From assembly GCA_038215615.1 (NCBI GenBank), contig JBBQQR010000002.1, forward strand, positions 81,743 to 145,742: a stretch of 64,000 nt of DNA, in the 5' to 3' direction. The notes beneath the pieces are model-generated. The model was not told the origin of the DNA. It worked only from the letters and a program-made list of their open reading frames with translations, and did no database searches. This stretch comes from Vulcanimicrobiales bacterium. GTDB lineage: Bacteria > Vulcanimicrobiota > Vulcanimicrobiia > Vulcanimicrobiales > Vulcanimicrobiaceae. The translations under genes were made by a program, and so were the position numbers. This document shows, piece after piece, positions 1 through 64,000 of the stretch (its first letter is position 1; every line of letters begins with the position of its first letter).

Positions 1-581
1 ATGCGCGATTCTTTCACGGATCGCCAGAACGCATTCGCACGCTCCAAGATTACGTGCCGTTCTTTGCCGCCGAACCGCTCGCGTTCAAGCCTGGAACGAG
101 CCAGATGTATTCCAACGGCGGATTCCTCGTCTTAGGACTCATCATCGAAAAAGCGAGCGGTCAAGACTTTTATTCTTACGTCAAGGTGCACATATTCGAC
201 CCGGCCGGGATGACGAGCACGTCGTATCCGGCGATCGATCAGGTGCTTCCAAATCGGGCGCTCGGTTACACGCGCCAGTGGAGCGAACTGGTAACATATC
301 GCACCGAACTACGCCCGGCGGTGCAGGGCGAGCCGGGGCGCGGGAGTTCGGCGGGCGGCGCATTTTCAACCGCCGGCGATCTCTATAAATTTTCACAAGC
401 GCTGCAAAACGGATCGCTCGTGAAGGGCCGGTACGAATGGAACGGCCCGGGAAATTTCTATGCGGGCGGAACTCCCGGCTGGAACGCCGCGCTGGATATC
501 GAAAAAGGATCGACAACCATCGTGCTGGCCAATCTCGATCCGCCCGCAGCGGAAAACCTTGTAGAAAACCTTCAGCCGTAA
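1..581 (+). CDS. Serine hydrolase, beta-lactamase/AmpC family (5' truncated by window edge)
   Basis: Frame is open back to the window start. Contains a YSN motif (PGTSQMYSNGGF), IFDPAGM, SAGGAFSTAGDL and C-terminal AGGTPGWNA...IVLAN. Confidence 0.85.
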   Translation, partial: ARFFHGSPERIRTLQDYVPFFAAEPLAFKPGTSQMYSNGGFLVLGLIIEKASGQDFYSYVKVHIFDPAGMTSTSYPAIDQVLPNRALGYTRQWSELVTYRTELRPAVQGEPGRGSSAGGAFSTAGDLYKFSQALQNGSLVKGRYEWNGPGNFYAGGTPGWNAALDIEKGSTTIVLANLDPPAAENLVENLQP

Positions 582-608
582 CTCCAGGAGGCCCTCGATC
601 CTTTCGCA

Positions 609-1298
609 ATGTTGAATCGCCGTTCGCGTGTTCTGATCGTCGAGGATGATGTGAAGACGTCGGAAACGGTTGCGCTCTACCTGCGTTCAGCGGGTTACGA
701 TGTGGCGCAATCGTTCGACGGCGAGGCGGCGTTGGAGAAGGCACAGGCCTGGGAGCCCGACCTCGTCGTGCTCGATCTCATGCTGCCCAAAGTGAGCGGA
801 CTTGATGTTTGTGCAAGATTGCGCGTCGGCGGCGACGTGCCGGTCATTATGTTGACGGCCAGAACCACCGAAACGGATCGCCTGCGCGGACTTGAATCGG
901 GAGCGGACGACTACGTCAGCAAACCGTTTAGTCCGCGAGAGCTGGTGGCGCGGGTGAAGGCGGTCATGCGCCGCCGCACCTCTGTCGCGCACGAGCGCGT
1001 GAGCTTCGGCGAGGTCGAGATTGACGCCGGAGCTCGCGACGCACGCGTGAACGGCGCGCCGCTGTCACTGACGCCAACTGAATTCGGCCTGCTGTTCGCG
1101 CTGTGCCGCCAGCCGAAAATCGTGCGAACGCGCGACGACCTCATTGCTGAGGTTATCGGTTTCGATTACGAGGGTACCGAACGAACGATCGACGTGCACG
1201 TTCGCAACTTGCGTCGGAAAATCGGCGACGCCGGCGGCCGCCGCACGCACATCCGTGCCGTGTTCGGCGCAGGGTACAAGATCGATTCCGATGCGTAG
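609..1298 (+). CDS. OmpR/PhoB-family DNA-binding response regulator
   Basis: Receiver motifs (VEDD, LDLMLP, GADDYVSKPFSPREL) plus winged helix (RTIDVHVRNLRRKI, VFGAGY). Confidence 0.95.
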   Translation: MLNRRSRVLIVEDDVKTSETVALYLRSAGYDVAQSFDGEAALEKAQAWEPDLVVLDLMLPKVSGLDVCARLRVGGDVPVIMLTARTTETDRLRGLESGADDYVSKPFSPRELVARVKAVMRRRTSVAHERVSFGEVEIDAGARDARVNGAPLSLTPTEFGLLFALCRQPKIVRTRDDLIAEVIGFDYEGTERTIDVHVRNLRRKIGDAGGRRTHIRAVFGAGYKIDSDA

Positions 1299-2670
1299 CC
1301 TGCGCTTTCGTCTGCTCGTCGCGATAACGCTCGTTGCGGCGATCGCACTCATCGCGGTGGGGTTGTTTTCTACGCGGAGCACACAGCTTGAATTTCAGCA
1401 TTTGCAGAGGCCGGCTGCGGCTACAGTTCCCGCTGGAGCGCTTTCCGCCGCGCAAAAATGGTACGAAAGCCATCATTCGTGGCTGCACGTTGACTCCGTC
1501 CTGCGGTTACCGCACGCGCAGCTCGTGCTGTTCACTATGCAAGGGCGGTTCGTCGCTGCGTCAAATCCGGCCGTGCGTGAAGCGACGCTCGCAATCGGAA
1601 GCGAGCCGGTAATCCGCGTGAGCGTAGTCCGTCCGGGTCCGCTCAGCCAAGAAGAGCAACTCGTTTTACGCAATCCACCCGGTGCTGTCGTGCGTAATCG
1701 TTCGGGCACGGCGATCGCAATGCTTTACGCAATACCCCTGCCGGCGGTACGCGGCCAGAGTCCGGCGGCAATGCTGAGCCGTCAGTTGTGGCTCGCCATT
1801 TTATGCGTGCTCCTGGCCGCATTTGGCGCCGCGTGGCTACTAGCGGGGCAAATTCTCTCTCCCGTGTCGGCTTTGAGCGAGGCGACGGCGTCAATGCAAA
1901 GCGGAGATCTTTCCCGCCGCGTCACCGTAAGCGGACCTAAGGAGATCGCGCAGTTAGCGCAGCGTTTCAACGATCTTTCCGCGCATCTCGAGAGGTCGGA
2001 AGCGCTGCGTAAGCGCATGATCTCCGACATCGCTCACGAGCTGCGCAGTCCGCTCACAAATATTCGCGGCATTGTCGAGGCTTTGGAAGACGGACATCTG
2101 GCCGTCAATACTTCGACGTTGCGTTCGCTCGGCGAAGAGGCAGCGTTTCTTTCGCATCTTGTCAACGATCTGCAAGATCTCTCACTTGCCGACGCCGGAC
2201 AACTGAAATTCCAGATGAACGATGTGGCGGTGGACGAATGCGTGCAGGCTGTGGCCGACTCCCTGTCTTCGGCTGCGCGCGAAAAAAACGTAGAGATCTG
2301 TATCCTTTCACAGCAATCCGTACACATTAGAGCCGATGCAACGCGCGTACGGCAAGTCATCAACAATTTGCTCACCAACGCGATTAGGCTGGCTCCCGCG
2401 CACTCTGCGATAAGAGTCTCGGTCGATGCCGACAAGGATGCGGTCCGCATCGAGATTTGCGATGAGGGTCCCGGCATAAAAGACCAGGAGTTGGATGCAA
2501 TCTTCGAGCGGTTTTATCGGGCCGATGAATCGCGTTCGCGCACGGATGGCGGTGCGGGTCTAGGTCTTGCGATCGTTAAGCAGCTCGTTGAGGCGCACGG
2601 CGGTTCCGTCCGGGCGGTGAATAACGCCGAACGCGGCGCAACATTTTCATTTACATTGCCCAGAGGCTAA
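1291..2670 (+). CDS. Membrane sensor histidine kinase (HAMP-HisKA-HATPase, BaeS-like)
   Basis: ATG 1291 overlaps the regulator end. Two TM segments, H-box DIAHELRSPL, N-box NLLTNA, G boxes DEGPGI and GAGLGLAI. Confidence 0.93.
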   Translation: MRSLRFRLLVAITLVAAIALIAVGLFSTRSTQLEFQHLQRPAAATVPAGALSAAQKWYESHHSWLHVDSVLRLPHAQLVLFTMQGRFVAASNPAVREATLAIGSEPVIRVSVVRPGPLSQEEQLVLRNPPGAVVRNRSGTAIAMLYAIPLPAVRGQSPAAMLSRQLWLAILCVLLAAFGAAWLLAGQILSPVSALSEATASMQSGDLSRRVTVSGPKEIAQLAQRFNDLSAHLERSEALRKRMISDIAHELRSPLTNIRGIVEALEDGHLAVNTSTLRSLGEEAAFLSHLVNDLQDLSLADAGQLKFQMNDVAVDECVQAVADSLSSAAREKNVEICILSQQSVHIRADATRVRQVINNLLTNAIRLAPAHSAIRVSVDADKDAVRIEICDEGPGIKDQELDAIFERFYRADESRSRTDGGAGLGLAIVKQLVEAHGGSVRAVNNAERGATFSFTLPRG

Positions 2671-3201
2671 TAGCACATCGAGCAACTCGTCAGGCGATTC
2701 GGCGGACGAAAAGAGCATGCGGTGACGCACCGTCACGAAGCCTTCGCGCACCATGTTATCGAAAAGCGCAATCAGATCGTCGTAATAGCCGTACGCATTG
2801 AGTAAGCCGACGGGTTTGTCGTGAATCTGCAGCAGCCGCCATGTCAAGATCTCGCAGAACTCGTCCATCGTTCCGAAACCCCCGGGCAGCGCGATGAACG
2901 CGTCGCTCAGGTCTGCCATCAACGCTTTGCGTTCGTGCATGCTGTCCACGATGTGAAGTTCGGTCAGCCCGTCGTGCGCGATCTCCCGGCCGGAAAGCGC
3001 TTGCGGGATCACGCCGATCACTTCGCCTCCGGCCGCCAGCGCGGTGTCGGCGAGAACGCCCATCAACCCGACCCGGCCGCCGCCATAGATGACGCCCATG
3101 CCGCGTTTGACGATCGCGCTTGCGGTGAGGATTGCAGCGTCGATGTAACGCGCATCGCCGCCGGATTGTGAGCCGCAAAATACGCCGACACGGGAAGGCA
3201 T
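2647..3201 (-). CDS. LOG-family nucleotide phosphoribohydrolase
   Basis: VFCGS, YGGGRVGLMG, MHERK and PGGFGTMDE signature motifs. Confidence 0.93.
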   Translation of the reverse strand: MPSRVGVFCGSQSGGDARYIDAAILTASAIVKRGMGVIYGGGRVGLMGVLADTALAAGGEVIGVIPQALSGREIAHDGLTELHIVDSMHERKALMADLSDAFIALPGGFGTMDEFCEILTWRLLQIHDKPVGLLNAYGYYDDLIALFDNMVREGFVTVRHRMLFSSAESPDELLDVLLASGQCK

Positions 3202-3251
3202 GGCGGGCGGTTTGGCGGGGCGCGGCCGTGCGCCTGCCGTAGAACCGGAAG

Positions 3252-3692
3252 ATGGAATATCGTTTGTTCGGAGCGCGTGAAGTTCCGCGGCGTTTCGTGC
3301 TGGTCTTCGAAACCGGCGACGATGTGATGGCCGAGATGCAGCGCTTCGCCGAAGAGCAGAACGTTATGGCCGCTTTTTTTAAGGGCCTAGGCGGTCTTCA
3401 ACGCGCCACGGTCGGATTTTACAACCTCGATCAGCAACGGTACGAGCCGATCGAAGTCGACCAGCAGGTGGAACTGCTCTCACTGCTCGGCAACGTTTCG
3501 ATTTACGACGGGAAACCGAAGCTGCACATCCACTGCACGGTTTCGTACCGCGACGGACACGCCGCCGGCGGACATCTGCTGCAAGCAACGGTCCGCCCCA
3601 CGCTGGAAGTCGTGTTGGACGAACTTGCCGGCAATTTGCATCGCACGGACCGTCCGGAGATCGGCATCCCGCTACTCGATCTGACGCACTAA
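3252..3692 (+). CDS. PPC-domain (DUF296) protein
   Basis: ELLSLLGNVS, LHIHCTVS and AAGGHL motifs. Confidence 0.88.
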   Translation: MEYRLFGAREVPRRFVLVFETGDDVMAEMQRFAEEQNVMAAFFKGLGGLQRATVGFYNLDQQRYEPIEVDQQVELLSLLGNVSIYDGKPKLHIHCTVSYRDGHAAGGHLLQATVRPTLEVVLDELAGNLHRTDRPEIGIPLLDLTH

Positions 3693-3706
3693 TTGGGGAA
3701 GACACG

Positions 3707-4195
3707 ATGCGCAAACTCGTAGTCCTTGGATGTATGTGGATGCTGGGCGCATCCCCGGCCGCGGGCGTAGACGTGCATTCGATGTTTGCGAAGATCGCGC
3801 CGGGTCTGAAAGCGCGCGTCAAAATCGCGCTCTTGCTTCCCACGCGCTTACCGGCGACGTTCCAGGGTGAGAAAATCTTTCCGATCGTGGATCACGCCAC
3901 GGCGAGCGAGTACGCGGTCGATATCGCGTTATCGCCGGATTGCCGGGGAGAACGCGCGTGCAGCGAGGGGTTCGTATACGGCTCCAAGTTTGCGTTCAAA
4001 ACCGGCGATGTTCCGTCCGGCGGAACGCCCGTGCATTTAACGAGCGCCATCGTCGCGTTGTACCATCGATCGTTGGTGGGCGCGCACGCATCCGACGCGT
4101 ATTTGTCTTGGAGAACGAAGGACGCGAAATACGCGATTGCGTTGAACACCGGATCGCTCGCGGACATCTTAGTGGCCGCGCGCAGTATGCGCTAG
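3707..4195 (+). CDS. Secreted hypothetical protein
   Basis: Signal peptide (..ASPAAG), a Cys pair, and it follows the PPC gene after 14 nt. Confidence 0.65.
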   Translation: MRKLVVLGCMWMLGASPAAGVDVHSMFAKIAPGLKARVKIALLLPTRLPATFQGEKIFPIVDHATASEYAVDIALSPDCRGERACSEGFVYGSKFAFKTGDVPSGGTPVHLTSAIVALYHRSLVGAHASDAYLSWRTKDAKYAIALNTGSLADILVAARSMR

Positions 4196-4197
4196 GG

Positions 4198-5571
4198 TTA
4201 GGCCAGCACCAACTGCTCGTCGCCGGCGCCCGCCTGACGCAGCGCTTCGTGAATCATCCGGTCTTGGATTTCTTTGACGGCCCAGCGCGCTTGCGCGTCG
4301 GGTGAGAGGCGATCGATCGGGTCGAAATACATGAAGGCTTTGCCCGGCTTCACGCTCGGAGCTGCGTAGACCGCGATACCGTTTTCGCGGTCGTAGTATT
4401 CGAAGCTGTGCACGTCACGTTTTCCGCCGCCACCGGGCGCATCGCAGACGAAGGTCGGTGAGTTAAATCCGGCGGTGCTGCCGCGCACGAATTTTTCGAC
4501 GTCGATGGCAGTTTGCACGGTCGTGCGCAGATCCTCGACGCCTTTCACCATGTCGTGCATGTAGACGTAATACGAATGGACGTTGACGTAGCTGAGGCGT
4601 TTGACCAGCAGCTGCATTCGCTCCGCAACGTCGTTGACGCCGCGAATCAGCACGGATTGATTGCGTACGAAGACACCGCGCTCGAATAGAACGCTCATCG
4701 CTTTTTCCGTGATCCACGTGATTTCTTCGGGGGCGTTGAAGTGCGTGTGCAGCACGACGTCTTTGCCGAGTCTGCGCCCGCGTTCGACGACGCCGACGAT
4801 CGCGTCGACCCAGGCCGGATCGGTGAGGAGCTTCATTGGCATGATCGCCGGACCTTTTGTTGCAAAGCGCATGCGGCGCACGTGCGGGATGTCCAGCAGT
4901 GCGTTTCCGATTAGCTCGACGTTCTTCGGAGGCAACTGGTAGACGTCGCCGCCCGATATGACGATGTCCTCAAGTTCGGGCCGGCTCGCGATGTAGGTGA
5001 AAGCATCATGCCACTGTTTGGGCGTTCGCGCGAGCTCAATTTTGTCGACTTCCTCGGTATCGGGGCCGATCGCATAACTGCGCGTGCAAAACCGGCAGTA
5101 CACCGGACAAACCGCGAGTGGGAGAAAGAGCGCTTTATCCACGTAGCGATGGACGAGCCCCGGCACCGGCGAATCTGCCTGTTCGTGCAGCGAGTCGAGC
5201 ACGAGCCGCGGATGATCGGGCAAGAACGTGCTCTTAACCGGAATGAATTGGCGGCGGATCGGATCGCCGTACGGGTCGTTCCAATCGATCAACGAGATCG
5301 CGTACGGCGAAACGCGAACGGCCATCGGCGCGTGCGCGAACCCGGCGCGCGCGTCTTCGATGAACTCCGCCGACGCGAGGCTTTCGATCGTTTGCAGCAG
5401 TTCCTCGGCTGTTTTGACCGAGTGCTTCTGTTGCCACAAATGATCGAGAAACGTTTTCTCATCGACGCCCTTGTAAGCCGGAACGTGCCGCCAGAATTCG
5501 CCCTGCTTCAGATTTTTGAAGTCAAAGTACTCGGGGCCGACCGGGGGCTTGGTATGAAGCACGGTATTCAT
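4198..5571 (-). CDS. kamA: KamA-family radical SAM/PLP lysine 2,3-aminomutase
   Basis: CPVYCRFC cluster motif, HRY, SGGD, NQSVLIRGVND and DAPGGGGK PLP-lysine motif. ATG 5571 overlaps the kdd stop (ATGA). Confidence 0.88.
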   Translation of the reverse strand: MNTVLHTKPPVGPEYFDFKNLKQGEFWRHVPAYKGVDEKTFLDHLWQQKHSVKTAEELLQTIESLASAEFIEDARAGFAHAPMAVRVSPYAISLIDWNDPYGDPIRRQFIPVKSTFLPDHPRLVLDSLHEQADSPVPGLVHRYVDKALFLPLAVCPVYCRFCTRSYAIGPDTEEVDKIELARTPKQWHDAFTYIASRPELEDIVISGGDVYQLPPKNVELIGNALLDIPHVRRMRFATKGPAIMPMKLLTDPAWVDAIVGVVERGRRLGKDVVLHTHFNAPEEITWITEKAMSVLFERGVFVRNQSVLIRGVNDVAERMQLLVKRLSYVNVHSYYVYMHDMVKGVEDLRTTVQTAIDVEKFVRGSTAGFNSPTFVCDAPGGGGKRDVHSFEYYDRENGIAVYAAPSVKPGKAFMYFDPIDRLSPDAQARWAVKEIQDRMIHEALRQAGAGDEQLVLA

Positions 5572-6644
5572 GAGAGCCTCTCCGCGGGACGCGCGAACGC
5601 GTAGTATGTATTGAAATAGGCGTGAACGGCCGGGTTGTCGCGCACGGTCTGCAACGCAATTGCGGCGTGATCTTTGGTATAGCCGTTGCCGATGAGCATC
5701 GTTACCTCTTTCCCGACGCCTTCGGCTCCGAGCGCCGCTGCCGTGAACGAAGTGTTCATCGAAAAGAAGTAGACGGTGCCCGAATCCTTCGCGCAGAGGA
5801 TCGAAGCGAGCTCCGTGCCGTCGACGTTCACGCAGTTGACCACGAGATCGGCAAGCCCGGGCGCTGTTTTCGAAATCTGCTCGGAAACCCAGAGCGCGTC
5901 GCGCGCGTCGGCTTCCAGGAACGTGTCGACGATGCGTTCCGACGTCAGCAAGGCTGCCGATTCCGTGTTTGCGCGCGGAGCGACACCGATAAGCGTTCCG
6001 GAATTGCCCAAACGGGCGCGAGCCCGCGCGCACGCCAGCATGCCGGACTTGCCGTCTGCGCCGATCACGACGACGGTCATGCCGGGGCGCACGAGTTTGT
6101 CGATCTGCGCGGGCGCGCCGGCAACGTCCAGAACGGCAAGCGCGACGCCGGGATCGATATCGTCCGGTAATTTCGACCACGACGCGGATTCGAAGAGTAT
6201 CGCCGTGCCGCGCACGGACACATGACCGCTGGCGAGCTGCACGCTCTCGATTGCATCTAAGCGCAGCGGGGTTAGCGTCAGCGAAACGAGCGACGCGATC
6301 GCGTCACCTTCGCGCAAATCGATCCCGCGCAAGTCTTGGCCGATCTCGCGGACGCGCCCGACGAACATGCCGCCGCTTCCCGTTATGGCATTGTGCTGTT
6401 TGCCGCGCTCGCGCACGGTCGCCAAAATGTGTTCGGTAATTTTTTGTTCGTCGTCGGCGCAAAGGGCGCGAATCTGCGCGAACGATGCCGAGTCCAGGTT
6501 GAGCGCATCGACGTCGCAGAGAATCTCGTTCGCGAACGGAACCGGCGTATCGTCGAGCTTCCACGCATTTTGCGGCATGGCGCCCGGCGGAGCGATCACG
6601 CGGTGCGCGCCAAAGCGATGACCCGCCTTTCTTGAAATCGTCAT
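5568..6644 (-). CDS. kdd: L-erythro-3,5-diaminohexanoate dehydrogenase
   Basis: GAHRVIAPPGAMPQNAWKLD, LNLDSASF, RGKQHNAITGSGGM, SLVSLTLTPL and AAALGAEGVGK...IGNGY match Kdd. Adjacent to kamA. Confidence 0.88.
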   Translation of the reverse strand: MTISRKAGHRFGAHRVIAPPGAMPQNAWKLDDTPVPFANEILCDVDALNLDSASFAQIRALCADDEQKITEHILATVRERGKQHNAITGSGGMFVGRVREIGQDLRGIDLREGDAIASLVSLTLTPLRLDAIESVQLASGHVSVRGTAILFESASWSKLPDDIDPGVALAVLDVAGAPAQIDKLVRPGMTVVVIGADGKSGMLACARARARLGNSGTLIGVAPRANTESAALLTSERIVDTFLEADARDALWVSEQISKTAPGLADLVVNCVNVDGTELASILCAKDSGTVYFFSMNTSFTAAALGAEGVGKEVTMLIGNGYTKDHAAIALQTVRDNPAVHAYFNTYYAFARPAERLS

Positions 6645-7126
6645 GTGACCGATATTCCGCCGCGCTCGAACGGGGTCGAGAGGACGATGGTCGTTTTCGT
6701 GCGGGCCATACCGGGCACGCTCTTCAGGCGCGAAAGCATTTCGTCCAAGTGCGCGGTCGAGCGCGTCATAACTTTGAGAACGAACGACTCCTCGCCGGCC
6801 ACGCTGTGAATCTCGGAAATCTCGGGCATTGCGGTGAGGGCGGCGATAAACGCGTCGTAGCTGCAGTCGGGCGCGGTATAGCAGCCGACGAACGCGACGA
6901 GTTCCAAGCCCAAAAGTTTGCCGTCAAGCTGGGCGGCGTATCCGCGCACGTAGCCGCGGCTCTCCAGCCGCTTGACGCGGTCGTGCACCGCGGACGCCTT
7001 CAGGCCGACGGCTTCGCCGAGATCGGCAAAGGTCGAGCGGGCATTGCTTTGCAGCGCAGCGAGCAGCCGGAGGTCGAGCTCGTCGAGTCCGCTTGAGTCA
7101 GTGCTACCGTTCGGAGTTTTGTTCAT
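6641..7126 (-). CDS. Lrp/AsnC-family transcriptional regulator
   Basis: LDELDLRLLAALQSNAR HTH and C-terminal RAM domain. Stop overlaps the kdd start. Confidence 0.93.
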   Translation of the reverse strand: MNKTPNGSTDSSGLDELDLRLLAALQSNARSTFADLGEAVGLKASAVHDRVKRLESRGYVRGYAAQLDGKLLGLELVAFVGCYTAPDCSYDAFIAALTAMPEISEIHSVAGEESFVLKVMTRSTAHLDEMLSRLKSVPGMARTKTTIVLSTPFERGGISVT

Positions 7127-7130
7127 AAGG

Positions 7131-7158
7131 CCGAATAATCTTCGGGAAAACTATTCTA
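7131..7158 (-). promoter_or_regulatory. Candidate -10 box (TAGAAT) and palindromic operator CCGAA-N5-TTCGG upstream of lrp
   Basis: Palindrome at 7131-7145 and TAGAAT on the minus strand at 7153-7158. Confidence 0.4.
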
Positions 7159-7224
7159 CTACCGGAGGACGTCCGGCGCAACAGCGTCGCGGGTTGGTCG
7201 GAACGCCCCCGAGAACGCCCTGCC

Positions 7225-8856
7225 ATGCGCAATCTCTGGGCCTTATGTATTGCGGGCGCGCTGCTGAGCGGCTGTTCGCGCAGCGGCGCGGGCTCTGCGG
7301 AGTCTCAGCCCAGCCCTCCGGCGCACCGCATGGCGAGCGCCGTCAGATTCGACTTGGCAGCCGATCCGAGCAATCTCAATCCGCTGTTCTTGCACCAGGA
7401 CGCCTCGTCCGTCGAGCAGCAAGTGGCGCGGCTTTCGTTCGAACCTTTCATCGATTTCGATCCTGCGGGGCATGAGATTCCCGAGTTGCTTTCGCGCGTG
7501 CCCTCCCAAGCCAACGGCGACGTCTCTCGTGACGGGCGCACGATCGTTTACCGCTTGCGCCCGAACGTGCGTTGGAGCGACGGTGTTCCGGTGACGTCCG
7601 GCGATGTACTTTTTACGCTTCGCGCGATTCTCGACCCGGCCAACCCGGTGCCGTCACGAGAGGGCTACGACTTGATCGATCGTGCGCAGGCGCGCGGTCC
7701 GCTCGCCGTCGTCTTTCATTTGAAACGCGCGTGGGCGCCGGCCGTCGACACGTTCTTTTCCTACGGCTACCGTCCGCAGTTTGTCTTGCCGGCGCACGTT
7801 TTGCGCACACAGGAACCGCTCGGTCAGGCGCCGTTCAATGCCGCGCCAACCGTCGGCGACGGACCCTACACGTTCGTTTCATGGCGGCGCGGAGAGTCGC
7901 TGCTCTACGTTGCTAACCCTCGGTACTGGCGCGGCGCTCCTCGCGCGCCACGGTTGGATGTTCGCATCGTCCCCGATCCCGCGACGAACCTCGTATTGCT
8001 GCAGTCGCGCGAGCTCGATTGGAACCTGATCGCGCCCGTGCAGCAAAACGTATTGCGTTCACACCCCGAAATCGTCTACCGGTACGAGCCGACCAGCGTG
8101 GTGGCCGGCTTGGTCATGAACCTGTCGCGCGCTCCGCTGAACGATCTGCGCGTACGGCGCGCGCTCGCAATGTCAATCGATCGCCGCGCCATCAGCCGCA
8201 AAATTACGCTGGGCCGTTATCCCGTCACGGATGTACTCCAGCCGCTGTTCTCGTGGGCGGTCGATCCATCGGTGAAGGAACCGCAGTACGATCCGCGCGG
8301 CGCGGATGCGCTCCTAGATGCTGCCGGCTGGCGCCGCGGCTCCGACGGCATGCGCAGCAAGGCCGGCCAAGGGCTAACGCTTCTCTACGTTCAGTTCAAA
8401 GAGACCGCGACCGGGATGCGTGCCGCCACGATGGCGCAAGCGGAACTCCGGCAGCGCGGCATCGACGTGCAAATGAAAACGATCAGCAGCGCTCAGCTGT
8501 TCTTGCCGCGTACCGGCGTCTTGGCGAGCGGCAATTTCGATGTGGCCTACGTCCCTTTCACGATGGGATCCGATCCGGACGACTCTTCGATCTTGCGCTG
8601 CGGCGCGCCGAGCAACTACATGCGTTACTGTAATCGCGCGATTGACGCGCTCGAGACCGCTGCGCTGATGTCGCCGTCGCGCCCTGCGCGCAAAGTTTTG
8701 TACAGCCGGATCGAACGGCTGGTCGCTCGAGACGTTCCGATCGTGTACCTTTTCAATGCGAACTATATCTACGCTTACAGAAAAGCGTTGAACGGATTTT
8801 ACCCCAACGCGTTCTTGCCGACGTGGAACGCGTACAGTTGGCATCTGGGGCAATGA
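7225..8856 (+). CDS. Peptide/nickel ABC transporter substrate-binding lipoprotein (family 5)
   Basis: Lipobox LSGC, WSDGVPVTSGDV, GDGPY and RRALAMSIDR. Confidence 0.9.
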   Translation: MRNLWALCIAGALLSGCSRSGAGSAESQPSPPAHRMASAVRFDLAADPSNLNPLFLHQDASSVEQQVARLSFEPFIDFDPAGHEIPELLSRVPSQANGDVSRDGRTIVYRLRPNVRWSDGVPVTSGDVLFTLRAILDPANPVPSREGYDLIDRAQARGPLAVVFHLKRAWAPAVDTFFSYGYRPQFVLPAHVLRTQEPLGQAPFNAAPTVGDGPYTFVSWRRGESLLYVANPRYWRGAPRAPRLDVRIVPDPATNLVLLQSRELDWNLIAPVQQNVLRSHPEIVYRYEPTSVVAGLVMNLSRAPLNDLRVRRALAMSIDRRAISRKITLGRYPVTDVLQPLFSWAVDPSVKEPQYDPRGADALLDAAGWRRGSDGMRSKAGQGLTLLYVQFKETATGMRAATMAQAELRQRGIDVQMKTISSAQLFLPRTGVLASGNFDVAYVPFTMGSDPDDSSILRCGAPSNYMRYCNRAIDALETAALMSPSRPARKVLYSRIERLVARDVPIVYLFNANYIYAYRKALNGFYPNAFLPTWNAYSWHLGQ

Positions 8857-8866
8857 AGGAGCAACC

Positions 8867-9400
8867 GTGATCGCAACGGCCATTCGCACCATTCTCACCA
8901 ACCTCGAACTCGTGCTCATTATCGTGGCGATTGGCGTGACGATTCTCAAGCTGCGTCGGGCGAAGTTGCACCGGACCGTCATGACGCCCGGTTACACGCT
9001 CTGGGGCGAGTTGCTCTTCTACGGAGCCGGTTTCGGATTTTTATGGGCGGGAATTTTCCACGCGTTTTTTCAGCAGACTGCGGCATCGTCGATTGGGTGG
9101 CAGCCCAGTCCGTTCGAATGGGAGCTGGCGTGGGCGGAGTTCGGCGTCGCGCTGATCGCGCTACTCTCGCTCGGCCGCGGTTATGAGATGCGGTTGGCGG
9201 TGACTATAGTACTTTTCATGTTTTCAGCCGGCGCCGCGGTCCAGCACATTCATCAAATGCTCTGCTGCCAGAACTACGCGCCTGGAAATGCCGGCACGAT
9301 CCTCTGGATTAACGATATCGCGCTACCGCTGCTGCTGCTGTATTTGGCGTTCGCGTCACGCGACGCATACGAACGCAGCATCCGCGCCGGTATACACTAA
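8867..9400 (+). CDS. Integral membrane protein (DUF6790-like)
   Basis: SD AAGGAG, several TM helices, and IGWQPSPFEWE and NYAPGNAG motifs. Confidence 0.65.
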   Translation: MIATAIRTILTNLELVLIIVAIGVTILKLRRAKLHRTVMTPGYTLWGELLFYGAGFGFLWAGIFHAFFQQTAASSIGWQPSPFEWELAWAEFGVALIALLSLGRGYEMRLAVTIVLFMFSAGAAVQHIHQMLCCQNYAPGNAGTILWINDIALPLLLLYLAFASRDAYERSIRAGIH

Positions 9401-9443
9401 ACGAAGCTCGTTTCGGCGTTAAATAAGCTAACTTGGCTGAGAG

Positions 9444-10850
9444 TTAGACGGCCTTAACCGCCGAGACGAGTGAGTCGACGCTGGCTTTGGCGTCGCCGAA
9501 GAGCATCGCCGTCTTTGGATCCTCGTAGAGCGGGTTCTCAATGCCGGCGAATCCCGAGCGCATCGAACGCTTGAGCACGACGACGTTCGCGGCTTTGTCC
9601 ACGTCGAGAATCGGCATGCCGTAAATCGGCGATGACGCCACGCTGCGCGCGGCGGGGTTGGTGACGTCGTTCGCGCCGATGACGAGTGCGACGTCGGTGC
9701 GCGCGAATTCGGGATTGACGTCGTCCATGTCGTAAAGCTGATTGTAAGGAACGTTAGCTTCGGCGAGCAGCACGTTCATGTGTCCCGGCATGCGGCCCGC
9801 GACCGGATGGATCGCATATTTTACGGTGACGCCACGCTTCTCGAGCTGGTCGGCGAGTTCGCGCACGCTGTGCTGCGCTTGCGCGACGGCCATGCCATAT
9901 CCGGGTACCACGATCACTTGATGTGCGAAGGCGAGCATGACGGCGACGTCGTCAACCGTGACGCTGCGAATACTCTGCTGTCCGCCCTTGGCGGCGGCGA
10001 CGTCCATTCCGCCGCTTGCGCCGAACGCGCCGAAGAGCACGTTGCGCAGCGGCCGGTTCATGGCTTTGCCCATCAGGATCGTGAGCATCGTGCCGCTCGC
10101 CCCGACCAGCGTACCCGCAATGATCAATAGGTTGTAGCGTAGCTCGAATCCGGTGATGGCGACTGCCAGCCCCGTGAATGAGTTAAGCAGCGAAATAACG
10201 ACCGGCATATCTGCTCCGCCGATCGGCAGCACGAACATGACGCCGAGCACTAGCGCAAGCGCGACCATCACGCCGTACGCCCACGCCGGCTGGACGCCCA
10301 GGGAGATCATGATCCACGCGGCCAGCCCTGCAATGGCCAGTGCCACGATTCCGTTGACGAATTGTTGTCCGCGGTACGTGACCGGACGGCCCGTCATCAG
10401 CTCTTGCAGCTTAAGGAAAGCAACGACCGAGCCGGCCGCGCTAACGGCGCCGATGATCGTGCTGATCACCAACGACACGTCGGTAAGAACGTCCAGCGGA
10501 GCGGCGTAGTGCGCGCGTTCGAACAGAAGATATTGCACGGTCGAAACGGCCGCGGCCGCGCCACCGCCCGCGCCGTTGAAGAGCGCGACCATCTGCGGCA
10601 TCGCCGTCATCTTGACTTTGAGCGCCGAATAGAGCCCGACCGCCGTGCCGACGACGACGCCCACGAGTATCGCCCACCAGCCGTAGCCATGCGACGGCGC
10701 GAGCGCGGCGATAATTGCAATCAGCATGCCGGCCCCCGCGAGCCGGTTTCCAAAGCGCGCCGTTGCGGGCGAGCTCAAGAAATGCAAACCGAGAATGAAG
10801 AGCGCGATTGCGGCGATCTCGGCAAGCCGGAGCAGAACGAAAGCGGTCAC
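9444..10850 (-). CDS. pntB: NAD(P) transhydrogenase beta subunit
   Basis: MTAMPQMVALFN, IGGADMPVVISLLNS, PGYGMAVAQAQH and HPVAGRMPGHMNVLLAEA. Confidence 0.97.
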   Translation of the reverse strand: MTAFVLLRLAEIAAIALFILGLHFLSSPATARFGNRLAGAGMLIAIIAALAPSHGYGWWAILVGVVVGTAVGLYSALKVKMTAMPQMVALFNGAGGGAAAAVSTVQYLLFERAHYAAPLDVLTDVSLVISTIIGAVSAAGSVVAFLKLQELMTGRPVTYRGQQFVNGIVALAIAGLAAWIMISLGVQPAWAYGVMVALALVLGVMFVLPIGGADMPVVISLLNSFTGLAVAITGFELRYNLLIIAGTLVGASGTMLTILMGKAMNRPLRNVLFGAFGASGGMDVAAAKGGQQSIRSVTVDDVAVMLAFAHQVIVVPGYGMAVAQAQHSVRELADQLEKRGVTVKYAIHPVAGRMPGHMNVLLAEANVPYNQLYDMDDVNPEFARTDVALVIGANDVTNPAARSVASSPIYGMPILDVDKAANVVVLKRSMRSGFAGIENPLYEDPKTAMLFGDAKASVDSLVSAVKAV

Positions 10851-11170
10851 TTCTTCGCGGGCTCGCGTTTCTTGAACATCTGCAGCATCCGTTCGGTCAC
10901 GGCGAAGCCGCCGACGACGTTGATCGTTCCAAGCGTGACCGCTACGATCGTGATGGCGGTCAGCAGCGGCGTCGCGAGCGCGTGTCCGGGGTCCAACAGT
11001 TTTACCGTAACGATGATCGCACCGACCAGCACGATTCCGTGAATGGCGTTGGTTGCCGACATGAGCGGCGTATGCAACGTCGTCGGCACTTTAGAGATGA
11101 CTTCGAAGCCGACGAAAATCGCGAGGACGAACACGGTCAACAATGCGAAAAATATAGAAAGTTCGCTCAC
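10847..11170 (-). CDS. pntAB: NAD(P) transhydrogenase alpha subunit, membrane part
   Basis: LHTPLMSATNAIHG and INVVGGFAVTERML. GTG 11170 overlaps the upstream stop. Confidence 0.93.
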   Translation of the reverse strand: MSELSIFFALLTVFVLAIFVGFEVISKVPTTLHTPLMSATNAIHGIVLVGAIIVTVKLLDPGHALATPLLTAITIVAVTLGTINVVGGFAVTERMLQMFKKREPAKK

Positions 11171-12309
11171 GTTGCAACTCCTGCGCCGAGCGCATCGATC
11201 GTCGGCTGATGCACGATTTCTCCGGCGCGCACGATCGTCGTGCCGCGCGCGATTTCGTCGGCCGGGTCGAGGTTCAGGGCGCCGTCTTTGATTAACGCGT
11301 CCAGCAAAGCTTGAACGTTGCGCGAATAGAGCTGCGAGGCGTGATACGGCATCGTTCCGGCTAGATTGGTTTGACCGATCACGTGCACGCCGTTCGGAGT
11401 GACGATCGTTTTGCCGGGAACGGTCAGCGCGCAATTGCCGCCGGCTTCGGCCGCAAGGTCGACGATGACCGAACCGGGACCCATCGCCGCGACGGCTTCC
11501 TGCGTGATAAGCAGCGGTGCGCGGCGTCCGGGAACCAGCGCGGTCGTGATCACGACGTCGGACGCACCGATGTGATCGACCATGAACTGGCGCTGCTTTT
11601 GAATTTGCTCGGGCGTCAGCTCTTTGGCGTAACCGCCGGCGCCTTCCGCGTCGGCGCCGAGATCGAATTCCAGAAATGTCGCGCCTAAGCTCTGCACTTG
11701 CTCTTTCACGACTGCGCGAGTGTCGTACGCGCTGACGACCGCTCCCAGCCGGCGCGCCGTCGCGATCGCTTGCAGCCCGGCGACGCCCGCGCCGAGGATC
11801 AAAACTTTTGCGGGCCGGATCGTTCCGGCGGCCGTTGTCAGCATCGGAAAAAACTTCGGGAGTTCGGATGCGGCAAGCAGCACGGCTTTATAGCCTGCGA
11901 TGTTACTCTGCGAACTGAGCGCGTCCATGGCTTGCGCGCGCGTGATGCGCGGAATCGCGTCCATGGAGAGTGCCGTTATGCCCGCGCTTGCCAAGCGCCG
12001 AACGTAACCGGCATCGCCGAGCGGCGCGAGCAGACCCAGCAGCGCAGCCTTCTTGGGCATAGCGGTTAGCACGGCATCGTCGGGCCGGCTGACGCCCAGC
12101 GCGAGATCGGCGCCGTCCAAAATTTGCGCGCGCTCGGCAACGGTCGCTCCGGCCTTGGTATAGAGGTCGTCGGGGAAGGCGGCGCGCTCGCCGGCGCCGT
12201 GTTCGACGTGCACGGCCATGCCATTCTTCACGAGCTTTGCGACGGTTTCGGGCACCAGCGCAACGCGAGTTTCGTTGGGCGCGGATTCTCGCAGCACGGC
12301 GATCTTCAT
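11167..12309 (-). CDS. pntAA: NAD(P) transhydrogenase alpha subunit, NAD(H)-binding part
   Basis: ETRVALVP, PRITRAQAMDALSSQ and GAGVAGLQAIATARRLGA. Confidence 0.95.
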   Translation of the reverse strand: MKIAVLRESAPNETRVALVPETVAKLVKNGMAVHVEHGAGERAAFPDDLYTKAGATVAERAQILDGADLALGVSRPDDAVLTAMPKKAALLGLLAPLGDAGYVRRLASAGITALSMDAIPRITRAQAMDALSSQSNIAGYKAVLLAASELPKFFPMLTTAAGTIRPAKVLILGAGVAGLQAIATARRLGAVVSAYDTRAVVKEQVQSLGATFLEFDLGADAEGAGGYAKELTPEQIQKQRQFMVDHIGASDVVITTALVPGRRAPLLITQEAVAAMGPGSVIVDLAAEAGGNCALTVPGKTIVTPNGVHVIGQTNLAGTMPYHASQLYSRNVQALLDALIKDGALNLDPADEIARGTTIVRAGEIVHQPTIDALGAGVAT

Positions 12310-12350
12310 CGGGCCGTCCGTTTCCATCCCGGGGAGCACAAACCTTCGCT

Positions 12351-13193
12351 TTAGATGATGCGAATACGGTTGCGCAAGACGCCGATCTTTTCGATCTCGA
12401 CTTCGACGTCGTCGCCGTCGCGGAGAAACTCCGGGGGGTTGCGCGCGAAGCCGACGCCCTCGGGCGTGCCGGTTGCAATCACGTCGCCGGGCTCGAGCGT
12501 CATGCCCTTGCTGAGCGACGCAATGAGTACCGGCAGCGAAAAAATCATGTTGGCCGTTGTGCTGCGCTGTTTCTCCGCGCCGTTGACGCGCAGCCCAATC
12601 GCGAGATCCTGGGTGTTTCCGAGTTCATCCGGCGACACGATCCACGGTCCCATGGGCGCAGCCGAGTCTAAACTCTTCCCCTTAAACCATTGTACGTGCG
12701 CGCGCTGGAGGTCGCGCGCGGTAAGATCGTTGAAGCACGTGTATCCAAAAACGGCATCGAGGGCTTCGGCTTCGCTGACATCTTTCACGCGCGATCCGAT
12801 GATGACGGCGAGCTCTGCTTCCCAATCGTACTCGCTCGAAATTTTCGATGAAAATTCGAGCGTTTCTCCGGGCGAAGCGATCGCGGTCGGAGCTTTGGTG
12901 AAGAACGTCGGGACGTCCGGCAGATTCAGCTCTCGGCCGCTCTGCTGCGCGACTTCCAGCGCGTGATCTAAATAATTCCGGCCGACGCAAAAAATGTTCT
13001 TGTTCGGACGAACCGGCGCGGCGAGCGCTACACTCGATAGCAGGTAAAACTCTCGAAGCCTCATGTGCTCGCGCGCATCCAGCGGCAGCGCGATATACTC
13101 GAGCAGCGTGCTGCAGGCGATCGCGCCCACCCTGTCGCCGTCAAGGTACCCTGGACGAAGACGCCCTTCGTGCTCGAACGTTACGTACCGCAC
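12351..13193 (-). CDS. Fumarylacetoacetate hydrolase-family protein
   Basis: CVGRNYLDH, DWEAELAVIIG, NDLTARDLQ, GKSLD and GDVIATGTPEGVG. Confidence 0.93.
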   Translation of the reverse strand: MRYVTFEHEGRLRPGYLDGDRVGAIACSTLLEYIALPLDAREHMRLREFYLLSSVALAAPVRPNKNIFCVGRNYLDHALEVAQQSGRELNLPDVPTFFTKAPTAIASPGETLEFSSKISSEYDWEAELAVIIGSRVKDVSEAEALDAVFGYTCFNDLTARDLQRAHVQWFKGKSLDSAAPMGPWIVSPDELGNTQDLAIGLRVNGAEKQRSTTANMIFSLPVLIASLSKGMTLEPGDVIATGTPEGVGFARNPPEFLRDGDDVEVEIEKIGVLRNRIRII

Positions 13194-13200
13194 CTACAGT

Positions 13201-13758
13201 TTACGGATGGGGTGAGGGCGTAGGCTTGGCCCGCGACTTTTTGAGAGCTGCGTTGATGTCGGGAAGATTTGGATTTTCCGCGTTTTTCTTCTGCTGATCG
13301 GCCTTCAGCTTCGCGAGCGCAGCGGCCGCGGCTTGCGCTTCTTTCTTCGCGTCCGAAACGATCTTGGTGGCCGCGCCGGGTTCGTCGGCCCAACCGCCGC
13401 CGCGTTTGAACAGCGTGAATGTCCTTCTTACTTTTTGAGTCTTGGGGTCGTAATTGTAATTCACTTTATACAGTCCCACGACGGCCGTAATCGTGTTTCC
13501 GCGCTGCTCGCGAATCCACATCTGCAGCGCGTTGCCCATCGCCATCGTGTCGAAAGCCTGATCGCCCGAGAGCGTTCCGTGCAAGACGCGGACGACTTGA
13601 CCGAGCCTGTTCACCTCGACCTGTAACTGCGCTGACAGCGGCTTGGATGGCAGCTTCGGCGACGGCAAAGGGGCCGGCGTCGACCCGGCAGCTGCCGCTA
13701 AGGGGAAAGCCAAGAGAGCGGCTGCGAGCGCAGCCACGCAATACAGTTTGGAAAGCAT
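13201..13758 (-). CDS. Exported hypothetical protein with TonB C-terminal-like segment
   Basis: Signal peptide from ATG 13758 (alternative start 13842), Pro-rich linker, then VEVNRLGQVVRV...SGDQAFD. Confidence 0.55.
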   Translation of the reverse strand: MLSKLYCVAALAAALLAFPLAAAAGSTPAPLPSPKLPSKPLSAQLQVEVNRLGQVVRVLHGTLSGDQAFDTMAMGNALQMWIREQRGNTITAVVGLYKVNYNYDPKTQKVRRTFTLFKRGGGWADEPGAATKIVSDAKKEAQAAAAALAKLKADQQKKNAENPNLPDINAALKKSRAKPTPSPHP

Positions 13759-13895
13759 CGAACGTTCTTCGCCGCCCGAGCGCAGGCGCCTCATGCCGCC
13801 ACCGTCGAAAGCCGAGCGCTCATGTCTGGTTGTCTCTTCCATGCCGGTTCTAACGTACCGGCCGCTTTCGTCGTTCCATACACCGGCCTTCCTTA

Positions 13896-16500
<2,605 letters not shown>

Positions 16501-16508
<8 letters not shown>

Positions 16509-16947
16509 AGCATTGGCGCTAACGGTCGCGCTCGCCCAAAGCTCGCCGCAGCCCGTCCCGACGCCGCAGAACCTACGCGTGATCTCGCTGCGGGCTCCGG
16601 CCGCGCCGCTCCGCGTACAAGTCGCCGCAACCGAGCCGCAGCGCGAACGCGGACTGATGGGAGTGCGCAAGCTCGCGCCGCATACGGGAATGCTTTTCGT
16701 CTTCGACTCCGATGCGCCGATCGAATTCTGGATGAAAGACACGTTGATTCCGCTGGACATGGTCTTCATCGGCCGTAACGGCACCGTGCGAAGCGTCTTT
16801 GCAAACGTCCCAATCGTTTCGACCGATACTCCCGACTATCGCATTCCGCGCCGCGACGGGGTGGCAAAATACGTTTTGGAACTGCCTGCCGGCGAAGCGG
16901 CACGCGACGGTTTGACCGGCGGCGTCTCCATTCCGCATCTCCCTTAA
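16501..16947 (+). CDS. DUF192-family exported protein
   Basis: RERGLMG, GMLFVF, FWMKDTLIPLDMVFI and YVLELPAG. Confidence 0.9.
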
Positions 16948-17760
16948 ATGCCCGAGCTCCCTGAAGTCGAGACGATTGCGCGCGGCCTGGCCGGCGCCAT
17001 CGTTGGAAAGACGATCCAACGGGCAACGGTCGCGCTTGCGAAAATGGCGGTTGCGCCGGCGCGCGTGAATTTCAAGCGGGCGGTTCGCGGCGAGCGGATC
17101 GTCTCGGTCGGCCGTCGCGGAAAATATGCCGTCATCACGCTGAGCTCCGGACGGTGTCTAATCGTGAGCTTAAGAATGACCGGGCGCCTCGTCGCACTGG
17201 GGCGCGGCCAAGCGAAGGTCCCTTACGAGCACGTTTCGGTGCACTTTACCGACGGAACCCGGCTAGCGTTTGCCGACGCCAGGCAATTCGGGCGCATGCG
17301 CTTGGTCGAGCGCGGCGAGCTGTGGGACGCCGGGCTCGGCGTCGAGCCTTTGTCGGGGGACTTTACTCCTGAGCGCTTTATCGGTATGCTTTCGGGGCGG
17401 ACAACGCCTATCAAGGCGTTGTTGCTGGATCAGCGGCGTATCGCAGGGGTGGGAAACATCTATGCTTGCGAGGCGCTGTGGGGAGCCCGGATTCGTCCTG
17501 GCACTCCCGCGAAAGCGTTGACGAAACCGGCCATACGCCGGTTGCATGACGCCCTCGTCGAGGTTTTGCAGCGTTCGATCGCAATGCGCGGCACGAGCGT
17601 CGACGATTACGTCGATGCGCACGGCCTGCAAGGCGGCTTTCAAAACGCGCTTTCGGTATACGGCCGGGCCGGTTCCGGATGCGAACGTTGCGGCCGGGCG
17701 ATCGTGCGAACCGTATTGGCAGCGCGCGGCACGTGGTGGTGCCGCACCTGTCAACGATAA
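16948..17760 (+). CDS. mutM: Formamidopyrimidine-DNA glycosylase
   Basis: N-terminal PELPEVE, RRGKY, LLDQ..IAGVGNIYA and C-terminal zinc finger. Confidence 0.97.
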   Translation: MPELPEVETIARGLAGAIVGKTIQRATVALAKMAVAPARVNFKRAVRGERIVSVGRRGKYAVITLSSGRCLIVSLRMTGRLVALGRGQAKVPYEHVSVHFTDGTRLAFADARQFGRMRLVERGELWDAGLGVEPLSGDFTPERFIGMLSGRTTPIKALLLDQRRIAGVGNIYACEALWGARIRPGTPAKALTKPAIRRLHDALVEVLQRSIAMRGTSVDDYVDAHGLQGGFQNALSVYGRAGSGCERCGRAIVRTVLAARGTWWCRTCQR

Positions 17761-17792
17761 GGACAAATATATATAAAGGATGGACACTTAAA

Positions 17793-18968
17793 ATCTCTAC
17801 AACGCCAACCGCTCCCGTGCAAGAAGAGGAAGAAGATCAACTCGCACTCGAGCAGCAACTCTACGAAGACTCACTCAAGGTACTCGACGAAGGACAAGTC
17901 CTCAACGGACTGATTGTCGCCAAATACCAGGACGAATTGCTCGTCGACATCGGCGGAAAATCCGAAGGCACGCTGCCGTTTCGGGAACTCTCTTTAGCGA
18001 TAGAGCCCAAAGAATTAAAAGTCGGCGACACGCTGGAAGTCATGATCCACCGTATCGACGACAACGACGGTACGCTCTTTCTCTCCGAGCGGCGCGCGCG
18101 CGCCCTCAAAACGTGGGAGAAAGTCATTGCGGCCCACGAGCACGACGAAGTCATCGAAGCGACCGTTACGCAGGTTGTTAAAGGCGGCGTCCTGGTCGAT
18201 CTGGGCATGCGCGGATTCGTTCCCGCTTCGCAGATCAGGCGTCAGCCGATCGGCAACCTGGAAGAGCTCGTCGGAAAAAAGCTGCGGCTCAAAGTGATCG
18301 ATCTCGATCACAAACGTCACCGCGTCGTTCTGTCGCAGCGGTTGGTTCTGGAAGAAGAACTCAACGCCAAGAAACAGGAGTTGCTGGGAACGCTTGAGGT
18401 CGGACAGATTCGTGAAGGCGTTGTCGTGCGCTTGGCGGAGTTCGGCGCGTTCGTCGATCTCGGCGGCATCGACGGCTTGATTCACAACAGCGAGCTCTCG
18501 TACGCACGCATCAAACACCCGTCCGAAGTCGTCAAGATTGGCGATGTCGTGAACGTCGAGATCATGAAATTTGACCCCGATGCGAAGAAGGTCAGCTTGT
18601 CGCTCAAGCACGCGCTGCCCGACCCGTGGGACGAATACGCGAACAAACTCTACGAGACCAACAAATTGACGGCGCAGATCGTCAAGGTCACGCCCAATTA
18701 TCTGTTAGTTGAAATCGTGCCCGGCGTGCTCGCGATGGTTCCCAAAGGCGAATTCGACCCGGGCGCTCAGTTCAGTCCCGGACAAGAAGTCGAAGTGACG
18801 CTGCTGACGATCAATCATTCGACGCGCCGGATTACGGCGTCGATTCAGCACGTAGCCGACATTCCGCCCGAAGAGATCGAAAAGATCGAAGTTCCGGAAT
18901 TGCCGGAAACGCAAGCCGAAACTCCGGCGGAAATGCCTTCGGAGGACGAACCGTCCGAGTCGGCCTAA
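17793..18968 (+). CDS. rpsA: Ribosomal protein S1 (short, about 4 S1 domains); start uncertain (ATC 17793 or GTG 17817)
   Basis: VDIGGKSEG, RGFVPASQI and FGAFVDLGGIDGLIHNSELS S1 repeats. Confidence 0.85.
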   Translation: MSTTPTAPVQEEEEDQLALEQQLYEDSLKVLDEGQVLNGLIVAKYQDELLVDIGGKSEGTLPFRELSLAIEPKELKVGDTLEVMIHRIDDNDGTLFLSERRARALKTWEKVIAAHEHDEVIEATVTQVVKGGVLVDLGMRGFVPASQIRRQPIGNLEELVGKKLRLKVIDLDHKRHRVVLSQRLVLEEELNAKKQELLGTLEVGQIREGVVVRLAEFGAFVDLGGIDGLIHNSELSYARIKHPSEVVKIGDVVNVEIMKFDPDAKKVSLSLKHALPDPWDEYANKLYETNKLTAQIVKVTPNYLLVEIVPGVLAMVPKGEFDPGAQFSPGQEVEVTLLTINHSTRRITASIQHVADIPPEEIEKIEVPELPETQAETPAEMPSEDEPSESA

Positions 18969-19531
18969 CCGGCGGAATCGGATCCGGCAAGAGCGAGGTC
19001 GCGCGCTGCATGGAAGCATTCGGCGCGTACATCATCGATACGGACAAACTCGCGCGCGAAGCTGTGGCGCCGGGTAGCGACGCGTTGCGCGAGATCGCGC
19101 GCATGTGGCCTTCGGTCGTCCGCATGGGTGGTCTCAACCGTCCGGCGCTCGCCGAGATCATCTTTCACGATCCGGACGCGCGCGAGCGGCTCAATGCCGT
19201 CGTTCATCCGCATGTGCGCCGTTTAGCTGATGCTGCGCAAGCGTACGCTAAACCCGGACAGATTGTCGTGCAGGTCGTGCCGTTGCTGTTCGAGACCGGA
19301 TACGACGAGCGGTGCGATGCGTCGGTGGTCGTCATAGCGCCGGAAAAAGAACGCATCGCACGCATCGCCCGCCGCGACAAGTTAAGCGAAGATCAGATTC
19401 GCGCCCGGATGAAGTCGCAGATCGACCCGGAGGCCGCGCGCTCAAGAGCCACCTACGTCATCGAAAACGACGGAAATTTCGCGCAGCTCAAGGAGCGCAC
19501 GCGCGCCGTTTACGACGCACTTTCCTCCTAA
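18953..19531 (+). CDS. coaE: Dephospho-CoA kinase (apparent GTC start)
   Basis: In-frame RVGLTGGIGSGKS P-loop lies upstream of the first ATG (19010). Also DTDKLAR, VPLLFE and RMKSQ. SD GGAGGA sits 6 nt before GTC 18953. Confidence 0.92.
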   Translation, partial: VRVGLTGGIGSGKSEVARCMEAFGAYIIDTDKLAREAVAPGSDALREIARMWPSVVRMGGLNRPALAEIIFHDPDARERLNAVVHPHVRRLADAAQAYAKPGQIVVQVVPLLFETGYDERCDASVVVIAPEKERIARIARRDKLSEDQIRARMKSQIDPEAARSRATYVIENDGNFAQLKERTRAVYDALSS

Positions 19532-19559
19532 CGCCGCAACCTCAATCGACCCCATTTTC

Positions 19560-19584
19560 GTTTAACAAGCGGTCGAGTGGGTAT
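19560..19584 (+). promoter_or_regulatory. SigmaB/SigF-like stress promoter GTTTAA-N13-GGGTAT
   Basis: Matches the Bacillus sigmaB consensus and lies directly upstream of gsiB-like genes. Confidence 0.6.
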
Positions 19585-19627
19585 TTAACCCGACGATACA
19601 TTTCGCATCATTAAGGGGCGACACCAC

Positions 19628-19846
19628 ATGGCGATTCAAGACGAAATGCAGAACCCGGGCGGGGGAATGACTGTTCGTGAAGCAGGCAAGCGTGGCGGCG
19701 AACGCGTCAAGGCCAAGTACGGCACGGAGTTCTATGAGGCCATCGGGCGCAAAGGTGGCGAAGCCACCAAAGAAAAGTACGGGCCTTCGTTTTATGAGGT
19801 TATAGGCCAAAAAGGCGGCCAAAAGCTCAAGCGCAAGAGCTCCTAG
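19628..19846 (+). CDS. KGG-repeat general stress protein (GsiB/Em-like)
   Basis: MTVREAGKRGG plus repeated FYEAIGRKGG units. Confidence 0.9.
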   Translation: MAIQDEMQNPGGGMTVREAGKRGGERVKAKYGTEFYEAIGRKGGEATKEKYGPSFYEVIGQKGGQKLKRKSS

Positions 19847-19865
19847 CGGGCGTCCCCGGACACCC

Positions 19866-20177
19866 ATGGCAAAACCACGCAAAGCCGACGACAAGGCGCC
19901 GGGCGGCGAGATGTCCGTACGCGAGGCCGGAAAGAAGGGCGGGGACACCGTCCGCGACCGCTATGGTCCGGGTTTCTATGAAGCGATCGGACGCAAGGGC
20001 GGCCAAGCCACCCGCGAGCGTCACGGTGTCGAGTTCTACGAGTCCATCGGCCAAAAAGGCGGCCGCGTCGTCAAAGAAAAATACGGCGCCGACTTTTACG
20101 AAGAGATCGGCCACAAGGGCGGCCAAAAAGTTAAGCAGCTGATCGCTGAGGCGAAAAAGAAAAACGGCGGCCAGTAG
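19866..20177 (+). CDS. KGG-repeat general stress protein, tandem paralog
   Basis: MSVREAGKKGG plus three FYExIGxKGG repeats. Confidence 0.9.
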   Translation: MAKPRKADDKAPGGEMSVREAGKKGGDTVRDRYGPGFYEAIGRKGGQATRERHGVEFYESIGQKGGRVVKEKYGADFYEEIGHKGGQKVKQLIAEAKKKNGGQ

Positions 20178-20180
20178 GGT

Positions 20181-22250
20181 TTAGGGCGAGACGCCGCCGG
20201 TCACACGGCCGAAGCGAATCTCGCCGCTGTTGAAGTTCACGTTTATCGAGGAAACCTTGAGCGTCTCGCCGCCGCTGCGCACGACGCTCGGATGTGGCAG
20301 CGTCAGCGTCTTCGCTGCGTTCACCCATTGGATCAAATCGGTATCGAACGAGCGCTCCGAACTCGTATCTTGCATTTGCGTGACGTGCACGTCGCCCGTC
20401 GCCGTGAAATCAAACGTCTGCGTGTTCACCGACACTTGTTCGGCGCGAACGCTCAGATACGGTTTGCCATTTTTGTAGAGCACTCCGCGGCGTACGCCCT
20501 GGACCGTTGCCAAGACGCCGTCGGCCGACATCTCGGCATGGTCGTATACGAACATCCAAGATTTCGTGCTCATGCGGTTTCCCGTCACGCGCCCGCCATG
20601 CAGTGTCAGCGGCGTCATCCCTTGCGGCGGGCCCCCCGGCGCATTGCCGGCCAGCACGACCTCAATAATCACCCAAATCAGTAGCGCGGCGCCCGCGATC
20701 AATAGATAGAGCTTCCATCGCGCCATTGCGGGGCGCCATTGCGGCGCATGCAGTGCACGCATGCGCACTCTGCGAAGCGCGAGAACCGCTGCATACATGA
20801 GCGCGAGCGCGATGCCGACCGGCGTCGGGCCGAGGCGCGCGAAGATCGAACCGGGGGGCGATCCGACTGTGCCAACCACGATTGCGGGTTTGTCCAATGC
20901 CGTTTGCTGCGTCCACGATCCGTCGGGCGCGATGATTCCGCTGATGCCCGTCGCCGCCGATTGCAAGACCCACTCCCCGTTTTCGATGGCACGCATCTGC
21001 GCGATCTGCCCGTGCTGATAGGTGCCGGAGGTTTCGCCGAACCACGCATCGTCGGTCGATATCACCAAGAACTGGGCTCCGCGCGAGACTTGGGCGTGCA
21101 CGAGATCGGCGAACGCCGATTCCCAGCAAATGAGCGGAGCGAACGGGACGCCGGCCGCCGAGATAACGGTGTCGTCCGCTCCGGCGGCAAAGCGGCCGAT
21201 GAGATCGGAGTCCGGCAGCCACTTAAGAAAGGCTTCGCCAGGAAACGATTCGGTGAACGGAACGAGCTGGCGCTTTTCGTAGATTTGCGAGATCTGTCCC
21301 GACGGATTAAACACGAAGAGCGCATTGTAATCCTTGGGACCGCGCGCTTCCAAGCTCCCGACGACCAGCGTTGCATTCAACGCGCGCGCGGCAGCCGAAA
21401 ACTCCTTGCGGACGAGCGCGCGAACGCCGTTGGGATCGGAGGCATTCAAGTCGGTCGGAATCACCGTCTCGGGCAGCACGACGAGTTGAGGATGCAGCGC
21501 CTGCAGTTTGCGGGTTTGCGTCACATACGTGTTCACGGTCGGCCAAAACGACTGCGGATTCCACTTGACCGTCTGCGCGATGTTGCCTTGTACCGCGCCG
21601 ACGCGTAACATCGGCACACGTTGGTCGTGGCGAGCCGGCCACGCTGCGAAACAGAGCGCCCACGCGGCGACGACGGTGACCACCGCGGTTACCAGCCGTC
21701 GAGGATCGCGGTTGGCTATTGCCTGCGCGCCGTACGCACCCAACAGCATGACGACGAATGTAATGCCGAATGCGCCGATATACGGCGCGAACGCGATCAG
21801 CGGAGTAACCGTTTGCGAGTAGCCGATCTGCGCAAACGGAACGGCAAGTAACCCAATCGATCGCAGCCATTCGAAGACGGTGAAAGCTGCCGCAGCGGCG
21901 GCCGGCGCGGCCCACGGCTGACCCCACCGTTCTGCGGCGCGTGCAGCAACGGCGCTGGCCGCGAACGTCAGCCCCTCGACGAGCGCCGGAATCAGCACGA
22001 CGGCAAACGCAAATGGTCCCACGTAGCTGCCGACGGTGTACGTGAACCATGAAAAATTTATCGCAAAAAAGATCGTTCCGGCGAACCATCCGGCGAAGAA
22101 GGCGCGTTTCCAGGAGAGCCGTTGCCAAGCCCAGAACAGGCCCGCCGCCGCCAGCGGGGCAAGCCATGCCTGTCCAGCCTTGGGAAAAGCAAGTGCGAGC
22201 GCAACCGCGCTCAAAGCGGAAACGATGACGGAGGTAAGTGTGCTACGCAA
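20181..22250 (-). CDS. lnt: Apolipoprotein N-acyltransferase fused in frame to a C-terminal LptC-like domain (20181-20726)
   Basis: Lnt triad PET / KRQLVPFTE / ICWES, plus VQGNI and DDAWFG. It is followed by a TM helix and a beta-rich LptC/OstA-like domain with no stop codon in between. Start uncertain (TTG 22250). Confidence 0.88.
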   Translation of the reverse strand: MRSTLTSVIVSALSAVALALAFPKAGQAWLAPLAAAGLFWAWQRLSWKRAFFAGWFAGTIFFAINFSWFTYTVGSYVGPFAFAVVLIPALVEGLTFAASAVAARAAERWGQPWAAPAAAAAAFTVFEWLRSIGLLAVPFAQIGYSQTVTPLIAFAPYIGAFGITFVVMLLGAYGAQAIANRDPRRLVTAVVTVVAAWALCFAAWPARHDQRVPMLRVGAVQGNIAQTVKWNPQSFWPTVNTYVTQTRKLQALHPQLVVLPETVIPTDLNASDPNGVRALVRKEFSAAARALNATLVVGSLEARGPKDYNALFVFNPSGQISQIYEKRQLVPFTESFPGEAFLKWLPDSDLIGRFAAGADDTVISAAGVPFAPLICWESAFADLVHAQVSRGAQFLVISTDDAWFGETSGTYQHGQIAQMRAIENGEWVLQSAATGISGIIAPDGSWTQQTALDKPAIVVGTVGSPPGSIFARLGPTPVGIALALMYAAVLALRRVRMRALHAPQWRPAMARWKLYLLIAGAALLIWVIIEVVLAGNAPGGPPQGMTPLTLHGGRVTGNRMSTKSWMFVYDHAEMSADGVLATVQGVRRGVLYKNGKPYLSVRAEQVSVNTQTFDFTATGDVHVTQMQDTSSERSFDTDLIQWVNAAKTLTLPHPSVVRSGGETLKVSSINVNFNSGEIRFGRVTGGVSP
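20720..20744. repeat. Direct repeat GCGCCATTGCGG x2 (13-bp period) at the Lnt/LptC junction
   Basis: Copies at 20720-20731 and 20733-20744. Confidence 0.9.
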
Positions 22251-22956
22251 AATGTTGTTCGTCGTCTCTGTCGCGGCGTTCACGTTTGCTGCCTGCGGCC
22301 GTCAAGTGACTCCCGACCGCGGGTCCGTCACGCCTTCGGGACTCCCGGCGGGTTTCATGCAGGTGAAGTTCACGACCGCTCAGGCGATGGATTTCACCAA
22401 CGTCCAGTACGTCATCATGTTTAATACCTCGACGAGCGGCGGCATGCCCTACGCGAACGGCTACCAGACCAATTATGCGAACTATTGGTTTGCGATCGTC
22501 GTCGGCGGCAACGGTGTGCTTTCAACCGTGCAAGTCGTGCAATATGTCCGCAACACAGGCGTCGGAGGCGGCCAGGTCGCATCTCCGCAAGTCATTCCAT
22601 ATACGCCGCAGCAACTTCAATTCAACCTGAATAGCAACGGCCAGAACACGCAGTTCACCGTGACGTTCGATCGCAGGCTCTTCAACGGCATCGTGCCGAC
22701 GCCGAGTCCCGTCCCCGGCGCGAATCCGAAGATATGGTACGCCAACTGGTTTACGACCAACGGTTCCGGTCAGCCGATCGACGCGCCCGGTATTGGCGGC
22801 CCGCAAGATCAGACGTTCACGTTTCCGACGTCGGGGCTGCCGGGCTTCGACATCTCAACGTCCTTCGATCAGCAGTTCAACGCAAACGCCGGCTGGCCGC
22901 AGGTCACGCCGCGCAGCGCACAGATCGCCGCCGGCGAGATCATCAACAGCCCGTAA
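22240..22956 (+). CDS. Hypothetical lipoprotein
   Basis: SD GGAGGT at 22230-22235, GTG 22240, lipobox FAAC and a beta-rich mature part. Confidence 0.8.
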   Translation: MLRKMLFVVSVAAFTFAACGRQVTPDRGSVTPSGLPAGFMQVKFTTAQAMDFTNVQYVIMFNTSTSGGMPYANGYQTNYANYWFAIVVGGNGVLSTVQVVQYVRNTGVGGGQVASPQVIPYTPQQLQFNLNSNGQNTQFTVTFDRRLFNGIVPTPSPVPGANPKIWYANWFTTNGSGQPIDAPGIGGPQDQTFTFPTSGLPGFDISTSFDQQFNANAGWPQVTPRSAQIAAGEIINSP

Positions 22957-23118
22957 CTACGGCGCGTCGCAAGGCGGGTGCCCGCACTTGCAGGCATCGG
23001 ATTCAATGCCTCCAGCTTCGTCGTCTTTGCAAACGGGGCTGCAATACTCTTCGGTCTCCATCTCGGCTGTCAGCGTGCAATTGCACAGATCGTGCGCACA
23101 CTCAATAGTCTGTTGCAT
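22957..23118 (-). CDS. Bacterial metallothionein-like protein, 53 aa (absent from ORF track)
   Basis: Hand translation gives MQQTIECAHDLCNCTLTAEMETEEYCSPVCKDDEAGGIESDACKCGHPPCDAP: 8 Cys and 2 His in CxHxxCxC / YCSxxC / CxCGHxxC. Confidence 0.85.
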   Translation of the reverse strand: MQQTIECAHDLCNCTLTAEMETEEYCSPVCKDDEAGGIESDACKCGHPPCDAP

Positions 23119-23124
23119 GAAGTG

Positions 23125-23130
23125 ACTATA
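23125..23130 (-). promoter_or_regulatory. -10 box TATAGT 6 nt before the metallothionein ATG (leaderless-type)
   Basis: Minus strand reads TATAGT-CACTTC-ATG with no SD. Confidence 0.55.
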
Positions 23131-23208
23131 CTCAGCCTGGGTCGGGTCGCACGGGCACCGCTCGCAAAAAAATGTCCATGTTTTTTCGCGCCCTTCGGTC
23201 CCGTGGCC

Positions 23209-26200
23209 CTAAAAGTTGAAACTGGTCGGGATGATCGATCCGGTACCGTTCAGGCCGAAACTCGCGCCGCGTGAGGGAAACGCCAGCAGGTTGAGCGTGA
23301 GATTCACTTGCTTGGCGGCCTGATTATACTGCAGCTGGATTTGATAGCAATCGCCAATGATGCGGCTCCAGTAGATGCTCTTGTTGATGATGCGGCCTTT
23401 GTTCTTCCAGTCGATGTCGCCGATGAACTGCAGCGTCGAACCGTTGCCGAAGGGCGTGGAGAACTGCAGGTTCGTCGTAAAGAATCCGTTGCCCGGGCCA
23501 GGAATGAACGATCCCGCGAGCGCGACGTACGAACGCCGCGACGGATGCACCGCTAGCTGATACTGCACGGGTTGTGCCGCGCGGTTGAACGCGGTGTTAA
23601 AACTCAGCGTGAGGTTGTAGAAGTCGCTGTTAAAGAATCGCAGCACGTCGGCCGCGGACTTATAATTGAACGTCGGCTGCTGGTCAAGCGTACTGAACGG
23701 CAGAAACGCGGGGCCGTTGTAGTTGGTCTCGTTGTACGTGATCGCGTTAAGGACGTGACGCCCGATCGGCGTCGACATCGTCGCGGTTTGCTGGATACTG
23801 GCCTTCATGTCGCCCGTGCCGTAAGCGAACTGATGCACGTTCACGCCGGCGCTAATGTCGCTGCCCAAGACGTGGTAAAGCGCCGGACCAAAGTTGAAAA
23901 ACAAATCGGCACGCGATGTCGAGAGCGGCGTCTGCGGCTCGTTGTAGTTTCCAATCGTGAACGACGACGTGATCGGGATGATGAAGTGCTTCAGGAAACT
24001 GTAGGGATGGATCTCCAGCTCGGGCTCTTTGTTTAAGCCGTAGGGCGTGCGAGCAAAAGATTTGTCGTACTTGAGCGTGTAAGCGGCGACCCTGTTGCTC
24101 CACTGAAGCAGATCGCTGAACGTCCCGCTCGAGTTGTTGCTGGCGTTGTTCAGCCCGTAATTCGTGCGAGCCGAACTGAGATTCAAGCTGAGGCTGTTCT
24201 GCGTCGTGGGTCCGAAACTGCGCGTTTCGGTGAAGCCGAAGTTGTCCGTAGCGGACTGCGTAGCGATGCTGCTGTGCGAGAACGTGTAGTTTTGCTGCGC
24301 ATTTTTGCCGGTGTGCGCGATCGATCCGCTGATACTTTCGTTGGGCGGCAGGTTGATGAGCGGACCGAAGTTGCTGTTGTAGGCGAACCCGAAACGTGCG
24401 CGCAATGATTGCGAAAAATTCTCGGTGTCCTGCGCGTTCAAGTTCCAAGCCGTCGTCTGCGTGCGGCGGTCGTGAATGGCGTAGGTGTCGACCGACGTTT
24501 GCCGTTTACCGTTTTGCCGCGCCAAGAACGCCGTGTACCCCAAGCCGAAGCCCTGACGCGAGTAGTATTCGACGCGGTAGTAGCCGTAAAAATACTGGTC
24601 CCGGCCAAATCCGGGTTTGGCTTTGATGTAAAAGCCTTGATACGAGTTATAGCCGACTTCGGGGAAAAATGACGGGCGCTGGCGTTCGTCCTGGATGCTC
24701 CGCAGCGGAATGATTACCTTGGGCAAATAGAAAACCGCCGCGGCGCCGAGGAAGAGCACGGCTTTGCTGATGACCATCCGGTCGCCGGGATAAATGTCGA
24801 TAGTGCGCCCCGTGATATGGTAGCCGGCGCGGGGACGTTCGCAGGTTGTAACGTTGGCATAATCGCCGTGCGAGACGCCGTGCTCGTCGGCCTTCAAGTC
24901 TTTGGCGGCGAAATAGACGAGCCCGCGCTCGACGCCTTGCGAGCTTTCGCCGCGGCCGTTGATTAGATCGGCGCGTTGAGCAAGCGTATCGAACTCGATC
25001 CGGTCGGCGTGCAAAATCGACGTGTCCGTGCTGTTGACGATGTAGGGGTTTCCGGTGACGCTGATCGTTTTGAATCCGTCATAGTGCGCGCGCTCGCCCA
25101 CGAGGACTTCGTCTTGATAAAAGATGTGCACGTTGCCGATGGCGTCGCCGGGTGCGCCCTGTTTGTTTGCGTTACCGACGAACTTGTCGGCCATGACGGC
25201 GACGTAGCCGGGGCGCAGCGTAGGCGCAACGATGGGAGTTGGTGAGGTCTCCGGCGTAGGCGATCTGTTGGGAACGATCGACGGCGGCGCGGAGCCGCGA
25301 ATCAAGAAAACGGGGCCCGCGCTCGCTTTTGCGCTGGGCGCCGGCATCGGAATCGGGGGCGGCGTAACCGTGTTTCCGGTCGGAATGGGTGTGGCGTAGA
25401 GTTGGCCTGGTGCGAGCGGCGCGTTCGGCACGGCTGCGCTCGATGTCGGCGACGGCGCCGGTGTCGGCGTAACTTGCGCGACGAGATCGCTCGAGCCTGA
25501 TGCTCGAGCCGCGCACGTGTTCGCGTTGAGCAATCCGAAGATCGCTTCCGACGACATCACGTTATCTGCCGCCGGCGAAGGCATCGGCGCCGGCGCGGGG
25601 GCCGGCATCGGTACCGGCGTGAGCAGAGGAAGCGGCGTCAGCAAAGGGTGCGGCGCGGGAATAAGATGCGGCGCCGGAACGCTTTGTACGGCGGCCGGTG
25701 CGATCGCGGACACGGCAACCTTGCGCACCGATATCTTTTGCGGAGCGAGCGCCTTGCGCGCGGGCGACGGTAGCGCGCGCGCAACCGCAGCTTTTTCGGG
25801 TGCCCGAGCGGGCGCGGGCGTTACGTGTGTGATCGGCGTCGCGACCACGCGCGCGATGGGCATTGCTGAAGCTATGACTGGAGCGGCGGTTAATTCAGGC
25901 AAGGGCGTCGCCAGCGCGAGCTCATCGGAACGCCGGGCGTTTTGCAAGCTGGCCCCGAGCCATCGTGCGCCGCGCGTATCGGTGCGCAAGAGGTTTGCGC
26001 CCTGCAAATTGGCATCGCGCATGTCGGCCTGCCGAAGATTGGACGTTTCGAGGTTCGCGCCGGCGAGATCGGCGTGACGCAGATTGGCACGATAGAAATT
26101 CACGCCGTACAGCAGCGCGCTCTGCAGGTTGGCCTGCTCGAGTCTCGCGCCTTGGAAAACGGCACCTTGCGCATCGAGCGACTGTAGGTTGGCGCGCAAC

Positions 26201-26466
26201 AGGTTCGCGTCTTGCAAAATAGCGCTTTGTAAATGAGCGCCTTGCAAATTCGCACCGGTCAGATCCGCGTGAGTCAGATTTGCGCCCGTTAGATCGGCGC
26301 CTTGCAAATCCGCATTGCGCAAGTCGGCGTTGCGGAAGTCGTGGTTCTTTAGGTTGGCGTTTTGAAAGTTCTCGTCACGCGCCGGCGCGGCAAGTGGAAG
26401 AAAGCCGGCGAGAAAGGCAGCCAAGCAGATCGTTGCGCGGACGGCGCGCGGATGCAAACCCAACAC
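23209..26466 (-). CDS. LptD-like outer-membrane protein with N-terminal pentapeptide-repeat domain and long Pro/Ala linker
   Basis: Signal peptide, A(N/D)LxG-type repeats, OstA-like jellyroll, LptD-type motif TTCERP.YHI...IYPGD...VFYLP...GYNSYQG, barrel-like C-terminus ending in Phe. Start approximate. Confidence 0.8.
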   Translation of the reverse strand: MLGLHPRAVRATICLAAFLAGFLPLAAPARDENFQNANLKNHDFRNADLRNADLQGADLTGANLTHADLTGANLQGAHLQSAILQDANLLRANLQSLDAQGAVFQGARLEQANLQSALLYGVNFYRANLRHADLAGANLETSNLRQADMRDANLQGANLLRTDTRGARWLGASLQNARRSDELALATPLPELTAAPVIASAMPIARVVATPITHVTPAPARAPEKAAVARALPSPARKALAPQKISVRKVAVSAIAPAAVQSVPAPHLIPAPHPLLTPLPLLTPVPMPAPAPAPMPSPAADNVMSSEAIFGLLNANTCAARASGSSDLVAQVTPTPAPSPTSSAAVPNAPLAPGQLYATPIPTGNTVTPPPIPMPAPSAKASAGPVFLIRGSAPPSIVPNRSPTPETSPTPIVAPTLRPGYVAVMADKFVGNANKQGAPGDAIGNVHIFYQDEVLVGERAHYDGFKTISVTGNPYIVNSTDTSILHADRIEFDTLAQRADLINGRGESSQGVERGLVYFAAKDLKADEHGVSHGDYANVTTCERPRAGYHITGRTIDIYPGDRMVISKAVLFLGAAAVFYLPKVIIPLRSIQDERQRPSFFPEVGYNSYQGFYIKAKPGFGRDQYFYGYYRVEYYSRQGFGLGYTAFLARQNGKRQTSVDTYAIHDRRTQTTAWNLNAQDTENFSQSLRARFGFAYNSNFGPLINLPPNESISGSIAHTGKNAQQNYTFSHSSIATQSATDNFGFTETRSFGPTTQNSLSLNLSSARTNYGLNNASNNSSGTFSDLLQWSNRVAAYTLKYDKSFARTPYGLNKEPELEIHPYSFLKHFIIPITSSFTIGNYNEPQTPLSTSRADLFFNFGPALYHVLGSDISAGVNVHQFAYGTGDMKASIQQTATMSTPIGRHVLNAITYNETNYNGPAFLPFSTLDQQPTFNYKSAADVLRFFNSDFYNLTLSFNTAFNRAAQPVQYQLAVHPSRRSYVALAGSFIPGPGNGFFTTNLQFSTPFGNGSTLQFIGDIDWKNKGRIINKSIYWSRIIGDCYQIQLQYNQAAKQVNLTLNLLAFPSRGASFGLNGTGSIIPTSFNF
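25930..26373 (-). repeat. Pentapeptide-repeat coding tract
   Basis: Continuous NANLK/NADLR/GADLT/GANLQ units over roughly 145 aa. Confidence 0.9.
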
Positions 26467-26474
26467 GGCGCGGC

Positions 26475-27629
26475 CTAGTGCTCTTCGTACCAAAGCAGGG
26501 CCAGGCCGCCGATGCCAAAGACGAGATTGGGCACCCACGAGACGAGGTACGGGTTCACGCGTCCCGTGCTGCCGAACGCGGCGGCCGCCTCGGAAAGAAT
26601 GAAATAGATGAAGAACGCGATGATCGACATCGCGATACCCATCATGCGCCCTTTCTTGCCGAACATGATCGCAAGGGGCAGCGCTAGCAAGACCGCTACC
26701 AGCGCAGAGAACGGAAACGCGAGCTTATCTGCCAGGTTGACTTGCAGATTTCCAAGCGCTTCACCGCCGACACCTTGCGCTTGCAAAGCGCTGACCTGGT
26801 GGGCGAGTTGTTTGGAGTTCATGGTCCACGCATCGCTGTTCGAGCTGCTGAGGAACTGCGCGGCGTTTTCTCCCAGCGGCAAGCCGATGCTGGCCTCAGA
26901 CTTGTCCACTTGCGACGTCATGTAGCCTTGAGCGTTGTAAAACGTAATGACGACGCCGTTCAGAACCAGCGTAGGGCCGGCCACGTGCGCGGTCTTGGCC
27001 TGGATCGTTTCGTTCCAATAGCCGTTGCGTCCCGGTTTGAATATCTGCACGCCGGCCATCGTGCGTCCGTCGGGCAGTACGTGGTCGATGAAGAACTCGT
27101 TATTGGTATCCGGATCCTTACGGAAAAATTGCGCCTCGACCGGCAGCGCGCCCGTGTGATAAATGATCTGATAAAACGTGCGTGTGGAGACCTCGACGGA
27201 CTTGGGCGCGACGAATTCGTTCATCGCCCAAGAGAACAAAAAAACGACAAACCCAAAGATGAGCGGCGTGAGACAGAGCCGCCACAGAGAAGTTCCGGAA
27301 GTGCGGATGGCGTTGATCTCGTTGTCGGCCATGAGCCGCCCGATTCCAAGCAGTGTCGCGAAGAGCGCCGCGAACGGAAAAGCCATCGGAATCGACTGCG
27401 GGATGCGGAAGACGACGAACCGCAGGACGAGAAAAACCGGCGCGCCGTGACCGATGACTTGATTGGCGGCCAAGAAGAAAATATTGAAGCCCCAAAATAA
27501 AAAGAACGCGAGGAACGCGAATACGAACGGCCCGATGAACTCACGCAAAAGGTAAGCGTCGAGCAGCGGCAAGCGCCAAGAGCGGAACAGGTTGAGGGGC
27601 GCGGGGCGTGCTCCGGAAATGGAGGCCAT
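26475..27629 (-). CDS. LptF/LptG-family permease
   Basis: LDAYLLRE, DNEINAIRTSGTS, periplasmic beta domain, KLAFPF and WVPN. Confidence 0.92.
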   Translation of the reverse strand: MASISGARPAPLNLFRSWRLPLLDAYLLREFIGPFVFAFLAFFLFWGFNIFFLAANQVIGHGAPVFLVLRFVVFRIPQSIPMAFPFAALFATLLGIGRLMADNEINAIRTSGTSLWRLCLTPLIFGFVVFLFSWAMNEFVAPKSVEVSTRTFYQIIYHTGALPVEAQFFRKDPDTNNEFFIDHVLPDGRTMAGVQIFKPGRNGYWNETIQAKTAHVAGPTLVLNGVVITFYNAQGYMTSQVDKSEASIGLPLGENAAQFLSSSNSDAWTMNSKQLAHQVSALQAQGVGGEALGNLQVNLADKLAFPFSALVAVLLALPLAIMFGKKGRMMGIAMSIIAFFIYFILSEAAAAFGSTGRVNPYLVSWVPNLVFGIGGLALLWYEEH

Positions 27630-27645
27630 CCGCGTTAACAGTTCG

Positions 27646-28128
27646 CTAGTAGCTGCGGTAAGCCGTCAGAACGCGGTCGACGTAGGCTTGCGTTTCGGCA
27701 TACGGCGGAACGCCGTGATATTGGTCGACGGCGCCGGGGCCGGCGTTGTACGCTGCAACGGCGAGTTCGACGTTATTGCGGTAGCGTTTGAGCAAACCGT
27801 GAAGATAGCGCGTTCCGCAATCGACGTTCTCTTGCGGGTCGAACGCGTTGCCGATTCCGCAGCCGGCGGCAGTGCCCGGCATCAATTGCATCAGGCCTTG
27901 CGCTCCCGCACTGCTGATCGCCGACGGATCGCCGGCGGACTCCGCCATGACGACTGCGTTGACCAAACCGGTCGGCACGCCATTGCGCGCGGCCGCGGAG
28001 CTAACGAGCTTCTGAAGTTGCGCGGGATCGAGCGCGTGGGGCGCATACGGAAGATAACCCGCTCCACTACAACCGCAGAGCAAGCTCAGGAATAGCGCGG
28101 TCCCGAGCAATCGTTTCATGTGAGTCAA
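27646..28128 (-). CDS. Lytic transglycosylase (SLT domain), likely lipoprotein
   Basis: AES, GAQGLMQLMP, AAYNAGPG and ETQAYV. N-terminal LCGC lipobox. Confidence 0.93.
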   Translation of the reverse strand: MTHMKRLLGTALFLSLLCGCSGAGYLPYAPHALDPAQLQKLVSSAAARNGVPTGLVNAVVMAESAGDPSAISSAGAQGLMQLMPGTAAGCGIGNAFDPQENVDCGTRYLHGLLKRYRNNVELAVAAYNAGPGAVDQYHGVPPYAETQAYVDRVLTAYRSY

Positions 28129-28204
28129 CCTGTCTTCTGCCTACAACGCGGCAAACCCGGCCGCTGTTGCAAGTCGAACACGCGTTCGATTCCCAATTTC
28201 ACGC

Positions 28205-28233
28205 TTGCCACACGTACCTATCGAGCGTATAGT
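28205..28233 (+). promoter_or_regulatory. Sigma70-type dcw promoter TTGCCA-N17-TATAGT
   Basis: -35 at 28205-28210, -10 at 28228-28233, 17-bp spacer, upstream of mraZ. Confidence 0.75.
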
Positions 28234-28257
28234 GGTGCAAAGTGGTGCGTTGTGGTG
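28232..28257 (+). promoter_or_regulatory. MraZ binding repeats (GTGGTG x3, 10-bp period)
   Basis: GTGGTG at 28232, 28242 and 28252, matching the GTGG-N6 arrays known upstream of mraZ. Confidence 0.8.
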
Positions 28258-28273
28258 ACCGAGGGAGGATTGG

Positions 28274-28717
28274 TTGCACGCGGATTTGCCGCGCTTTACC
28301 GGTACGGCCGAGCATGCCCTTGACGACAAGGGCCGTCTCATCGTGCCCGCGCGCTTCCGCGAACGACTCGGGAACGGCTTCGTCTTAACCATCGCGCAGC
28401 CGGACCCGTGCCTCGCCCTCTATCCGCAGGCGGCTTGGGCCGAATTCTGCAGCCGGCTCGAAAGCGCCCCGCGGAAGGACGAGCGTTTCCGCCGTCTCGT
28501 GCGACACATCTTTGCGCGCACCGAGGAGGTTGCATGCGACGTTCAAGGACGTCTGCTCATCCCGTCGGCGCTGCGGGCGTACGCCGGCATCGAGCGCGAG
28601 GTCGTTTCTGTCGGCTCGCTCACGCGGGTCGAGATCTGGGCGGCAGAGCGCTACGCCTCGCACGCCGCGCCCGATCCCGAAGCCGGTGACTTAATGGCGG
28701 AGCTGGGACTTTATTAA
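28274..28717 (+). CDS. mraZ: Transcriptional regulator MraZ
   Basis: DDKGRLIVP and DVQGRLLIP repeats, VEIW, and first position in the dcw cluster. Confidence 0.96.
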   Translation: MHADLPRFTGTAEHALDDKGRLIVPARFRERLGNGFVLTIAQPDPCLALYPQAAWAEFCSRLESAPRKDERFRRLVRHIFARTEEVACDVQGRLLIPSALRAYAGIEREVVSVGSLTRVEIWAAERYASHAAPDPEAGDLMAELGLY

Positions 28718-28732
28718 TGGCGGGCTGGAGCG

Positions 28733-29605
28733 ATGCAACACATTCCCGTTTTTCACGCGCAAGCTTTAGAGTGGCTGGCGATTCGCCCGTCTGGGATCTA
28801 TGTGGATGCGACCTTCGGCGCGGGTGGCCATTCGCGTGGCATCCTCTCGCGTTTGAAGGGCGGGCGGCTCATTGCGCTCGACGCGGATCCTTCGGCCGGG
28901 CCGCGGGCTGCCGAGATCGACGATTCCGCCTTTACGTTTATTCATGCGAATTTCCGCGAGCTGCCGGACGTTCTCGATCGCCTCGGCATCGAGCTGGTGG
29001 ACGGCGTTCTGTTCGACTTGGGGGTTTCTTCGATGCAATTTGACGAACCGTCGCGCGGTTTTTCTTTCCGGGAATCCGGACCGCTCGACATGCGCATGAA
29101 TCCGCTGGCCGGACGAAGCGCTTACGATGTGCTCATGAGCGCGAGCGAAACCGAACTTGCCGAGATCTTCTTCGACTACGGTCAAGAACGCGCCGCGCGC
29201 AGAATCGCGCGCACGATCGTGCACCGCCGCAAAGCCGGGCTGTTCCCGGGGACAACGCTGGAGTTTGCGCGCATGATTAGCGGACTGATGCACCGTCCGG
29301 GACGGCGCGAGCGCATCCATCCGGCCACGCGTGTCTTTCAGGCACTGCGCATCGCCGTCAATGACGAACTCGAAGCGCTGCGAGAAGGTTTGGACAGCGC
29401 CGTCAACCGGCTGCGCGGAGCGGGACGGGTCGTCGCGATCAGCTTCCATTCATTGGAAGACCGGATCGTCAAACGCAAATTCTTGCAAGACGATCGTTTA
29501 GAAATTCTGACGCGCAAGCCGCTGGTACCCGGTCACGATGAGATCGAACAGAACCCGCGCGCGAGCAGCGCGAAAATGCGCGCTGCAGAACGGAAGGCGA
29601 GCTGA
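28733..29605 (+). CDS. rsmH: 16S rRNA C1402 methyltransferase
   Basis: HIPV, DATFGAGGHS, DLGVSSMQ and ISFHSLEDRIVK. Confidence 0.97.
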   Translation: MQHIPVFHAQALEWLAIRPSGIYVDATFGAGGHSRGILSRLKGGRLIALDADPSAGPRAAEIDDSAFTFIHANFRELPDVLDRLGIELVDGVLFDLGVSSMQFDEPSRGFSFRESGPLDMRMNPLAGRSAYDVLMSASETELAEIFFDYGQERAARRIARTIVHRRKAGLFPGTTLEFARMISGLMHRPGRRERIHPATRVFQALRIAVNDELEALREGLDSAVNRLRGAGRVVAISFHSLEDRIVKRKFLQDDRLEILTRKPLVPGHDEIEQNPRASSAKMRAAERKAS

Positions 29606-30024
29606 TGGTCGCCTACCAATCCAATCCGCGTCTGCGCAACGTGCGCACCGCCAAGCACGCAACGCATCTGCGTAAGACCCACGCGTCGCGCGCTCGTTAT
29701 ACCAGTTTGGTTCGATTTTCGGGGGCACTCGGCGTGGTGCTGGTCGGCGTGATGATCTACGTCATGCTGATCGCGAACCTGACGAGCTTGAATTACTCCG
29801 TCGCGCGCGCCGACAGACAGCGCGCCTCGCTGCAGGCGGAAACGGCTCGCCTCGACGACCGGCTGGCGGCGCTGCGTTCCGACGATCGCTTGGCGAAAAT
29901 GGCGGCGGCGCTGCATATGCGCGAGCCGCAGCAGTTTGCATTGGTCACGCTTCCGCCGGCTGCGCCGCAGGGACAATCGAGACTGTTTCTTTCCAGTTTG
30001 GCGAGCTGGTTCGGCGCTAAATAG
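29605..30024 (+). CDS. ftsL: FtsL-like cell division protein
   Basis: Basic N-terminus, one TM, coiled coil, and position between rsmH and ftsI. Confidence 0.7.
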   Translation: MVAYQSNPRLRNVRTAKHATHLRKTHASRARYTSLVRFSGALGVVLVGVMIYVMLIANLTSLNYSVARADRQRASLQAETARLDDRLAALRSDDRLAKMAAALHMREPQQFALVTLPPAAPQGQSRLFLSSLASWFGAK

Positions 30025-30040
30025 GGTCTGAAGGAGACTC

Positions 30041-31831
30041 GTGCATCGCCGAAACTTCTCGCGCGTCGCTCCACGCCGCGCAAAAGCGCTCTTTTACTTC
30101 GCTGCTGCGATTGCGCTGATACTGGGCTGGCGGCTCGTGGAAGTGCAAGTCTTCAAAGGACCGATCTACGCGAAGCAGGCGCTGGCGCAACGCACTGACA
30201 CGGTCGACGTCTTCGCGCGGCGCGGCAGCATTCTCGATCGAGACGGCAACGTTCTCGCGTATTCGCTTCCATCGGAAAGCGTCTACGCAGTTCCCCACGA
30301 TCTCGGCGACGCCGGCGCGACTATCGCGCGGCTCCAGAAAGTGTTGGGAAAAATTCCCGCCGCGACGACTTCGCTTCTGCGCGACCGCACGATGCAGTTC
30401 GTCTGGGTCGCTCGCAAGATTCCACACGATCAGGCCGACGCGATCTCCGCGCTCCAATTGCCCGGAATTTCCGTCATGGAAGAAGATACCGGGCGCCGGG
30501 TCGATCTCGCCGGCCAAACGGCTTCGACGGTCGTTGGATTTGTGGGGATCGACGAGAACGGATTGGCCGGAATCGAGTACGCATACGACGACCTTTTAAA
30601 AGGAACGTCGGGGCGCGTCACGCTCGAAGCTGACGAGTTCGGACACCCGATTCCGTTCGGTCGCCAGCGCGCGGTGCGGGCGGCCAAACCCGGGATGACA
30701 CTCGAGCTGACGATCGACCCGTATCTGCAGTTCGTGGCCGAAGCCGCACTCAGGAAACAGGTCGCGGAATTTCACGCGCAAAGCGGCACGGCGCTGGTCT
30801 TGGATCCGTTCACCGGCGAAGTGCTCGCGCTCGCCGACCTGCCGCACTTCGATCCGAATTCGTATTGGAAGTTTTCGGCCGACGAGCGCCGCGAGCGTGC
30901 AGTGCAAGATTCCTACGAGCCCGGTTCGACGTTCAAACTCTTGACCGCGGCGGCTGCGCTCGAGAGCGGCAAAGTTACGACGTCGTCGTATTTTCCGGCG
31001 CGCAACGCAATCGAAGTCGGCGGCCGCGTGATCCATAACGCCGAAGACGACATGCCGGTTCGCGGCAGCAGCGAGACGCTTGAAGACATCATCGCGTATT
31101 CGCATAACGTCGGAGCGGCCGAAGTCGGCCTCTCGATCGGCGGCAAGACGTTTTATGAAATGGAACGGCGCGCAGGTTTCGGCGATTCTACGCACGTCGG
31201 TTTCGCCGGTGAAAATCCCGGCATCGTGCCTGCGCCCGCGGATTGGAGCGACAGCTCGCTCGCGACCATGGCGTTTGGGCAGGGCGTTTCGGTAACGCCG
31301 CTCGCGCTGGCGCGCTACTATTGTGCGATCGCCAACGGCGGATTGCTGGTGCGCCCGCGGCTGGTGCGCGCGATCTTCGATGCGCAGGGGCGCCTACTCT
31401 ATCAGTACGGGCCGGAGATCGAACGGCGCGTCTTTTCTCGGCGCACGGCCGACACGCTGCGGCGCTTTCTCCGAGCCGTCGTCGTACGTGGTACCGGGAA
31501 TCCGAGCGCGCAGCTGGCCGGCTATACGACTGCGGGCAAGACCGGCACGGCGCAAGTTGTCGAAAACGGCCGGTACGAGCCCGGCGCGTACATCGCTTCC
31601 TTTATAGGGATGGTGCCCTACGAGCATCCGCGGTACTTAATCTATGTGAAAGTCGAGCGCCCCGAAGGCGCCATTTACGGCTCCGTGGTCGCCGCGCCGG
31701 CTTTTTCCGAGATCGCGCGGCAGGCGATGCTGCACGCCGGGACGCTTCCGGCGACGCCGCGTCCGAAGCCGTCGCCGGTTCCCGCAAAACGCTTGGTCCG
31801 TCCGGAACGCACGGCGAACCTCACCCCATGA
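30041..31831 (+). CDS. ftsI: Class B penicillin-binding protein (FtsI-like)
   Basis: RGSILDRDG, EPGSTFK (SxxK), SHN (SxN) and KTGTAQ. Confidence 0.93.
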   Translation: MHRRNFSRVAPRRAKALFYFAAAIALILGWRLVEVQVFKGPIYAKQALAQRTDTVDVFARRGSILDRDGNVLAYSLPSESVYAVPHDLGDAGATIARLQKVLGKIPAATTSLLRDRTMQFVWVARKIPHDQADAISALQLPGISVMEEDTGRRVDLAGQTASTVVGFVGIDENGLAGIEYAYDDLLKGTSGRVTLEADEFGHPIPFGRQRAVRAAKPGMTLELTIDPYLQFVAEAALRKQVAEFHAQSGTALVLDPFTGEVLALADLPHFDPNSYWKFSADERRERAVQDSYEPGSTFKLLTAAAALESGKVTTSSYFPARNAIEVGGRVIHNAEDDMPVRGSSETLEDIIAYSHNVGAAEVGLSIGGKTFYEMERRAGFGDSTHVGFAGENPGIVPAPADWSDSSLATMAFGQGVSVTPLALARYYCAIANGGLLVRPRLVRAIFDAQGRLLYQYGPEIERRVFSRRTADTLRRFLRAVVVRGTGNPSAQLAGYTTAGKTGTAQVVENGRYEPGAYIASFIGMVPYEHPRYLIYVKVERPEGAIYGSVVAAPAFSEIARQAMLHAGTLPATPRPKPSPVPAKRLVRPERTANLTP

Positions 31832-33288
31832 TCGAACCGGGCGTGCTGCTGGAACTGCTGCTCGAAGGATTGCCGGACAGCCGCATCACCGGCGGCGGGT
31901 CCGTGATGGTTTCGTCGCTCTCTTTCGATTCGCGATCGGTTCGGCCCGGCGCGTTGTTTTTTGCGATTGCCGGCGAACATACCGACGGCCACCGCTACGT
32001 AGGTGAAGCCATCGCGCGCGGCGCCTGTGCCGTGATCATGGAGCGCGATGTCGATCTTCCGCCGAATATTGCCGGCGTGATCGTCCCGGATTCGGCAGCG
32101 GCGCTTTCAAAGATCGCCGACACGTTCTATCGATCGCCGTCGCGCAATCTCGCAATCGCCGGAATCACCGGAACCAACGGGAAGACGACCGTCACGCACA
32201 TGATCGCCGCTATCGCTAACGCGGCCGGTATTTCCGCGGGGATTGTCGGTACGCTCGGAACGAAATTTGACGACATAGATCGCCCACTCGACCACACGAC
32301 GCCGCTCGCGTCGGAGTTACAAGCGCTGCTCGCGCAGATGCGCGACAAAGCCGTGAAAATTGTGGCGATGGAAGTCAGTTCGCACGCGCTCGCGCTCGAG
32401 CGCGTTTCCGACGTACATTTTGCCGTGGCGGGGCTGACGAACGTCACGCGCGATCATCTGGATTTTCACGAAACGCCCGAAGCCTACGCCGCTGCTAAGC
32501 GCCGGCTCTTCGATTTTGCGGAGCGCGCCGTTCTCAATGCCGACGATCCGTACGGAGCTCGGTGGGCCGCCGAGCTGCGCGACGTAAAACCCGTTGTTGC
32601 TTTTGGCGTGGAGTGTCCGGCTGACGTCCGCGCGGAAAAAATTCGCGTACACGCGAGCGGTTCGAACTTCGAGGTAGACGGACGGCAATTCGAGCTCCGA
32701 CTTACCGGACGGTTCAACGTCAGCAACGCTTTGTGTGCGATCGCTTCCGCGCGAATGCTTGGAATCGCGGACGATATCTCTGCGCGCGGCTTGGCGTCGG
32801 TCGAACACGTGCGCGGTCGCATGGAGCGTATCGATGGCGGCGACGTCGACGTGATCATCGATTACGCGCATACGCCCGACGCGTTGGAATCCGCATTGCG
32901 CGCGCTGCGCGAAGTAGCGCCCGGCCGTCGCATCGTCGTTTTCGGCTGCGGCGGCGATCGGGATCGCGGTAAGCGGCGCGAGATGGGCGCGGTCGTCGCG
33001 CAAAATGCGGACTACGCCTACGTAACATCCGACAATCCGCGCACAGAAGATCCGCGCGCGATTATTGAAGACATACTGCCCGGCATGGCAGGGGCGCCGC
33101 ACGAAGTCGAACCGGATCGCCGCCGCGCGATCGCGACTGCGATTCGAAACGCGCAACCCGGCGACACGATTTTGATCGCCGGCAAAGGTCACGAGACATA
33201 TCAGATCGTCGGCAAGCGAGTCTTACCATTTGATGACGCCGCCGAAGCGCGCCGTGCGCTGGCGGAACGCGAGCGCGTTCCATCATGA
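31828..33288 (+). CDS. murE: UDP-MurNAc-tripeptide synthetase (mDAP-adding)
   Basis: GITGTNGKTT, MEVSSHAL, DYAHTPDAL, the DNPR mDAP motif and AGKGHE. Confidence 0.96.
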   Translation: MIEPGVLLELLLEGLPDSRITGGGSVMVSSLSFDSRSVRPGALFFAIAGEHTDGHRYVGEAIARGACAVIMERDVDLPPNIAGVIVPDSAAALSKIADTFYRSPSRNLAIAGITGTNGKTTVTHMIAAIANAAGISAGIVGTLGTKFDDIDRPLDHTTPLASELQALLAQMRDKAVKIVAMEVSSHALALERVSDVHFAVAGLTNVTRDHLDFHETPEAYAAAKRRLFDFAERAVLNADDPYGARWAAELRDVKPVVAFGVECPADVRAEKIRVHASGSNFEVDGRQFELRLTGRFNVSNALCAIASARMLGIADDISARGLASVEHVRGRMERIDGGDVDVIIDYAHTPDALESALRALREVAPGRRIVVFGCGGDRDRGKRREMGAVVAQNADYAYVTSDNPRTEDPRAIIEDILPGMAGAPHEVEPDRRRAIATAIRNAQPGDTILIAGKGHETYQIVGKRVLPFDDAAEARRALAERERVPS

Positions 33289-34655
33289 CGCTTTCGTTCG
33301 AACGTGCGGCCGAGGCGACAGGCGCGGAAATGCGCGGTCGCGAGCGCGCTCCCGAAACGCTCACGGTTGTCACCGATACGCGGTCGCTGAATCCGGGAGA
33401 TACGTTCCTGGCACTGCGCGGCGAGCACTTTGACGGCCACGATTTCATCGGCGAGGCGCTGAAAAAAGGCGCCGCGGCCGTCGTCGTCGATTCTCCCGAG
33501 GCTCAAAGCAACGGCGTCGCTGCGCTGATCGTACGCGACACGCGCCGGGCGTACATGGATTTGGGTGCGGCGTCGCGCGCGCAGTTTTCCGGACGCGTCG
33601 TCGCGGTGACCGGCAGCTGCGGAAAAACGACGACCAAAGATTTTCTGTGCCAGCTGCTGATCGCGACGCTGGGACCTTCGGCCGTCGCTTCATCGCCGGG
33701 GAATGAAAACAATGAAATCGGCGTCAGCAAGCTGTTGCTCTCGCTCACGCCGCAGCAGCAGATGCTCGTTGTCGAGATGGGCGCGCGGCATACCGGCGAG
33801 ATTGCCGAACTGGTCGCGATTGCATCGCCGCATATAGGTATATTGACGAACGTAGGCGACGCGCATTTGGAGATTTTCGGATCGCGCGAGAAGCTGGCGG
33901 CCACGAAATGGGGGCTGTTTTCAGAGGGCGCGCAGGCTGTGCTCAACGCGCGCGATGAGATCTCTCGTAACCGGTCGAGCTCGCTCGAAGCGCCGCCGCT
34001 GTGGTTTGGCGAAGGCGAGCCTTCGCTGCCCGGCGTCTGGGTCCGCGACGAAAGCACGCTCGTGCTCAACTATGGCGGCGCCTCCCAGACGCTTTCGATC
34101 CGCACGCCGTTTCCCGGCGCGCACAATCGCGCGAACCTTGCGGCTGCAATTGCGGGGGCGCTGTTGCTCGGAATAAACGCCGAGGAAATCGCGAGTAACG
34201 TCGCGGGACTCGTCTTGCCGCCAGGGCGGTATGAAAACATCGCGATCCCCGCCGGGCCGCGGCTCATTTATGATGCGTACAACGCGAACGCGAGCGGCAC
34301 GATAGCGTCGCTTACGACCTTCTCAGCGGAAAACGCTCGCCGCCGCATTGCGGTGCTTTCCAGCATGGCGGAGCTCGGTTCCGATGCACCTGCGATCCAC
34401 GAACGCGTTGGAGCTCACGCGGCGTCGATGAACATCGACGTGCTGCTGGTCGGGGGGGATTTTGCCGCATCGCTAGCCGCGGGCGCGGTGCGCGCGGGCT
34501 TGTCGCGCGAGCAGATCGTGACGTTCGGCGAAAACGAAGAAGTGGCGAAGTGGCTTCGCAAACATGCTACCGATGAAGACGTCGTCTTGCTGAAAGGCTC
34601 GCGCAAATACCGCATGGAGGAGATCGTGCAGTCGCTTCGGGCAGGTGCGGCGTGA
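33285..34655 (+). CDS. murF: UDP-MurNAc-pentapeptide synthetase
   Basis: TGSCGKTTTK, NNEIGV, DAYNAN and LLKGSR. Confidence 0.95.
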   Translation: MTLSFERAAEATGAEMRGRERAPETLTVVTDTRSLNPGDTFLALRGEHFDGHDFIGEALKKGAAAVVVDSPEAQSNGVAALIVRDTRRAYMDLGAASRAQFSGRVVAVTGSCGKTTTKDFLCQLLIATLGPSAVASSPGNENNEIGVSKLLLSLTPQQQMLVVEMGARHTGEIAELVAIASPHIGILTNVGDAHLEIFGSREKLAATKWGLFSEGAQAVLNARDEISRNRSSSLEAPPLWFGEGEPSLPGVWVRDESTLVLNYGGASQTLSIRTPFPGAHNRANLAAAIAGALLLGINAEEIASNVAGLVLPPGRYENIAIPAGPRLIYDAYNANASGTIASLTTFSAENARRRIAVLSSMAELGSDAPAIHERVGAHAASMNIDVLLVGGDFAASLAAGAVRAGLSREQIVTFGENEEVAKWLRKHATDEDVVLLKGSRKYRMEEIVQSLRAGAA

Positions 34656-35356
34656 GCGGAAGCTTGCGCGTCGACCGCCCGCAGATTCCGGCCGGCATGG
34701 TTGCGATTCCGGTGCGCACGCGTCTCGTGCAGCCGGGAGAAGATCTCCCCGCGCTTATTCAAACCTCGGTTGACGGCATCGCGCAGCCCGGGGACGTGCT
34801 GGCGATTTCTGAAACCGCTGTCGCGATCGCGCAGCGTCAGGCGGTGCCCGCGGAGTACGTGCGCCCGTCGCGCCTCGCGCTGCTGCTCTCGCGCCACGCC
34901 GGCGCCATGGCGACCGTGAGTCAGCCGGAGTCGGTGCAGATCGTGATCGACAACGTCGGCGCTCCGAAAGTCGCATACGCTGCCGTTATGCAAGTTTTGG
35001 GGCGTTTGGCCGGCCGGCGCGGCATGTTCTATGAAATTTTGGGCGAGGCGATTGCGGCGATCGATGGGTACACCGGGACGATGCCGCCGTTTGATAACAT
35101 GATCGTCTTTGCGCCGCAAAACCCCGACGCGTTTGCGCAGTCCGTTTTTGAGCGGACCGGTATTGGATGCGCGGTGGTCGACGCGAACGATCTCAATAGC
35201 GCCAAAGTTTTGGGCGCGTCGTCCGGCGTCAATCGCGACAGCGTCGCCGAGGCGCTCCTTTCAAATCCTCACGGCAACGGAGACGAGCAAACACCGGTCG
35301 TTGTTCTGAAGTGGCGCGGCGAGGGCCGCAATCCGCTGGTCGAGGCACGCCCGTGA
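34652..35356 (+). CDS. CofE-like (coenzyme F420-0:L-glutamate ligase fold) protein of unknown substrate
   Basis: LVQPGEDL, GDVLAISETAVAIAQ, AIDG, VVDANDL and NPHGNGDEQTPVVVL resemble the F420_ligase family. GTGA overlaps with both murF and mraY. Confidence 0.8.
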   Translation: MSGSLRVDRPQIPAGMVAIPVRTRLVQPGEDLPALIQTSVDGIAQPGDVLAISETAVAIAQRQAVPAEYVRPSRLALLLSRHAGAMATVSQPESVQIVIDNVGAPKVAYAAVMQVLGRLAGRRGMFYEILGEAIAAIDGYTGTMPPFDNMIVFAPQNPDAFAQSVFERTGIGCAVVDANDLNSAKVLGASSGVNRDSVAEALLSNPHGNGDEQTPVVVLKWRGEGRNPLVEARP

Positions 35357-36336
35357 ATACGGTCGATTTCGCCGTGCAGATTCATCCATGGGGACTGGTC
35401 GCCGTTGCACTCCTCGGCTTTTTGCTAGCCGTCGTCACCTGCGCCCTACTATTACCGGTGTTGGGCAAACTGCAACTGCGCCAACGCGCGTACGAAGACG
35501 CGCCCGAGTCCCATCAAATAAAGACGGGAACGCCCACGATGGCGGGAGCGTGCTTTGTGATTGCGCTCGTACCGATGCTGCTCATACCGAGTGCCGCACT
35601 CGGCTATTTGTTGGCGCTGGTGGCCGGTTGCGCGCTCATCGGATTGCTCGACGACGTATTGGGCGTACGCTTCGGACGAAATCGGGGGCTAAGAGCGCGT
35701 ACGAAATTCTTGTTCACAGCGCTCGTAGCGGTCATGTTCCTGCGAGCAATCGACGGCGGGAGTGCCGTCTATCCCCGTGACGTCATTTTAACCATTAGCA
35801 GTCACGCGATCCCCGCTCCTCATTGGGTGTGGTTAATCCTGGGTATCGTCGCGATTGCGGGTACAATGCACGCCGTTAACCTTACCGACGGCCTCGATGG
35901 TCTCGCGTCCGGCGCGATGGTTTTTCCGCTGGGCGTGCTCGCAACTCTGGCCGTGATCACTTTCACCGCGCTCAGCATTCCGGCGCTCCTCGGCCTAGGA
36001 GCGTGCTTGGGTTTTCTTGTTTACAATCGGTACCCGGCGAAGCTCATCATGGGTGACACGGGTTCCCTTGCGCTCGGCGCGTTGCTTTCGGGGATTGCGA
36101 TCCTGAGCGGGCAGATGCTGCTCCTGGTCATCATCGGTGGCGTTTTCGTGGCCGAAGCGCTGTCGGTAATGACCCAGGTCGTGTACTTCAAACTGACGCA
36201 CGGCAAGCGCATCTTCAAGATGAGTCCGTTGCACCATCATTTCGAGCTATCCGGATGGCCGGAAACAAAAGTAACGACGCGGTTTTGGATTGCGTCCGCG
36301 ATTTTCTCCGCCGTGGGACTGGCGATCGTAAGATGA
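35353..36336 (+). CDS. mraY: Phospho-MurNAc-pentapeptide translocase
   Basis: KTGTPTMAG, NLTDGLDGL, MGDTGSL and PLHHHFE. Confidence 0.97.
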   Translation: MNTVDFAVQIHPWGLVAVALLGFLLAVVTCALLLPVLGKLQLRQRAYEDAPESHQIKTGTPTMAGACFVIALVPMLLIPSAALGYLLALVAGCALIGLLDDVLGVRFGRNRGLRARTKFLFTALVAVMFLRAIDGGSAVYPRDVILTISSHAIPAPHWVWLILGIVAIAGTMHAVNLTDGLDGLASGAMVFPLGVLATLAVITFTALSIPALLGLGACLGFLVYNRYPAKLIMGDTGSLALGALLSGIAILSGQMLLLVIIGGVFVAEALSVMTQVVYFKLTHGKRIFKMSPLHHHFELSGWPETKVTTRFWIASAIFSAVGLAIVR

Positions 36337-37712
36337 ATTTTGCTGCCGGCGAGAAGATCTTGGTCATCGGGCTCGGGCGCAGCGGGAAAGCCGTCGCCGA
36401 AGTCTTGCGCGGCCGCGGCGCCGATGTATATGCCATCGACGAAAAACCCCGGGCCGAGCTCGCGGAGACGATTGCCGGTCTTGAAGCAATGGGCGCGCAG
36501 TACGTCGCCCCCGAGAACATCGGAGAACTCACCAACGTGAATTGCGCCGTCCTGTCTCCGGGCGTGCCGCTGAACGGACCGCTGGTCCGCAAGATCCAGA
36601 GCGGCAACATTCCGGTCTACAGCGAGATCGAAGTCGCTTACCGTTTGTGCAAGGCGCCGATTATCGCCGTCACGGGAACCAAAGGAAAATCGACGACAGC
36701 CTCGCTTATCGGCCACTTGCTGCGCGCGTCGGGCAAAGATGCGCGCGTCGGCGGCAACATCGGCAATCCGCTCATTCTGGAAGCCGTTGCCGCGTCGCCG
36801 GAAAGCTGGGTCGTAGCCGAAGTGTCGTCGTTCCAGCTCGAAACGATTCGCTCGTTCCATCCGCGTGTATCGGTGCTTCTGAATATTTCGGCCGACCATC
36901 TGGACCGGTATCACTCGATGGACGAATACATCGAAGCGAAATATCGCATCTTCGCAAACCAAAACGAACACGACGTCTTTATCGGAAACCTCGACGATCC
37001 GGTGCTGGCACTTTTGCACCGGCACTCGGGCGAAGCGCGCGTGCGCGCCAAACAAATGTGGTTTACGCTCGGAAACGACAGCAAACACGCGACGATGTAC
37101 TTGCGCGACGGCATGCTAATCTTTTCGCCGGTGACCGGCGATCCGCGGCCGATCGCTATTGCGGGCCGCGACGATATTTCATTGGCGGGACTGCACAACG
37201 TGCAGAACGTTATGGCCGCGTCGCTGGCCGTGCTGGCTGCCGGCCTCGAACCGCGCGAACTTCGCGACGGCATCCGGACCTTCGGTCCCATGTCGCACCG
37301 CATGCAGCCCGTCGGTGAAGTTGACGGCGTCCTTTACGTGGACGATTCGAAAGCCACCAACCCAGGCGCCGTAATCGCGGCTCTGCGCGCGTATGACAAA
37401 CCCATCGTGCTAATCGCCGGCGGGAAACCCAAGAACACCGACTTTACCGAACTCGGCCGGGTCGTTGACGAACGCGCCCGCGCGCTCGTGGTGATCGGCG
37501 AAGCCGCTGGCGACATTGCGGCGCACGTGTACCGCACGCCGATCGAGCGCGCCGGTTCCATGGAAGAAGCGGTTCGCACGGCGCAGTCGCTGGCCCAGCC
37601 CGGTGACATCGTATTGCTTTCGCCGGCATGCGCCTCGTTCGACATGTTCGAATCGGCCGAAGATCGCGGACAAAAATTTACCGATGCTGTGTTGGGGACG
37701 CCGGCGCGATGA
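36333..37712 (+). CDS. murD: UDP-MurNAc-L-Ala:D-Glu ligase
   Basis: GLGRSG, TGTKGKST, EVSSFQLE, DDSKATN and LSPACASFD. Confidence 0.96.
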   Translation: MNFAAGEKILVIGLGRSGKAVAEVLRGRGADVYAIDEKPRAELAETIAGLEAMGAQYVAPENIGELTNVNCAVLSPGVPLNGPLVRKIQSGNIPVYSEIEVAYRLCKAPIIAVTGTKGKSTTASLIGHLLRASGKDARVGGNIGNPLILEAVAASPESWVVAEVSSFQLETIRSFHPRVSVLLNISADHLDRYHSMDEYIEAKYRIFANQNEHDVFIGNLDDPVLALLHRHSGEARVRAKQMWFTLGNDSKHATMYLRDGMLIFSPVTGDPRPIAIAGRDDISLAGLHNVQNVMAASLAVLAAGLEPRELRDGIRTFGPMSHRMQPVGEVDGVLYVDDSKATNPGAVIAALRAYDKPIVLIAGGKPKNTDFTELGRVVDERARALVVIGEAAGDIAAHVYRTPIERAGSMEEAVRTAQSLAQPGDIVLLSPACASFDMFESAEDRGQKFTDAVLGTPAR

Positions 37713-38869
37713 AAGCTTCGGTTGCCAAGCGGCAGGCCCATAACCAAGAACTTCCGCGTTCGTTCGTCGCTTCGCCGCCCGACACGTGGCTGTTCATCGC
37801 GGTCACGAGTTTGGTTGCGATTGGGCTGGTCATGATCTTCAGCGCCTCGAGCGCGCAAGCGTACGCCGATCACCACGACACGGCGTACTACGTGAAGCGG
37901 CAAGCACTGTATCTGGTGATCGGGTTGATAGGCGCGTACTTTGCCTACAAGATCGATTACCGCAAGCTGCGCGCGTTCGCTCCCTACGCGCTGCTGCTAT
38001 GCATCGCAGGTCTGCTGACCGTTTTCGTTCCACACGTAGGTCAGACAGTCTCCGGCGCACGCCGCTGGATCGGCGCGGGCTCGATTTCTTTGCAGCCTTC
38101 CGAGTTTGCCAAACTGGGCCTCGTGATCTATTTAGCGGCGGCGCTCGCGGGCCGCGGCGAACGTATCACCTCGCTGACGCGGGGGCTCGCGCCGCTCTGC
38201 ATCCCCGTCTTTTTCACGGCGATGCTGGTGCTCATCGAACCCGACATCGGAACGTCGAGCCTCTTGGTCTTCACGGCATTTGCCATGTTCTTCGCGGCCG
38301 GAGCGCGGTTCGAGCATCTGCTGATGGTTATTGCGGTCACCCTTCCTCCGGCCGCCATCGCGATCATGAGCAGTCCGTACAAGCGCGCGCGCATTTTTGC
38401 GTTTCTGCATCCTTTCAAAGACGCGCAGAACACCGGCTTTCACATCGTGCAGTCGTTGCTTGCGCTTGGCAGCGGGGGCGTCTTCGGCGTCGGGCTGGGC
38501 GAATCGCGCGCGAAATTTTTCTATCTCCCCGAGCAATACACCGACTTCATCTTCTCCGTGCTCGGCGAAGAGCTCGGCTTGATCGGAACGGCTACCGTCC
38601 TGATTCTCTTCGGAACGCTGGCCTACCGCGCGATTCGCATCGCCATCGCCGCGCCCGACCGGTTCGGCTTCTTCCTGGCGACCGGCTGCGCCGCACTCAT
38701 CGTCATTCAGGCGTTCGTGAACATCGCTGTCGTCACGTCGTCCTGGCCCGTAACCGGCGTGCCCCTTCCTTTTATATCGTTTGGCGGAAGCTCGCTGATC
38801 GTGTCGCTGATCGCCGTCGCGCTGATCATCAACGTCGGGCGGCACCGGCGGCTATCTCCTCCAGAGTGA
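37709..38869 (+). CDS. ftsW: SEDS peptidoglycan polymerase FtsW
   Basis: GARRWI, QPSEFAK, YLPEQYTDFIFSVLGEELG and PFISFGGSS. Confidence 0.96.
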   Translation: MKASVAKRQAHNQELPRSFVASPPDTWLFIAVTSLVAIGLVMIFSASSAQAYADHHDTAYYVKRQALYLVIGLIGAYFAYKIDYRKLRAFAPYALLLCIAGLLTVFVPHVGQTVSGARRWIGAGSISLQPSEFAKLGLVIYLAAALAGRGERITSLTRGLAPLCIPVFFTAMLVLIEPDIGTSSLLVFTAFAMFFAAGARFEHLLMVIAVTLPPAAIAIMSSPYKRARIFAFLHPFKDAQNTGFHIVQSLLALGSGGVFGVGLGESRAKFFYLPEQYTDFIFSVLGEELGLIGTATVLILFGTLAYRAIRIAIAAPDRFGFFLATGCAALIVIQAFVNIAVVTSSWPVTGVPLPFISFGGSSLIVSLIAVALIINVGRHRRLSPPE

Positions 38870-39975
38870 GAGTCGCGTTCGCGGGCGGCGGAACGGGTGG
38901 CCACGTCTATCCCGCGATCGCGATTGCCGACGCACTGCGCGATCGGGCCGAAATTCTCTTTATCGGAAGTCCCGACGGAATTGAAAACACGCTGGTTCCC
39001 GCGGCCGGCTACGAACTGGAGACAATCGAAAGCAGTCCACTGCAGCGCAGCGCTTCGTTGGGTACGCTGCGTACAATCGCCGCAAACGCCGTCGGGATCG
39101 CGCAAGGCGTGGGCGTGTTACGGACCTTCGATCCCGACATCGCGATCGCAACGGGTGGCTACGTTTGCTTTCCGGCGATGGCGGCTGCGCGAATTCTGCG
39201 CGGCGTGCGCCCGGGTCCGGCACTTGCTCTGCTCGAACCCAACGCGCATCCGGGACTTGCGAATCGCTTGCTGGCGCCGATCGTCGACGAAGTTTGGGGC
39301 GCATTTCCGCAAGCCGATCGGGCTTTTGCACGCAAGTACGTTTACACGGGCGTTCCGGTTCGTTCTTCGCTGCTCCATCCCGACAACCGGATAGAAGCGG
39401 CGCGCCGCCTCGGGTTGGATCCGTCGCGGCGCACGATTCTGGCGATCGGCGGAAGCCAGGGCGCGCGCACGATCAACGAAACCGTTGCAGCGCTGGTGAC
39501 GCGGCGTGCACTGCCGCCTGCCTGGCAGGTGCTGCACATCTGCGGCGAGCGCGACTACGAATATATGCAGGCCGCCGAGCGCACGCCCTTCGGCGAGAAT
39601 CTCGCCGTACTCGTTGCATACTTGCCCGACATGGCTGACGCGTACGCCGTCTGCGATCTCGCCATCGCCCGCGCGGGTGCCTCCACGCTTGGCGAACTGA
39701 CCGCCCTCGGGATTCCCGCGGTACTCGTGCCCTATCCGTTTGCAGCCGATGACCACCAAGCGCGGAACGCGCGGATGCTCGCCGACAGCGGCGTGGCCGT
39801 GGTCATCGCGGATGGGGAGCTTAACGCCGATTCGCTCTGGTGGACGCTGCGCGAGCTGATGCAGCCCGAACGGCTCGACGAAATGCGTTCCGCCGCGCGT
39901 TTGCGCGCCAATCGCGACCCGGTCACGGCAATTCTTGCGCGGGTGGAGGCGCTCGTTACCAAGAACGAGAGCTGA
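38866..39975 (+). CDS. murG: Lipid I GlcNAc transferase
   Basis: GGGTGGHVYP, GGSQGA and RAGASTLGE. GTG overlaps the ftsW stop. Confidence 0.96.
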   Translation: MRVAFAGGGTGGHVYPAIAIADALRDRAEILFIGSPDGIENTLVPAAGYELETIESSPLQRSASLGTLRTIAANAVGIAQGVGVLRTFDPDIAIATGGYVCFPAMAAARILRGVRPGPALALLEPNAHPGLANRLLAPIVDEVWGAFPQADRAFARKYVYTGVPVRSSLLHPDNRIEAARRLGLDPSRRTILAIGGSQGARTINETVAALVTRRALPPAWQVLHICGERDYEYMQAAERTPFGENLAVLVAYLPDMADAYAVCDLAIARAGASTLGELTALGIPAVLVPYPFAADDHQARNARMLADSGVAVVIADGELNADSLWWTLRELMQPERLDEMRSAARLRANRDPVTAILARVEALVTKNES

Positions 39976-39977
39976 CC

Positions 39978-41336
39978 TTGCGAACTTTGCACTTCGTCGG
40001 AATCGGCGGCATCGGCATGAGCGCCATCGCGCGCATCTTGCTCCAACGCGGCGAACGCGTGACCGGTTCGGACGCCATCGATTCGCCGCTGATTAAAGAA
40101 TTGAGAGCTGCGGGCGCGACCGTTATCGTCGGGCACGACGCGCGCAACGTCAACGGCGCAACGACGGTCGTCGTCAGCTCTGCGATCGATCACGAGAATC
40201 CGGAGTACCGCTGCGCGCTGGAGCGCGGCATTCCCATCATCGCGCGCGGCGAAATGCTCGCGCGGATCATGGAGGGCCGTCGCGGCATTGCGATTTGTGG
40301 AACGCACGGCAAGACGACGACGACCGCTATGACCGCCGCGGTCTTGCGTGGCGCGAACGTCGACGCAAGCCTGGTGCTCGGCGGCATCGACGGCGAGCTC
40401 GGCACGAACGCACATGACGGCACCGCACCCTGGTTTCTCACCGAAGCCGACGAGTCCGACGGGTCGTTCAGGCTGCTCGATCCGGCCGTCGCGGTTGTGA
40501 CGAACATCGAGAACGACCACCTCACTTCCGATGCCGAGATTCCGCAGCTCGTCGCTTCCTTTGAAGAATTTCTGGCAAAAGCGCCGGCCGACGGCGCCGC
40601 GATCGTCGGCGTCGACAATCCCCTGACGCGATCCCTGGCACAGAGCGCCCGCCGCGCGCGCACCATCACCTTTGGAATAGCCGCCGATGCGAGCATGCAC
40701 GCCTCGAACATTCGTTTCGAACAGGTGCAGTCTACATTCGAGCTTTTCGCCGACGGCGCCCGATTGGGAACGGTCGAACTGCACGTGCCCGGCGCGATGA
40801 ACGTCGAGAACGCGCTGGCCGCCGCCGCGGTAGGCTGGGCGCTGGATATTCCCTTCGCTTCGATGGCCGAATCGCTTAGCGGGTTTCGCGGTGTGCGCCG
40901 CCGCTTCGACGTTTTGGCGAAGAGCGCGCGCATGATCGTGGTCGACGACTACGCACATCATCCGACTGCGGTGCGTGAAACGATCGCCGCCGCCCGCCGC
41001 TACCATCACGGTCCGATCGTCGTCGCGTTTCAGCCGCACCGATACACGCGCACGGCGTATTTGGCGAACGCGTTCGCGGAGGCACTTTCGGATGCCGATC
41101 GCGTGTACTTGGCTCCCATCTACGGCGCGGGCGAAACGCCGGTGGATGGCGTGACGGAGCGCCTCATCGGCGAGCCGCTGGCGGCTGCGGGCGTACAAAT
41201 CTCGTACGTCAATTACGTGCACGACCTGCGTGAAGTATTGCAGCGCGAGGCGCCGGCGAACGCGCTCGTACTCATGCTCGGGGCCGGAAACATCACCAAG
41301 GTTGCGGCCGAACTCGCGCGGGACGTCTCCGCGTGA
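39978..41336 (+). CDS. murC: UDP-MurNAc:L-Ala ligase
   Basis: HFVGIGGIGMS, GTHGKTTT, EADESD and DDYAHHP. Confidence 0.96.
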   Translation: MRTLHFVGIGGIGMSAIARILLQRGERVTGSDAIDSPLIKELRAAGATVIVGHDARNVNGATTVVVSSAIDHENPEYRCALERGIPIIARGEMLARIMEGRRGIAICGTHGKTTTTAMTAAVLRGANVDASLVLGGIDGELGTNAHDGTAPWFLTEADESDGSFRLLDPAVAVVTNIENDHLTSDAEIPQLVASFEEFLAKAPADGAAIVGVDNPLTRSLAQSARRARTITFGIAADASMHASNIRFEQVQSTFELFADGARLGTVELHVPGAMNVENALAAAAVGWALDIPFASMAESLSGFRGVRRRFDVLAKSARMIVVDDYAHHPTAVRETIAAARRYHHGPIVVAFQPHRYTRTAYLANAFAEALSDADRVYLAPIYGAGETPVDGVTERLIGEPLAAAGVQISYVNYVHDLREVLQREAPANALVLMLGAGNITKVAAELARDVSA

Positions 41337-42280
41337 TCGCTGCAGATTCCGAACTGAGCAGCCTGCTGACCGGCGCCGATCGCCAAAAGCTCTGCGCGAT
41401 CTGCGGCGACGGCGCGCGTTTCGACGAACCGCTGGCGCCCTACACCTCGTGGAAGATTGGCGGGCCGGCCGATGCGTGGGTCGTGGCCGAAAATGAAGAA
41501 CAGCTCGCGGAGATCATGCGGCTGTGCGCGCGCCGGAAGCTGCCGTGGTTCGTCCTCGGAAGCGGCAGCAATCTACTGATCGGCGACGGAGGCATTCGTG
41601 GATTGGTTTTGCGGCTGGCCGGCGACTTCGCCGCGATCGATGTCGACGATAGCGGCACGGAAGTGACCGTTCGTGCGGGTGCATCGGCGGCGATGTCGCT
41701 GCTGACCGCCAAAGCAGCGTCGGCAGGCGCGGTCGGCATCGGTTCGCTGGCGGGAATACCCGGCAGCGTGGGCGGTTCGCTGCGCATGAATGCGGGCACC
41801 GATCGCGAGATTGGCGAATTCGTGCGCGAAGTCTGGGTGCAGTCGCCGGCGAAGGCGCAGGCGCAGCCGGTTTCCGTGCAATATTATTACCGTCACACGT
41901 CGCTCGCGCGCGACGCGATCGTTTCGCGCGTGACGCTGGCGTTCGAGCGTGGAGAAGCGCGAGCTGTGCGCGAGGAGATGCAAGAGCGCCTCGTGCGCCG
42001 CAAACGCACGCAGCCGATCGCGTTGCCCAATGCCGGCTCGTGTTTCCGCAATCCCGAGGGCGACAAAGCGGCGCGTTTGATCGAGGCTGCCGGCGCTAAG
42101 GGGTGGCGCGAAGGCGGCGCGGAAGTCTCGGCGCTGCATGCTAACTTCATCACCAACACGGGGAATGCGAGCGCGAAAGATGTTGCGACCCTGCTGGCGC
42201 GCGTCCGCCGCGCGGTGAGCGAACAGTTCGGCGTGGATTTACAACTCGAAGTGCATCTGGTCGGCGTCTTTATCGAATGA
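41333..42280 (+). CDS. murB: UDP-N-acetylenolpyruvoylglucosamine reductase
   Basis: IGGPAD, GSGSNLL, GIPGSVGG, QP...NAGSCFRNP and HANFI. Confidence 0.95.
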   Translation: MIAADSELSSLLTGADRQKLCAICGDGARFDEPLAPYTSWKIGGPADAWVVAENEEQLAEIMRLCARRKLPWFVLGSGSNLLIGDGGIRGLVLRLAGDFAAIDVDDSGTEVTVRAGASAAMSLLTAKAASAGAVGIGSLAGIPGSVGGSLRMNAGTDREIGEFVREVWVQSPAKAQAQPVSVQYYYRHTSLARDAIVSRVTLAFERGEARAVREEMQERLVRRKRTQPIALPNAGSCFRNPEGDKAARLIEAAGAKGWREGGAEVSALHANFITNTGNASAKDVATLLARVRRAVSEQFGVDLQLEVHLVGVFIE

Positions 42281-43221
42281 AAAAGAAAAAAGCGCGCGTC
42301 GCGGTGGTGATGGGCGGTTCGAGCGCCGAGCGCGAGATTTCCATTCGAACCGGAACCGGAGTCATGCGCGCGCTCGAATCGCTCGGATATGCCGCGCAGT
42401 CGCTCGATTACGATCGGAAGTTTGTTGACGCAATTCGCGACATCGCTCCGGATGCGGTCTTCAATGCGCTGCACGGTCCCGGCGGCGAAGACGGCCAAGT
42501 GCAGGGGATCCTCGATTTTCTCGGCCTGCCATACACGGGCAGTGGTTTGGAAGCCGCGGCGCTTGCCATGGACAAGCACCTGACCAAGAAGCTGTTTTCG
42601 GCCGAAGGCTTGCCGACGGCAATGTGGGATCTCTTCGATCTTTCCGGCGGTACGCTGCCGCTCTTGCCGGGATCGCTCGATTTGCCGCTGGTCGTGAAGC
42701 CGCGTTACCAAGGCAGCAGCGCGGGCGTCTCTATCGTGCGGACGCACGAGCAATGGTCGCAAGCGATGATCGCGTCGGCCGAGCAATACGCCGAAGTCAT
42801 TGCTGAAGAGTTTATTCCGGGGCGCGAGTTCACGTGCGGCGTGCTTGGCGAAGAAGCGCTTCCGGTCGTCGAGATCGTTTCAAATGCCGGCGAGTTTTAC
42901 AACTTCGAATCCAAATACGCCGCTGGCGGCAGCACGCACGTCGTCCCGGCGCCGATCGACCCCGATCTCGCGGCGCGCATCGGGATGCTCGCGCTTTCGG
43001 CGCACCGCCTGGTCGGGCTGCGGGATTATTCGCGCACGGATTTTATCGTCAGCAAGGAAGGCCGCCCGTATATCTTGGAAATCAACACGCTGCCCGGCTT
43101 GACGCCGACGAGCCTGCTGCCCGACGCCTGCAACGCGGCCGGCATCGGTTATGAAGCGCTCATCGACCGGCTCTTGGGCTACGCGCTTTCGCGCAACGGC
43201 GAACGCGTGCTGACGAAGTGA
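42277..43221 (+). CDS. ddl: D-alanine--D-alanine ligase
   Basis: GGSSAEREIS, LHGPGGEDG, GSSAGV and EINTLPG. Confidence 0.96.
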   Translation: MKKKKARVAVVMGGSSAEREISIRTGTGVMRALESLGYAAQSLDYDRKFVDAIRDIAPDAVFNALHGPGGEDGQVQGILDFLGLPYTGSGLEAAALAMDKHLTKKLFSAEGLPTAMWDLFDLSGGTLPLLPGSLDLPLVVKPRYQGSSAGVSIVRTHEQWSQAMIASAEQYAEVIAEEFIPGREFTCGVLGEEALPVVEIVSNAGEFYNFESKYAAGGSTHVVPAPIDPDLAARIGMLALSAHRLVGLRDYSRTDFIVSKEGRPYILEINTLPGLTPTSLLPDACNAAGIGYEALIDRLLGYALSRNGERVLTK

Positions 43222-43228
43222 GAAGATA

Positions 43229-44608
43229 ATGTTCGATTGCCGCTGCCCACACGTTCCCCATTCCGATCGTTTGTTCGCGCAAGTCGAACTGCTCTACGCG
43301 CGCCGGTCGTTTTTGCTCGGCGCCGCTGCCGCCGGAGCGGCGCTCTTTCTGCCGTGGCGCGCGCGAGCGGCCGAACAAGTGGCGGTGCTCAAAGCGGCGC
43401 GGCTTTTTGACGGCGAAGAATTTAAGACTCCCGGCGTGCTGGTGATCAAGGGACAGCGCATCGTTTCGATGCACGCCGGCGACGCGGGCAGCGACGCGCA
43501 GGTCGTCGACTTTGGTGCGGCGACGCTGATGCCCGGCCTGATCGACTGCCACACGCACATTGCCGCGCGCGTTGTTCCCGACACATATATGCTCTCGTTG
43601 ATGCCGCCAAAAACCGCAGCGGACAACGTGGCGGAAGCTGCGATCTACAGCATTCACAACGCGCAGTCGATGCTGCGCAATGGATTTACGACCGTCCGTG
43701 ATGTCGGCGGCGGCGCCGGAATCGATCTCGCGCTGCGCAATGCGATCGCCAATGGCGCGATAGTTGGTCCACGCATCCTCGCGGCAGGGCCGTCGCTTTC
43801 AATTACGGGCGGACACGGCGACACCAACGATCTGCCCGAATTCGTGCACGTCGATCAGCCGATCGAGAGCGGCGTCTCGTACGGGCCATACGGTTTTCGC
43901 GAACGCGTGCGCGAGCATGTCAAGCGCCATGTCGACCTCATCAAGATCCTCGCAACAGGCGGGGTGCTTTCGTACGGGGACGTTTGGGATATTCCGCAGT
44001 TCAATCTCGACGAAGTGCAAGCGGTCGTCGATGAATCGACGAAGTTCGAGCGCCGCGTCGCGGCGCACGCGCACGGCGATAAGGGTATCGCGGTAGCCGT
44101 TGAGGGTGGGGTTCATTCGATCGAACACGGCACCGGCGTCAGCGAAGCCACGCTCAAGAAGATGGAAGATCGCGGCACCTACCTAACGCCGACGATTTGG
44201 GCGCTCGACTCGATTTTGCAGCCGGGCAATCCGAACAAAGTCTCGCCCGGCGGCGTCGCAAAAGCCGAACTGGCGTCGGAGCTGCGCAACGCCGGCATGC
44301 AGCGTGCGATCTCCAGCCGCGTGAAAATTTCTTACGGCACGGACGCCGGCGTTTTTCCGCACGCGGAAAACAATAAAGACTTCGCGCTTTTGGCGTCGAT
44401 GGGGATGCGGCCGATTGACCTGTTGCGGTCGGCTACCAGCCGCGCGGCCGACTTGCTGGGAACGTCCGACCGCGGCACGCTGGCGCCCGGAAAACTTGCC
44501 GACGTCATCGCCGTTTCGGACGACCCGGCGGCAAATATCCGAACGCTTGAAAAGCCTTCTTTCGTGATGCTGGGGGGGCGCCGGATCGATACGTCGCGCC
44601 TGGCGTAA
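43229..44608 (+). CDS. Metal-dependent amidohydrolase (Xaa-Pro dipeptidase-like) with twin-arginine signal
   Basis: ARRSFL Tat motif with ARA cleavage site. DCHTH, IKI, AAHAH, IEHG and GTDAG metal ligands. Confidence 0.88.
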   Translation: MFDCRCPHVPHSDRLFAQVELLYARRSFLLGAAAAGAALFLPWRARAAEQVAVLKAARLFDGEEFKTPGVLVIKGQRIVSMHAGDAGSDAQVVDFGAATLMPGLIDCHTHIAARVVPDTYMLSLMPPKTAADNVAEAAIYSIHNAQSMLRNGFTTVRDVGGGAGIDLALRNAIANGAIVGPRILAAGPSLSITGGHGDTNDLPEFVHVDQPIESGVSYGPYGFRERVREHVKRHVDLIKILATGGVLSYGDVWDIPQFNLDEVQAVVDESTKFERRVAAHAHGDKGIAVAVEGGVHSIEHGTGVSEATLKKMEDRGTYLTPTIWALDSILQPGNPNKVSPGGVAKAELASELRNAGMQRAISSRVKISYGTDAGVFPHAENNKDFALLASMGMRPIDLLRSATSRAADLLGTSDRGTLAPGKLADVIAVSDDPAANIRTLEKPSFVMLGGRRIDTSRLA

Positions 44609-44644
44609 CATTCCGGAGCCTCTCGGACGTTATACAAGCCACCT

Positions 44645-45589
44645 ATGCTGAAAAACTCTACTGCGGTACTCTTTGCCGTTGCCGTCCTGGCCGTTTCCGT
44701 CGCAGGCCCGAGCCGCACTGGGGCGCAGGCCACCACGCCGGCCGCGCAGGCTACCCTGCCGCCCTATCAGTCCCTGACCCCAGTCCGTGTGCTCGGCATG
44801 ATCCGCCGCGTTTTTCGGTCGCACCGGCCCCCGCCGGCCTACGAGACGTACACGATGATCCGCACGCAGTACACGAATTACGCCGCTGAGCCCGGCGCCT
44901 CGCCCTATCCGGACCCGCTCGGCTCGTACACGACGCATTATTGGGTCCGAAACCTGGACCGCGCCGCGCTGACGCGCCGCATCTATCGCGACGACGCGGA
45001 GGGACCGCCGAGTTTCGATCGTCCGGCGCTCAACGAAGCCACCGATCCGGGGCCGCCGACCGCCGACGTCTTTGCGGCGGCGCCGCGGAATCAGCACATC
45101 AACCCGCAGTCGTACGTTCCGACGCCCGAGCCGTCATCCGAGCCGCTCAAAACCATCGGCTCCGTGATCGCCGTCGGCGAATCCGATTACGATGTTCCGC
45201 AGATGACGGTCGAGCGGAATCTTCTGCACCTGGTCCTGCGCCCGCGCCGCGACCCGGAGCGCAACGTGCTGCGCCAGATTTGGGTGGACAAAAAGAGCTA
45301 CGAATTGCGGCGCATCATCGCGCACGACCGCCTCTTCACGGGCGACGAGGGAATCTTCCCGGTCACGTTTACCTACACGCTCGGCTATTTGAGCGGGCAA
45401 CTGGTCGTGACGCACCTCCACGGCATTGTCGAGCCGCGCGTCGAATCCAACGGAACGCAAACGGTCTACGGCGGCGACGGCGCGACAGTCGACTTCGACT
45501 TCACGGATATCACGTTTCCGAGTTCGCTGCCGGAATGGTATTTCAACCCGCGGGAATACGGCCAGCACATAGCGGAGGTGCCAATCTAA
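44645..45589 (+). CDS. Secreted hypothetical protein
   Basis: Signal peptide, Pro-rich linkers, beta-rich C-terminal part, and tight packing between its neighbours. Confidence 0.7.
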   Translation: MLKNSTAVLFAVAVLAVSVAGPSRTGAQATTPAAQATLPPYQSLTPVRVLGMIRRVFRSHRPPPAYETYTMIRTQYTNYAAEPGASPYPDPLGSYTTHYWVRNLDRAALTRRIYRDDAEGPPSFDRPALNEATDPGPPTADVFAAAPRNQHINPQSYVPTPEPSSEPLKTIGSVIAVGESDYDVPQMTVERNLLHLVLRPRRDPERNVLRQIWVDKKSYELRRIIAHDRLFTGDEGIFPVTFTYTLGYLSGQLVVTHLHGIVEPRVESNGTQTVYGGDGATVDFDFTDITFPSSLPEWYFNPREYGQHIAEVPI

Positions 45590-45598
45590 GGAGAGATT

Positions 45599-46771
45599 AT
45601 GTCTACAACAGGGATTGTCGTCGACCGGGGCCTTGAAGGCGTCGTGGTCGGCAGCACGCTGCTTTCCAACGTCGAGGGGAAAGAGGGGCGGCTCACCTAC
45701 CGTGGCTACGACATCGACGATTTGGCGCCCAACGCGTGCTTCGAAGAAGTCGTGCACCTGCTGTTGTACGGACGTCTCCCTTCCGCAAAGCAGCTCGACG
45801 AGCTGCGCAAAGAACTCGGCGCGCATCGCATGCTGCCCGAGCCGCTCATCAACGCGATGGAACGCGTTCCCAAAGACGCTTGGCCGATGGACGTGCTGCG
45901 CACGATCGTTTCCGGACTCGCGATCTTCGTGCCGGTCGACGCGCACGGCGCGCATGTTTCAGACGTGCACACCGCGATCGAATTGATCGCCAAGGTGCCG
46001 ACCGCCGTTGCGATGTGGGATCGCATCCGCCGCGGACTCGAACCCATCGAGCCCCGGCACGATCTGTCGCAAGCGGCGAACTTCCTTTATATGTGCCGCG
46101 GCACCGAGCCGTCCGAAGTCGCCGAGGATGCGATGGACACCTATCTCGTGCTGCTGGCCGATCACTCGTTTAACGCGTCCACTTTTTCCGCGCGCGTAAC
46201 GGCTTCGACGAAGGCCGATCTGTACGCCGCGGTGACGTCGGCGATCGCGACGCTCGAAGGCGAAGCGCACGGCGGCGCGGCGAGCGCGGTTGGCCGCGTG
46301 TTGCTCGAGGTCGGAAAGCCCGAGCGCGCGGAAGCATACGTGCGCGAAGTACTCGCTCGCGGCGATCGCATCATGGGGATGGGACATCGCGAATATAAAG
46401 TCCGCGATCCGCGTGCGCGCCATTTGGAGGCCGTCGCCAAAAAACTGAGCGAGCTGCACGATCCGAAGTGGTACAAGATCGCGCGCTCGCTCGAAGACGC
46501 CTCGAACCTGGTTCTGCGCGAAAAGAAGCCGGACAAGAGCATCTATGCCAACGTCGATTTTTACACAGCGCCGCTCTTTTACAGCCTAGGATTTCCCGGG
46601 GACGAGTTCACGCCGATCTTCGCGTGCGGCCGGATCGCCGGCTGGTCGGCGCACGTGCTCGAACAGCTGGCCGATAACCGCCTCATCCGCCCTCAAGCGA
46701 CGTATTCCGGTCCGCCGGTGCACGCGTTCGAGCCGATCGAAAGGCGTACCGGAAACGGCGCCGCGAACTAG
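45599..46771 (+). CDS. Citrate/2-methylcitrate synthase
   Basis: GLEGV, DHSFNAST, HGGA, GMGHREYKVRDPR and NVDFY. Confidence 0.94.
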   Translation: MSTTGIVVDRGLEGVVVGSTLLSNVEGKEGRLTYRGYDIDDLAPNACFEEVVHLLLYGRLPSAKQLDELRKELGAHRMLPEPLINAMERVPKDAWPMDVLRTIVSGLAIFVPVDAHGAHVSDVHTAIELIAKVPTAVAMWDRIRRGLEPIEPRHDLSQAANFLYMCRGTEPSEVAEDAMDTYLVLLADHSFNASTFSARVTASTKADLYAAVTSAIATLEGEAHGGAASAVGRVLLEVGKPERAEAYVREVLARGDRIMGMGHREYKVRDPRARHLEAVAKKLSELHDPKWYKIARSLEDASNLVLREKKPDKSIYANVDFYTAPLFYSLGFPGDEFTPIFACGRIAGWSAHVLEQLADNRLIRPQATYSGPPVHAFEPIERRTGNGAAN

Positions 46772-47877
46772 TCCTCGTAGGTTCGCGTTAAGCCGGCCGG
46801 CAGCCGCGCCACGATCTCGTAATTGATCGTTCCCGCCCAATCCGCCCAATCGTCGGCGCAAACTGCACTGCCGCCGTCGCTGCCGATCAGTGCGACGCGG
46901 TCGCCCGGCCGGGCGTTGGTTTCACCCAGATCCAAGATCGTCATGTTCATGCAGATCCGGCCGGCGATCGGGCAGCGCTTTCCGGCGACGGCGAATGCGC
47001 CTGTATTCGAGAGCGCGCGCGGAACGCCGTCGGCATAACCGAGCGGGACGACGCCGACGCGCATCGGCCGCGGCGCGCGGAACGTCCCGCCGTATCCGAC
47101 CGCGGTGCCCGCCTCGATCTTTCTCACAGCGGCGATACGGCTTTCAAATGAAAGAGCCGGTTCGAGTTGCAGCTCCTGCGGCATGGCGGCGCGAGTTTGC
47201 TTCGACGGCCACAAACCGTAAAGCGCGATCCCGAAGCGCACCATATCCAGACGCGTTTGCGGCCAGAGCATCGCGGCCGCGGATGCGGCGATATGGCGCA
47301 CCGGCTTCGAATCGAGCTTTGCGTTGTCGATCGCGGCGTTCAACGTTTCGACTTGCGCGAGCGTGAACGCGGAATCCAACTCTTCGGCCGAGGCCAGATG
47401 CGAGAATACTCCAACGAGTTCGACGCCGGGCGTGCGCGCGATGCGCTGGATCGCACTTGGCGCTTGCGACGGATCCAACCCCAGGCGCCGTACGCCGGTG
47501 TCCACTTTCGCGTGGACACGAAATGTTTTTCCGTGACGGCGCGCCGTACTGGTGACCGTTTCCAAATAAGCGCCGGCATCCCACAGCGTGAGCTGCAAAT
47601 CGTGCGCAAGCGCGTCTTCAAGCAATTCGACCGGAGCCGGGCCAAGCACCAACACCGGAACGGCAATCCCGGCTTCGCGCAATGACACGCCTTCTTCGAT
47701 CGAATAGACGCCAAGCGTATCGGCATATTCCTCGATGGCTCGCGCGGTCGCGACGAGACCGTGACCGTAAGCGTTCGACTTCACGATGAAGGCGGCGCGC
47801 GCCGGCGCCGCGAGATCGCGCAAAGCTTTGGCGTTCCGGCGCAGCGCGCCGGTGGAGATGCGCAATCCGCCGATCAT
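46768..47877 (-). CDS. alr: Alanine racemase
   Basis: VKSNAYGHG PLP motif, KVDTG..RLG, GYADG and GTINYE. Confidence 0.95.
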   Translation of the reverse strand: MIGGLRISTGALRRNAKALRDLAAPARAAFIVKSNAYGHGLVATARAIEEYADTLGVYSIEEGVSLREAGIAVPVLVLGPAPVELLEDALAHDLQLTLWDAGAYLETVTSTARRHGKTFRVHAKVDTGVRRLGLDPSQAPSAIQRIARTPGVELVGVFSHLASAEELDSAFTLAQVETLNAAIDNAKLDSKPVRHIAASAAAMLWPQTRLDMVRFGIALYGLWPSKQTRAAMPQELQLEPALSFESRIAAVRKIEAGTAVGYGGTFRAPRPMRVGVVPLGYADGVPRALSNTGAFAVAGKRCPIAGRICMNMTILDLGETNARPGDRVALIGSDGGSAVCADDWADWAGTINYEIVARLPAGLTRTYED

Positions 47878-48284
47878 CGCATGCGCTCGAAGAGCACCGA
47901 GATCACTGCGACGGGCAACCCGAAAAACAAACACGTCGCGCCCAGCCCGAATGCCACTTGCTGCACCGTGTGGATTTGCTCGGCCGCGATGCCGTACAGT
48001 ACCAGCTGCGTCACCACGTAGACGATGACGCCGAACGACAGCCCCGAGAGAACCGGAAAGCGGTTGACCTGGGGCTGGGTGGCGGCAAGATAGGCATAAC
48101 CCACGCCCCAGGCCAGGCATGCGGCGACATAAACGGCGGCATACCCGGCGATGTGCGGGTCCGTCGCTATGCGCCCGAGCGCGGCTGGAAAGTAGATGAC
48201 CCCGAAGAGGACGCACCCTGCTGCTCCCTCCGCGGCGCCTTTTGAGGCGAAGCGAGCCCACCCCGTAAGGGGAACTTTACGCAA
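47874..48284 (-). CDS. Small membrane protein, about 4 TM
   Basis: Hydrophobic helices. Stop overlaps the alr ATG. Start uncertain. Confidence 0.6.
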   Translation of the reverse strand: MRKVPLTGWARFASKGAAEGAAGCVLFGVIYFPAALGRIATDPHIAGYAAVYVAACLAWGVGYAYLAATQPQVNRFPVLSGLSFGVIVYVVTQLVLYGIAAEQIHTVQQVAFGLGATCLFFGLPVAVISVLFERMR

Positions 48285-48403
48285 ACTTAACCGCCACTTC
48301 TTGAAGATAGGACTTTCTGCTCAATTATTTTGCATGGACTTCGCCATTGAACGTGCTATATTCGCCTTACGGGTTAGTTTCTGGGTCATGGAGGATAGGG
48401 CGC

Positions 48404-49429
48404 TTGAAGCAATACTTAAGGGCTTTCTACGCTTTGCTATTGGCGTTTGTGCCGGCAGCCTGTGCGATGCACGGGCAATCGGCCACGCCCACGGCGCTCA
48501 CTCCATATAACCCGCAGAACATCGTTCAGCCTTTCGATACGCACGGCGGGATTGCCACAGCTGAGGTCGCCGTCGGCGACGCTCCCCCCGCGTTCTTCGG
48601 CATTGGTCTGGCCCGCGTCAACCTCGCGATCAGTGAAATCGATTTCGTCGACGCTACCGGTCAAACTCAAGTCGTCGCAAAATATACTGCCCCCCTGATC
48701 GTCGATCTGCTCCAATACCAGGATGGTACGGGAGCCAGCGTCGGCCGGACCGACGTGAAGAACTTGCAAACCTACCCACAGGTGCGCTTCGTCGTCGATA
48801 CCGTGGCCAGTTCCGTGCTCTATACCGGCGGTCTCAGCGCGCCGCTGAATTTCGTTACCGGTAACGACAGCTCGTCGTCGCACGCCGGCCGGGCGACCAG
48901 CACGACGAACCTCGGAGCCGGACGCGTTGCGATCACGCAAACCGGATCGTTCACCATTGGAAGCGGCGTGAGCGAGCTCGTGAACGCTGACTTTAATCTC
49001 ATGGAATCGCTGACGCCGCCGTCGATCGGTTCCAATCGGGGCGACGACCAACATGGTAACTCCGAGTCGCACGGCAGTCTTGGACTAGCGGTGCGTCCGA
49101 CGATGTTCGTAGCTGCCAGTTCAAACGAAGGCATGATCGCCGGTACCGTCGTGAACGATGACGGCCGGCCCGTTTCCAATGCCGTCGTTGTGGCGGTTGG
49201 ACAAGGAAACCGAGTCGGCAATACGGTCGCGACCGACGCGTCGGGCAACTTTTTGCTGCACACGTTGGTTGCGGGCGAGTATCGTTTGGATGTCTACAAT
49301 CAATACACCAATTCCGCTGGAGCGAATTTTTCATCGGAGGGTTCCAGCTCGGATCATAATCGATTGAAGGGACAGACGATAACGGTCAGTCCAGGCCAAA
49401 CTACCAACGCAGGGACGATTCAGGATTAG
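48404..49429 (+). CDS. Lipoprotein with DUF4382-like and carboxypeptidase-regulatory-like domains
   Basis: SD GGAGG then TTG, lipobox PAAC, and C-terminal GMIAGTV..DGRPVSNAVV...TDASGNF...AGEY. Confidence 0.65.
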   Translation: MKQYLRAFYALLLAFVPAACAMHGQSATPTALTPYNPQNIVQPFDTHGGIATAEVAVGDAPPAFFGIGLARVNLAISEIDFVDATGQTQVVAKYTAPLIVDLLQYQDGTGASVGRTDVKNLQTYPQVRFVVDTVASSVLYTGGLSAPLNFVTGNDSSSSHAGRATSTTNLGAGRVAITQTGSFTIGSGVSELVNADFNLMESLTPPSIGSNRGDDQHGNSESHGSLGLAVRPTMFVAASSNEGMIAGTVVNDDGRPVSNAVVVAVGQGNRVGNTVATDASGNFLLHTLVAGEYRLDVYNQYTNSAGANFSSEGSSSDHNRLKGQTITVSPGQTTNAGTIQD

Positions 49430-49439
49430 CGGCGCCGGA

Positions 49440-50999
49440 ATGCACGTGCAAGGCGAACGCCTAAAAACCGGGGCCGACGTCTCGACGAGCCTGCAACTCG
49501 CCGCCGACTTGGCGCGCCGCGCGCGCCGGGACGAAGCGCTGCAGCTTCTCGAGTACTGTGAAGATTGGCCGGCGCCATTCAACGAACAAGGCTTGCTTGT
49601 GCGCGCCGACGTGCTGTCGCGCCGCAGTCCTATCCTTGGACTGGAATCGCTCGCGCTTCACTCCGAAGACTTTAAGTCAGCCGAGGGACGCTTCGGCTAT
49701 CTGATCCTGTCGGCGTTCTCTTACGTCAACAACCGGAACTTCGATGGCGCGCGCGACATGCTCGCAAGCGCGCAAGATCTCGTCGAAGATCAATTGCCGC
49801 GCGCAGCGCGTCTGGGTTACGAACGCTCGCGCCTGCTTTGGGCTACGCGCCGTTACGATCCGCAAAGCGACGATATCGCGCTCGCAATGAGCGATCCCGA
49901 CGCGTTCGCGCAGTTCCGCGCGCTCGCGCTGCGTTCGTGGATGCATGCGGGTCTGGAAGACTATTCGGGGCAGATGCGCGACCTGCAGAACGCGTTCCGT
50001 TTGTTCGGGGAGTCGAAAGAGCAGTTTGACATTACGACGGTCGCGATCGCGCTGCACGGTCTGTTGCGGCTCGCGGTCGAGACCGGTGACAACGACGGCA
50101 TGCGCGTGGGCGAAGCAGCGTACGAGGCCATCGAATGGACGCCCGACATTGTGGACTTGCAGTTCATGTGCGTTCGCGCGCTGGCTTGGCATGCGTTCCA
50201 TCACGGCGATCCGGGACGCGCGCAGTGGCTGTTCAAAGATTCGAAAGCGCTCGCACCCACGCTGGCGTGGAAGGTCATGGCGCACATCGACCGCGCGTAC
50301 GTAGCGAAGATGAATCTCAACGAAGCGTGGGCGGCCGAGGAACTCGCGCTGGCAGACGCGCTGGCTTGCGAAGTGGAATGGGACGCCACGCACGGCGAGG
50401 AGCGTCAGGCGCTCGTGATGCTTGCGGAACTCTTCTCTTCGACCGATATGGCGCAGGCGCAGCGTTACGTATCCATCTACAGCTCGCTAGGCAAAGACAG
50501 CCTCGATCCGACGCTGTCCTCGGCTCACGACCGCCGCTCGATCGCTTATGAGAAATATGCTGCCGGTCGCGTGCAGGCGGTACTCGGAAACGTCAAGCTT
50601 GCCAAAGAGTCGCTGGAGTTTGCCTACGACGTCTTCGCACAGATCAAACATCCCTACCGGGCAGCGCTTGCGGCTGCAGCTCTCTTTGAGTTAACCGAAG
50701 ATCTGCAGTGGCTCGAAAAGGCGCGCGCGCAGGCGGGGCACTTTGCGAAGAGTCCTTTCTTCCGCCGGCTCTCCGAATTGGACAAGGTCGAGGAACAGCG
50801 CGTGCTCTCAGGCCTGACGCCGATGCAGCGGCAGATCGCGGTTGCGCTTTCGCAAGGCACCGAACTCGACGAACTTTCGCACCGATTCAGCCGCAGCAGA
50901 TTTACTCTCGAGAAACAGATCGAGATCATCTTTGCCGCTTTGGGCGTGGAGTCGCGTCACGCGCTTCGCGCCGAGTTACGGCAACGTAAGATGCTGTGA
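49440..50999 (+). CDS. TPR-like helical protein with C-terminal LuxR-type HTH
   Basis: All-helical body and C-terminal LTPMQRQIAVALSQG...IFAALGVESR. Confidence 0.75.
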   Translation: MHVQGERLKTGADVSTSLQLAADLARRARRDEALQLLEYCEDWPAPFNEQGLLVRADVLSRRSPILGLESLALHSEDFKSAEGRFGYLILSAFSYVNNRNFDGARDMLASAQDLVEDQLPRAARLGYERSRLLWATRRYDPQSDDIALAMSDPDAFAQFRALALRSWMHAGLEDYSGQMRDLQNAFRLFGESKEQFDITTVAIALHGLLRLAVETGDNDGMRVGEAAYEAIEWTPDIVDLQFMCVRALAWHAFHHGDPGRAQWLFKDSKALAPTLAWKVMAHIDRAYVAKMNLNEAWAAEELALADALACEVEWDATHGEERQALVMLAELFSSTDMAQAQRYVSIYSSLGKDSLDPTLSSAHDRRSIAYEKYAAGRVQAVLGNVKLAKESLEFAYDVFAQIKHPYRAALAAAALFELTEDLQWLEKARAQAGHFAKSPFFRRLSELDKVEEQRVLSGLTPMQRQIAVALSQGTELDELSHRFSRSRFTLEKQIEIIFAALGVESRHALRAELRQRKML

Positions 51000-53230
51000 A
51001 GCCCGCCGGGCAGGCGGGCCTCAACGCTCGTATCGTCATCCTGGGCGTGGTCGTCGCGCTCTGTTTTTTGGCGTTCTTTGTCGCTTCCACCGAACATTCC
51101 GAACCTCTGATCCTCGCGATCTACGCGGTGGCCGGCATCATCGCGGTCTGCGTTGCCGCCAAGCTTTTGGTCAGCGACGGCATCGCTTCGATCCGCGGAT
51201 TGACCGAACGCGGCTACAACGTGGTGGAAAGCATTCCCGACGGGTTTTTTATCATCGACAAAGACTGGCGCTTTTCGCACGTCAACGAGCGGGCCGAGGA
51301 GCTGCTGCGTAAGGACGCCAGCCAGCTTATCGGCGTCCGGGTCCAAGAAGTGCTGGATCCGCTGGCCTCCGATCTCGTGCCCGAAATGTTGAGCGTTCGC
51401 GGCCAGGGCGTTCCACTGGAACGGCTGCAGCACTTCCAGTCCACCGACCGGTGGATCGAGATTCGCATGCAGCCCGCGCGCGACGAACTCCTCGTGCATT
51501 TGCGCGACGTGACGGAGCGCAAGAACAGCGAATTGCTGTTGAAGACGAGTGCGAGTTTGCGGCTGTTGCTCGCGCAAATGCCGGCCGTGGTCTGGACGGT
51601 CGATAAAGATCTACGGCTTACGTCGATTCGTGGAGCTGCGGGGCAGCGGCTCTGCGCCGACGATCTGGTCGGCGAACCGTACGGTGCCAGCATCGACGAT
51701 CCGGATCAGCGCCGCGCGGCGCTGCTGGAGCTCCGGCGTGCGCTTGCCGGCGAGGCGGTGCGCTACGAGACGCGGCAAAACGGACGCTGGCTGCAGAACG
51801 ACGTCGAACCGCTGCGGGACGCTGAAGGCGTGCTCACCGGGGCGATCGGCGTGATGCTCGACGTCACCGACGTACGCGAGAGCGCCGAGCGTTTCTCGCG
51901 GCTCGCGCGTCAAGATGTCATGACGCAGCTGCCCAACCGGCTGGCGTTGGAAGAGTCGCTTTCCACCATTCTCGACGATGCGGCTGCGAAAAATGGGCCG
52001 GTCGCCGCGCTCTTCATCGACATCGACCGCTTTAAGACCATCAACGATACGCTCGGTCACCGGGTCGGTGACGAACTCTTGCGCGGCATTGCCATGCGTC
52101 TCCAAGAGCGCCTCATCAATCGCGCCGCGATCTTCCGTTCGGGCGGTGACGAATTCGTCGTCATTATCGACGGCATTGGCGATCAGCGCAGCGTCGTCTC
52201 GGTCGCTATGGGCGTGCTGGCCACTTTCCAAGAGCCCTTCGTTATCGACAGCCGCGAGCTGTTCGTCACGGCAAGCATCGGAACGAGTTTGTTCCCTCAA
52301 AATGCGCGCACCGCCGAAGAGCTGATCGCGTTTGCCGACTCCGCAATGTACAGTGCCAAAGAGGCCGGGCGCAACAACGTCAAGTCTTACGACGGCACGA
52401 TGCACGCGCACGTGCTCGAACGCATGAGTCTGGAACAAGATCTGCGGCAGGCGTTATCTCGCGGCGAGTTGCAGCTGCTCTTCCAGCCGATCGTCGACGT
52501 TTCGACGAAGCGCATTGTTACCGCCGAGGCGCTGGTGCGCTGGCAGCATCCGACGCTCGGCGAGCTGTTGCCCGAGGTCTTCATCCCGATCGCCGAAGAG
52601 AGCGGGACGATCGTTGAGATCAGCCGCTGGGTGCTCAAGCAAGCCTGCAGCACCGCCGCGCGCATCAGAGCGATGGCCGCGCCGGAGTTCCGGGTCTCGG
52701 TCAACCTTTCGCCGCGCGACTTCTACGAACAGGATTGCGCCGCCACAATCGGTGCGGTGCTCGCCGAAACCGGCCTCCCCGCGCGCGCGCTCGAGCTTGA
52801 AGTAACCGAAAACATCGTACTCAACGATCTCGCCGTCGCAACGCTGCTACGCATTCACGCGATGGGCGTGCAGATCGTCGTCGACGATTTCGGTAAAGGC
52901 TACAGCTCGCTCAGCTACATCAAACGCCTTCCGGTCCACGCCATCAAGATCGACAAAGGCTTCATCGACGACGTCACCCGCGACCCGTACGACCAAGGTA
53001 TCGTCAAGGCCATTGCGACGCTGGCGCAGACCCTCGGCCTGCGGGTCATCGCCGAGGGCATCGAAACCGAGTCCCAGTGGGAGTTTGTCCGCGGCCTTGG
53101 CTGCGACCAGGCTCAGGGCTACCTGTTCCACCACCCAATGCCCCGCGGCGACCTGATGGCCCGCATCGCCGAGCAAGAGTCGAAGTCCGGCGCCGGCCCC
53201 CGCGTCGTCCCGATAAACCGCGCTCTCTAG
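50996..53230 (+). CDS. Membrane PAS-PAS-GGDEF-EAL c-di-GMP enzyme
   Basis: Two TM, two PAS domains, DRFKTIND, GGDEF, EALVRW and DDFGKGYSSL. Confidence 0.95.
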   Translation: MKPAGQAGLNARIVILGVVVALCFLAFFVASTEHSEPLILAIYAVAGIIAVCVAAKLLVSDGIASIRGLTERGYNVVESIPDGFFIIDKDWRFSHVNERAEELLRKDASQLIGVRVQEVLDPLASDLVPEMLSVRGQGVPLERLQHFQSTDRWIEIRMQPARDELLVHLRDVTERKNSELLLKTSASLRLLLAQMPAVVWTVDKDLRLTSIRGAAGQRLCADDLVGEPYGASIDDPDQRRAALLELRRALAGEAVRYETRQNGRWLQNDVEPLRDAEGVLTGAIGVMLDVTDVRESAERFSRLARQDVMTQLPNRLALEESLSTILDDAAAKNGPVAALFIDIDRFKTINDTLGHRVGDELLRGIAMRLQERLINRAAIFRSGGDEFVVIIDGIGDQRSVVSVAMGVLATFQEPFVIDSRELFVTASIGTSLFPQNARTAEELIAFADSAMYSAKEAGRNNVKSYDGTMHAHVLERMSLEQDLRQALSRGELQLLFQPIVDVSTKRIVTAEALVRWQHPTLGELLPEVFIPIAEESGTIVEISRWVLKQACSTAARIRAMAAPEFRVSVNLSPRDFYEQDCAATIGAVLAETGLPARALELEVTENIVLNDLAVATLLRIHAMGVQIVVDDFGKGYSSLSYIKRLPVHAIKIDKGFIDDVTRDPYDQGIVKAIATLAQTLGLRVIAEGIETESQWEFVRGLGCDQAQGYLFHHPMPRGDLMARIAEQESKSGAGPRVVPINRAL

Positions 53231-53257
53231 CCTTTTCCCTCGCCGGCGGCCCGTTCT

Positions 53258-53321
53258 CTTGCACTCGACGCCCCACTCTGCTAAGATTTCGAGGCTGGCA
53301 GTCTCCGCTAGAGAGTGCTAG
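53258..53321 (+). promoter_or_regulatory. groES promoter (TTGCAC-N17-TAAGAT) with two CIRCE-like HrcA operators
   Basis: CTTGCACTC-N9-CTCTGCTAA (53258-53284) and CTGGCAGTC-N9-GAGTGCTAG (53295-53321), against the consensus TTAGCACTC-N9-GAGTGCTAA. Confidence 0.8.
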
Positions 53322-53366
53322 TCCCACTTCCACATTCTGGTCTACCATAAATTTTTGGAGGGTTTT

Positions 53367-53672
53367 GTGAATCTCAAGCCTTTGGGCGATCGCGTTGTTA
53401 TCGAAAACGTCGAGCAGCAGGACCGCAGCGCCGGCGGCGTCTTTCTCCCCGACACTGCCAAGGAGAAGCCGCAAGAGGGCATGGTCCGCGCCGTCGGGAC
53501 CGGTCGCACGCTCGACAACGGCACCAAAATCCCGATGGGTGTTAAAGTCGGCGACCGCGTGATCTATTCGAAATATTCCGGCTCCGAAGTAAAAATCGAC
53601 GGTAAAGATTACCTGATCGTCTCTGAAAAAGACGTGCTGGCAATCGTCGACAAAGTTCCGGCCGGCGTTTAA
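53367..53672 (+). CDS. groES: Co-chaperonin GroES
   Basis: LKPLGDRV and [11 protein letters not shown], with SD GGAGG. Confidence 0.98.
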
Positions 53673-55349
<1,677 letters not shown>

Positions 55350-55395
55350 GCTCAACAGCTTCGGTCCGAGCTTATCTTCACTTGGCAACGTAACG

Positions 55396-55428
55396 AAAGG
55401 CCCGCGAATATCGCGGGCCTTTTTGTTT
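55396..55428 (+). terminator. Intrinsic terminator of groESL
   Basis: AAAGGCCCGCGA-ATA-TCGCGGGCCTTT followed by a T-rich run. Confidence 0.9.
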
Positions 55429-55460
55429 CGTGCGTTAGCGACGGTTACTGTTTTGGCGAA

Positions 55461-55514
55461 GATGAGGTTGGACCGAAACGCTAACTAGACTCTGCGTTTC
55501 GGGACAACCTCATC
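55461..55514. repeat. Long inverted repeat (19-bp stem with a 2x2 internal loop)
   Basis: GATGAGGTTG-GA-CCGAAACGC-N12-GCGTTTCGG-GA-CAACCTCATC. Confidence 0.85.
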
Positions 55515-55519
55515 GAGCA

Positions 55520-55966
55520 TCAAACGGTAGCGGTAGCCGTCCGTGCGCTCATCGCGCCGATGATCCATCCCATGACGGCCATCGCGACGATGACGAAACC
55601 GGCGTTGATAGCCCAAAGCCCGAACGCCAGGCCACCCCATACAACGCCCATCAGCGTCATCGACGCGTAGACGCCGATGCCGATAAAGAGGCCGAAGCCG
55701 AAGCCGCGGGCGGCGGGGTTGGGATCGGGGCGCATTGAGAGCGCGGTCCCGATGACGTACGCCAGGAACCAGCCCAATAGAAATGTCTCGACCAAGGGCC
55801 ACATCATGGCGCTGCCCGCCGGCATCGCCGGGGCCTTGCCGCCCATCATCGCGGCGACCTGGGCGGCGTACGTGGCGCCGAAGATAAGGGTGTACCAAAG
55901 GTAACTGATGAGGAAGAACGCTATCGCCGCGACCAGGGCGGCGAGATGGTTGACGCGTGAACTCAT
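55520..55966 (-). CDS. DUF1761-family membrane protein
   Basis: VNHLAALVAAIAFF...LWY...FG pattern, 4 TM, SD GGAGG. Confidence 0.8.
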   Translation of the reverse strand: MSSRVNHLAALVAAIAFFLISYLWYTLIFGATYAAQVAAMMGGKAPAMPAGSAMMWPLVETFLLGWFLAYVIGTALSMRPDPNPAARGFGFGLFIGIGVYASMTLMGVVWGGLAFGLWAINAGFVIVAMAVMGWIIGAMSARTATATV

Positions 55967-56095
55967 GAAGCCTCCAAAAGGCAAGCGATTACCGATCCCG
56001 TTCGCTTGCTTGGTTCGGTGCCCTGCCCGAAATGCGGGAAAGGTACAAGCAAGCTATAAAGCATCTGACCTTTCTTTTTGGAGGACAATATAAGC

Positions 56096-56578
56096 ATGAA
56101 ATTTCCCCGGACCATCTTGACCTGCGGCGTAGCGATCGTCGCGGCGGCCGCTTTAAGCGCCTGCGGATCGGGCACGACGACCACCACTACCACGGCCACT
56201 GCTGCGCCGGGCACGAGCGCTAAAATTTCGGGCGGTATGAAGACGGCAGTTGGCCGCACCGTGAAAATGGGCGCGCTGAACGGCTCCGGACAGACCGGAA
56301 CCGCGACCATCGTGACCAAGGGAACCGGCGTCATGGTAACCCTGACCGTCAGTAACGAACCCAAAGGCGCATCGGAACCGGCGCACATTCACGCGGGCAC
56401 CTGCTCGAAGTTGAACCCCGCGCCGTGGAAACCGCTGAGCAACGTTGTGAACGGCGTTTCGACGACGACCGTTCCGGGCGTGACCGTTGCTGCAATGACC
56501 GGCAGCGCGAAGTACGCGATCAACGTGCACAAGAGCATGGCGATGCTCAAGGTGTACGTCTCTTGCGGCGGCATTTAA
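56096..56578 (+). CDS. Lipoprotein with CHRD/Cu-Zn-SOD-like His/Cys motifs
   Basis: Lipobox LSAC, Thr linker, PAHIHAGTC, INVH and VSCG. Confidence 0.7.
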   Translation: MKFPRTILTCGVAIVAAAALSACGSGTTTTTTTATAAPGTSAKISGGMKTAVGRTVKMGALNGSGQTGTATIVTKGTGVMVTLTVSNEPKGASEPAHIHAGTCSKLNPAPWKPLSNVVNGVSTTTVPGVTVAAMTGSAKYAINVHKSMAMLKVYVSCGGI

Positions 56579-56602
56579 GCCTAAAGACTTAGTCGATCCG
56601 TC

Positions 56603-56635
56603 AGGAGGGCGCGCGAGCGCCCTCCTTGTTTTTTT
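56603..56635 (+). terminator. Intrinsic terminator
   Basis: AGGAGGGCGC-GCGA-GCGCCCTCCT followed by a T-run. Confidence 0.88.
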
Positions 56636-56682
56636 CGCCGGGCGCTGTATAGCTGTATAATAGAAGGCGGAGGCTAGTACCT

Positions 56683-57069
56683 ATGTCGATGAGGTTCACT
56701 CTCGCCTTGGCTGCGGCGCTTTTGCTTGCGGCCTCAATCACGTTGCCGGCTTTAGGGGCGGGCTCGGCCGACTTCGCGGCCGCCGTCAAAAATATGCCGG
56801 CAGAGTCTGATAAGTTCCGTTCGATGATGAGCAACTTGAGCGTTGCGCAGTTTCACTTCGTGAACGTGGGTGATGTGGATCCGGCCACGCTTCGGAGAAA
56901 CGCATCGGCGATTGCCGATTTGCGCGATACGCTCGGACACGCAACCCTGCTGGACAACCAAGGCGTCGTGGTACCGCTGCGCAGAGTGCTGCTGAGCAAG
57001 AACCTGACGGTCGATCAGATCGTTGGAATCTCCATCGGCGGCTCGCAGATCACGCTGTTTTACCGGTAG
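56683..57069 (+). CDS. Secreted hypothetical protein
   Basis: TATAAT and SD GGAGG upstream, plus a signal peptide. Confidence 0.7.
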   Translation: MSMRFTLALAAALLLAASITLPALGAGSADFAAAVKNMPAESDKFRSMMSNLSVAQFHFVNVGDVDPATLRRNASAIADLRDTLGHATLLDNQGVVVPLRRVLLSKNLTVDQIVGISIGGSQITLFYR

Positions 57070-58378
57070 CGGCGAGTCGCTTCGAGCGCAGGAACAGATA
57101 ATAGGACGGCACGGCGACGGCGAAGACCGCAAACGTTACCGCGGCGCCCTGCCACGATGCCGCGTAACTGGTCACCGCTATGCCGAGCGCGATGATCAAG
57201 AATAGGCCCGTCGTGTATGGGTGAAATGGAACGCAGAACGGGACGATCTTGCCGCGATCGCGCGCGCGGAAGATAAAAACCGCGGCCGCTGCGAGCGCGA
57301 AAAACAAGAAGTCGACACCGATCACGTAGTTGATGATCCCGGCATACCCTTTCCAGAACGTGATGACGATCGCGATCAGCCCTTGCAAGGCGATGGCGAC
57401 GACCGGAACACGCGACCGGGGATGCACCCATGCAATCACTTTGAAAAAGAGGCCGTCGGCGGCCATCGCGTGATAGACGCGCGGCGACGTAAGAATCTGA
57501 TTGCTCAAAAAGCCGAGCGTCGAAAGCGAAATGATCGCGGCCATGAGTTGCGCGCCGCGCGTTCCGATGAAAGCGCGAGCTACCTCCGAAGCGGGTGCGT
57601 CGGTATGCATCAAACCATTCGATCCCAAAACGCGCAGGCAGACGACGTTAACCAGCAAGTACAGCGCGATCACGCCGCCCACTCCCCACAGTAAGCCGCG
57701 CGGCAGCGTGCGCGCCGGATCTTTGAGTTCGCCGCTCATGAAGCTCGCGGTTTGCCATCCGCTGTACGCGAACATGACCTGCACCATGGCGACGGCCATG
57801 AGTGCGAAGAGACCCATCGTCGTCGCAGTGCTTGGCGTGTGCACGGCCGCAGAGGGCAGCGGATGCGCGAACAGGCCGAACCCGATCAGCAGCGCGATGG
57901 CCGAGATTTTCAAAACCATGAACACGTTTTGTAGATTTCCACCCTGGCGTACGCCTAGGCAGTTAACGATCGTAAAGACGGCAAGCACGACAAATGCCAG
58001 CAGCGGTTCACTTACCTGCTGCCCGGTTAGCACCGGATAATACGCCGCGAAGGTGAGCGCCGCGGCGGCCATTCCGCCGCTTTGTGAGATCAGCAGCAGT
58101 GTCCAGCCGTACATGAAAGCGACCAGCGGATGGAAAGCGTCCCGCAGATACGCGTAAAAGCCGCCGTCGTGCGGACGCCGCGCCGCCAGTTCTGCAATGA
58201 CGAACGCGCCGAGAATCGAGACGGCTCCACCGGCAATCCAAACGCCGAGGATCGCGCTCGGAATCCAAACGATTTTGGCGACGACCGATGGGTTGCGGAA
58301 GATGCCCGAGCCGATAATGCCGCCCATGACGATGAGCGCGGCGTCGAACGGTCCCAGCCGCCTGGCTAGCTTAGTCAG
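57050..58378 (-). CDS. APC-family amino acid permease (apparent CTG start)
   Basis: LARRLGPFDAALIVMGGIIGSGIF, GGFYAYL and FAYSGW. An in-frame TGA at 58384-58382 bounds the ORF. Confidence 0.92.
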   Translation of the reverse strand: MTKLARRLGPFDAALIVMGGIIGSGIFRNPSVVAKIVWIPSAILGVWIAGGAVSILGAFVIAELAARRPHDGGFYAYLRDAFHPLVAFMYGWTLLLISQSGGMAAAALTFAAYYPVLTGQQVSEPLLAFVVLAVFTIVNCLGVRQGGNLQNVFMVLKISAIALLIGFGLFAHPLPSAAVHTPSTATTMGLFALMAVAMVQVMFAYSGWQTASFMSGELKDPARTLPRGLLWGVGGVIALYLLVNVVCLRVLGSNGLMHTDAPASEVARAFIGTRGAQLMAAIISLSTLGFLSNQILTSPRVYHAMAADGLFFKVIAWVHPRSRVPVVAIALQGLIAIVITFWKGYAGIINYVIGVDFLFFALAAAAVFIFRARDRGKIVPFCVPFHPYTTGLFLIIALGIAVTSYAASWQGAAVTFAVFAVAVPSYYLFLRSKRLAATGKTA

Positions 58379-58472
58379 AGGTCACCTCGCTATTGCGGCA
58401 GGAGGACAACTGCGAATGCGAGGATGCTTTGGACCCGAATCCTCAGCGCCCCTTGGAGAGTTATAGGTAGCA

Positions 58473-58847
58473 ATGGATTGGATGTGCGGATGGCAGCCAA
58501 ACGTCGATGTGGTGATCGACGAAGGCTCGCGCACGCTCGTCGTTCGGGCCGAACTCGCGGGCGCCGACAGTGAAAGTTTGCGAATCTATTTGGACGACCA
58601 GCGGCTCTATATTTCGGGCCGCCGCGCCAAGACTGCGCGTCTGCGCGGCGGATCGTTTGTGCAAAAAGAGATCGCGGACGGCGATTTCGTAAAAAGCATT
58701 CGCTTGCCCGTTGCGGTTGCGCAGCAAGAGATTACGGGATCTTATGAGGACGGCATGCTGACGATCGCGCTCCCGATTTCCGCGGACGAATACATTCCGG
58801 CGACGCGCACCGAAATCCGGATGGTTGTGAAGCGGGTGCTCGCGTAA
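58473..58847 (+). CDS. Hsp20/alpha-crystallin small heat-shock protein
   Basis: PNVDV, AELAG, F.KSIRLP and YEDGMLTIALP. Stop overlaps the lon start. Confidence 0.88.
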   Translation: MDWMCGWQPNVDVVIDEGSRTLVVRAELAGADSESLRIYLDDQRLYISGRRAKTARLRGGSFVQKEIADGDFVKSIRLPVAVAQQEITGSYEDGMLTIALPISADEYIPATRTEIRMVVKRVLA

Positions 58848-61270
58848 TGCCCGAAATCGGACTTCTGCCGCTGCAAGACGCGGTGCTTTTTCCGAACACG
58901 GTTATTCCGCTGGCCGTCGTGAAGCGTCCCGGCATTCAATTGGTCGAAGAAGCCTTGCGAGAAGGCAAGTCGATCGGGCTCACGCTGCTGACAAATCGCG
59001 ACATCGAAAATCCCGGCCCCGACGACGTACACCGCATCGGGACGATCGGCACCGTGCAAAAAATGCTGAAAGTGCCCGATGGCACGCTGCGCTGCATCGT
59101 GGCCGGTCAAAGCGTCTTCAAAATCGAGAAGTTCACTTCCGCCGATCCGTACATGGTCGCGGCCTATGCGGAACTACCCGACGTCACGAGCGCCTCCGAC
59201 GAACTCGTGGCGATGCAGCGTAACCTCGCAACGCTGTTCCAAAAACTGCTGGGCTATTTGCCGCAAGCTCCGCGCGAAATGGAGATGGAAGTCCAGAACA
59301 TCTCCGACCCGAACTTGCTCACGTACTTCGTCGCATCGACGATGCGTCTCGATACCGCCGATCGCCAGGCAGTGCTCGAAGAGCGCAACACCGAGAAACG
59401 GATGCGCAAGCTCACGATGCTTCTTACCAAGGAGCTCGAGGTCGTCGAGCTGGGACACAAGATTCAGTCCGATATCCAGCGCGAGATGGAGAAAAACCAG
59501 CGCGAGTTCTACTTGCGCCAACAATTGAGGGCGATTCAAGAAGAATTGGGCGAGGTCGATCCGCAGCTGGCCGAAGCCAACGAACTGCGCCAAAAAATCG
59601 AAGAAGCGAAGATGCCCGAAGACGCGCGCAAAGCCGCCGACCGGGAACTCGACCGCATCTCTAAAGTGCCGCAAGCCTCACCGGAGTACAGCGTCATTCG
59701 CACGTACTTGGATTGGCTCGTGCAGCTGCCGTGGGGCCAGGAGACCACCGATCACTTCGACATCAAACGCGCGCGCCGGATTCTCGACGAAGATCATTAC
59801 GATCTCGACAAAATCAAAGACCGCATCATCGAATATTTGGCGGTTGGCAAATTGAAGAAACGATTGACCGGTCCGATTCTCTGCTTCGTCGGGCCGCCCG
59901 GTACGGGCAAGACCTCGCTCGGGCAATCGATCGCGCGCGCAATGGGACGCAAGTTCGCGCGGCTTTCCGTCGGCGGCGTGCGCGATGAAGCCGAAATTCG
60001 CGGTCACCGCCGTACGTACATCGGCGCGATGCCGGGGACGATCGTGCGCGCGATCCGCGATGCAGGCACGCGCAATCCGGTTATGATGATCGACGAGATC
60101 GACAAGGTCGGCGCGGACTTCCGGGGCGATCCGCAGTCGGCGCTGCTAGAAGTACTGGACCCGGAGCAGAATAACACGTTCCGCGATCACTACCTCGATC
60201 TGCCCTTCGACCTTTCGCAAGTGCTCTTCGTCTGCACGGCCAACAGTTTGGATACGATCAGCCCGCCGTTGCGCGATCGCATGGAAATCATCCAGCTCTC
60301 CGGGTACACCGAGCTGGAAAAACTTCAGATCGCCAAGCGCTATCTTGTTCCCAAGCAGCGCAAAGCCAACGGATTAAAAGATTCGCAGGCGCAGATCAAC
60401 GATGCGGCGCTGCGATCGATCATCGTTGACTACACGCGCGAAGCCGGCGTTCGCAACCTCGAACGCGAGATCGGCACGACGTTTCGCAAAATTGCGCGCA
60501 AGATCGCCGAGTCGCCGCGATACAAGGGCCGCATCAAAGTCGACAGCCTGGTGGGATATCTCAACAAGCCGCTTTTTTACAACGAGGTCAAGAAGCGCGT
60601 CGCATCGGTAGGCGTCGCGACCGGAATGTTCTACACGCCTGTCGGCGGAGATATTCTGTTCATTGAGACGACTGCGATGCCGGGAACCGGAAAGTTGGTG
60701 CTCACCGGCCAACTCGGCGACGTCATGAAAGAGAGCGCGCAGGCTGCCGTCTCATTCCTGCGCGCGCGCTCCGCGGAGATGGGCTTGCCCGACGACTACT
60801 TCGCCAAACACGACCTGCACATTCACGTGCCGACGGGCGCCGTACCGAAAGACGGTCCGTCTGCCGGCGTCGCCTTGGCCACTGCGATTGCATCGCTGCT
60901 CACCGGAATCAAAGTGGATCCGGACGTTGCCATGACCGGCGAGATAACGCTCACCGGCCAAGTGCTCCCAATCGGCGGCCTCAAGGAAAAGGTGCTCGGT
61001 GCCAAACGCGCGGGCATTCGCAAGATCATCATGCCCACGCGCAACGAGATCGATCTCGACGACATCCCCAAAGAAGTGCGCGATACGATGACATTCGTGC
61101 CTGTCGAAGAGCTTTCCGAGGTGCTGCAGCACGCGCTGGGCAAGCGCATCATCACGCCGGTCGAGCTCGGCGCATCGCCGGCGCGCGCAAGCAATGTCGT
61201 TCCGATGCGCCGCAGCGCCATAAAGCGCGTTCGCAACGGCGAACGCAAACGCTCGCGCACGCGGCGCTAA
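58847..61270 (+). CDS. lon: ATP-dependent protease La
   Basis: [21 protein letters not shown] and IGGLKEK. Confidence 0.98.
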
Positions 61271-61276
61271 GCCAGC

Positions 61277-62497
61277 ATGAGAGAGCTGCTGTTCATTCCC
61301 GGCCCGGTGACGGTTTCCGCCCGTGTGCTCGCGTCGATGAACCAGCCGCTTATCGATCATCGCGGCCCCGAGTTCAGCAAGCTCGTCGGGCGGATCTACG
61401 CCGGCTTGCGCCCTCTCTTCGGAACGGAAGAAGCCGAGATCGTTCTGCTGGGATCGTCCGGTACCGGTGGTCTGGAAGCGGCCATCGCCAACGCTTTTTC
61501 GCCCGGCGACACGCTGCTGGCAGCGCCGATGGGAGTGTTCGGCGAGCGCATGATCGCGATCGCGCGCAAATACGGCATGACCGTTGATGCGCTCGACGTT
61601 CGTCCTGGGTTTTCCGTCGATCCGCGCGAGTTCGCGAAGAAGCTCAACGACGATACGGATCGCCGCTATCGCGGCATTCTGCTGACGCACAACGAAACGT
61701 CGACCGGCGTTCAGAGCAGCATGGGAGAACTAGCCGCGATCGCGCAAGCGCACGGCGCGCTCACTATCGTCGATTCGGTCAGCGGTTTGGGCGCCACGGA
61801 TTTCCGCATGGACGAATGGGGATACGATATCGTCGTTGGGGCGTCGCAGAAGGTGCTGGCGGCGCCGCCGGGCGTTGCGATGTTAGCGATCAGCCCGCGC
61901 GCGTGGAACGCCATTGAGGCCTCCAAGACGCCGCGTTTTTACTTCGATCTCGTGAAGGCGCGCGAATTCGCGCGGCAAGGACAGATGCCGTGGACATCGC
62001 CGGTGAGCACGATGTTCGCGCTCGAGGCTGCGCTCGATCAGTATAAACGCGAAGGGGCGCCGGCAGTTCATCGCAGGCTGGCGATGTACGCGCAAGGTAT
62101 TCGCGCAGCTTTCACCGCGCTCGGACTCGAAATTTTTTCTGCGGACGGCGCGCATTCGGTCACGGTCGTCACCGCGAAGATTCCGCCCGGCGTCGATGCG
62201 GCCGGCTTGCTTCGCGGCCTGCGCGAAGATCGCGGCGTGACGCTCGCCGGCGGCCAGCTCGATCTGAAAGGCAAAATCGTGCGCATGGGAACGATGGGAG
62301 ACATCTCGCAAACCGATGTGCTCGCCGCGATTCAAGCGATCGAGATCGCGCTGCTCGACTACGATGTGCCGGTGCGCGTGGGCGCGGCCGGAAAAGCGGC
62401 GCTGAGCGTCTTCCTGAATGTAGGTGGCGTTACAACCGGTGATGCGCGAAAAAGTAGTGCGCAAACGGACGCGCAAACCACGGGAACGTCCCGATGA
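61277..62497 (+). CDS. Class V PLP aminotransferase (serine/alanine-glyoxylate type)
   Basis: IPGP, HRGPEF, HNETSTG, DSVS and SQK. Confidence 0.92.
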   Translation: MRELLFIPGPVTVSARVLASMNQPLIDHRGPEFSKLVGRIYAGLRPLFGTEEAEIVLLGSSGTGGLEAAIANAFSPGDTLLAAPMGVFGERMIAIARKYGMTVDALDVRPGFSVDPREFAKKLNDDTDRRYRGILLTHNETSTGVQSSMGELAAIAQAHGALTIVDSVSGLGATDFRMDEWGYDIVVGASQKVLAAPPGVAMLAISPRAWNAIEASKTPRFYFDLVKAREFARQGQMPWTSPVSTMFALEAALDQYKREGAPAVHRRLAMYAQGIRAAFTALGLEIFSADGAHSVTVVTAKIPPGVDAAGLLRGLREDRGVTLAGGQLDLKGKIVRMGTMGDISQTDVLAAIQAIEIALLDYDVPVRVGAAGKAALSVFLNVGGVTTGDARKSSAQTDAQTTGTSR

Positions 62498-62960
62498 TTG
62501 CGCCGTCTACCCGGTCATTGGGACTGGTTTCGTAACCGACCAACACCGACCGGTGCAGGTCAGCGCGAATATCCGGCGAGAGCGGAAAAAAGAGCGCGAC
62601 GTAGAGCAGCAGCCAAATCAGTACGACCGCTTTCACGAGGCCGATTGCCGCGCCGCCTAAGGCGTTTCCCAATCCGAGAAACGGCAGTTTGGTCACCGTG
62701 TTGAGCGCGCGCGCGATCAGCAAGATCGCGACGTACGTCGCGAGTCCGACCAAGAACATCGCGACGACGTGCGCCGAGCCGCTGCCCAGATGAAACGTCG
62801 CTTGGAAAAATCCGTCGAGCGATCCGCGGTAGAACCACGGCACGATAACCGATGCGGCCAGGGCGACGAATCCACTCAGCTCCAGGATGAAGCCGCGTTT
62901 ATATCCTTTGAGCGCCGCGATCAAAATGATGGCGCCGATCAGGATATCCGGCCAAATCAT
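62430..62960 (-). CDS. CvpA-family membrane protein
   Basis: DILI...GYKRGFILEL and NALGGAAIGLVKA. ATG overlaps the pheT stop. Confidence 0.85.
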   Translation of the reverse strand: MIWPDILIGAIILIAALKGYKRGFILELSGFVALAASVIVPWFYRGSLDGFFQATFHLGSGSAHVVAMFLVGLATYVAILLIARALNTVTKLPFLGLGNALGGAAIGLVKAVVLIWLLLYVALFFPLSPDIRADLHRSVLVGYETSPNDRVDGAIIGTFPWFARPFAHYFFAHHRL

Positions 62961-64000
62961 GCGCGTAGCGTCACGCCGAATTCGGCGCGCACCGCCGAGG
63001 CGGCTCGTTCGATAACGGCATCGGCCTCGTCGTCTGTGATCGTCGCATCGGGTTTTTGTAGCGTCACGCGTATCGCGATGCTTTTCTTTCCGCCGGCCAC
63101 TTGCGATCCGCGATACTCGTCGAACGCAACCACCGCGGTGCACCACGCGCCCGCGGCCGATCGCAGCGCATTCTCGAGGCGCTGCGCCGGCAAATCGGCG
63201 TCGCAGACGAGCGCGAGGTCGCGATAGGTCGACGGAAACTTCGAGGGTGGTTTGAATTGCGGAACGTCGTATGGCGGCAGGTTCGATAAGATCATACGGC
63301 ACGCGTAGACGGGAAGCCGCACTTCAAACGTGCGCAGCAAGCGGGGATCGACCTGTCCTACGACCGCGATCTCCCGCCCGCCCATCAGCACGACTCCCGT
63401 CTTTCCGGGATGAAAGCCCTCGCGCTCGTCGGCGGCGGTTTCGAAATGGCTCTCACCGGTCATCGCGCGCAGAAACGCTTCGCAATCTCCTTTGGCGCGC
63501 AGAAAATTCGAATCTCGCCATTCCGGCTCGTCGTCCGGCTCCGCGGAAAATGCGAAGAACGCCATCGGCGTTTCCCGCGGCTGGCGATCTTCGCTGTAAA
63601 AGACCCGGCCAATCTCGAATGCGCGCGCGGGTCGATTCGCGCGCGCGAGATGCGTCACCATCGCCGGCCCCAGCGAATGGCGCAAGTAGCGCTGTTCTTC
63701 GCTCAGCGGATTGCGGACTTCGACGGGCCGCGCCGGCGGCTCGAGCCCGGCGCGCCGGATTTTCTCGTAGACGTGCGGGCCGTGCAGCGAGTACGTGACG
63801 ATCTCGCGATATCCCAATGCCGCCAGCGTTGCGGCAGCCTTGCGTTCGCGCCGGTAGTCGCCGCTGGCGATGTCGTGCGCGCGCACCGCGGGGATCTCCG
63901 ACGATATGCGGTCGTAGCCCGCCATGCGCGCGATCTCTTCGATCACGTCCGCACTGCACGTCACATCGGTCCGCCACGCGGGCGCTATGACTCGCAGTAT
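62957..64000 (-). CDS. pheT: Phenylalanyl-tRNA synthetase beta subunit (5' truncated)
   Basis: DVIEEIARMAGYD, NPLSEEQ, FEIGRVF, HPG and FDX-ACB domain (FPSTYRDLA). Confidence 0.96.
   Translation of the reverse strand: MLRVIAPAWRTDVTCSADVIEEIARMAGYDRISSEIPAVRAHDIASGDYRRERKAAATLAALGYREIVTYSLHGPHVYEKIRRAGLEPPARPVEVRNPLSEEQRYLRHSLGPAMVTHLARANRPARAFEIGRVFYSEDRQPRETPMAFFAFSAEPDDEPEWRDSNFLRAKGDCEAFLRAMTGESHFETAADEREGFHPGKTGVVLMGGREIAVVGQVDPRLLRTFEVRLPVYACRMILSNLPPYDVPQFKPPSKFPSTYRDLALVCDADLPAQRLENALRSAAGAWCTAVVAFDEYRGSQVAGGKKSIAIRVTLQKPDATITDDEADAVIERAASAVRAEFGVTLRA

Follow-up and report, generated by a model that had tools for sequence, protein, structure and literature searches.

MurT/GatD and AsnB1/LtsA amidate carboxylates of the peptidoglycan stem peptide and offer a possible functional analogy to the enzyme considered here, in that they activate such a carboxylate on lipid-linked precursors at the expense of an NTP. 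Kamio and co-workers (1982) reportedly detected a lipid intermediate:diamine transferase activity in Selenomonas ruminantium. This membrane-associated transferase forms an amide on the D-Glu alpha-carboxylate and is described as an activity only, with no gene named in the portions of the literature available to us. In the peptidoglycan of Negativicutes, the D-Glu alpha-carboxylate bears cadaverine or putrescine (PMC10628300; 10.1101/2021.05.31.446380).

The protein described here resembles CofE (AF2256; PDB 2PHN, 2G9I, and 7ULD; PF01996, TIGR01916) in its fold and in a homologous N-terminal half, whereas its gene lies in a cell wall rather than a cofactor context. CofE uses GTP and Mn2+, and attack by the amine of glutamate releases GDP and Pi, a mechanism that has been shown for CofE only. 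FolC2, the CT611-type folate glutamate ligase of Chlamydia, is a PF01996 member that has been recruited to a carboxylate other than that of F420. The same superfamily includes bacterial stand-alone CofE and the N-terminal domain of Mycobacterium tuberculosis FbiB, whose nitroreductase-like domain is missing from our protein. CofE and FbiB are ligases, and R234, in the C-terminal tail of CofE, belongs to the isoalloxazine pocket, where it stacks on F420 (PMC10861534).

A CofE-fold gene between murF and mraY

The window analyzed here is a 64,000-nucleotide stretch of the genome of a soil bacterium of the Vulcanimicrobiales (GCA_038215615.1, contig JBBQQR010000002.1). It contains a dcw cluster in the order mraZ, rsmH, ftsL-like open reading frame (ORF), ftsI-type PBP gene, murE, murF, CofE-fold gene, mraY, murD, ftsW, murG, murC, murB, and ddl (Table 1). 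An earlier note on this DNA had described a 234-amino-acid gene splitting murF from mraY, with GTGA overlaps at both ends, and the ORF list and the sequence confirm this arrangement. mraY starts at either 35311 or 35353; the two GTG codons are in the same frame, and the second shares nucleotides with the stop codon that ends the CofE-fold gene. The motifs named in the earlier note are also present in the encoded protein: AIDG at residues 136 to 139, VVDAND at residues 175 to 180, and GNGDEQTP at residues 208 to 215. This is a real gene and not a chance ORF in high-GC DNA, because its product matches PF01996 above the gathering score (46.1 bits versus 25, covering only profile positions 2 to 130 of 218) and has 1750 homologues at E<=1e-3 in which the motifs are conserved.

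Table 1. Features of the murF-mraY region in the window
Feature	Position	Strand	Description or basis
CofE-fold (PF01996) gene	34652..35356	+	Encodes 234 aa from a GTG start; belongs to a divergent subfamily rather than to the CofE equivalogs
murF (UDP-MurNAc-tripeptide:D-Ala-D-Ala ligase)	33285..34655	+	Pfam Mur_ligase, Mur_ligase_M, Mur_ligase_C
mraY (phospho-MurNAc-pentapeptide translocase)	35353..36336	+	Pfam Glycos_transf_4; alternative in-frame GTG at 35311
GTGA shared by the murF stop and the start of the CofE-fold gene	34652..34655	+	Sequence; TGA 34653-34655 overlaps GTG
GTGA shared by the stop of the CofE-fold gene and a candidate mraY start	35353..35356	+	Sequence; stop TGA 35354-35356
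dcw cluster	28274..43221	+	Pfam scans
ftsL-like ORF	29605..30024	+	Named from position only

A CofE fold in a genome lacking CofC, CofD, CofH, and canonical CofE

The CofE fold proposed in the earlier note was borne out by structure comparison. An AF2 model of the window protein (pLDDT 89) had a sole significant structural match, Archaeoglobus fulgidus CofE (Af-CofE; 2PHN), with a Foldseek E value of 9.6e-11 and a TM score of 0.59. VIA aligned 185 residues of the same pair at 25% identity (Z 14.7, rmsd 3.4 A), the next chain reaching only Z 4.3. The window family also aligned with canonical bacterial CofE of the same phylum at 97.4% probability in hhalign, and the ESM Atlas returned PF01996-type clusters only, as leads. 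CofE and the window protein both contain a GD-V-x-x-x-S/E-x-x-x-A-x-x-Q/E-G-R stretch and an Asp-rich strand end (VVDAND versus IITDTN); the window protein differs from CofE by a helical insert at residues 84 to 135. PF01996 is the sole Pfam family found in the protein, which contains no domain (Mur_ligase_M or Mur_ligase_C) of the Mur ligase superfamily of MurC-F, Mpl, and MurT. Its fold is unrelated to those of MurT/GatD and AsnB1/LtsA; it contains no MurT_C domain either, and none was found anywhere in the genome. A single-sequence PDB search (P0001) returned only a phosphoheptose isomerase at E 0.0015, which we rejected as a chance match.

The acidic motifs had been described as CofE-like, and this holds in part. 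VVDAND aligns with the Af-CofE segment IITDTN, which holds D150, and before the last strand both proteins have a G-x-x-x-x-x-x-P loop of equal length (by eye, G208-N-G-D-E-Q-T-P215 versus G207-E-G-G-D-G-I-P214 of Af-CofE). The acidic pair D211/E212, in contrast, is replaced by Ala-Ser in Negativicutes and is therefore not a family-wide catalytic feature. The metal ligands of Af-CofE are D109, D150, T151, and E208. D150 aligns with D177 (HMMER) or N179 (hhalign), T151 aligns with Ala or Asp, and E208 lies opposite N209 by eye; at D109, the alignment is ambiguous, with Ala133 opposite in hhalign and the invariant D138 five residues on. Opposite Lys45, a GTP-contacting residue of Af-CofE, both HMMER and hhalign place Ile59 of the window protein. 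This isoleucine does not vary in alignment A2 and counts against reading the protein as a ligase.

This isoleucine and the uncertain mapping of the metal ligands would suit a peptidoglycan-linked protein of another kind. Such a protein could couple MurF to MraY as a scaffold or regulator, or it could hydrolyze or edit stem peptides or recycled muropeptides. The tight coupling of the gene to murF and mraY and the fusions of some homologues to hydrolases (Amidase_3 and a PepV-type dipeptidase) point in the same direction. Against this, many polar residues are invariant or nearly so across the family, distant lineages included (T23, D48, Q61, D138, D177, N179, N205, and T214), a pattern more in keeping with a catalytic site than with a scaffold, and every characterized member of the CofE fold is, to our knowledge, a ligase (CofE, FbiB, and FolC2). 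We consider a non-ligase role quite improbable.

The earlier note had found the window devoid of further F420 genes, and a search of the entire genome (2.21 Mb, estimated 100% complete) extended this observation. The search covered CofC, CofD, CofH, and CofE. CofC was not found in the genome (TIGR03552, at most 31.8 bits versus 105), nor was CofD (TIGR01819, 18.8 bits versus 257; the PF01933 match is YvcK) or CofH (the two CofH-like matches are MqnC and MqnE). No canonical CofE was found either, the sole PF01996 match in the genome being the CofE-fold gene itself. The full F420 pathway that the earlier note had named as evidence against its own proposal was therefore looked for and was not there. 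Across the phylum, canonical CofE (TIGR01916 above the cutoff) is encoded by 39 of the 121 genomes sampled and by 0 of 52 from the organism's own class, and all 39 also carry the CofE-like gene as a separate gene. At two loci (L113 and L118), a 339-amino-acid ORF, luciferase-like by eye, lies directly downstream of canonical CofE.

Could the window protein nevertheless be a genuine CofE, glutamylating F420-0 that is taken up or made by other means? Its relatives are publicly annotated as "coenzyme F420-0:L-glutamate ligase," and its PF01996 score exceeds the gathering score. However, it falls far below the cutoffs of the CofE equivalog models (TIGR01916, 23.3 bits versus 180.65; NF009809, 28.9 bits versus 274), and the segment with the F420-stacking R234 has no counterpart, since the structural alignment stops at CofE residue 226 and residue 232 of the 234 in the model. 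Because of these scores, the missing tail, the Ile at the Lys45 position, and the lack of CofC, CofD, CofH, and canonical CofE in the genome, we conclude that the window protein is a divergent PF01996 member and not CofE. The separate canonical CofE kept by F420-making genomes alongside the CofE-like gene argues in the same direction, and a role in F420-0 glutamylation is extremely unlikely.

Genomic context, membrane anchor, and fusions across lineages

The CofE-like gene is present in 119 of the 121 genomes sampled from the phylum Eremiobacterota/Vulcanimicrobiota and in 52 of 52 from the organism's own class. We examined its neighborhood in 80 related loci, all from close Eremiobacterota relatives (distant contexts were obtained by other routes). 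mraY flanks the gene in 80 of 80 and murF in 79, the remaining locus ending at a contig end. In 76 of 79 loci, the position equivalent to the first residue falls between -25 and +5 nucleotides relative to the murF stop, and the overlap between the murF stop and the gene start is 4 nucleotides in 37 of 79 and 7 nucleotides in 18 of 79. The linkage to the dcw cluster, on which the earlier note had placed weight, is thus kept across the class Eremiobacteria but is absent in other classes of the phylum; in 8 loci from those classes, none of the 47 ORFs nearest the gene belongs to the Mur or MraY families, which counts against a role in peptidoglycan synthesis. A predicted complex of the window protein with MraY (42-row alignments each, run without controls) scored 0.00 against a mark of 0.32, a result that speaks neither for nor against binding.

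In other lineages, the gene is fused to, or adjoins, a membrane-anchored beta-sandwich domain. All 76 assessable Negativicutes loci have, directly upstream, a separate anchor gene that is homologous to the N-terminal 190 amino acids of the 400-amino-acid fused form. The anchor model consists of one helix (residues 2 to 33), just after which basic residues occur, and a beta-sandwich. A fold search with this domain returned only generic beta-sandwiches (9 chains at Z>=8, with the TMEM106B luminal domain and a TRAPPII subunit at Z 8.9), which imply no function. An alignment search found no match to the anchor domain in the genome that carries the window gene, a result that shows little because no positive-control genome was included.

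Within Negativicutes, the family occurs in Selenomonas sputigena, Anaerovibrio lipolyticus, Mitsuokella, Sporomusa, Pelosinus, and Propionispora. Of 64 assessable Negativicutes-type loci, 44 have the glutamate racemase gene murI at most 1.5 kb upstream, and the contexts also include a thioesterase gene, rph, and rdgB. In Firmicutes, murI, rph, and rdgB are neighbors even without a CofE-like gene, and the murI context may therefore be incidental. The family is also found in Oscillospiraceae, Spirochaetia, and one green alga, a distribution that we counted against a role in peptidoglycan synthesis.

Several homologues are fused to other enzymes. Only two true MurF fusions were identified (G085 and P0123), and MurF and the CofE-like protein share one frame in none of the 79 related loci. 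Open frames longer than 600 amino acids, most of which reflect read-through in high-GC DNA (at L013, MurF and the CofE-like protein match in different frames), were rejected as fusions, as was an apparent CofE-like-MraY fusion in G101 (L030:4955-6679), a frame artifact whose first ~245 residues are Arg rich and out of frame. In a scan of 24 hand-picked long or unusual homologues, six were fused to an AsnB-type amidotransferase (AsnB/GATase), which recalls AsnB1/LtsA, and three to Amidase_3. A fusion to adenylate kinase, seen in one homologue, is consistent with the use of a nucleotide. Other partners count against a link to peptidoglycan: a deacetylase resembles PgaB/IcaB rather than a peptidoglycan deacetylase, and GNAT, PepV-type dipeptidase, and TPR partners are not peptidoglycan specific.

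These contexts also bear on whether the protein is a housekeeping ligase whose substrate, a metabolite or cofactor, has nothing to do with the cell wall, for example, one that glutamylates another carboxylate. Its place in the dcw cluster of one class would then be an accident of history that translational coupling has preserved. The lack of mur linkage in other classes of the phylum, the housekeeping neighbors in Negativicutes (the thioesterase gene, rph, and rdgB), and the presence of the gene in nearly all phylum genomes whatever the context would all be expected of such an enzyme, and the fold already serves two cofactors, F420 and, in Chlamydia FolC2, folate. In contrast, the MurF fusion and several fusions to cell wall enzymes arose independently, and a membrane anchor is unexpected for an enzyme acting on a soluble cofactor. 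A folate role would also be superfluous, as the genome encodes a canonical FolC (322.5 bits versus a cutoff of 162.65), and the window protein scores far below the FolC2 model (TIGR04132, 12.6 bits versus 350). We regard the housekeeping alternative as unlikely, but not negligibly so.

A predicted ligase for peptidoglycan precursors

We propose that the window protein is an NTP-dependent amide ligase that would tailor a stem-peptide carboxylate of UDP-MurNAc-pentapeptide or of lipid I/II, a reading to which we give about an even chance. The prediction of an amine or amino acid ligase acting on a peptidoglycan precursor has independent circumstantial support from the fusions, the anchor, and the distribution in Negativicutes, including Selenomonas, which the earlier note had named for its polyamine-bearing wall. 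The protein would be a cytoplasmic enzyme of the CofE fold, re-tooled away from F420, with its topology predicted. By analogy to CofE, NTP and a divalent metal would most likely be used to convert a free carboxylate into an acyl phosphate, which would then be joined to an amine, whether a diamine, an amino acid, or ammonia. The carboxylate would probably belong to the stem peptide of the MurF product, UDP-MurNAc-pentapeptide, or of lipid I/II, with the D-Glu alpha-carboxylate as the leading candidate. In most lineages, the single-pass helix and beta-sandwich, fused or encoded just upstream, would hold the enzyme at the inner membrane face. In the class Eremiobacteria, in which the anchor was not found, the gene is instead translationally coupled or fused to that of MurF, directly before that of MraY, a position that would correspond to the step at which the soluble precursor becomes lipid linked.

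The anchored CofE-fold subfamily is present in Selenomonas, Anaerovibrio, and Mitsuokella, which invites comparison with the diamine transferase activity of S. ruminantium. The genome with the window gene encodes an Orn/Lys/Arg-type decarboxylase, which would allow a diamine to be produced. We put forward a bolder version of the proposal, which we hold only tentatively and think rather doubtful: this subfamily may supply the long-missing activity by which cadaverine or putrescine is joined to the D-Glu alpha-carboxylate on lipid-linked precursors, with sister lineages perhaps using other amines (such as glycine or ammonia), and the product may be the handle gripped by SLH-domain outer membrane proteins (such as OmpM) in diderm Terrabacteria. 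Eremiobacterota would make the same modification, hard-wired at the murF-mraY junction.

A literature search found no paper on the CofE-fold gene or on a tie between CofE or F420 gamma-glutamyl ligase and peptidoglycan, murF, mraY, or Negativicutes; the COG1478 literature that it returned concerns folate or is unrelated. Term searches found no mention of F420 or CofE in a paper on Mur chimeras (PMC10214165) and none of F420, Eremiobacter, "between murF," or "inserted" in a survey of dcw clusters (PMC8871954).

If the proposal is true, the "coenzyme F420-0:L-glutamate ligase" of bacteria that lack F420 is widely misannotated and would represent a new class of cell wall precursor tailoring enzyme, with a fold that until now has been known solely from the synthesis of cofactor tails. 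The textbook pathway of MurA-F, MraY, and MurG would gain an extra step throughout a phylum, and the gene would provide a concrete gene candidate for peptidoglycan polyamination. This modification underlies the way in which diderm Firmicutes tether their outer membrane, and it is relevant to models of the diderm-to-monoderm transition.

A CofE-fold gene between murF and mraY

Gene X, the CofE-fold (PF01996) gene between murF and mraY, is a real gene. Its product scores 46.1 bits on PF01996 (gathering score, 25), and of 4462 candidate homologues, 1750 have E ≤ 1e-3. A search without a word index returned 713 cluster representatives with a threshold of E ≤ 1e-3, of which 394 reach E ≤ 1e-10 and 78 reach E ≤ 1e-30. 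The earlier note had described GTGA overlaps at both ends of the gene, splitting the murF/mraY pair; the sequence and a Pfam scan of the neighbors, MurF (Mur_ligase, Mur_ligase_M, Mur_ligase_C) and MraY (Glycos_transf_4), confirm both points. The CofE-like motifs that it named lie at residues 136 to 139 (AIDG), 175 to 180 (VVDAND), and 208 to 215 (GNGDEQTP). The dcw order is mraZ, rsmH, ftsL-like (named from position alone), PBP, murE, murF, X, mraY, murD, ftsW, murG, murC, murB, ddl; ftsQ, ftsA, and ftsZ were not seen downstream among the ORFs scanned in the window.

Coordinates of gene X, other window genes, and loci in related genomes
Feature	Coordinates	Strand	Remarks
Gene X, 234 aa, GTG start	34652..35356	+	ORF listing
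GTGA common to murF stop and gene X start	34652-34655		Sequence read
GTGA common to gene X TGA stop and GTG in mraY frame	35353-35356		Sequence read
Alternative mraY start	35311		Earlier in-frame GTG
Antisense ORF overlapping gene X, also 234 aa	34415..35119	-	Arg-rich translation; looks like a high-GC artifact
ddl closing dcw cluster, then amidohydrolase	42277..44608
Apolipoprotein N-acyltransferase, 700 aa	20181..22283	-	LNT_N and CN_hydrolase at residues 25-469 (Pfam); C-terminal extension of ~230 residues without family
1109-aa protein adjoining LptF/G	23209..26538	-	N-terminal pentapeptide repeats, ~900 residues without Pfam match; from position, may be an unusually built outer-membrane LPS-assembly protein
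Alanine racemase, longest ORF	46768..48261	-	~130 residues ahead of Ala_racemase_N; may be only an over-long high-GC ORF call
Divergent neighbor of 400-aa form	L021:2039-4306	-	No Pfam family
Divergent neighbor of 400-aa form	L024:2678-4408	-	No Pfam family
Divergent neighbor of 400-aa form	L025:2386-4293	-	No Pfam family
Divergent neighbor of 400-aa form	L023:6277-7914	+	No Pfam family
Divergent neighbor of 400-aa form	L028:2921-4381	-	No Pfam family
SLH-motif protein, contig C15	L199:1183-2289	-	SLH motifs
SLH-motif protein, contig C17	L200:991-1836	-	SLH motifs

Relation to CofE and to the F420 and folate pathways

The gene X product has the CofE fold yet is not CofE. Its AlphaFold2 model (33-row alignment; mean pLDDT, 89) significantly matched five PDB chains in Foldseek, all of them Archaeoglobus fulgidus CofE (Af-CofE; 2PHN, 7ULD, and 2G9I; E about 1e-10, TM 0.54 to 0.59). 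A Foldseek-independent aligner ranked 2PHN first among 48,161 chains (Z 14.7, rmsd 3.4 Å over 185 residues, 25% identity), with the runner-up at Z 4.3, and profile-profile comparison with canonical CofE, built from CofE genes of other classes in the phylum, gave 97.4% probability over residues 24 to 184. The comparison proposed in the earlier note thus bore out a common fold, with equivalog cut-offs not reached: against cut-offs of 180.65 and 274, the two NCBIfam models gave 23.3 and 28.9 bits, and the PF01996 match spans only profile positions 2 to 130 of 218.

Residues were mapped onto Af-CofE from alignments, and we take their roles to be those assigned in UniProt and the 2PHN literature. 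Lys45 pairs with Ile59, so the gene X product does not keep this lysine; Ser40 and Thr41 pair with Glu54 and Thr55, and Glu47 pairs with Gln61. At a strand end, IITDTN (D150, T151) pairs with VVDAND, D150 lying opposite D177 by HMMER and N179 by hhalign. Hhalign also sets D109 opposite Ala133, the invariant Asp138 of the gene X family being five residues further on. Aligned by eye, the loop G207-E-G-G-D-G-I-P214 equals in length G208-N-G-D-E-Q-T-P215, of which D211 and E212 are not conserved in Negativicutes homologues. The last residues in the structural alignment are 226 in CofE and 232 (of 234) in the model; the CofE tail bearing R234, for which a passage of PMC10861534 describes stacking on the F420 ring, therefore has no counterpart.

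The assembly containing the window, 2.21 Mb in 54 contigs with an estimated completeness of 100%, has a single PF01996 match, gene X. Neither CofD (TIGR01819, 18.8 bits versus 257) nor CofC (best score, 31.8 bits versus 105) was found in it, and its PF01933 protein is YvcK (TIGR01826, 360 bits versus 196). Two CofH-like genes were rejected as CofH, being MqnC (445.8 bits versus 428.1) and an MqnE-type gene; they fit the menaquinone reported for a cultured relative in a passage of PMC9758169. The earlier observation that the window holds no other F420 gene extends to the whole assembly, which has no CofC, CofD, CofH, or canonical CofE and hence no full F420 pathway. Across the phylum, gene X occurs in 119 of 121 sampled genomes (the two without a match have completeness values of 75% and 67%), including 91 of 91 high-quality ones, and canonical CofE exceeds its cut-off in 39 of the 121 and in 0 of 52 from the window's own class, Eremiobacteria. 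All 39 also hold gene X, so the two genes are distinct paralogues, and an F420 role for gene X is excluded at the genomic level. So is a folate role like that of Chlamydia FolC2, which is unneeded: the assembly has FolC (322.5 bits versus 162.65), and the gene X product falls far under the cut-off of the FolC2-type model TIGR04132 (12.6 bits versus 350).

Gene order, fusions, and a membrane anchor

The linkage to the dcw cluster highlighted in the earlier note is conserved within the window's class but not in other classes of the phylum. Among 80 related public-genome loci (nearly all labeled Vulcanimicrobiota, Eremiobacterota, or Baltobacteraceae, three with other labels; the closest, Candidatus Rubrimentiphilum, at 93% identity), murF lies immediately 5' of gene X in 79, the remaining locus beginning inside gene X, and mraY immediately 3' in all 80. 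Of the 79 loci, 37 have a 4-nt overlap and 18 a 7-nt overlap between the murF stop and the equivalent of residue 1; in 76, that equivalent position falls within -25 to +5 nt of the stop. A second family of the class is represented by two loci, both likewise with the homologue in the dcw cluster. In one of the two, from genome G085, MurF and the homologue form a single 742-aa protein whose parts are joined by a linker of about 50 low-complexity residues, an architecture shared by an independent representative of 736 aa (P0123). In eight loci from other classes, by contrast, the homologue is about 400 aa and 35 to 44% identical, and no member of a Mur or MraY family is among the 47 nearest ORFs scanned around it (the whole scan covered 58 of 83 greedy ORFs, with the outermost dropped). 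Five of these eight loci carry a divergently transcribed neighbor of 486 to 755 aa beside the 400-aa form; the five neighbors are homologous to one another (BLASTP E 1e-18 to 1e-103) and may be a functional partner of the homologue.

The 400-aa forms consist of a hydrophobic helix, about 150 residues without a Pfam family, and the CofE-like domain. With a Sporomusa homologue as the query, we retrieved 80 metagenome loci; in all 76 whose upstream sequence extends for 600 nt or more, an anchor gene of about 182 aa lies immediately 5' of the homologue. It can be aligned to the N-terminal region of the fused forms, with which it shares the motifs VPF-N-G-Q, PR-D-Y-E, and Y-Y-GR, and its model (pLDDT, 85.7) comprises one long helix (residues 2 to 33) and a β-sandwich with generic fold matches only. 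Because Lys and Arg follow the N-terminal helix of the fused forms, the positive-inside rule predicts an anchored enzyme that would be cytoplasmic and tethered to the membrane. A search of the window's assembly, a weak negative, did not find the anchor domain. The green alga Tetraselmis striata is the source of two homologues with an anchor-like N-terminal region (P0142 and P0278), and the eukaryote-looking N terminus of a third (P0237) resembles theirs.

Fusion partners were scanned in 24 longer or unusual homologues, hand-chosen from the cluster-representative list. Six carry AsnB-type glutamine amidotransferase modules (two exceed the asparagine-synthase equivalog cut-off), three carry Amidase_3 (MurNAc-L-Ala amidase) with no visible signal peptide, and three carry TPR; MurF, a PepV/Sapep-type dipeptidase, adenylate kinase, GNAT, and a polysaccharide deacetylase (past a second hydrophobic segment and nearest to PgaB/IcaB) occur once each. 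Five have PF01996 only, and two match no family. In Negativicutes-type loci, a thioesterase lies upstream of the homologue in 59 of 59, and 44 of 64 assessable loci have glutamate racemase upstream at a distance of at most 1.5 kb; rph (26 of 64) and rdgB (Ham1; 36 of 60) lie downstream. Sporomusa-type loci (L134 to L146) have HgdB-like dehydratase, BcrAD-type activase, hydantoinase-A-like, and HDAC-like genes downstream.

Polyaminated walls and a proposed function

Close family members, with taxa assigned from source names, occur in Sporomusa, Methylomusa, Pelosinus, Thermosinus, Propionispora, and Lucifera (72 to 88% mutual identity); in Selenomonas sputigena, Selenomonas sp., Anaerovibrio lipolyticus, Mitsuokella, and Selenomonadaceae; in Limnochordales, Oscillospiraceae, and Candidatus Xenobia; and in Spirochaetia and T. 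striata. This range overlaps with that of polyaminated walls, the original enzymology of which, on D-Glu, is reportedly that of Kamio in 1982. According to passages of three sources (PMC10628300; 10.1101/2021.05.31.446380; PMC12826042), Negativicutes carry cadaverine or putrescine on the stem-peptide D-Glu α-carboxylate, and the SLH domain of OmpM binds the modified wall; these passages name no gene for the modification, and the word "transferase" is absent from PMC10628300 and PMC12826042. The window's assembly encodes an Orn/Lys/Arg-type decarboxylase (286 bits on PF01276) and one PF02784 protein, LysA; no MurT_C domain was found in it. Two of its proteins have SLH motifs; each carries a lipoprotein-like signal sequence (LAACSGG) and lacks an obvious β-barrel, and they could be wall-binding outer-membrane lipoproteins.

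Searches of literature text, covering main texts and including dcw and Mur papers, found no published description of gene X. By analogy, its product may be an NTP- and metal-dependent amide ligase at the membrane face, whose substrate would be the stem peptide carried by the MurF product or by lipid I/II; this reading is the most economical, and we give it about an even chance. Counting against it are the Ile at the Lys45 position, the uncertain D109 equivalent, the variable D211/E212 in Negativicutes, the absence of mur linkage outside one class, and several fusion partners that are not cell-wall-specific. A version in which the ligated group is a polyamine appears unlikely. As an amide ligase, the enzyme would use a nucleophile (diamine, amino acid, or ammonia) that differs among lineages. 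We also read the class Eremiobacteria as having lost the membrane tether, with coupling to MurF and MraY taking its place.
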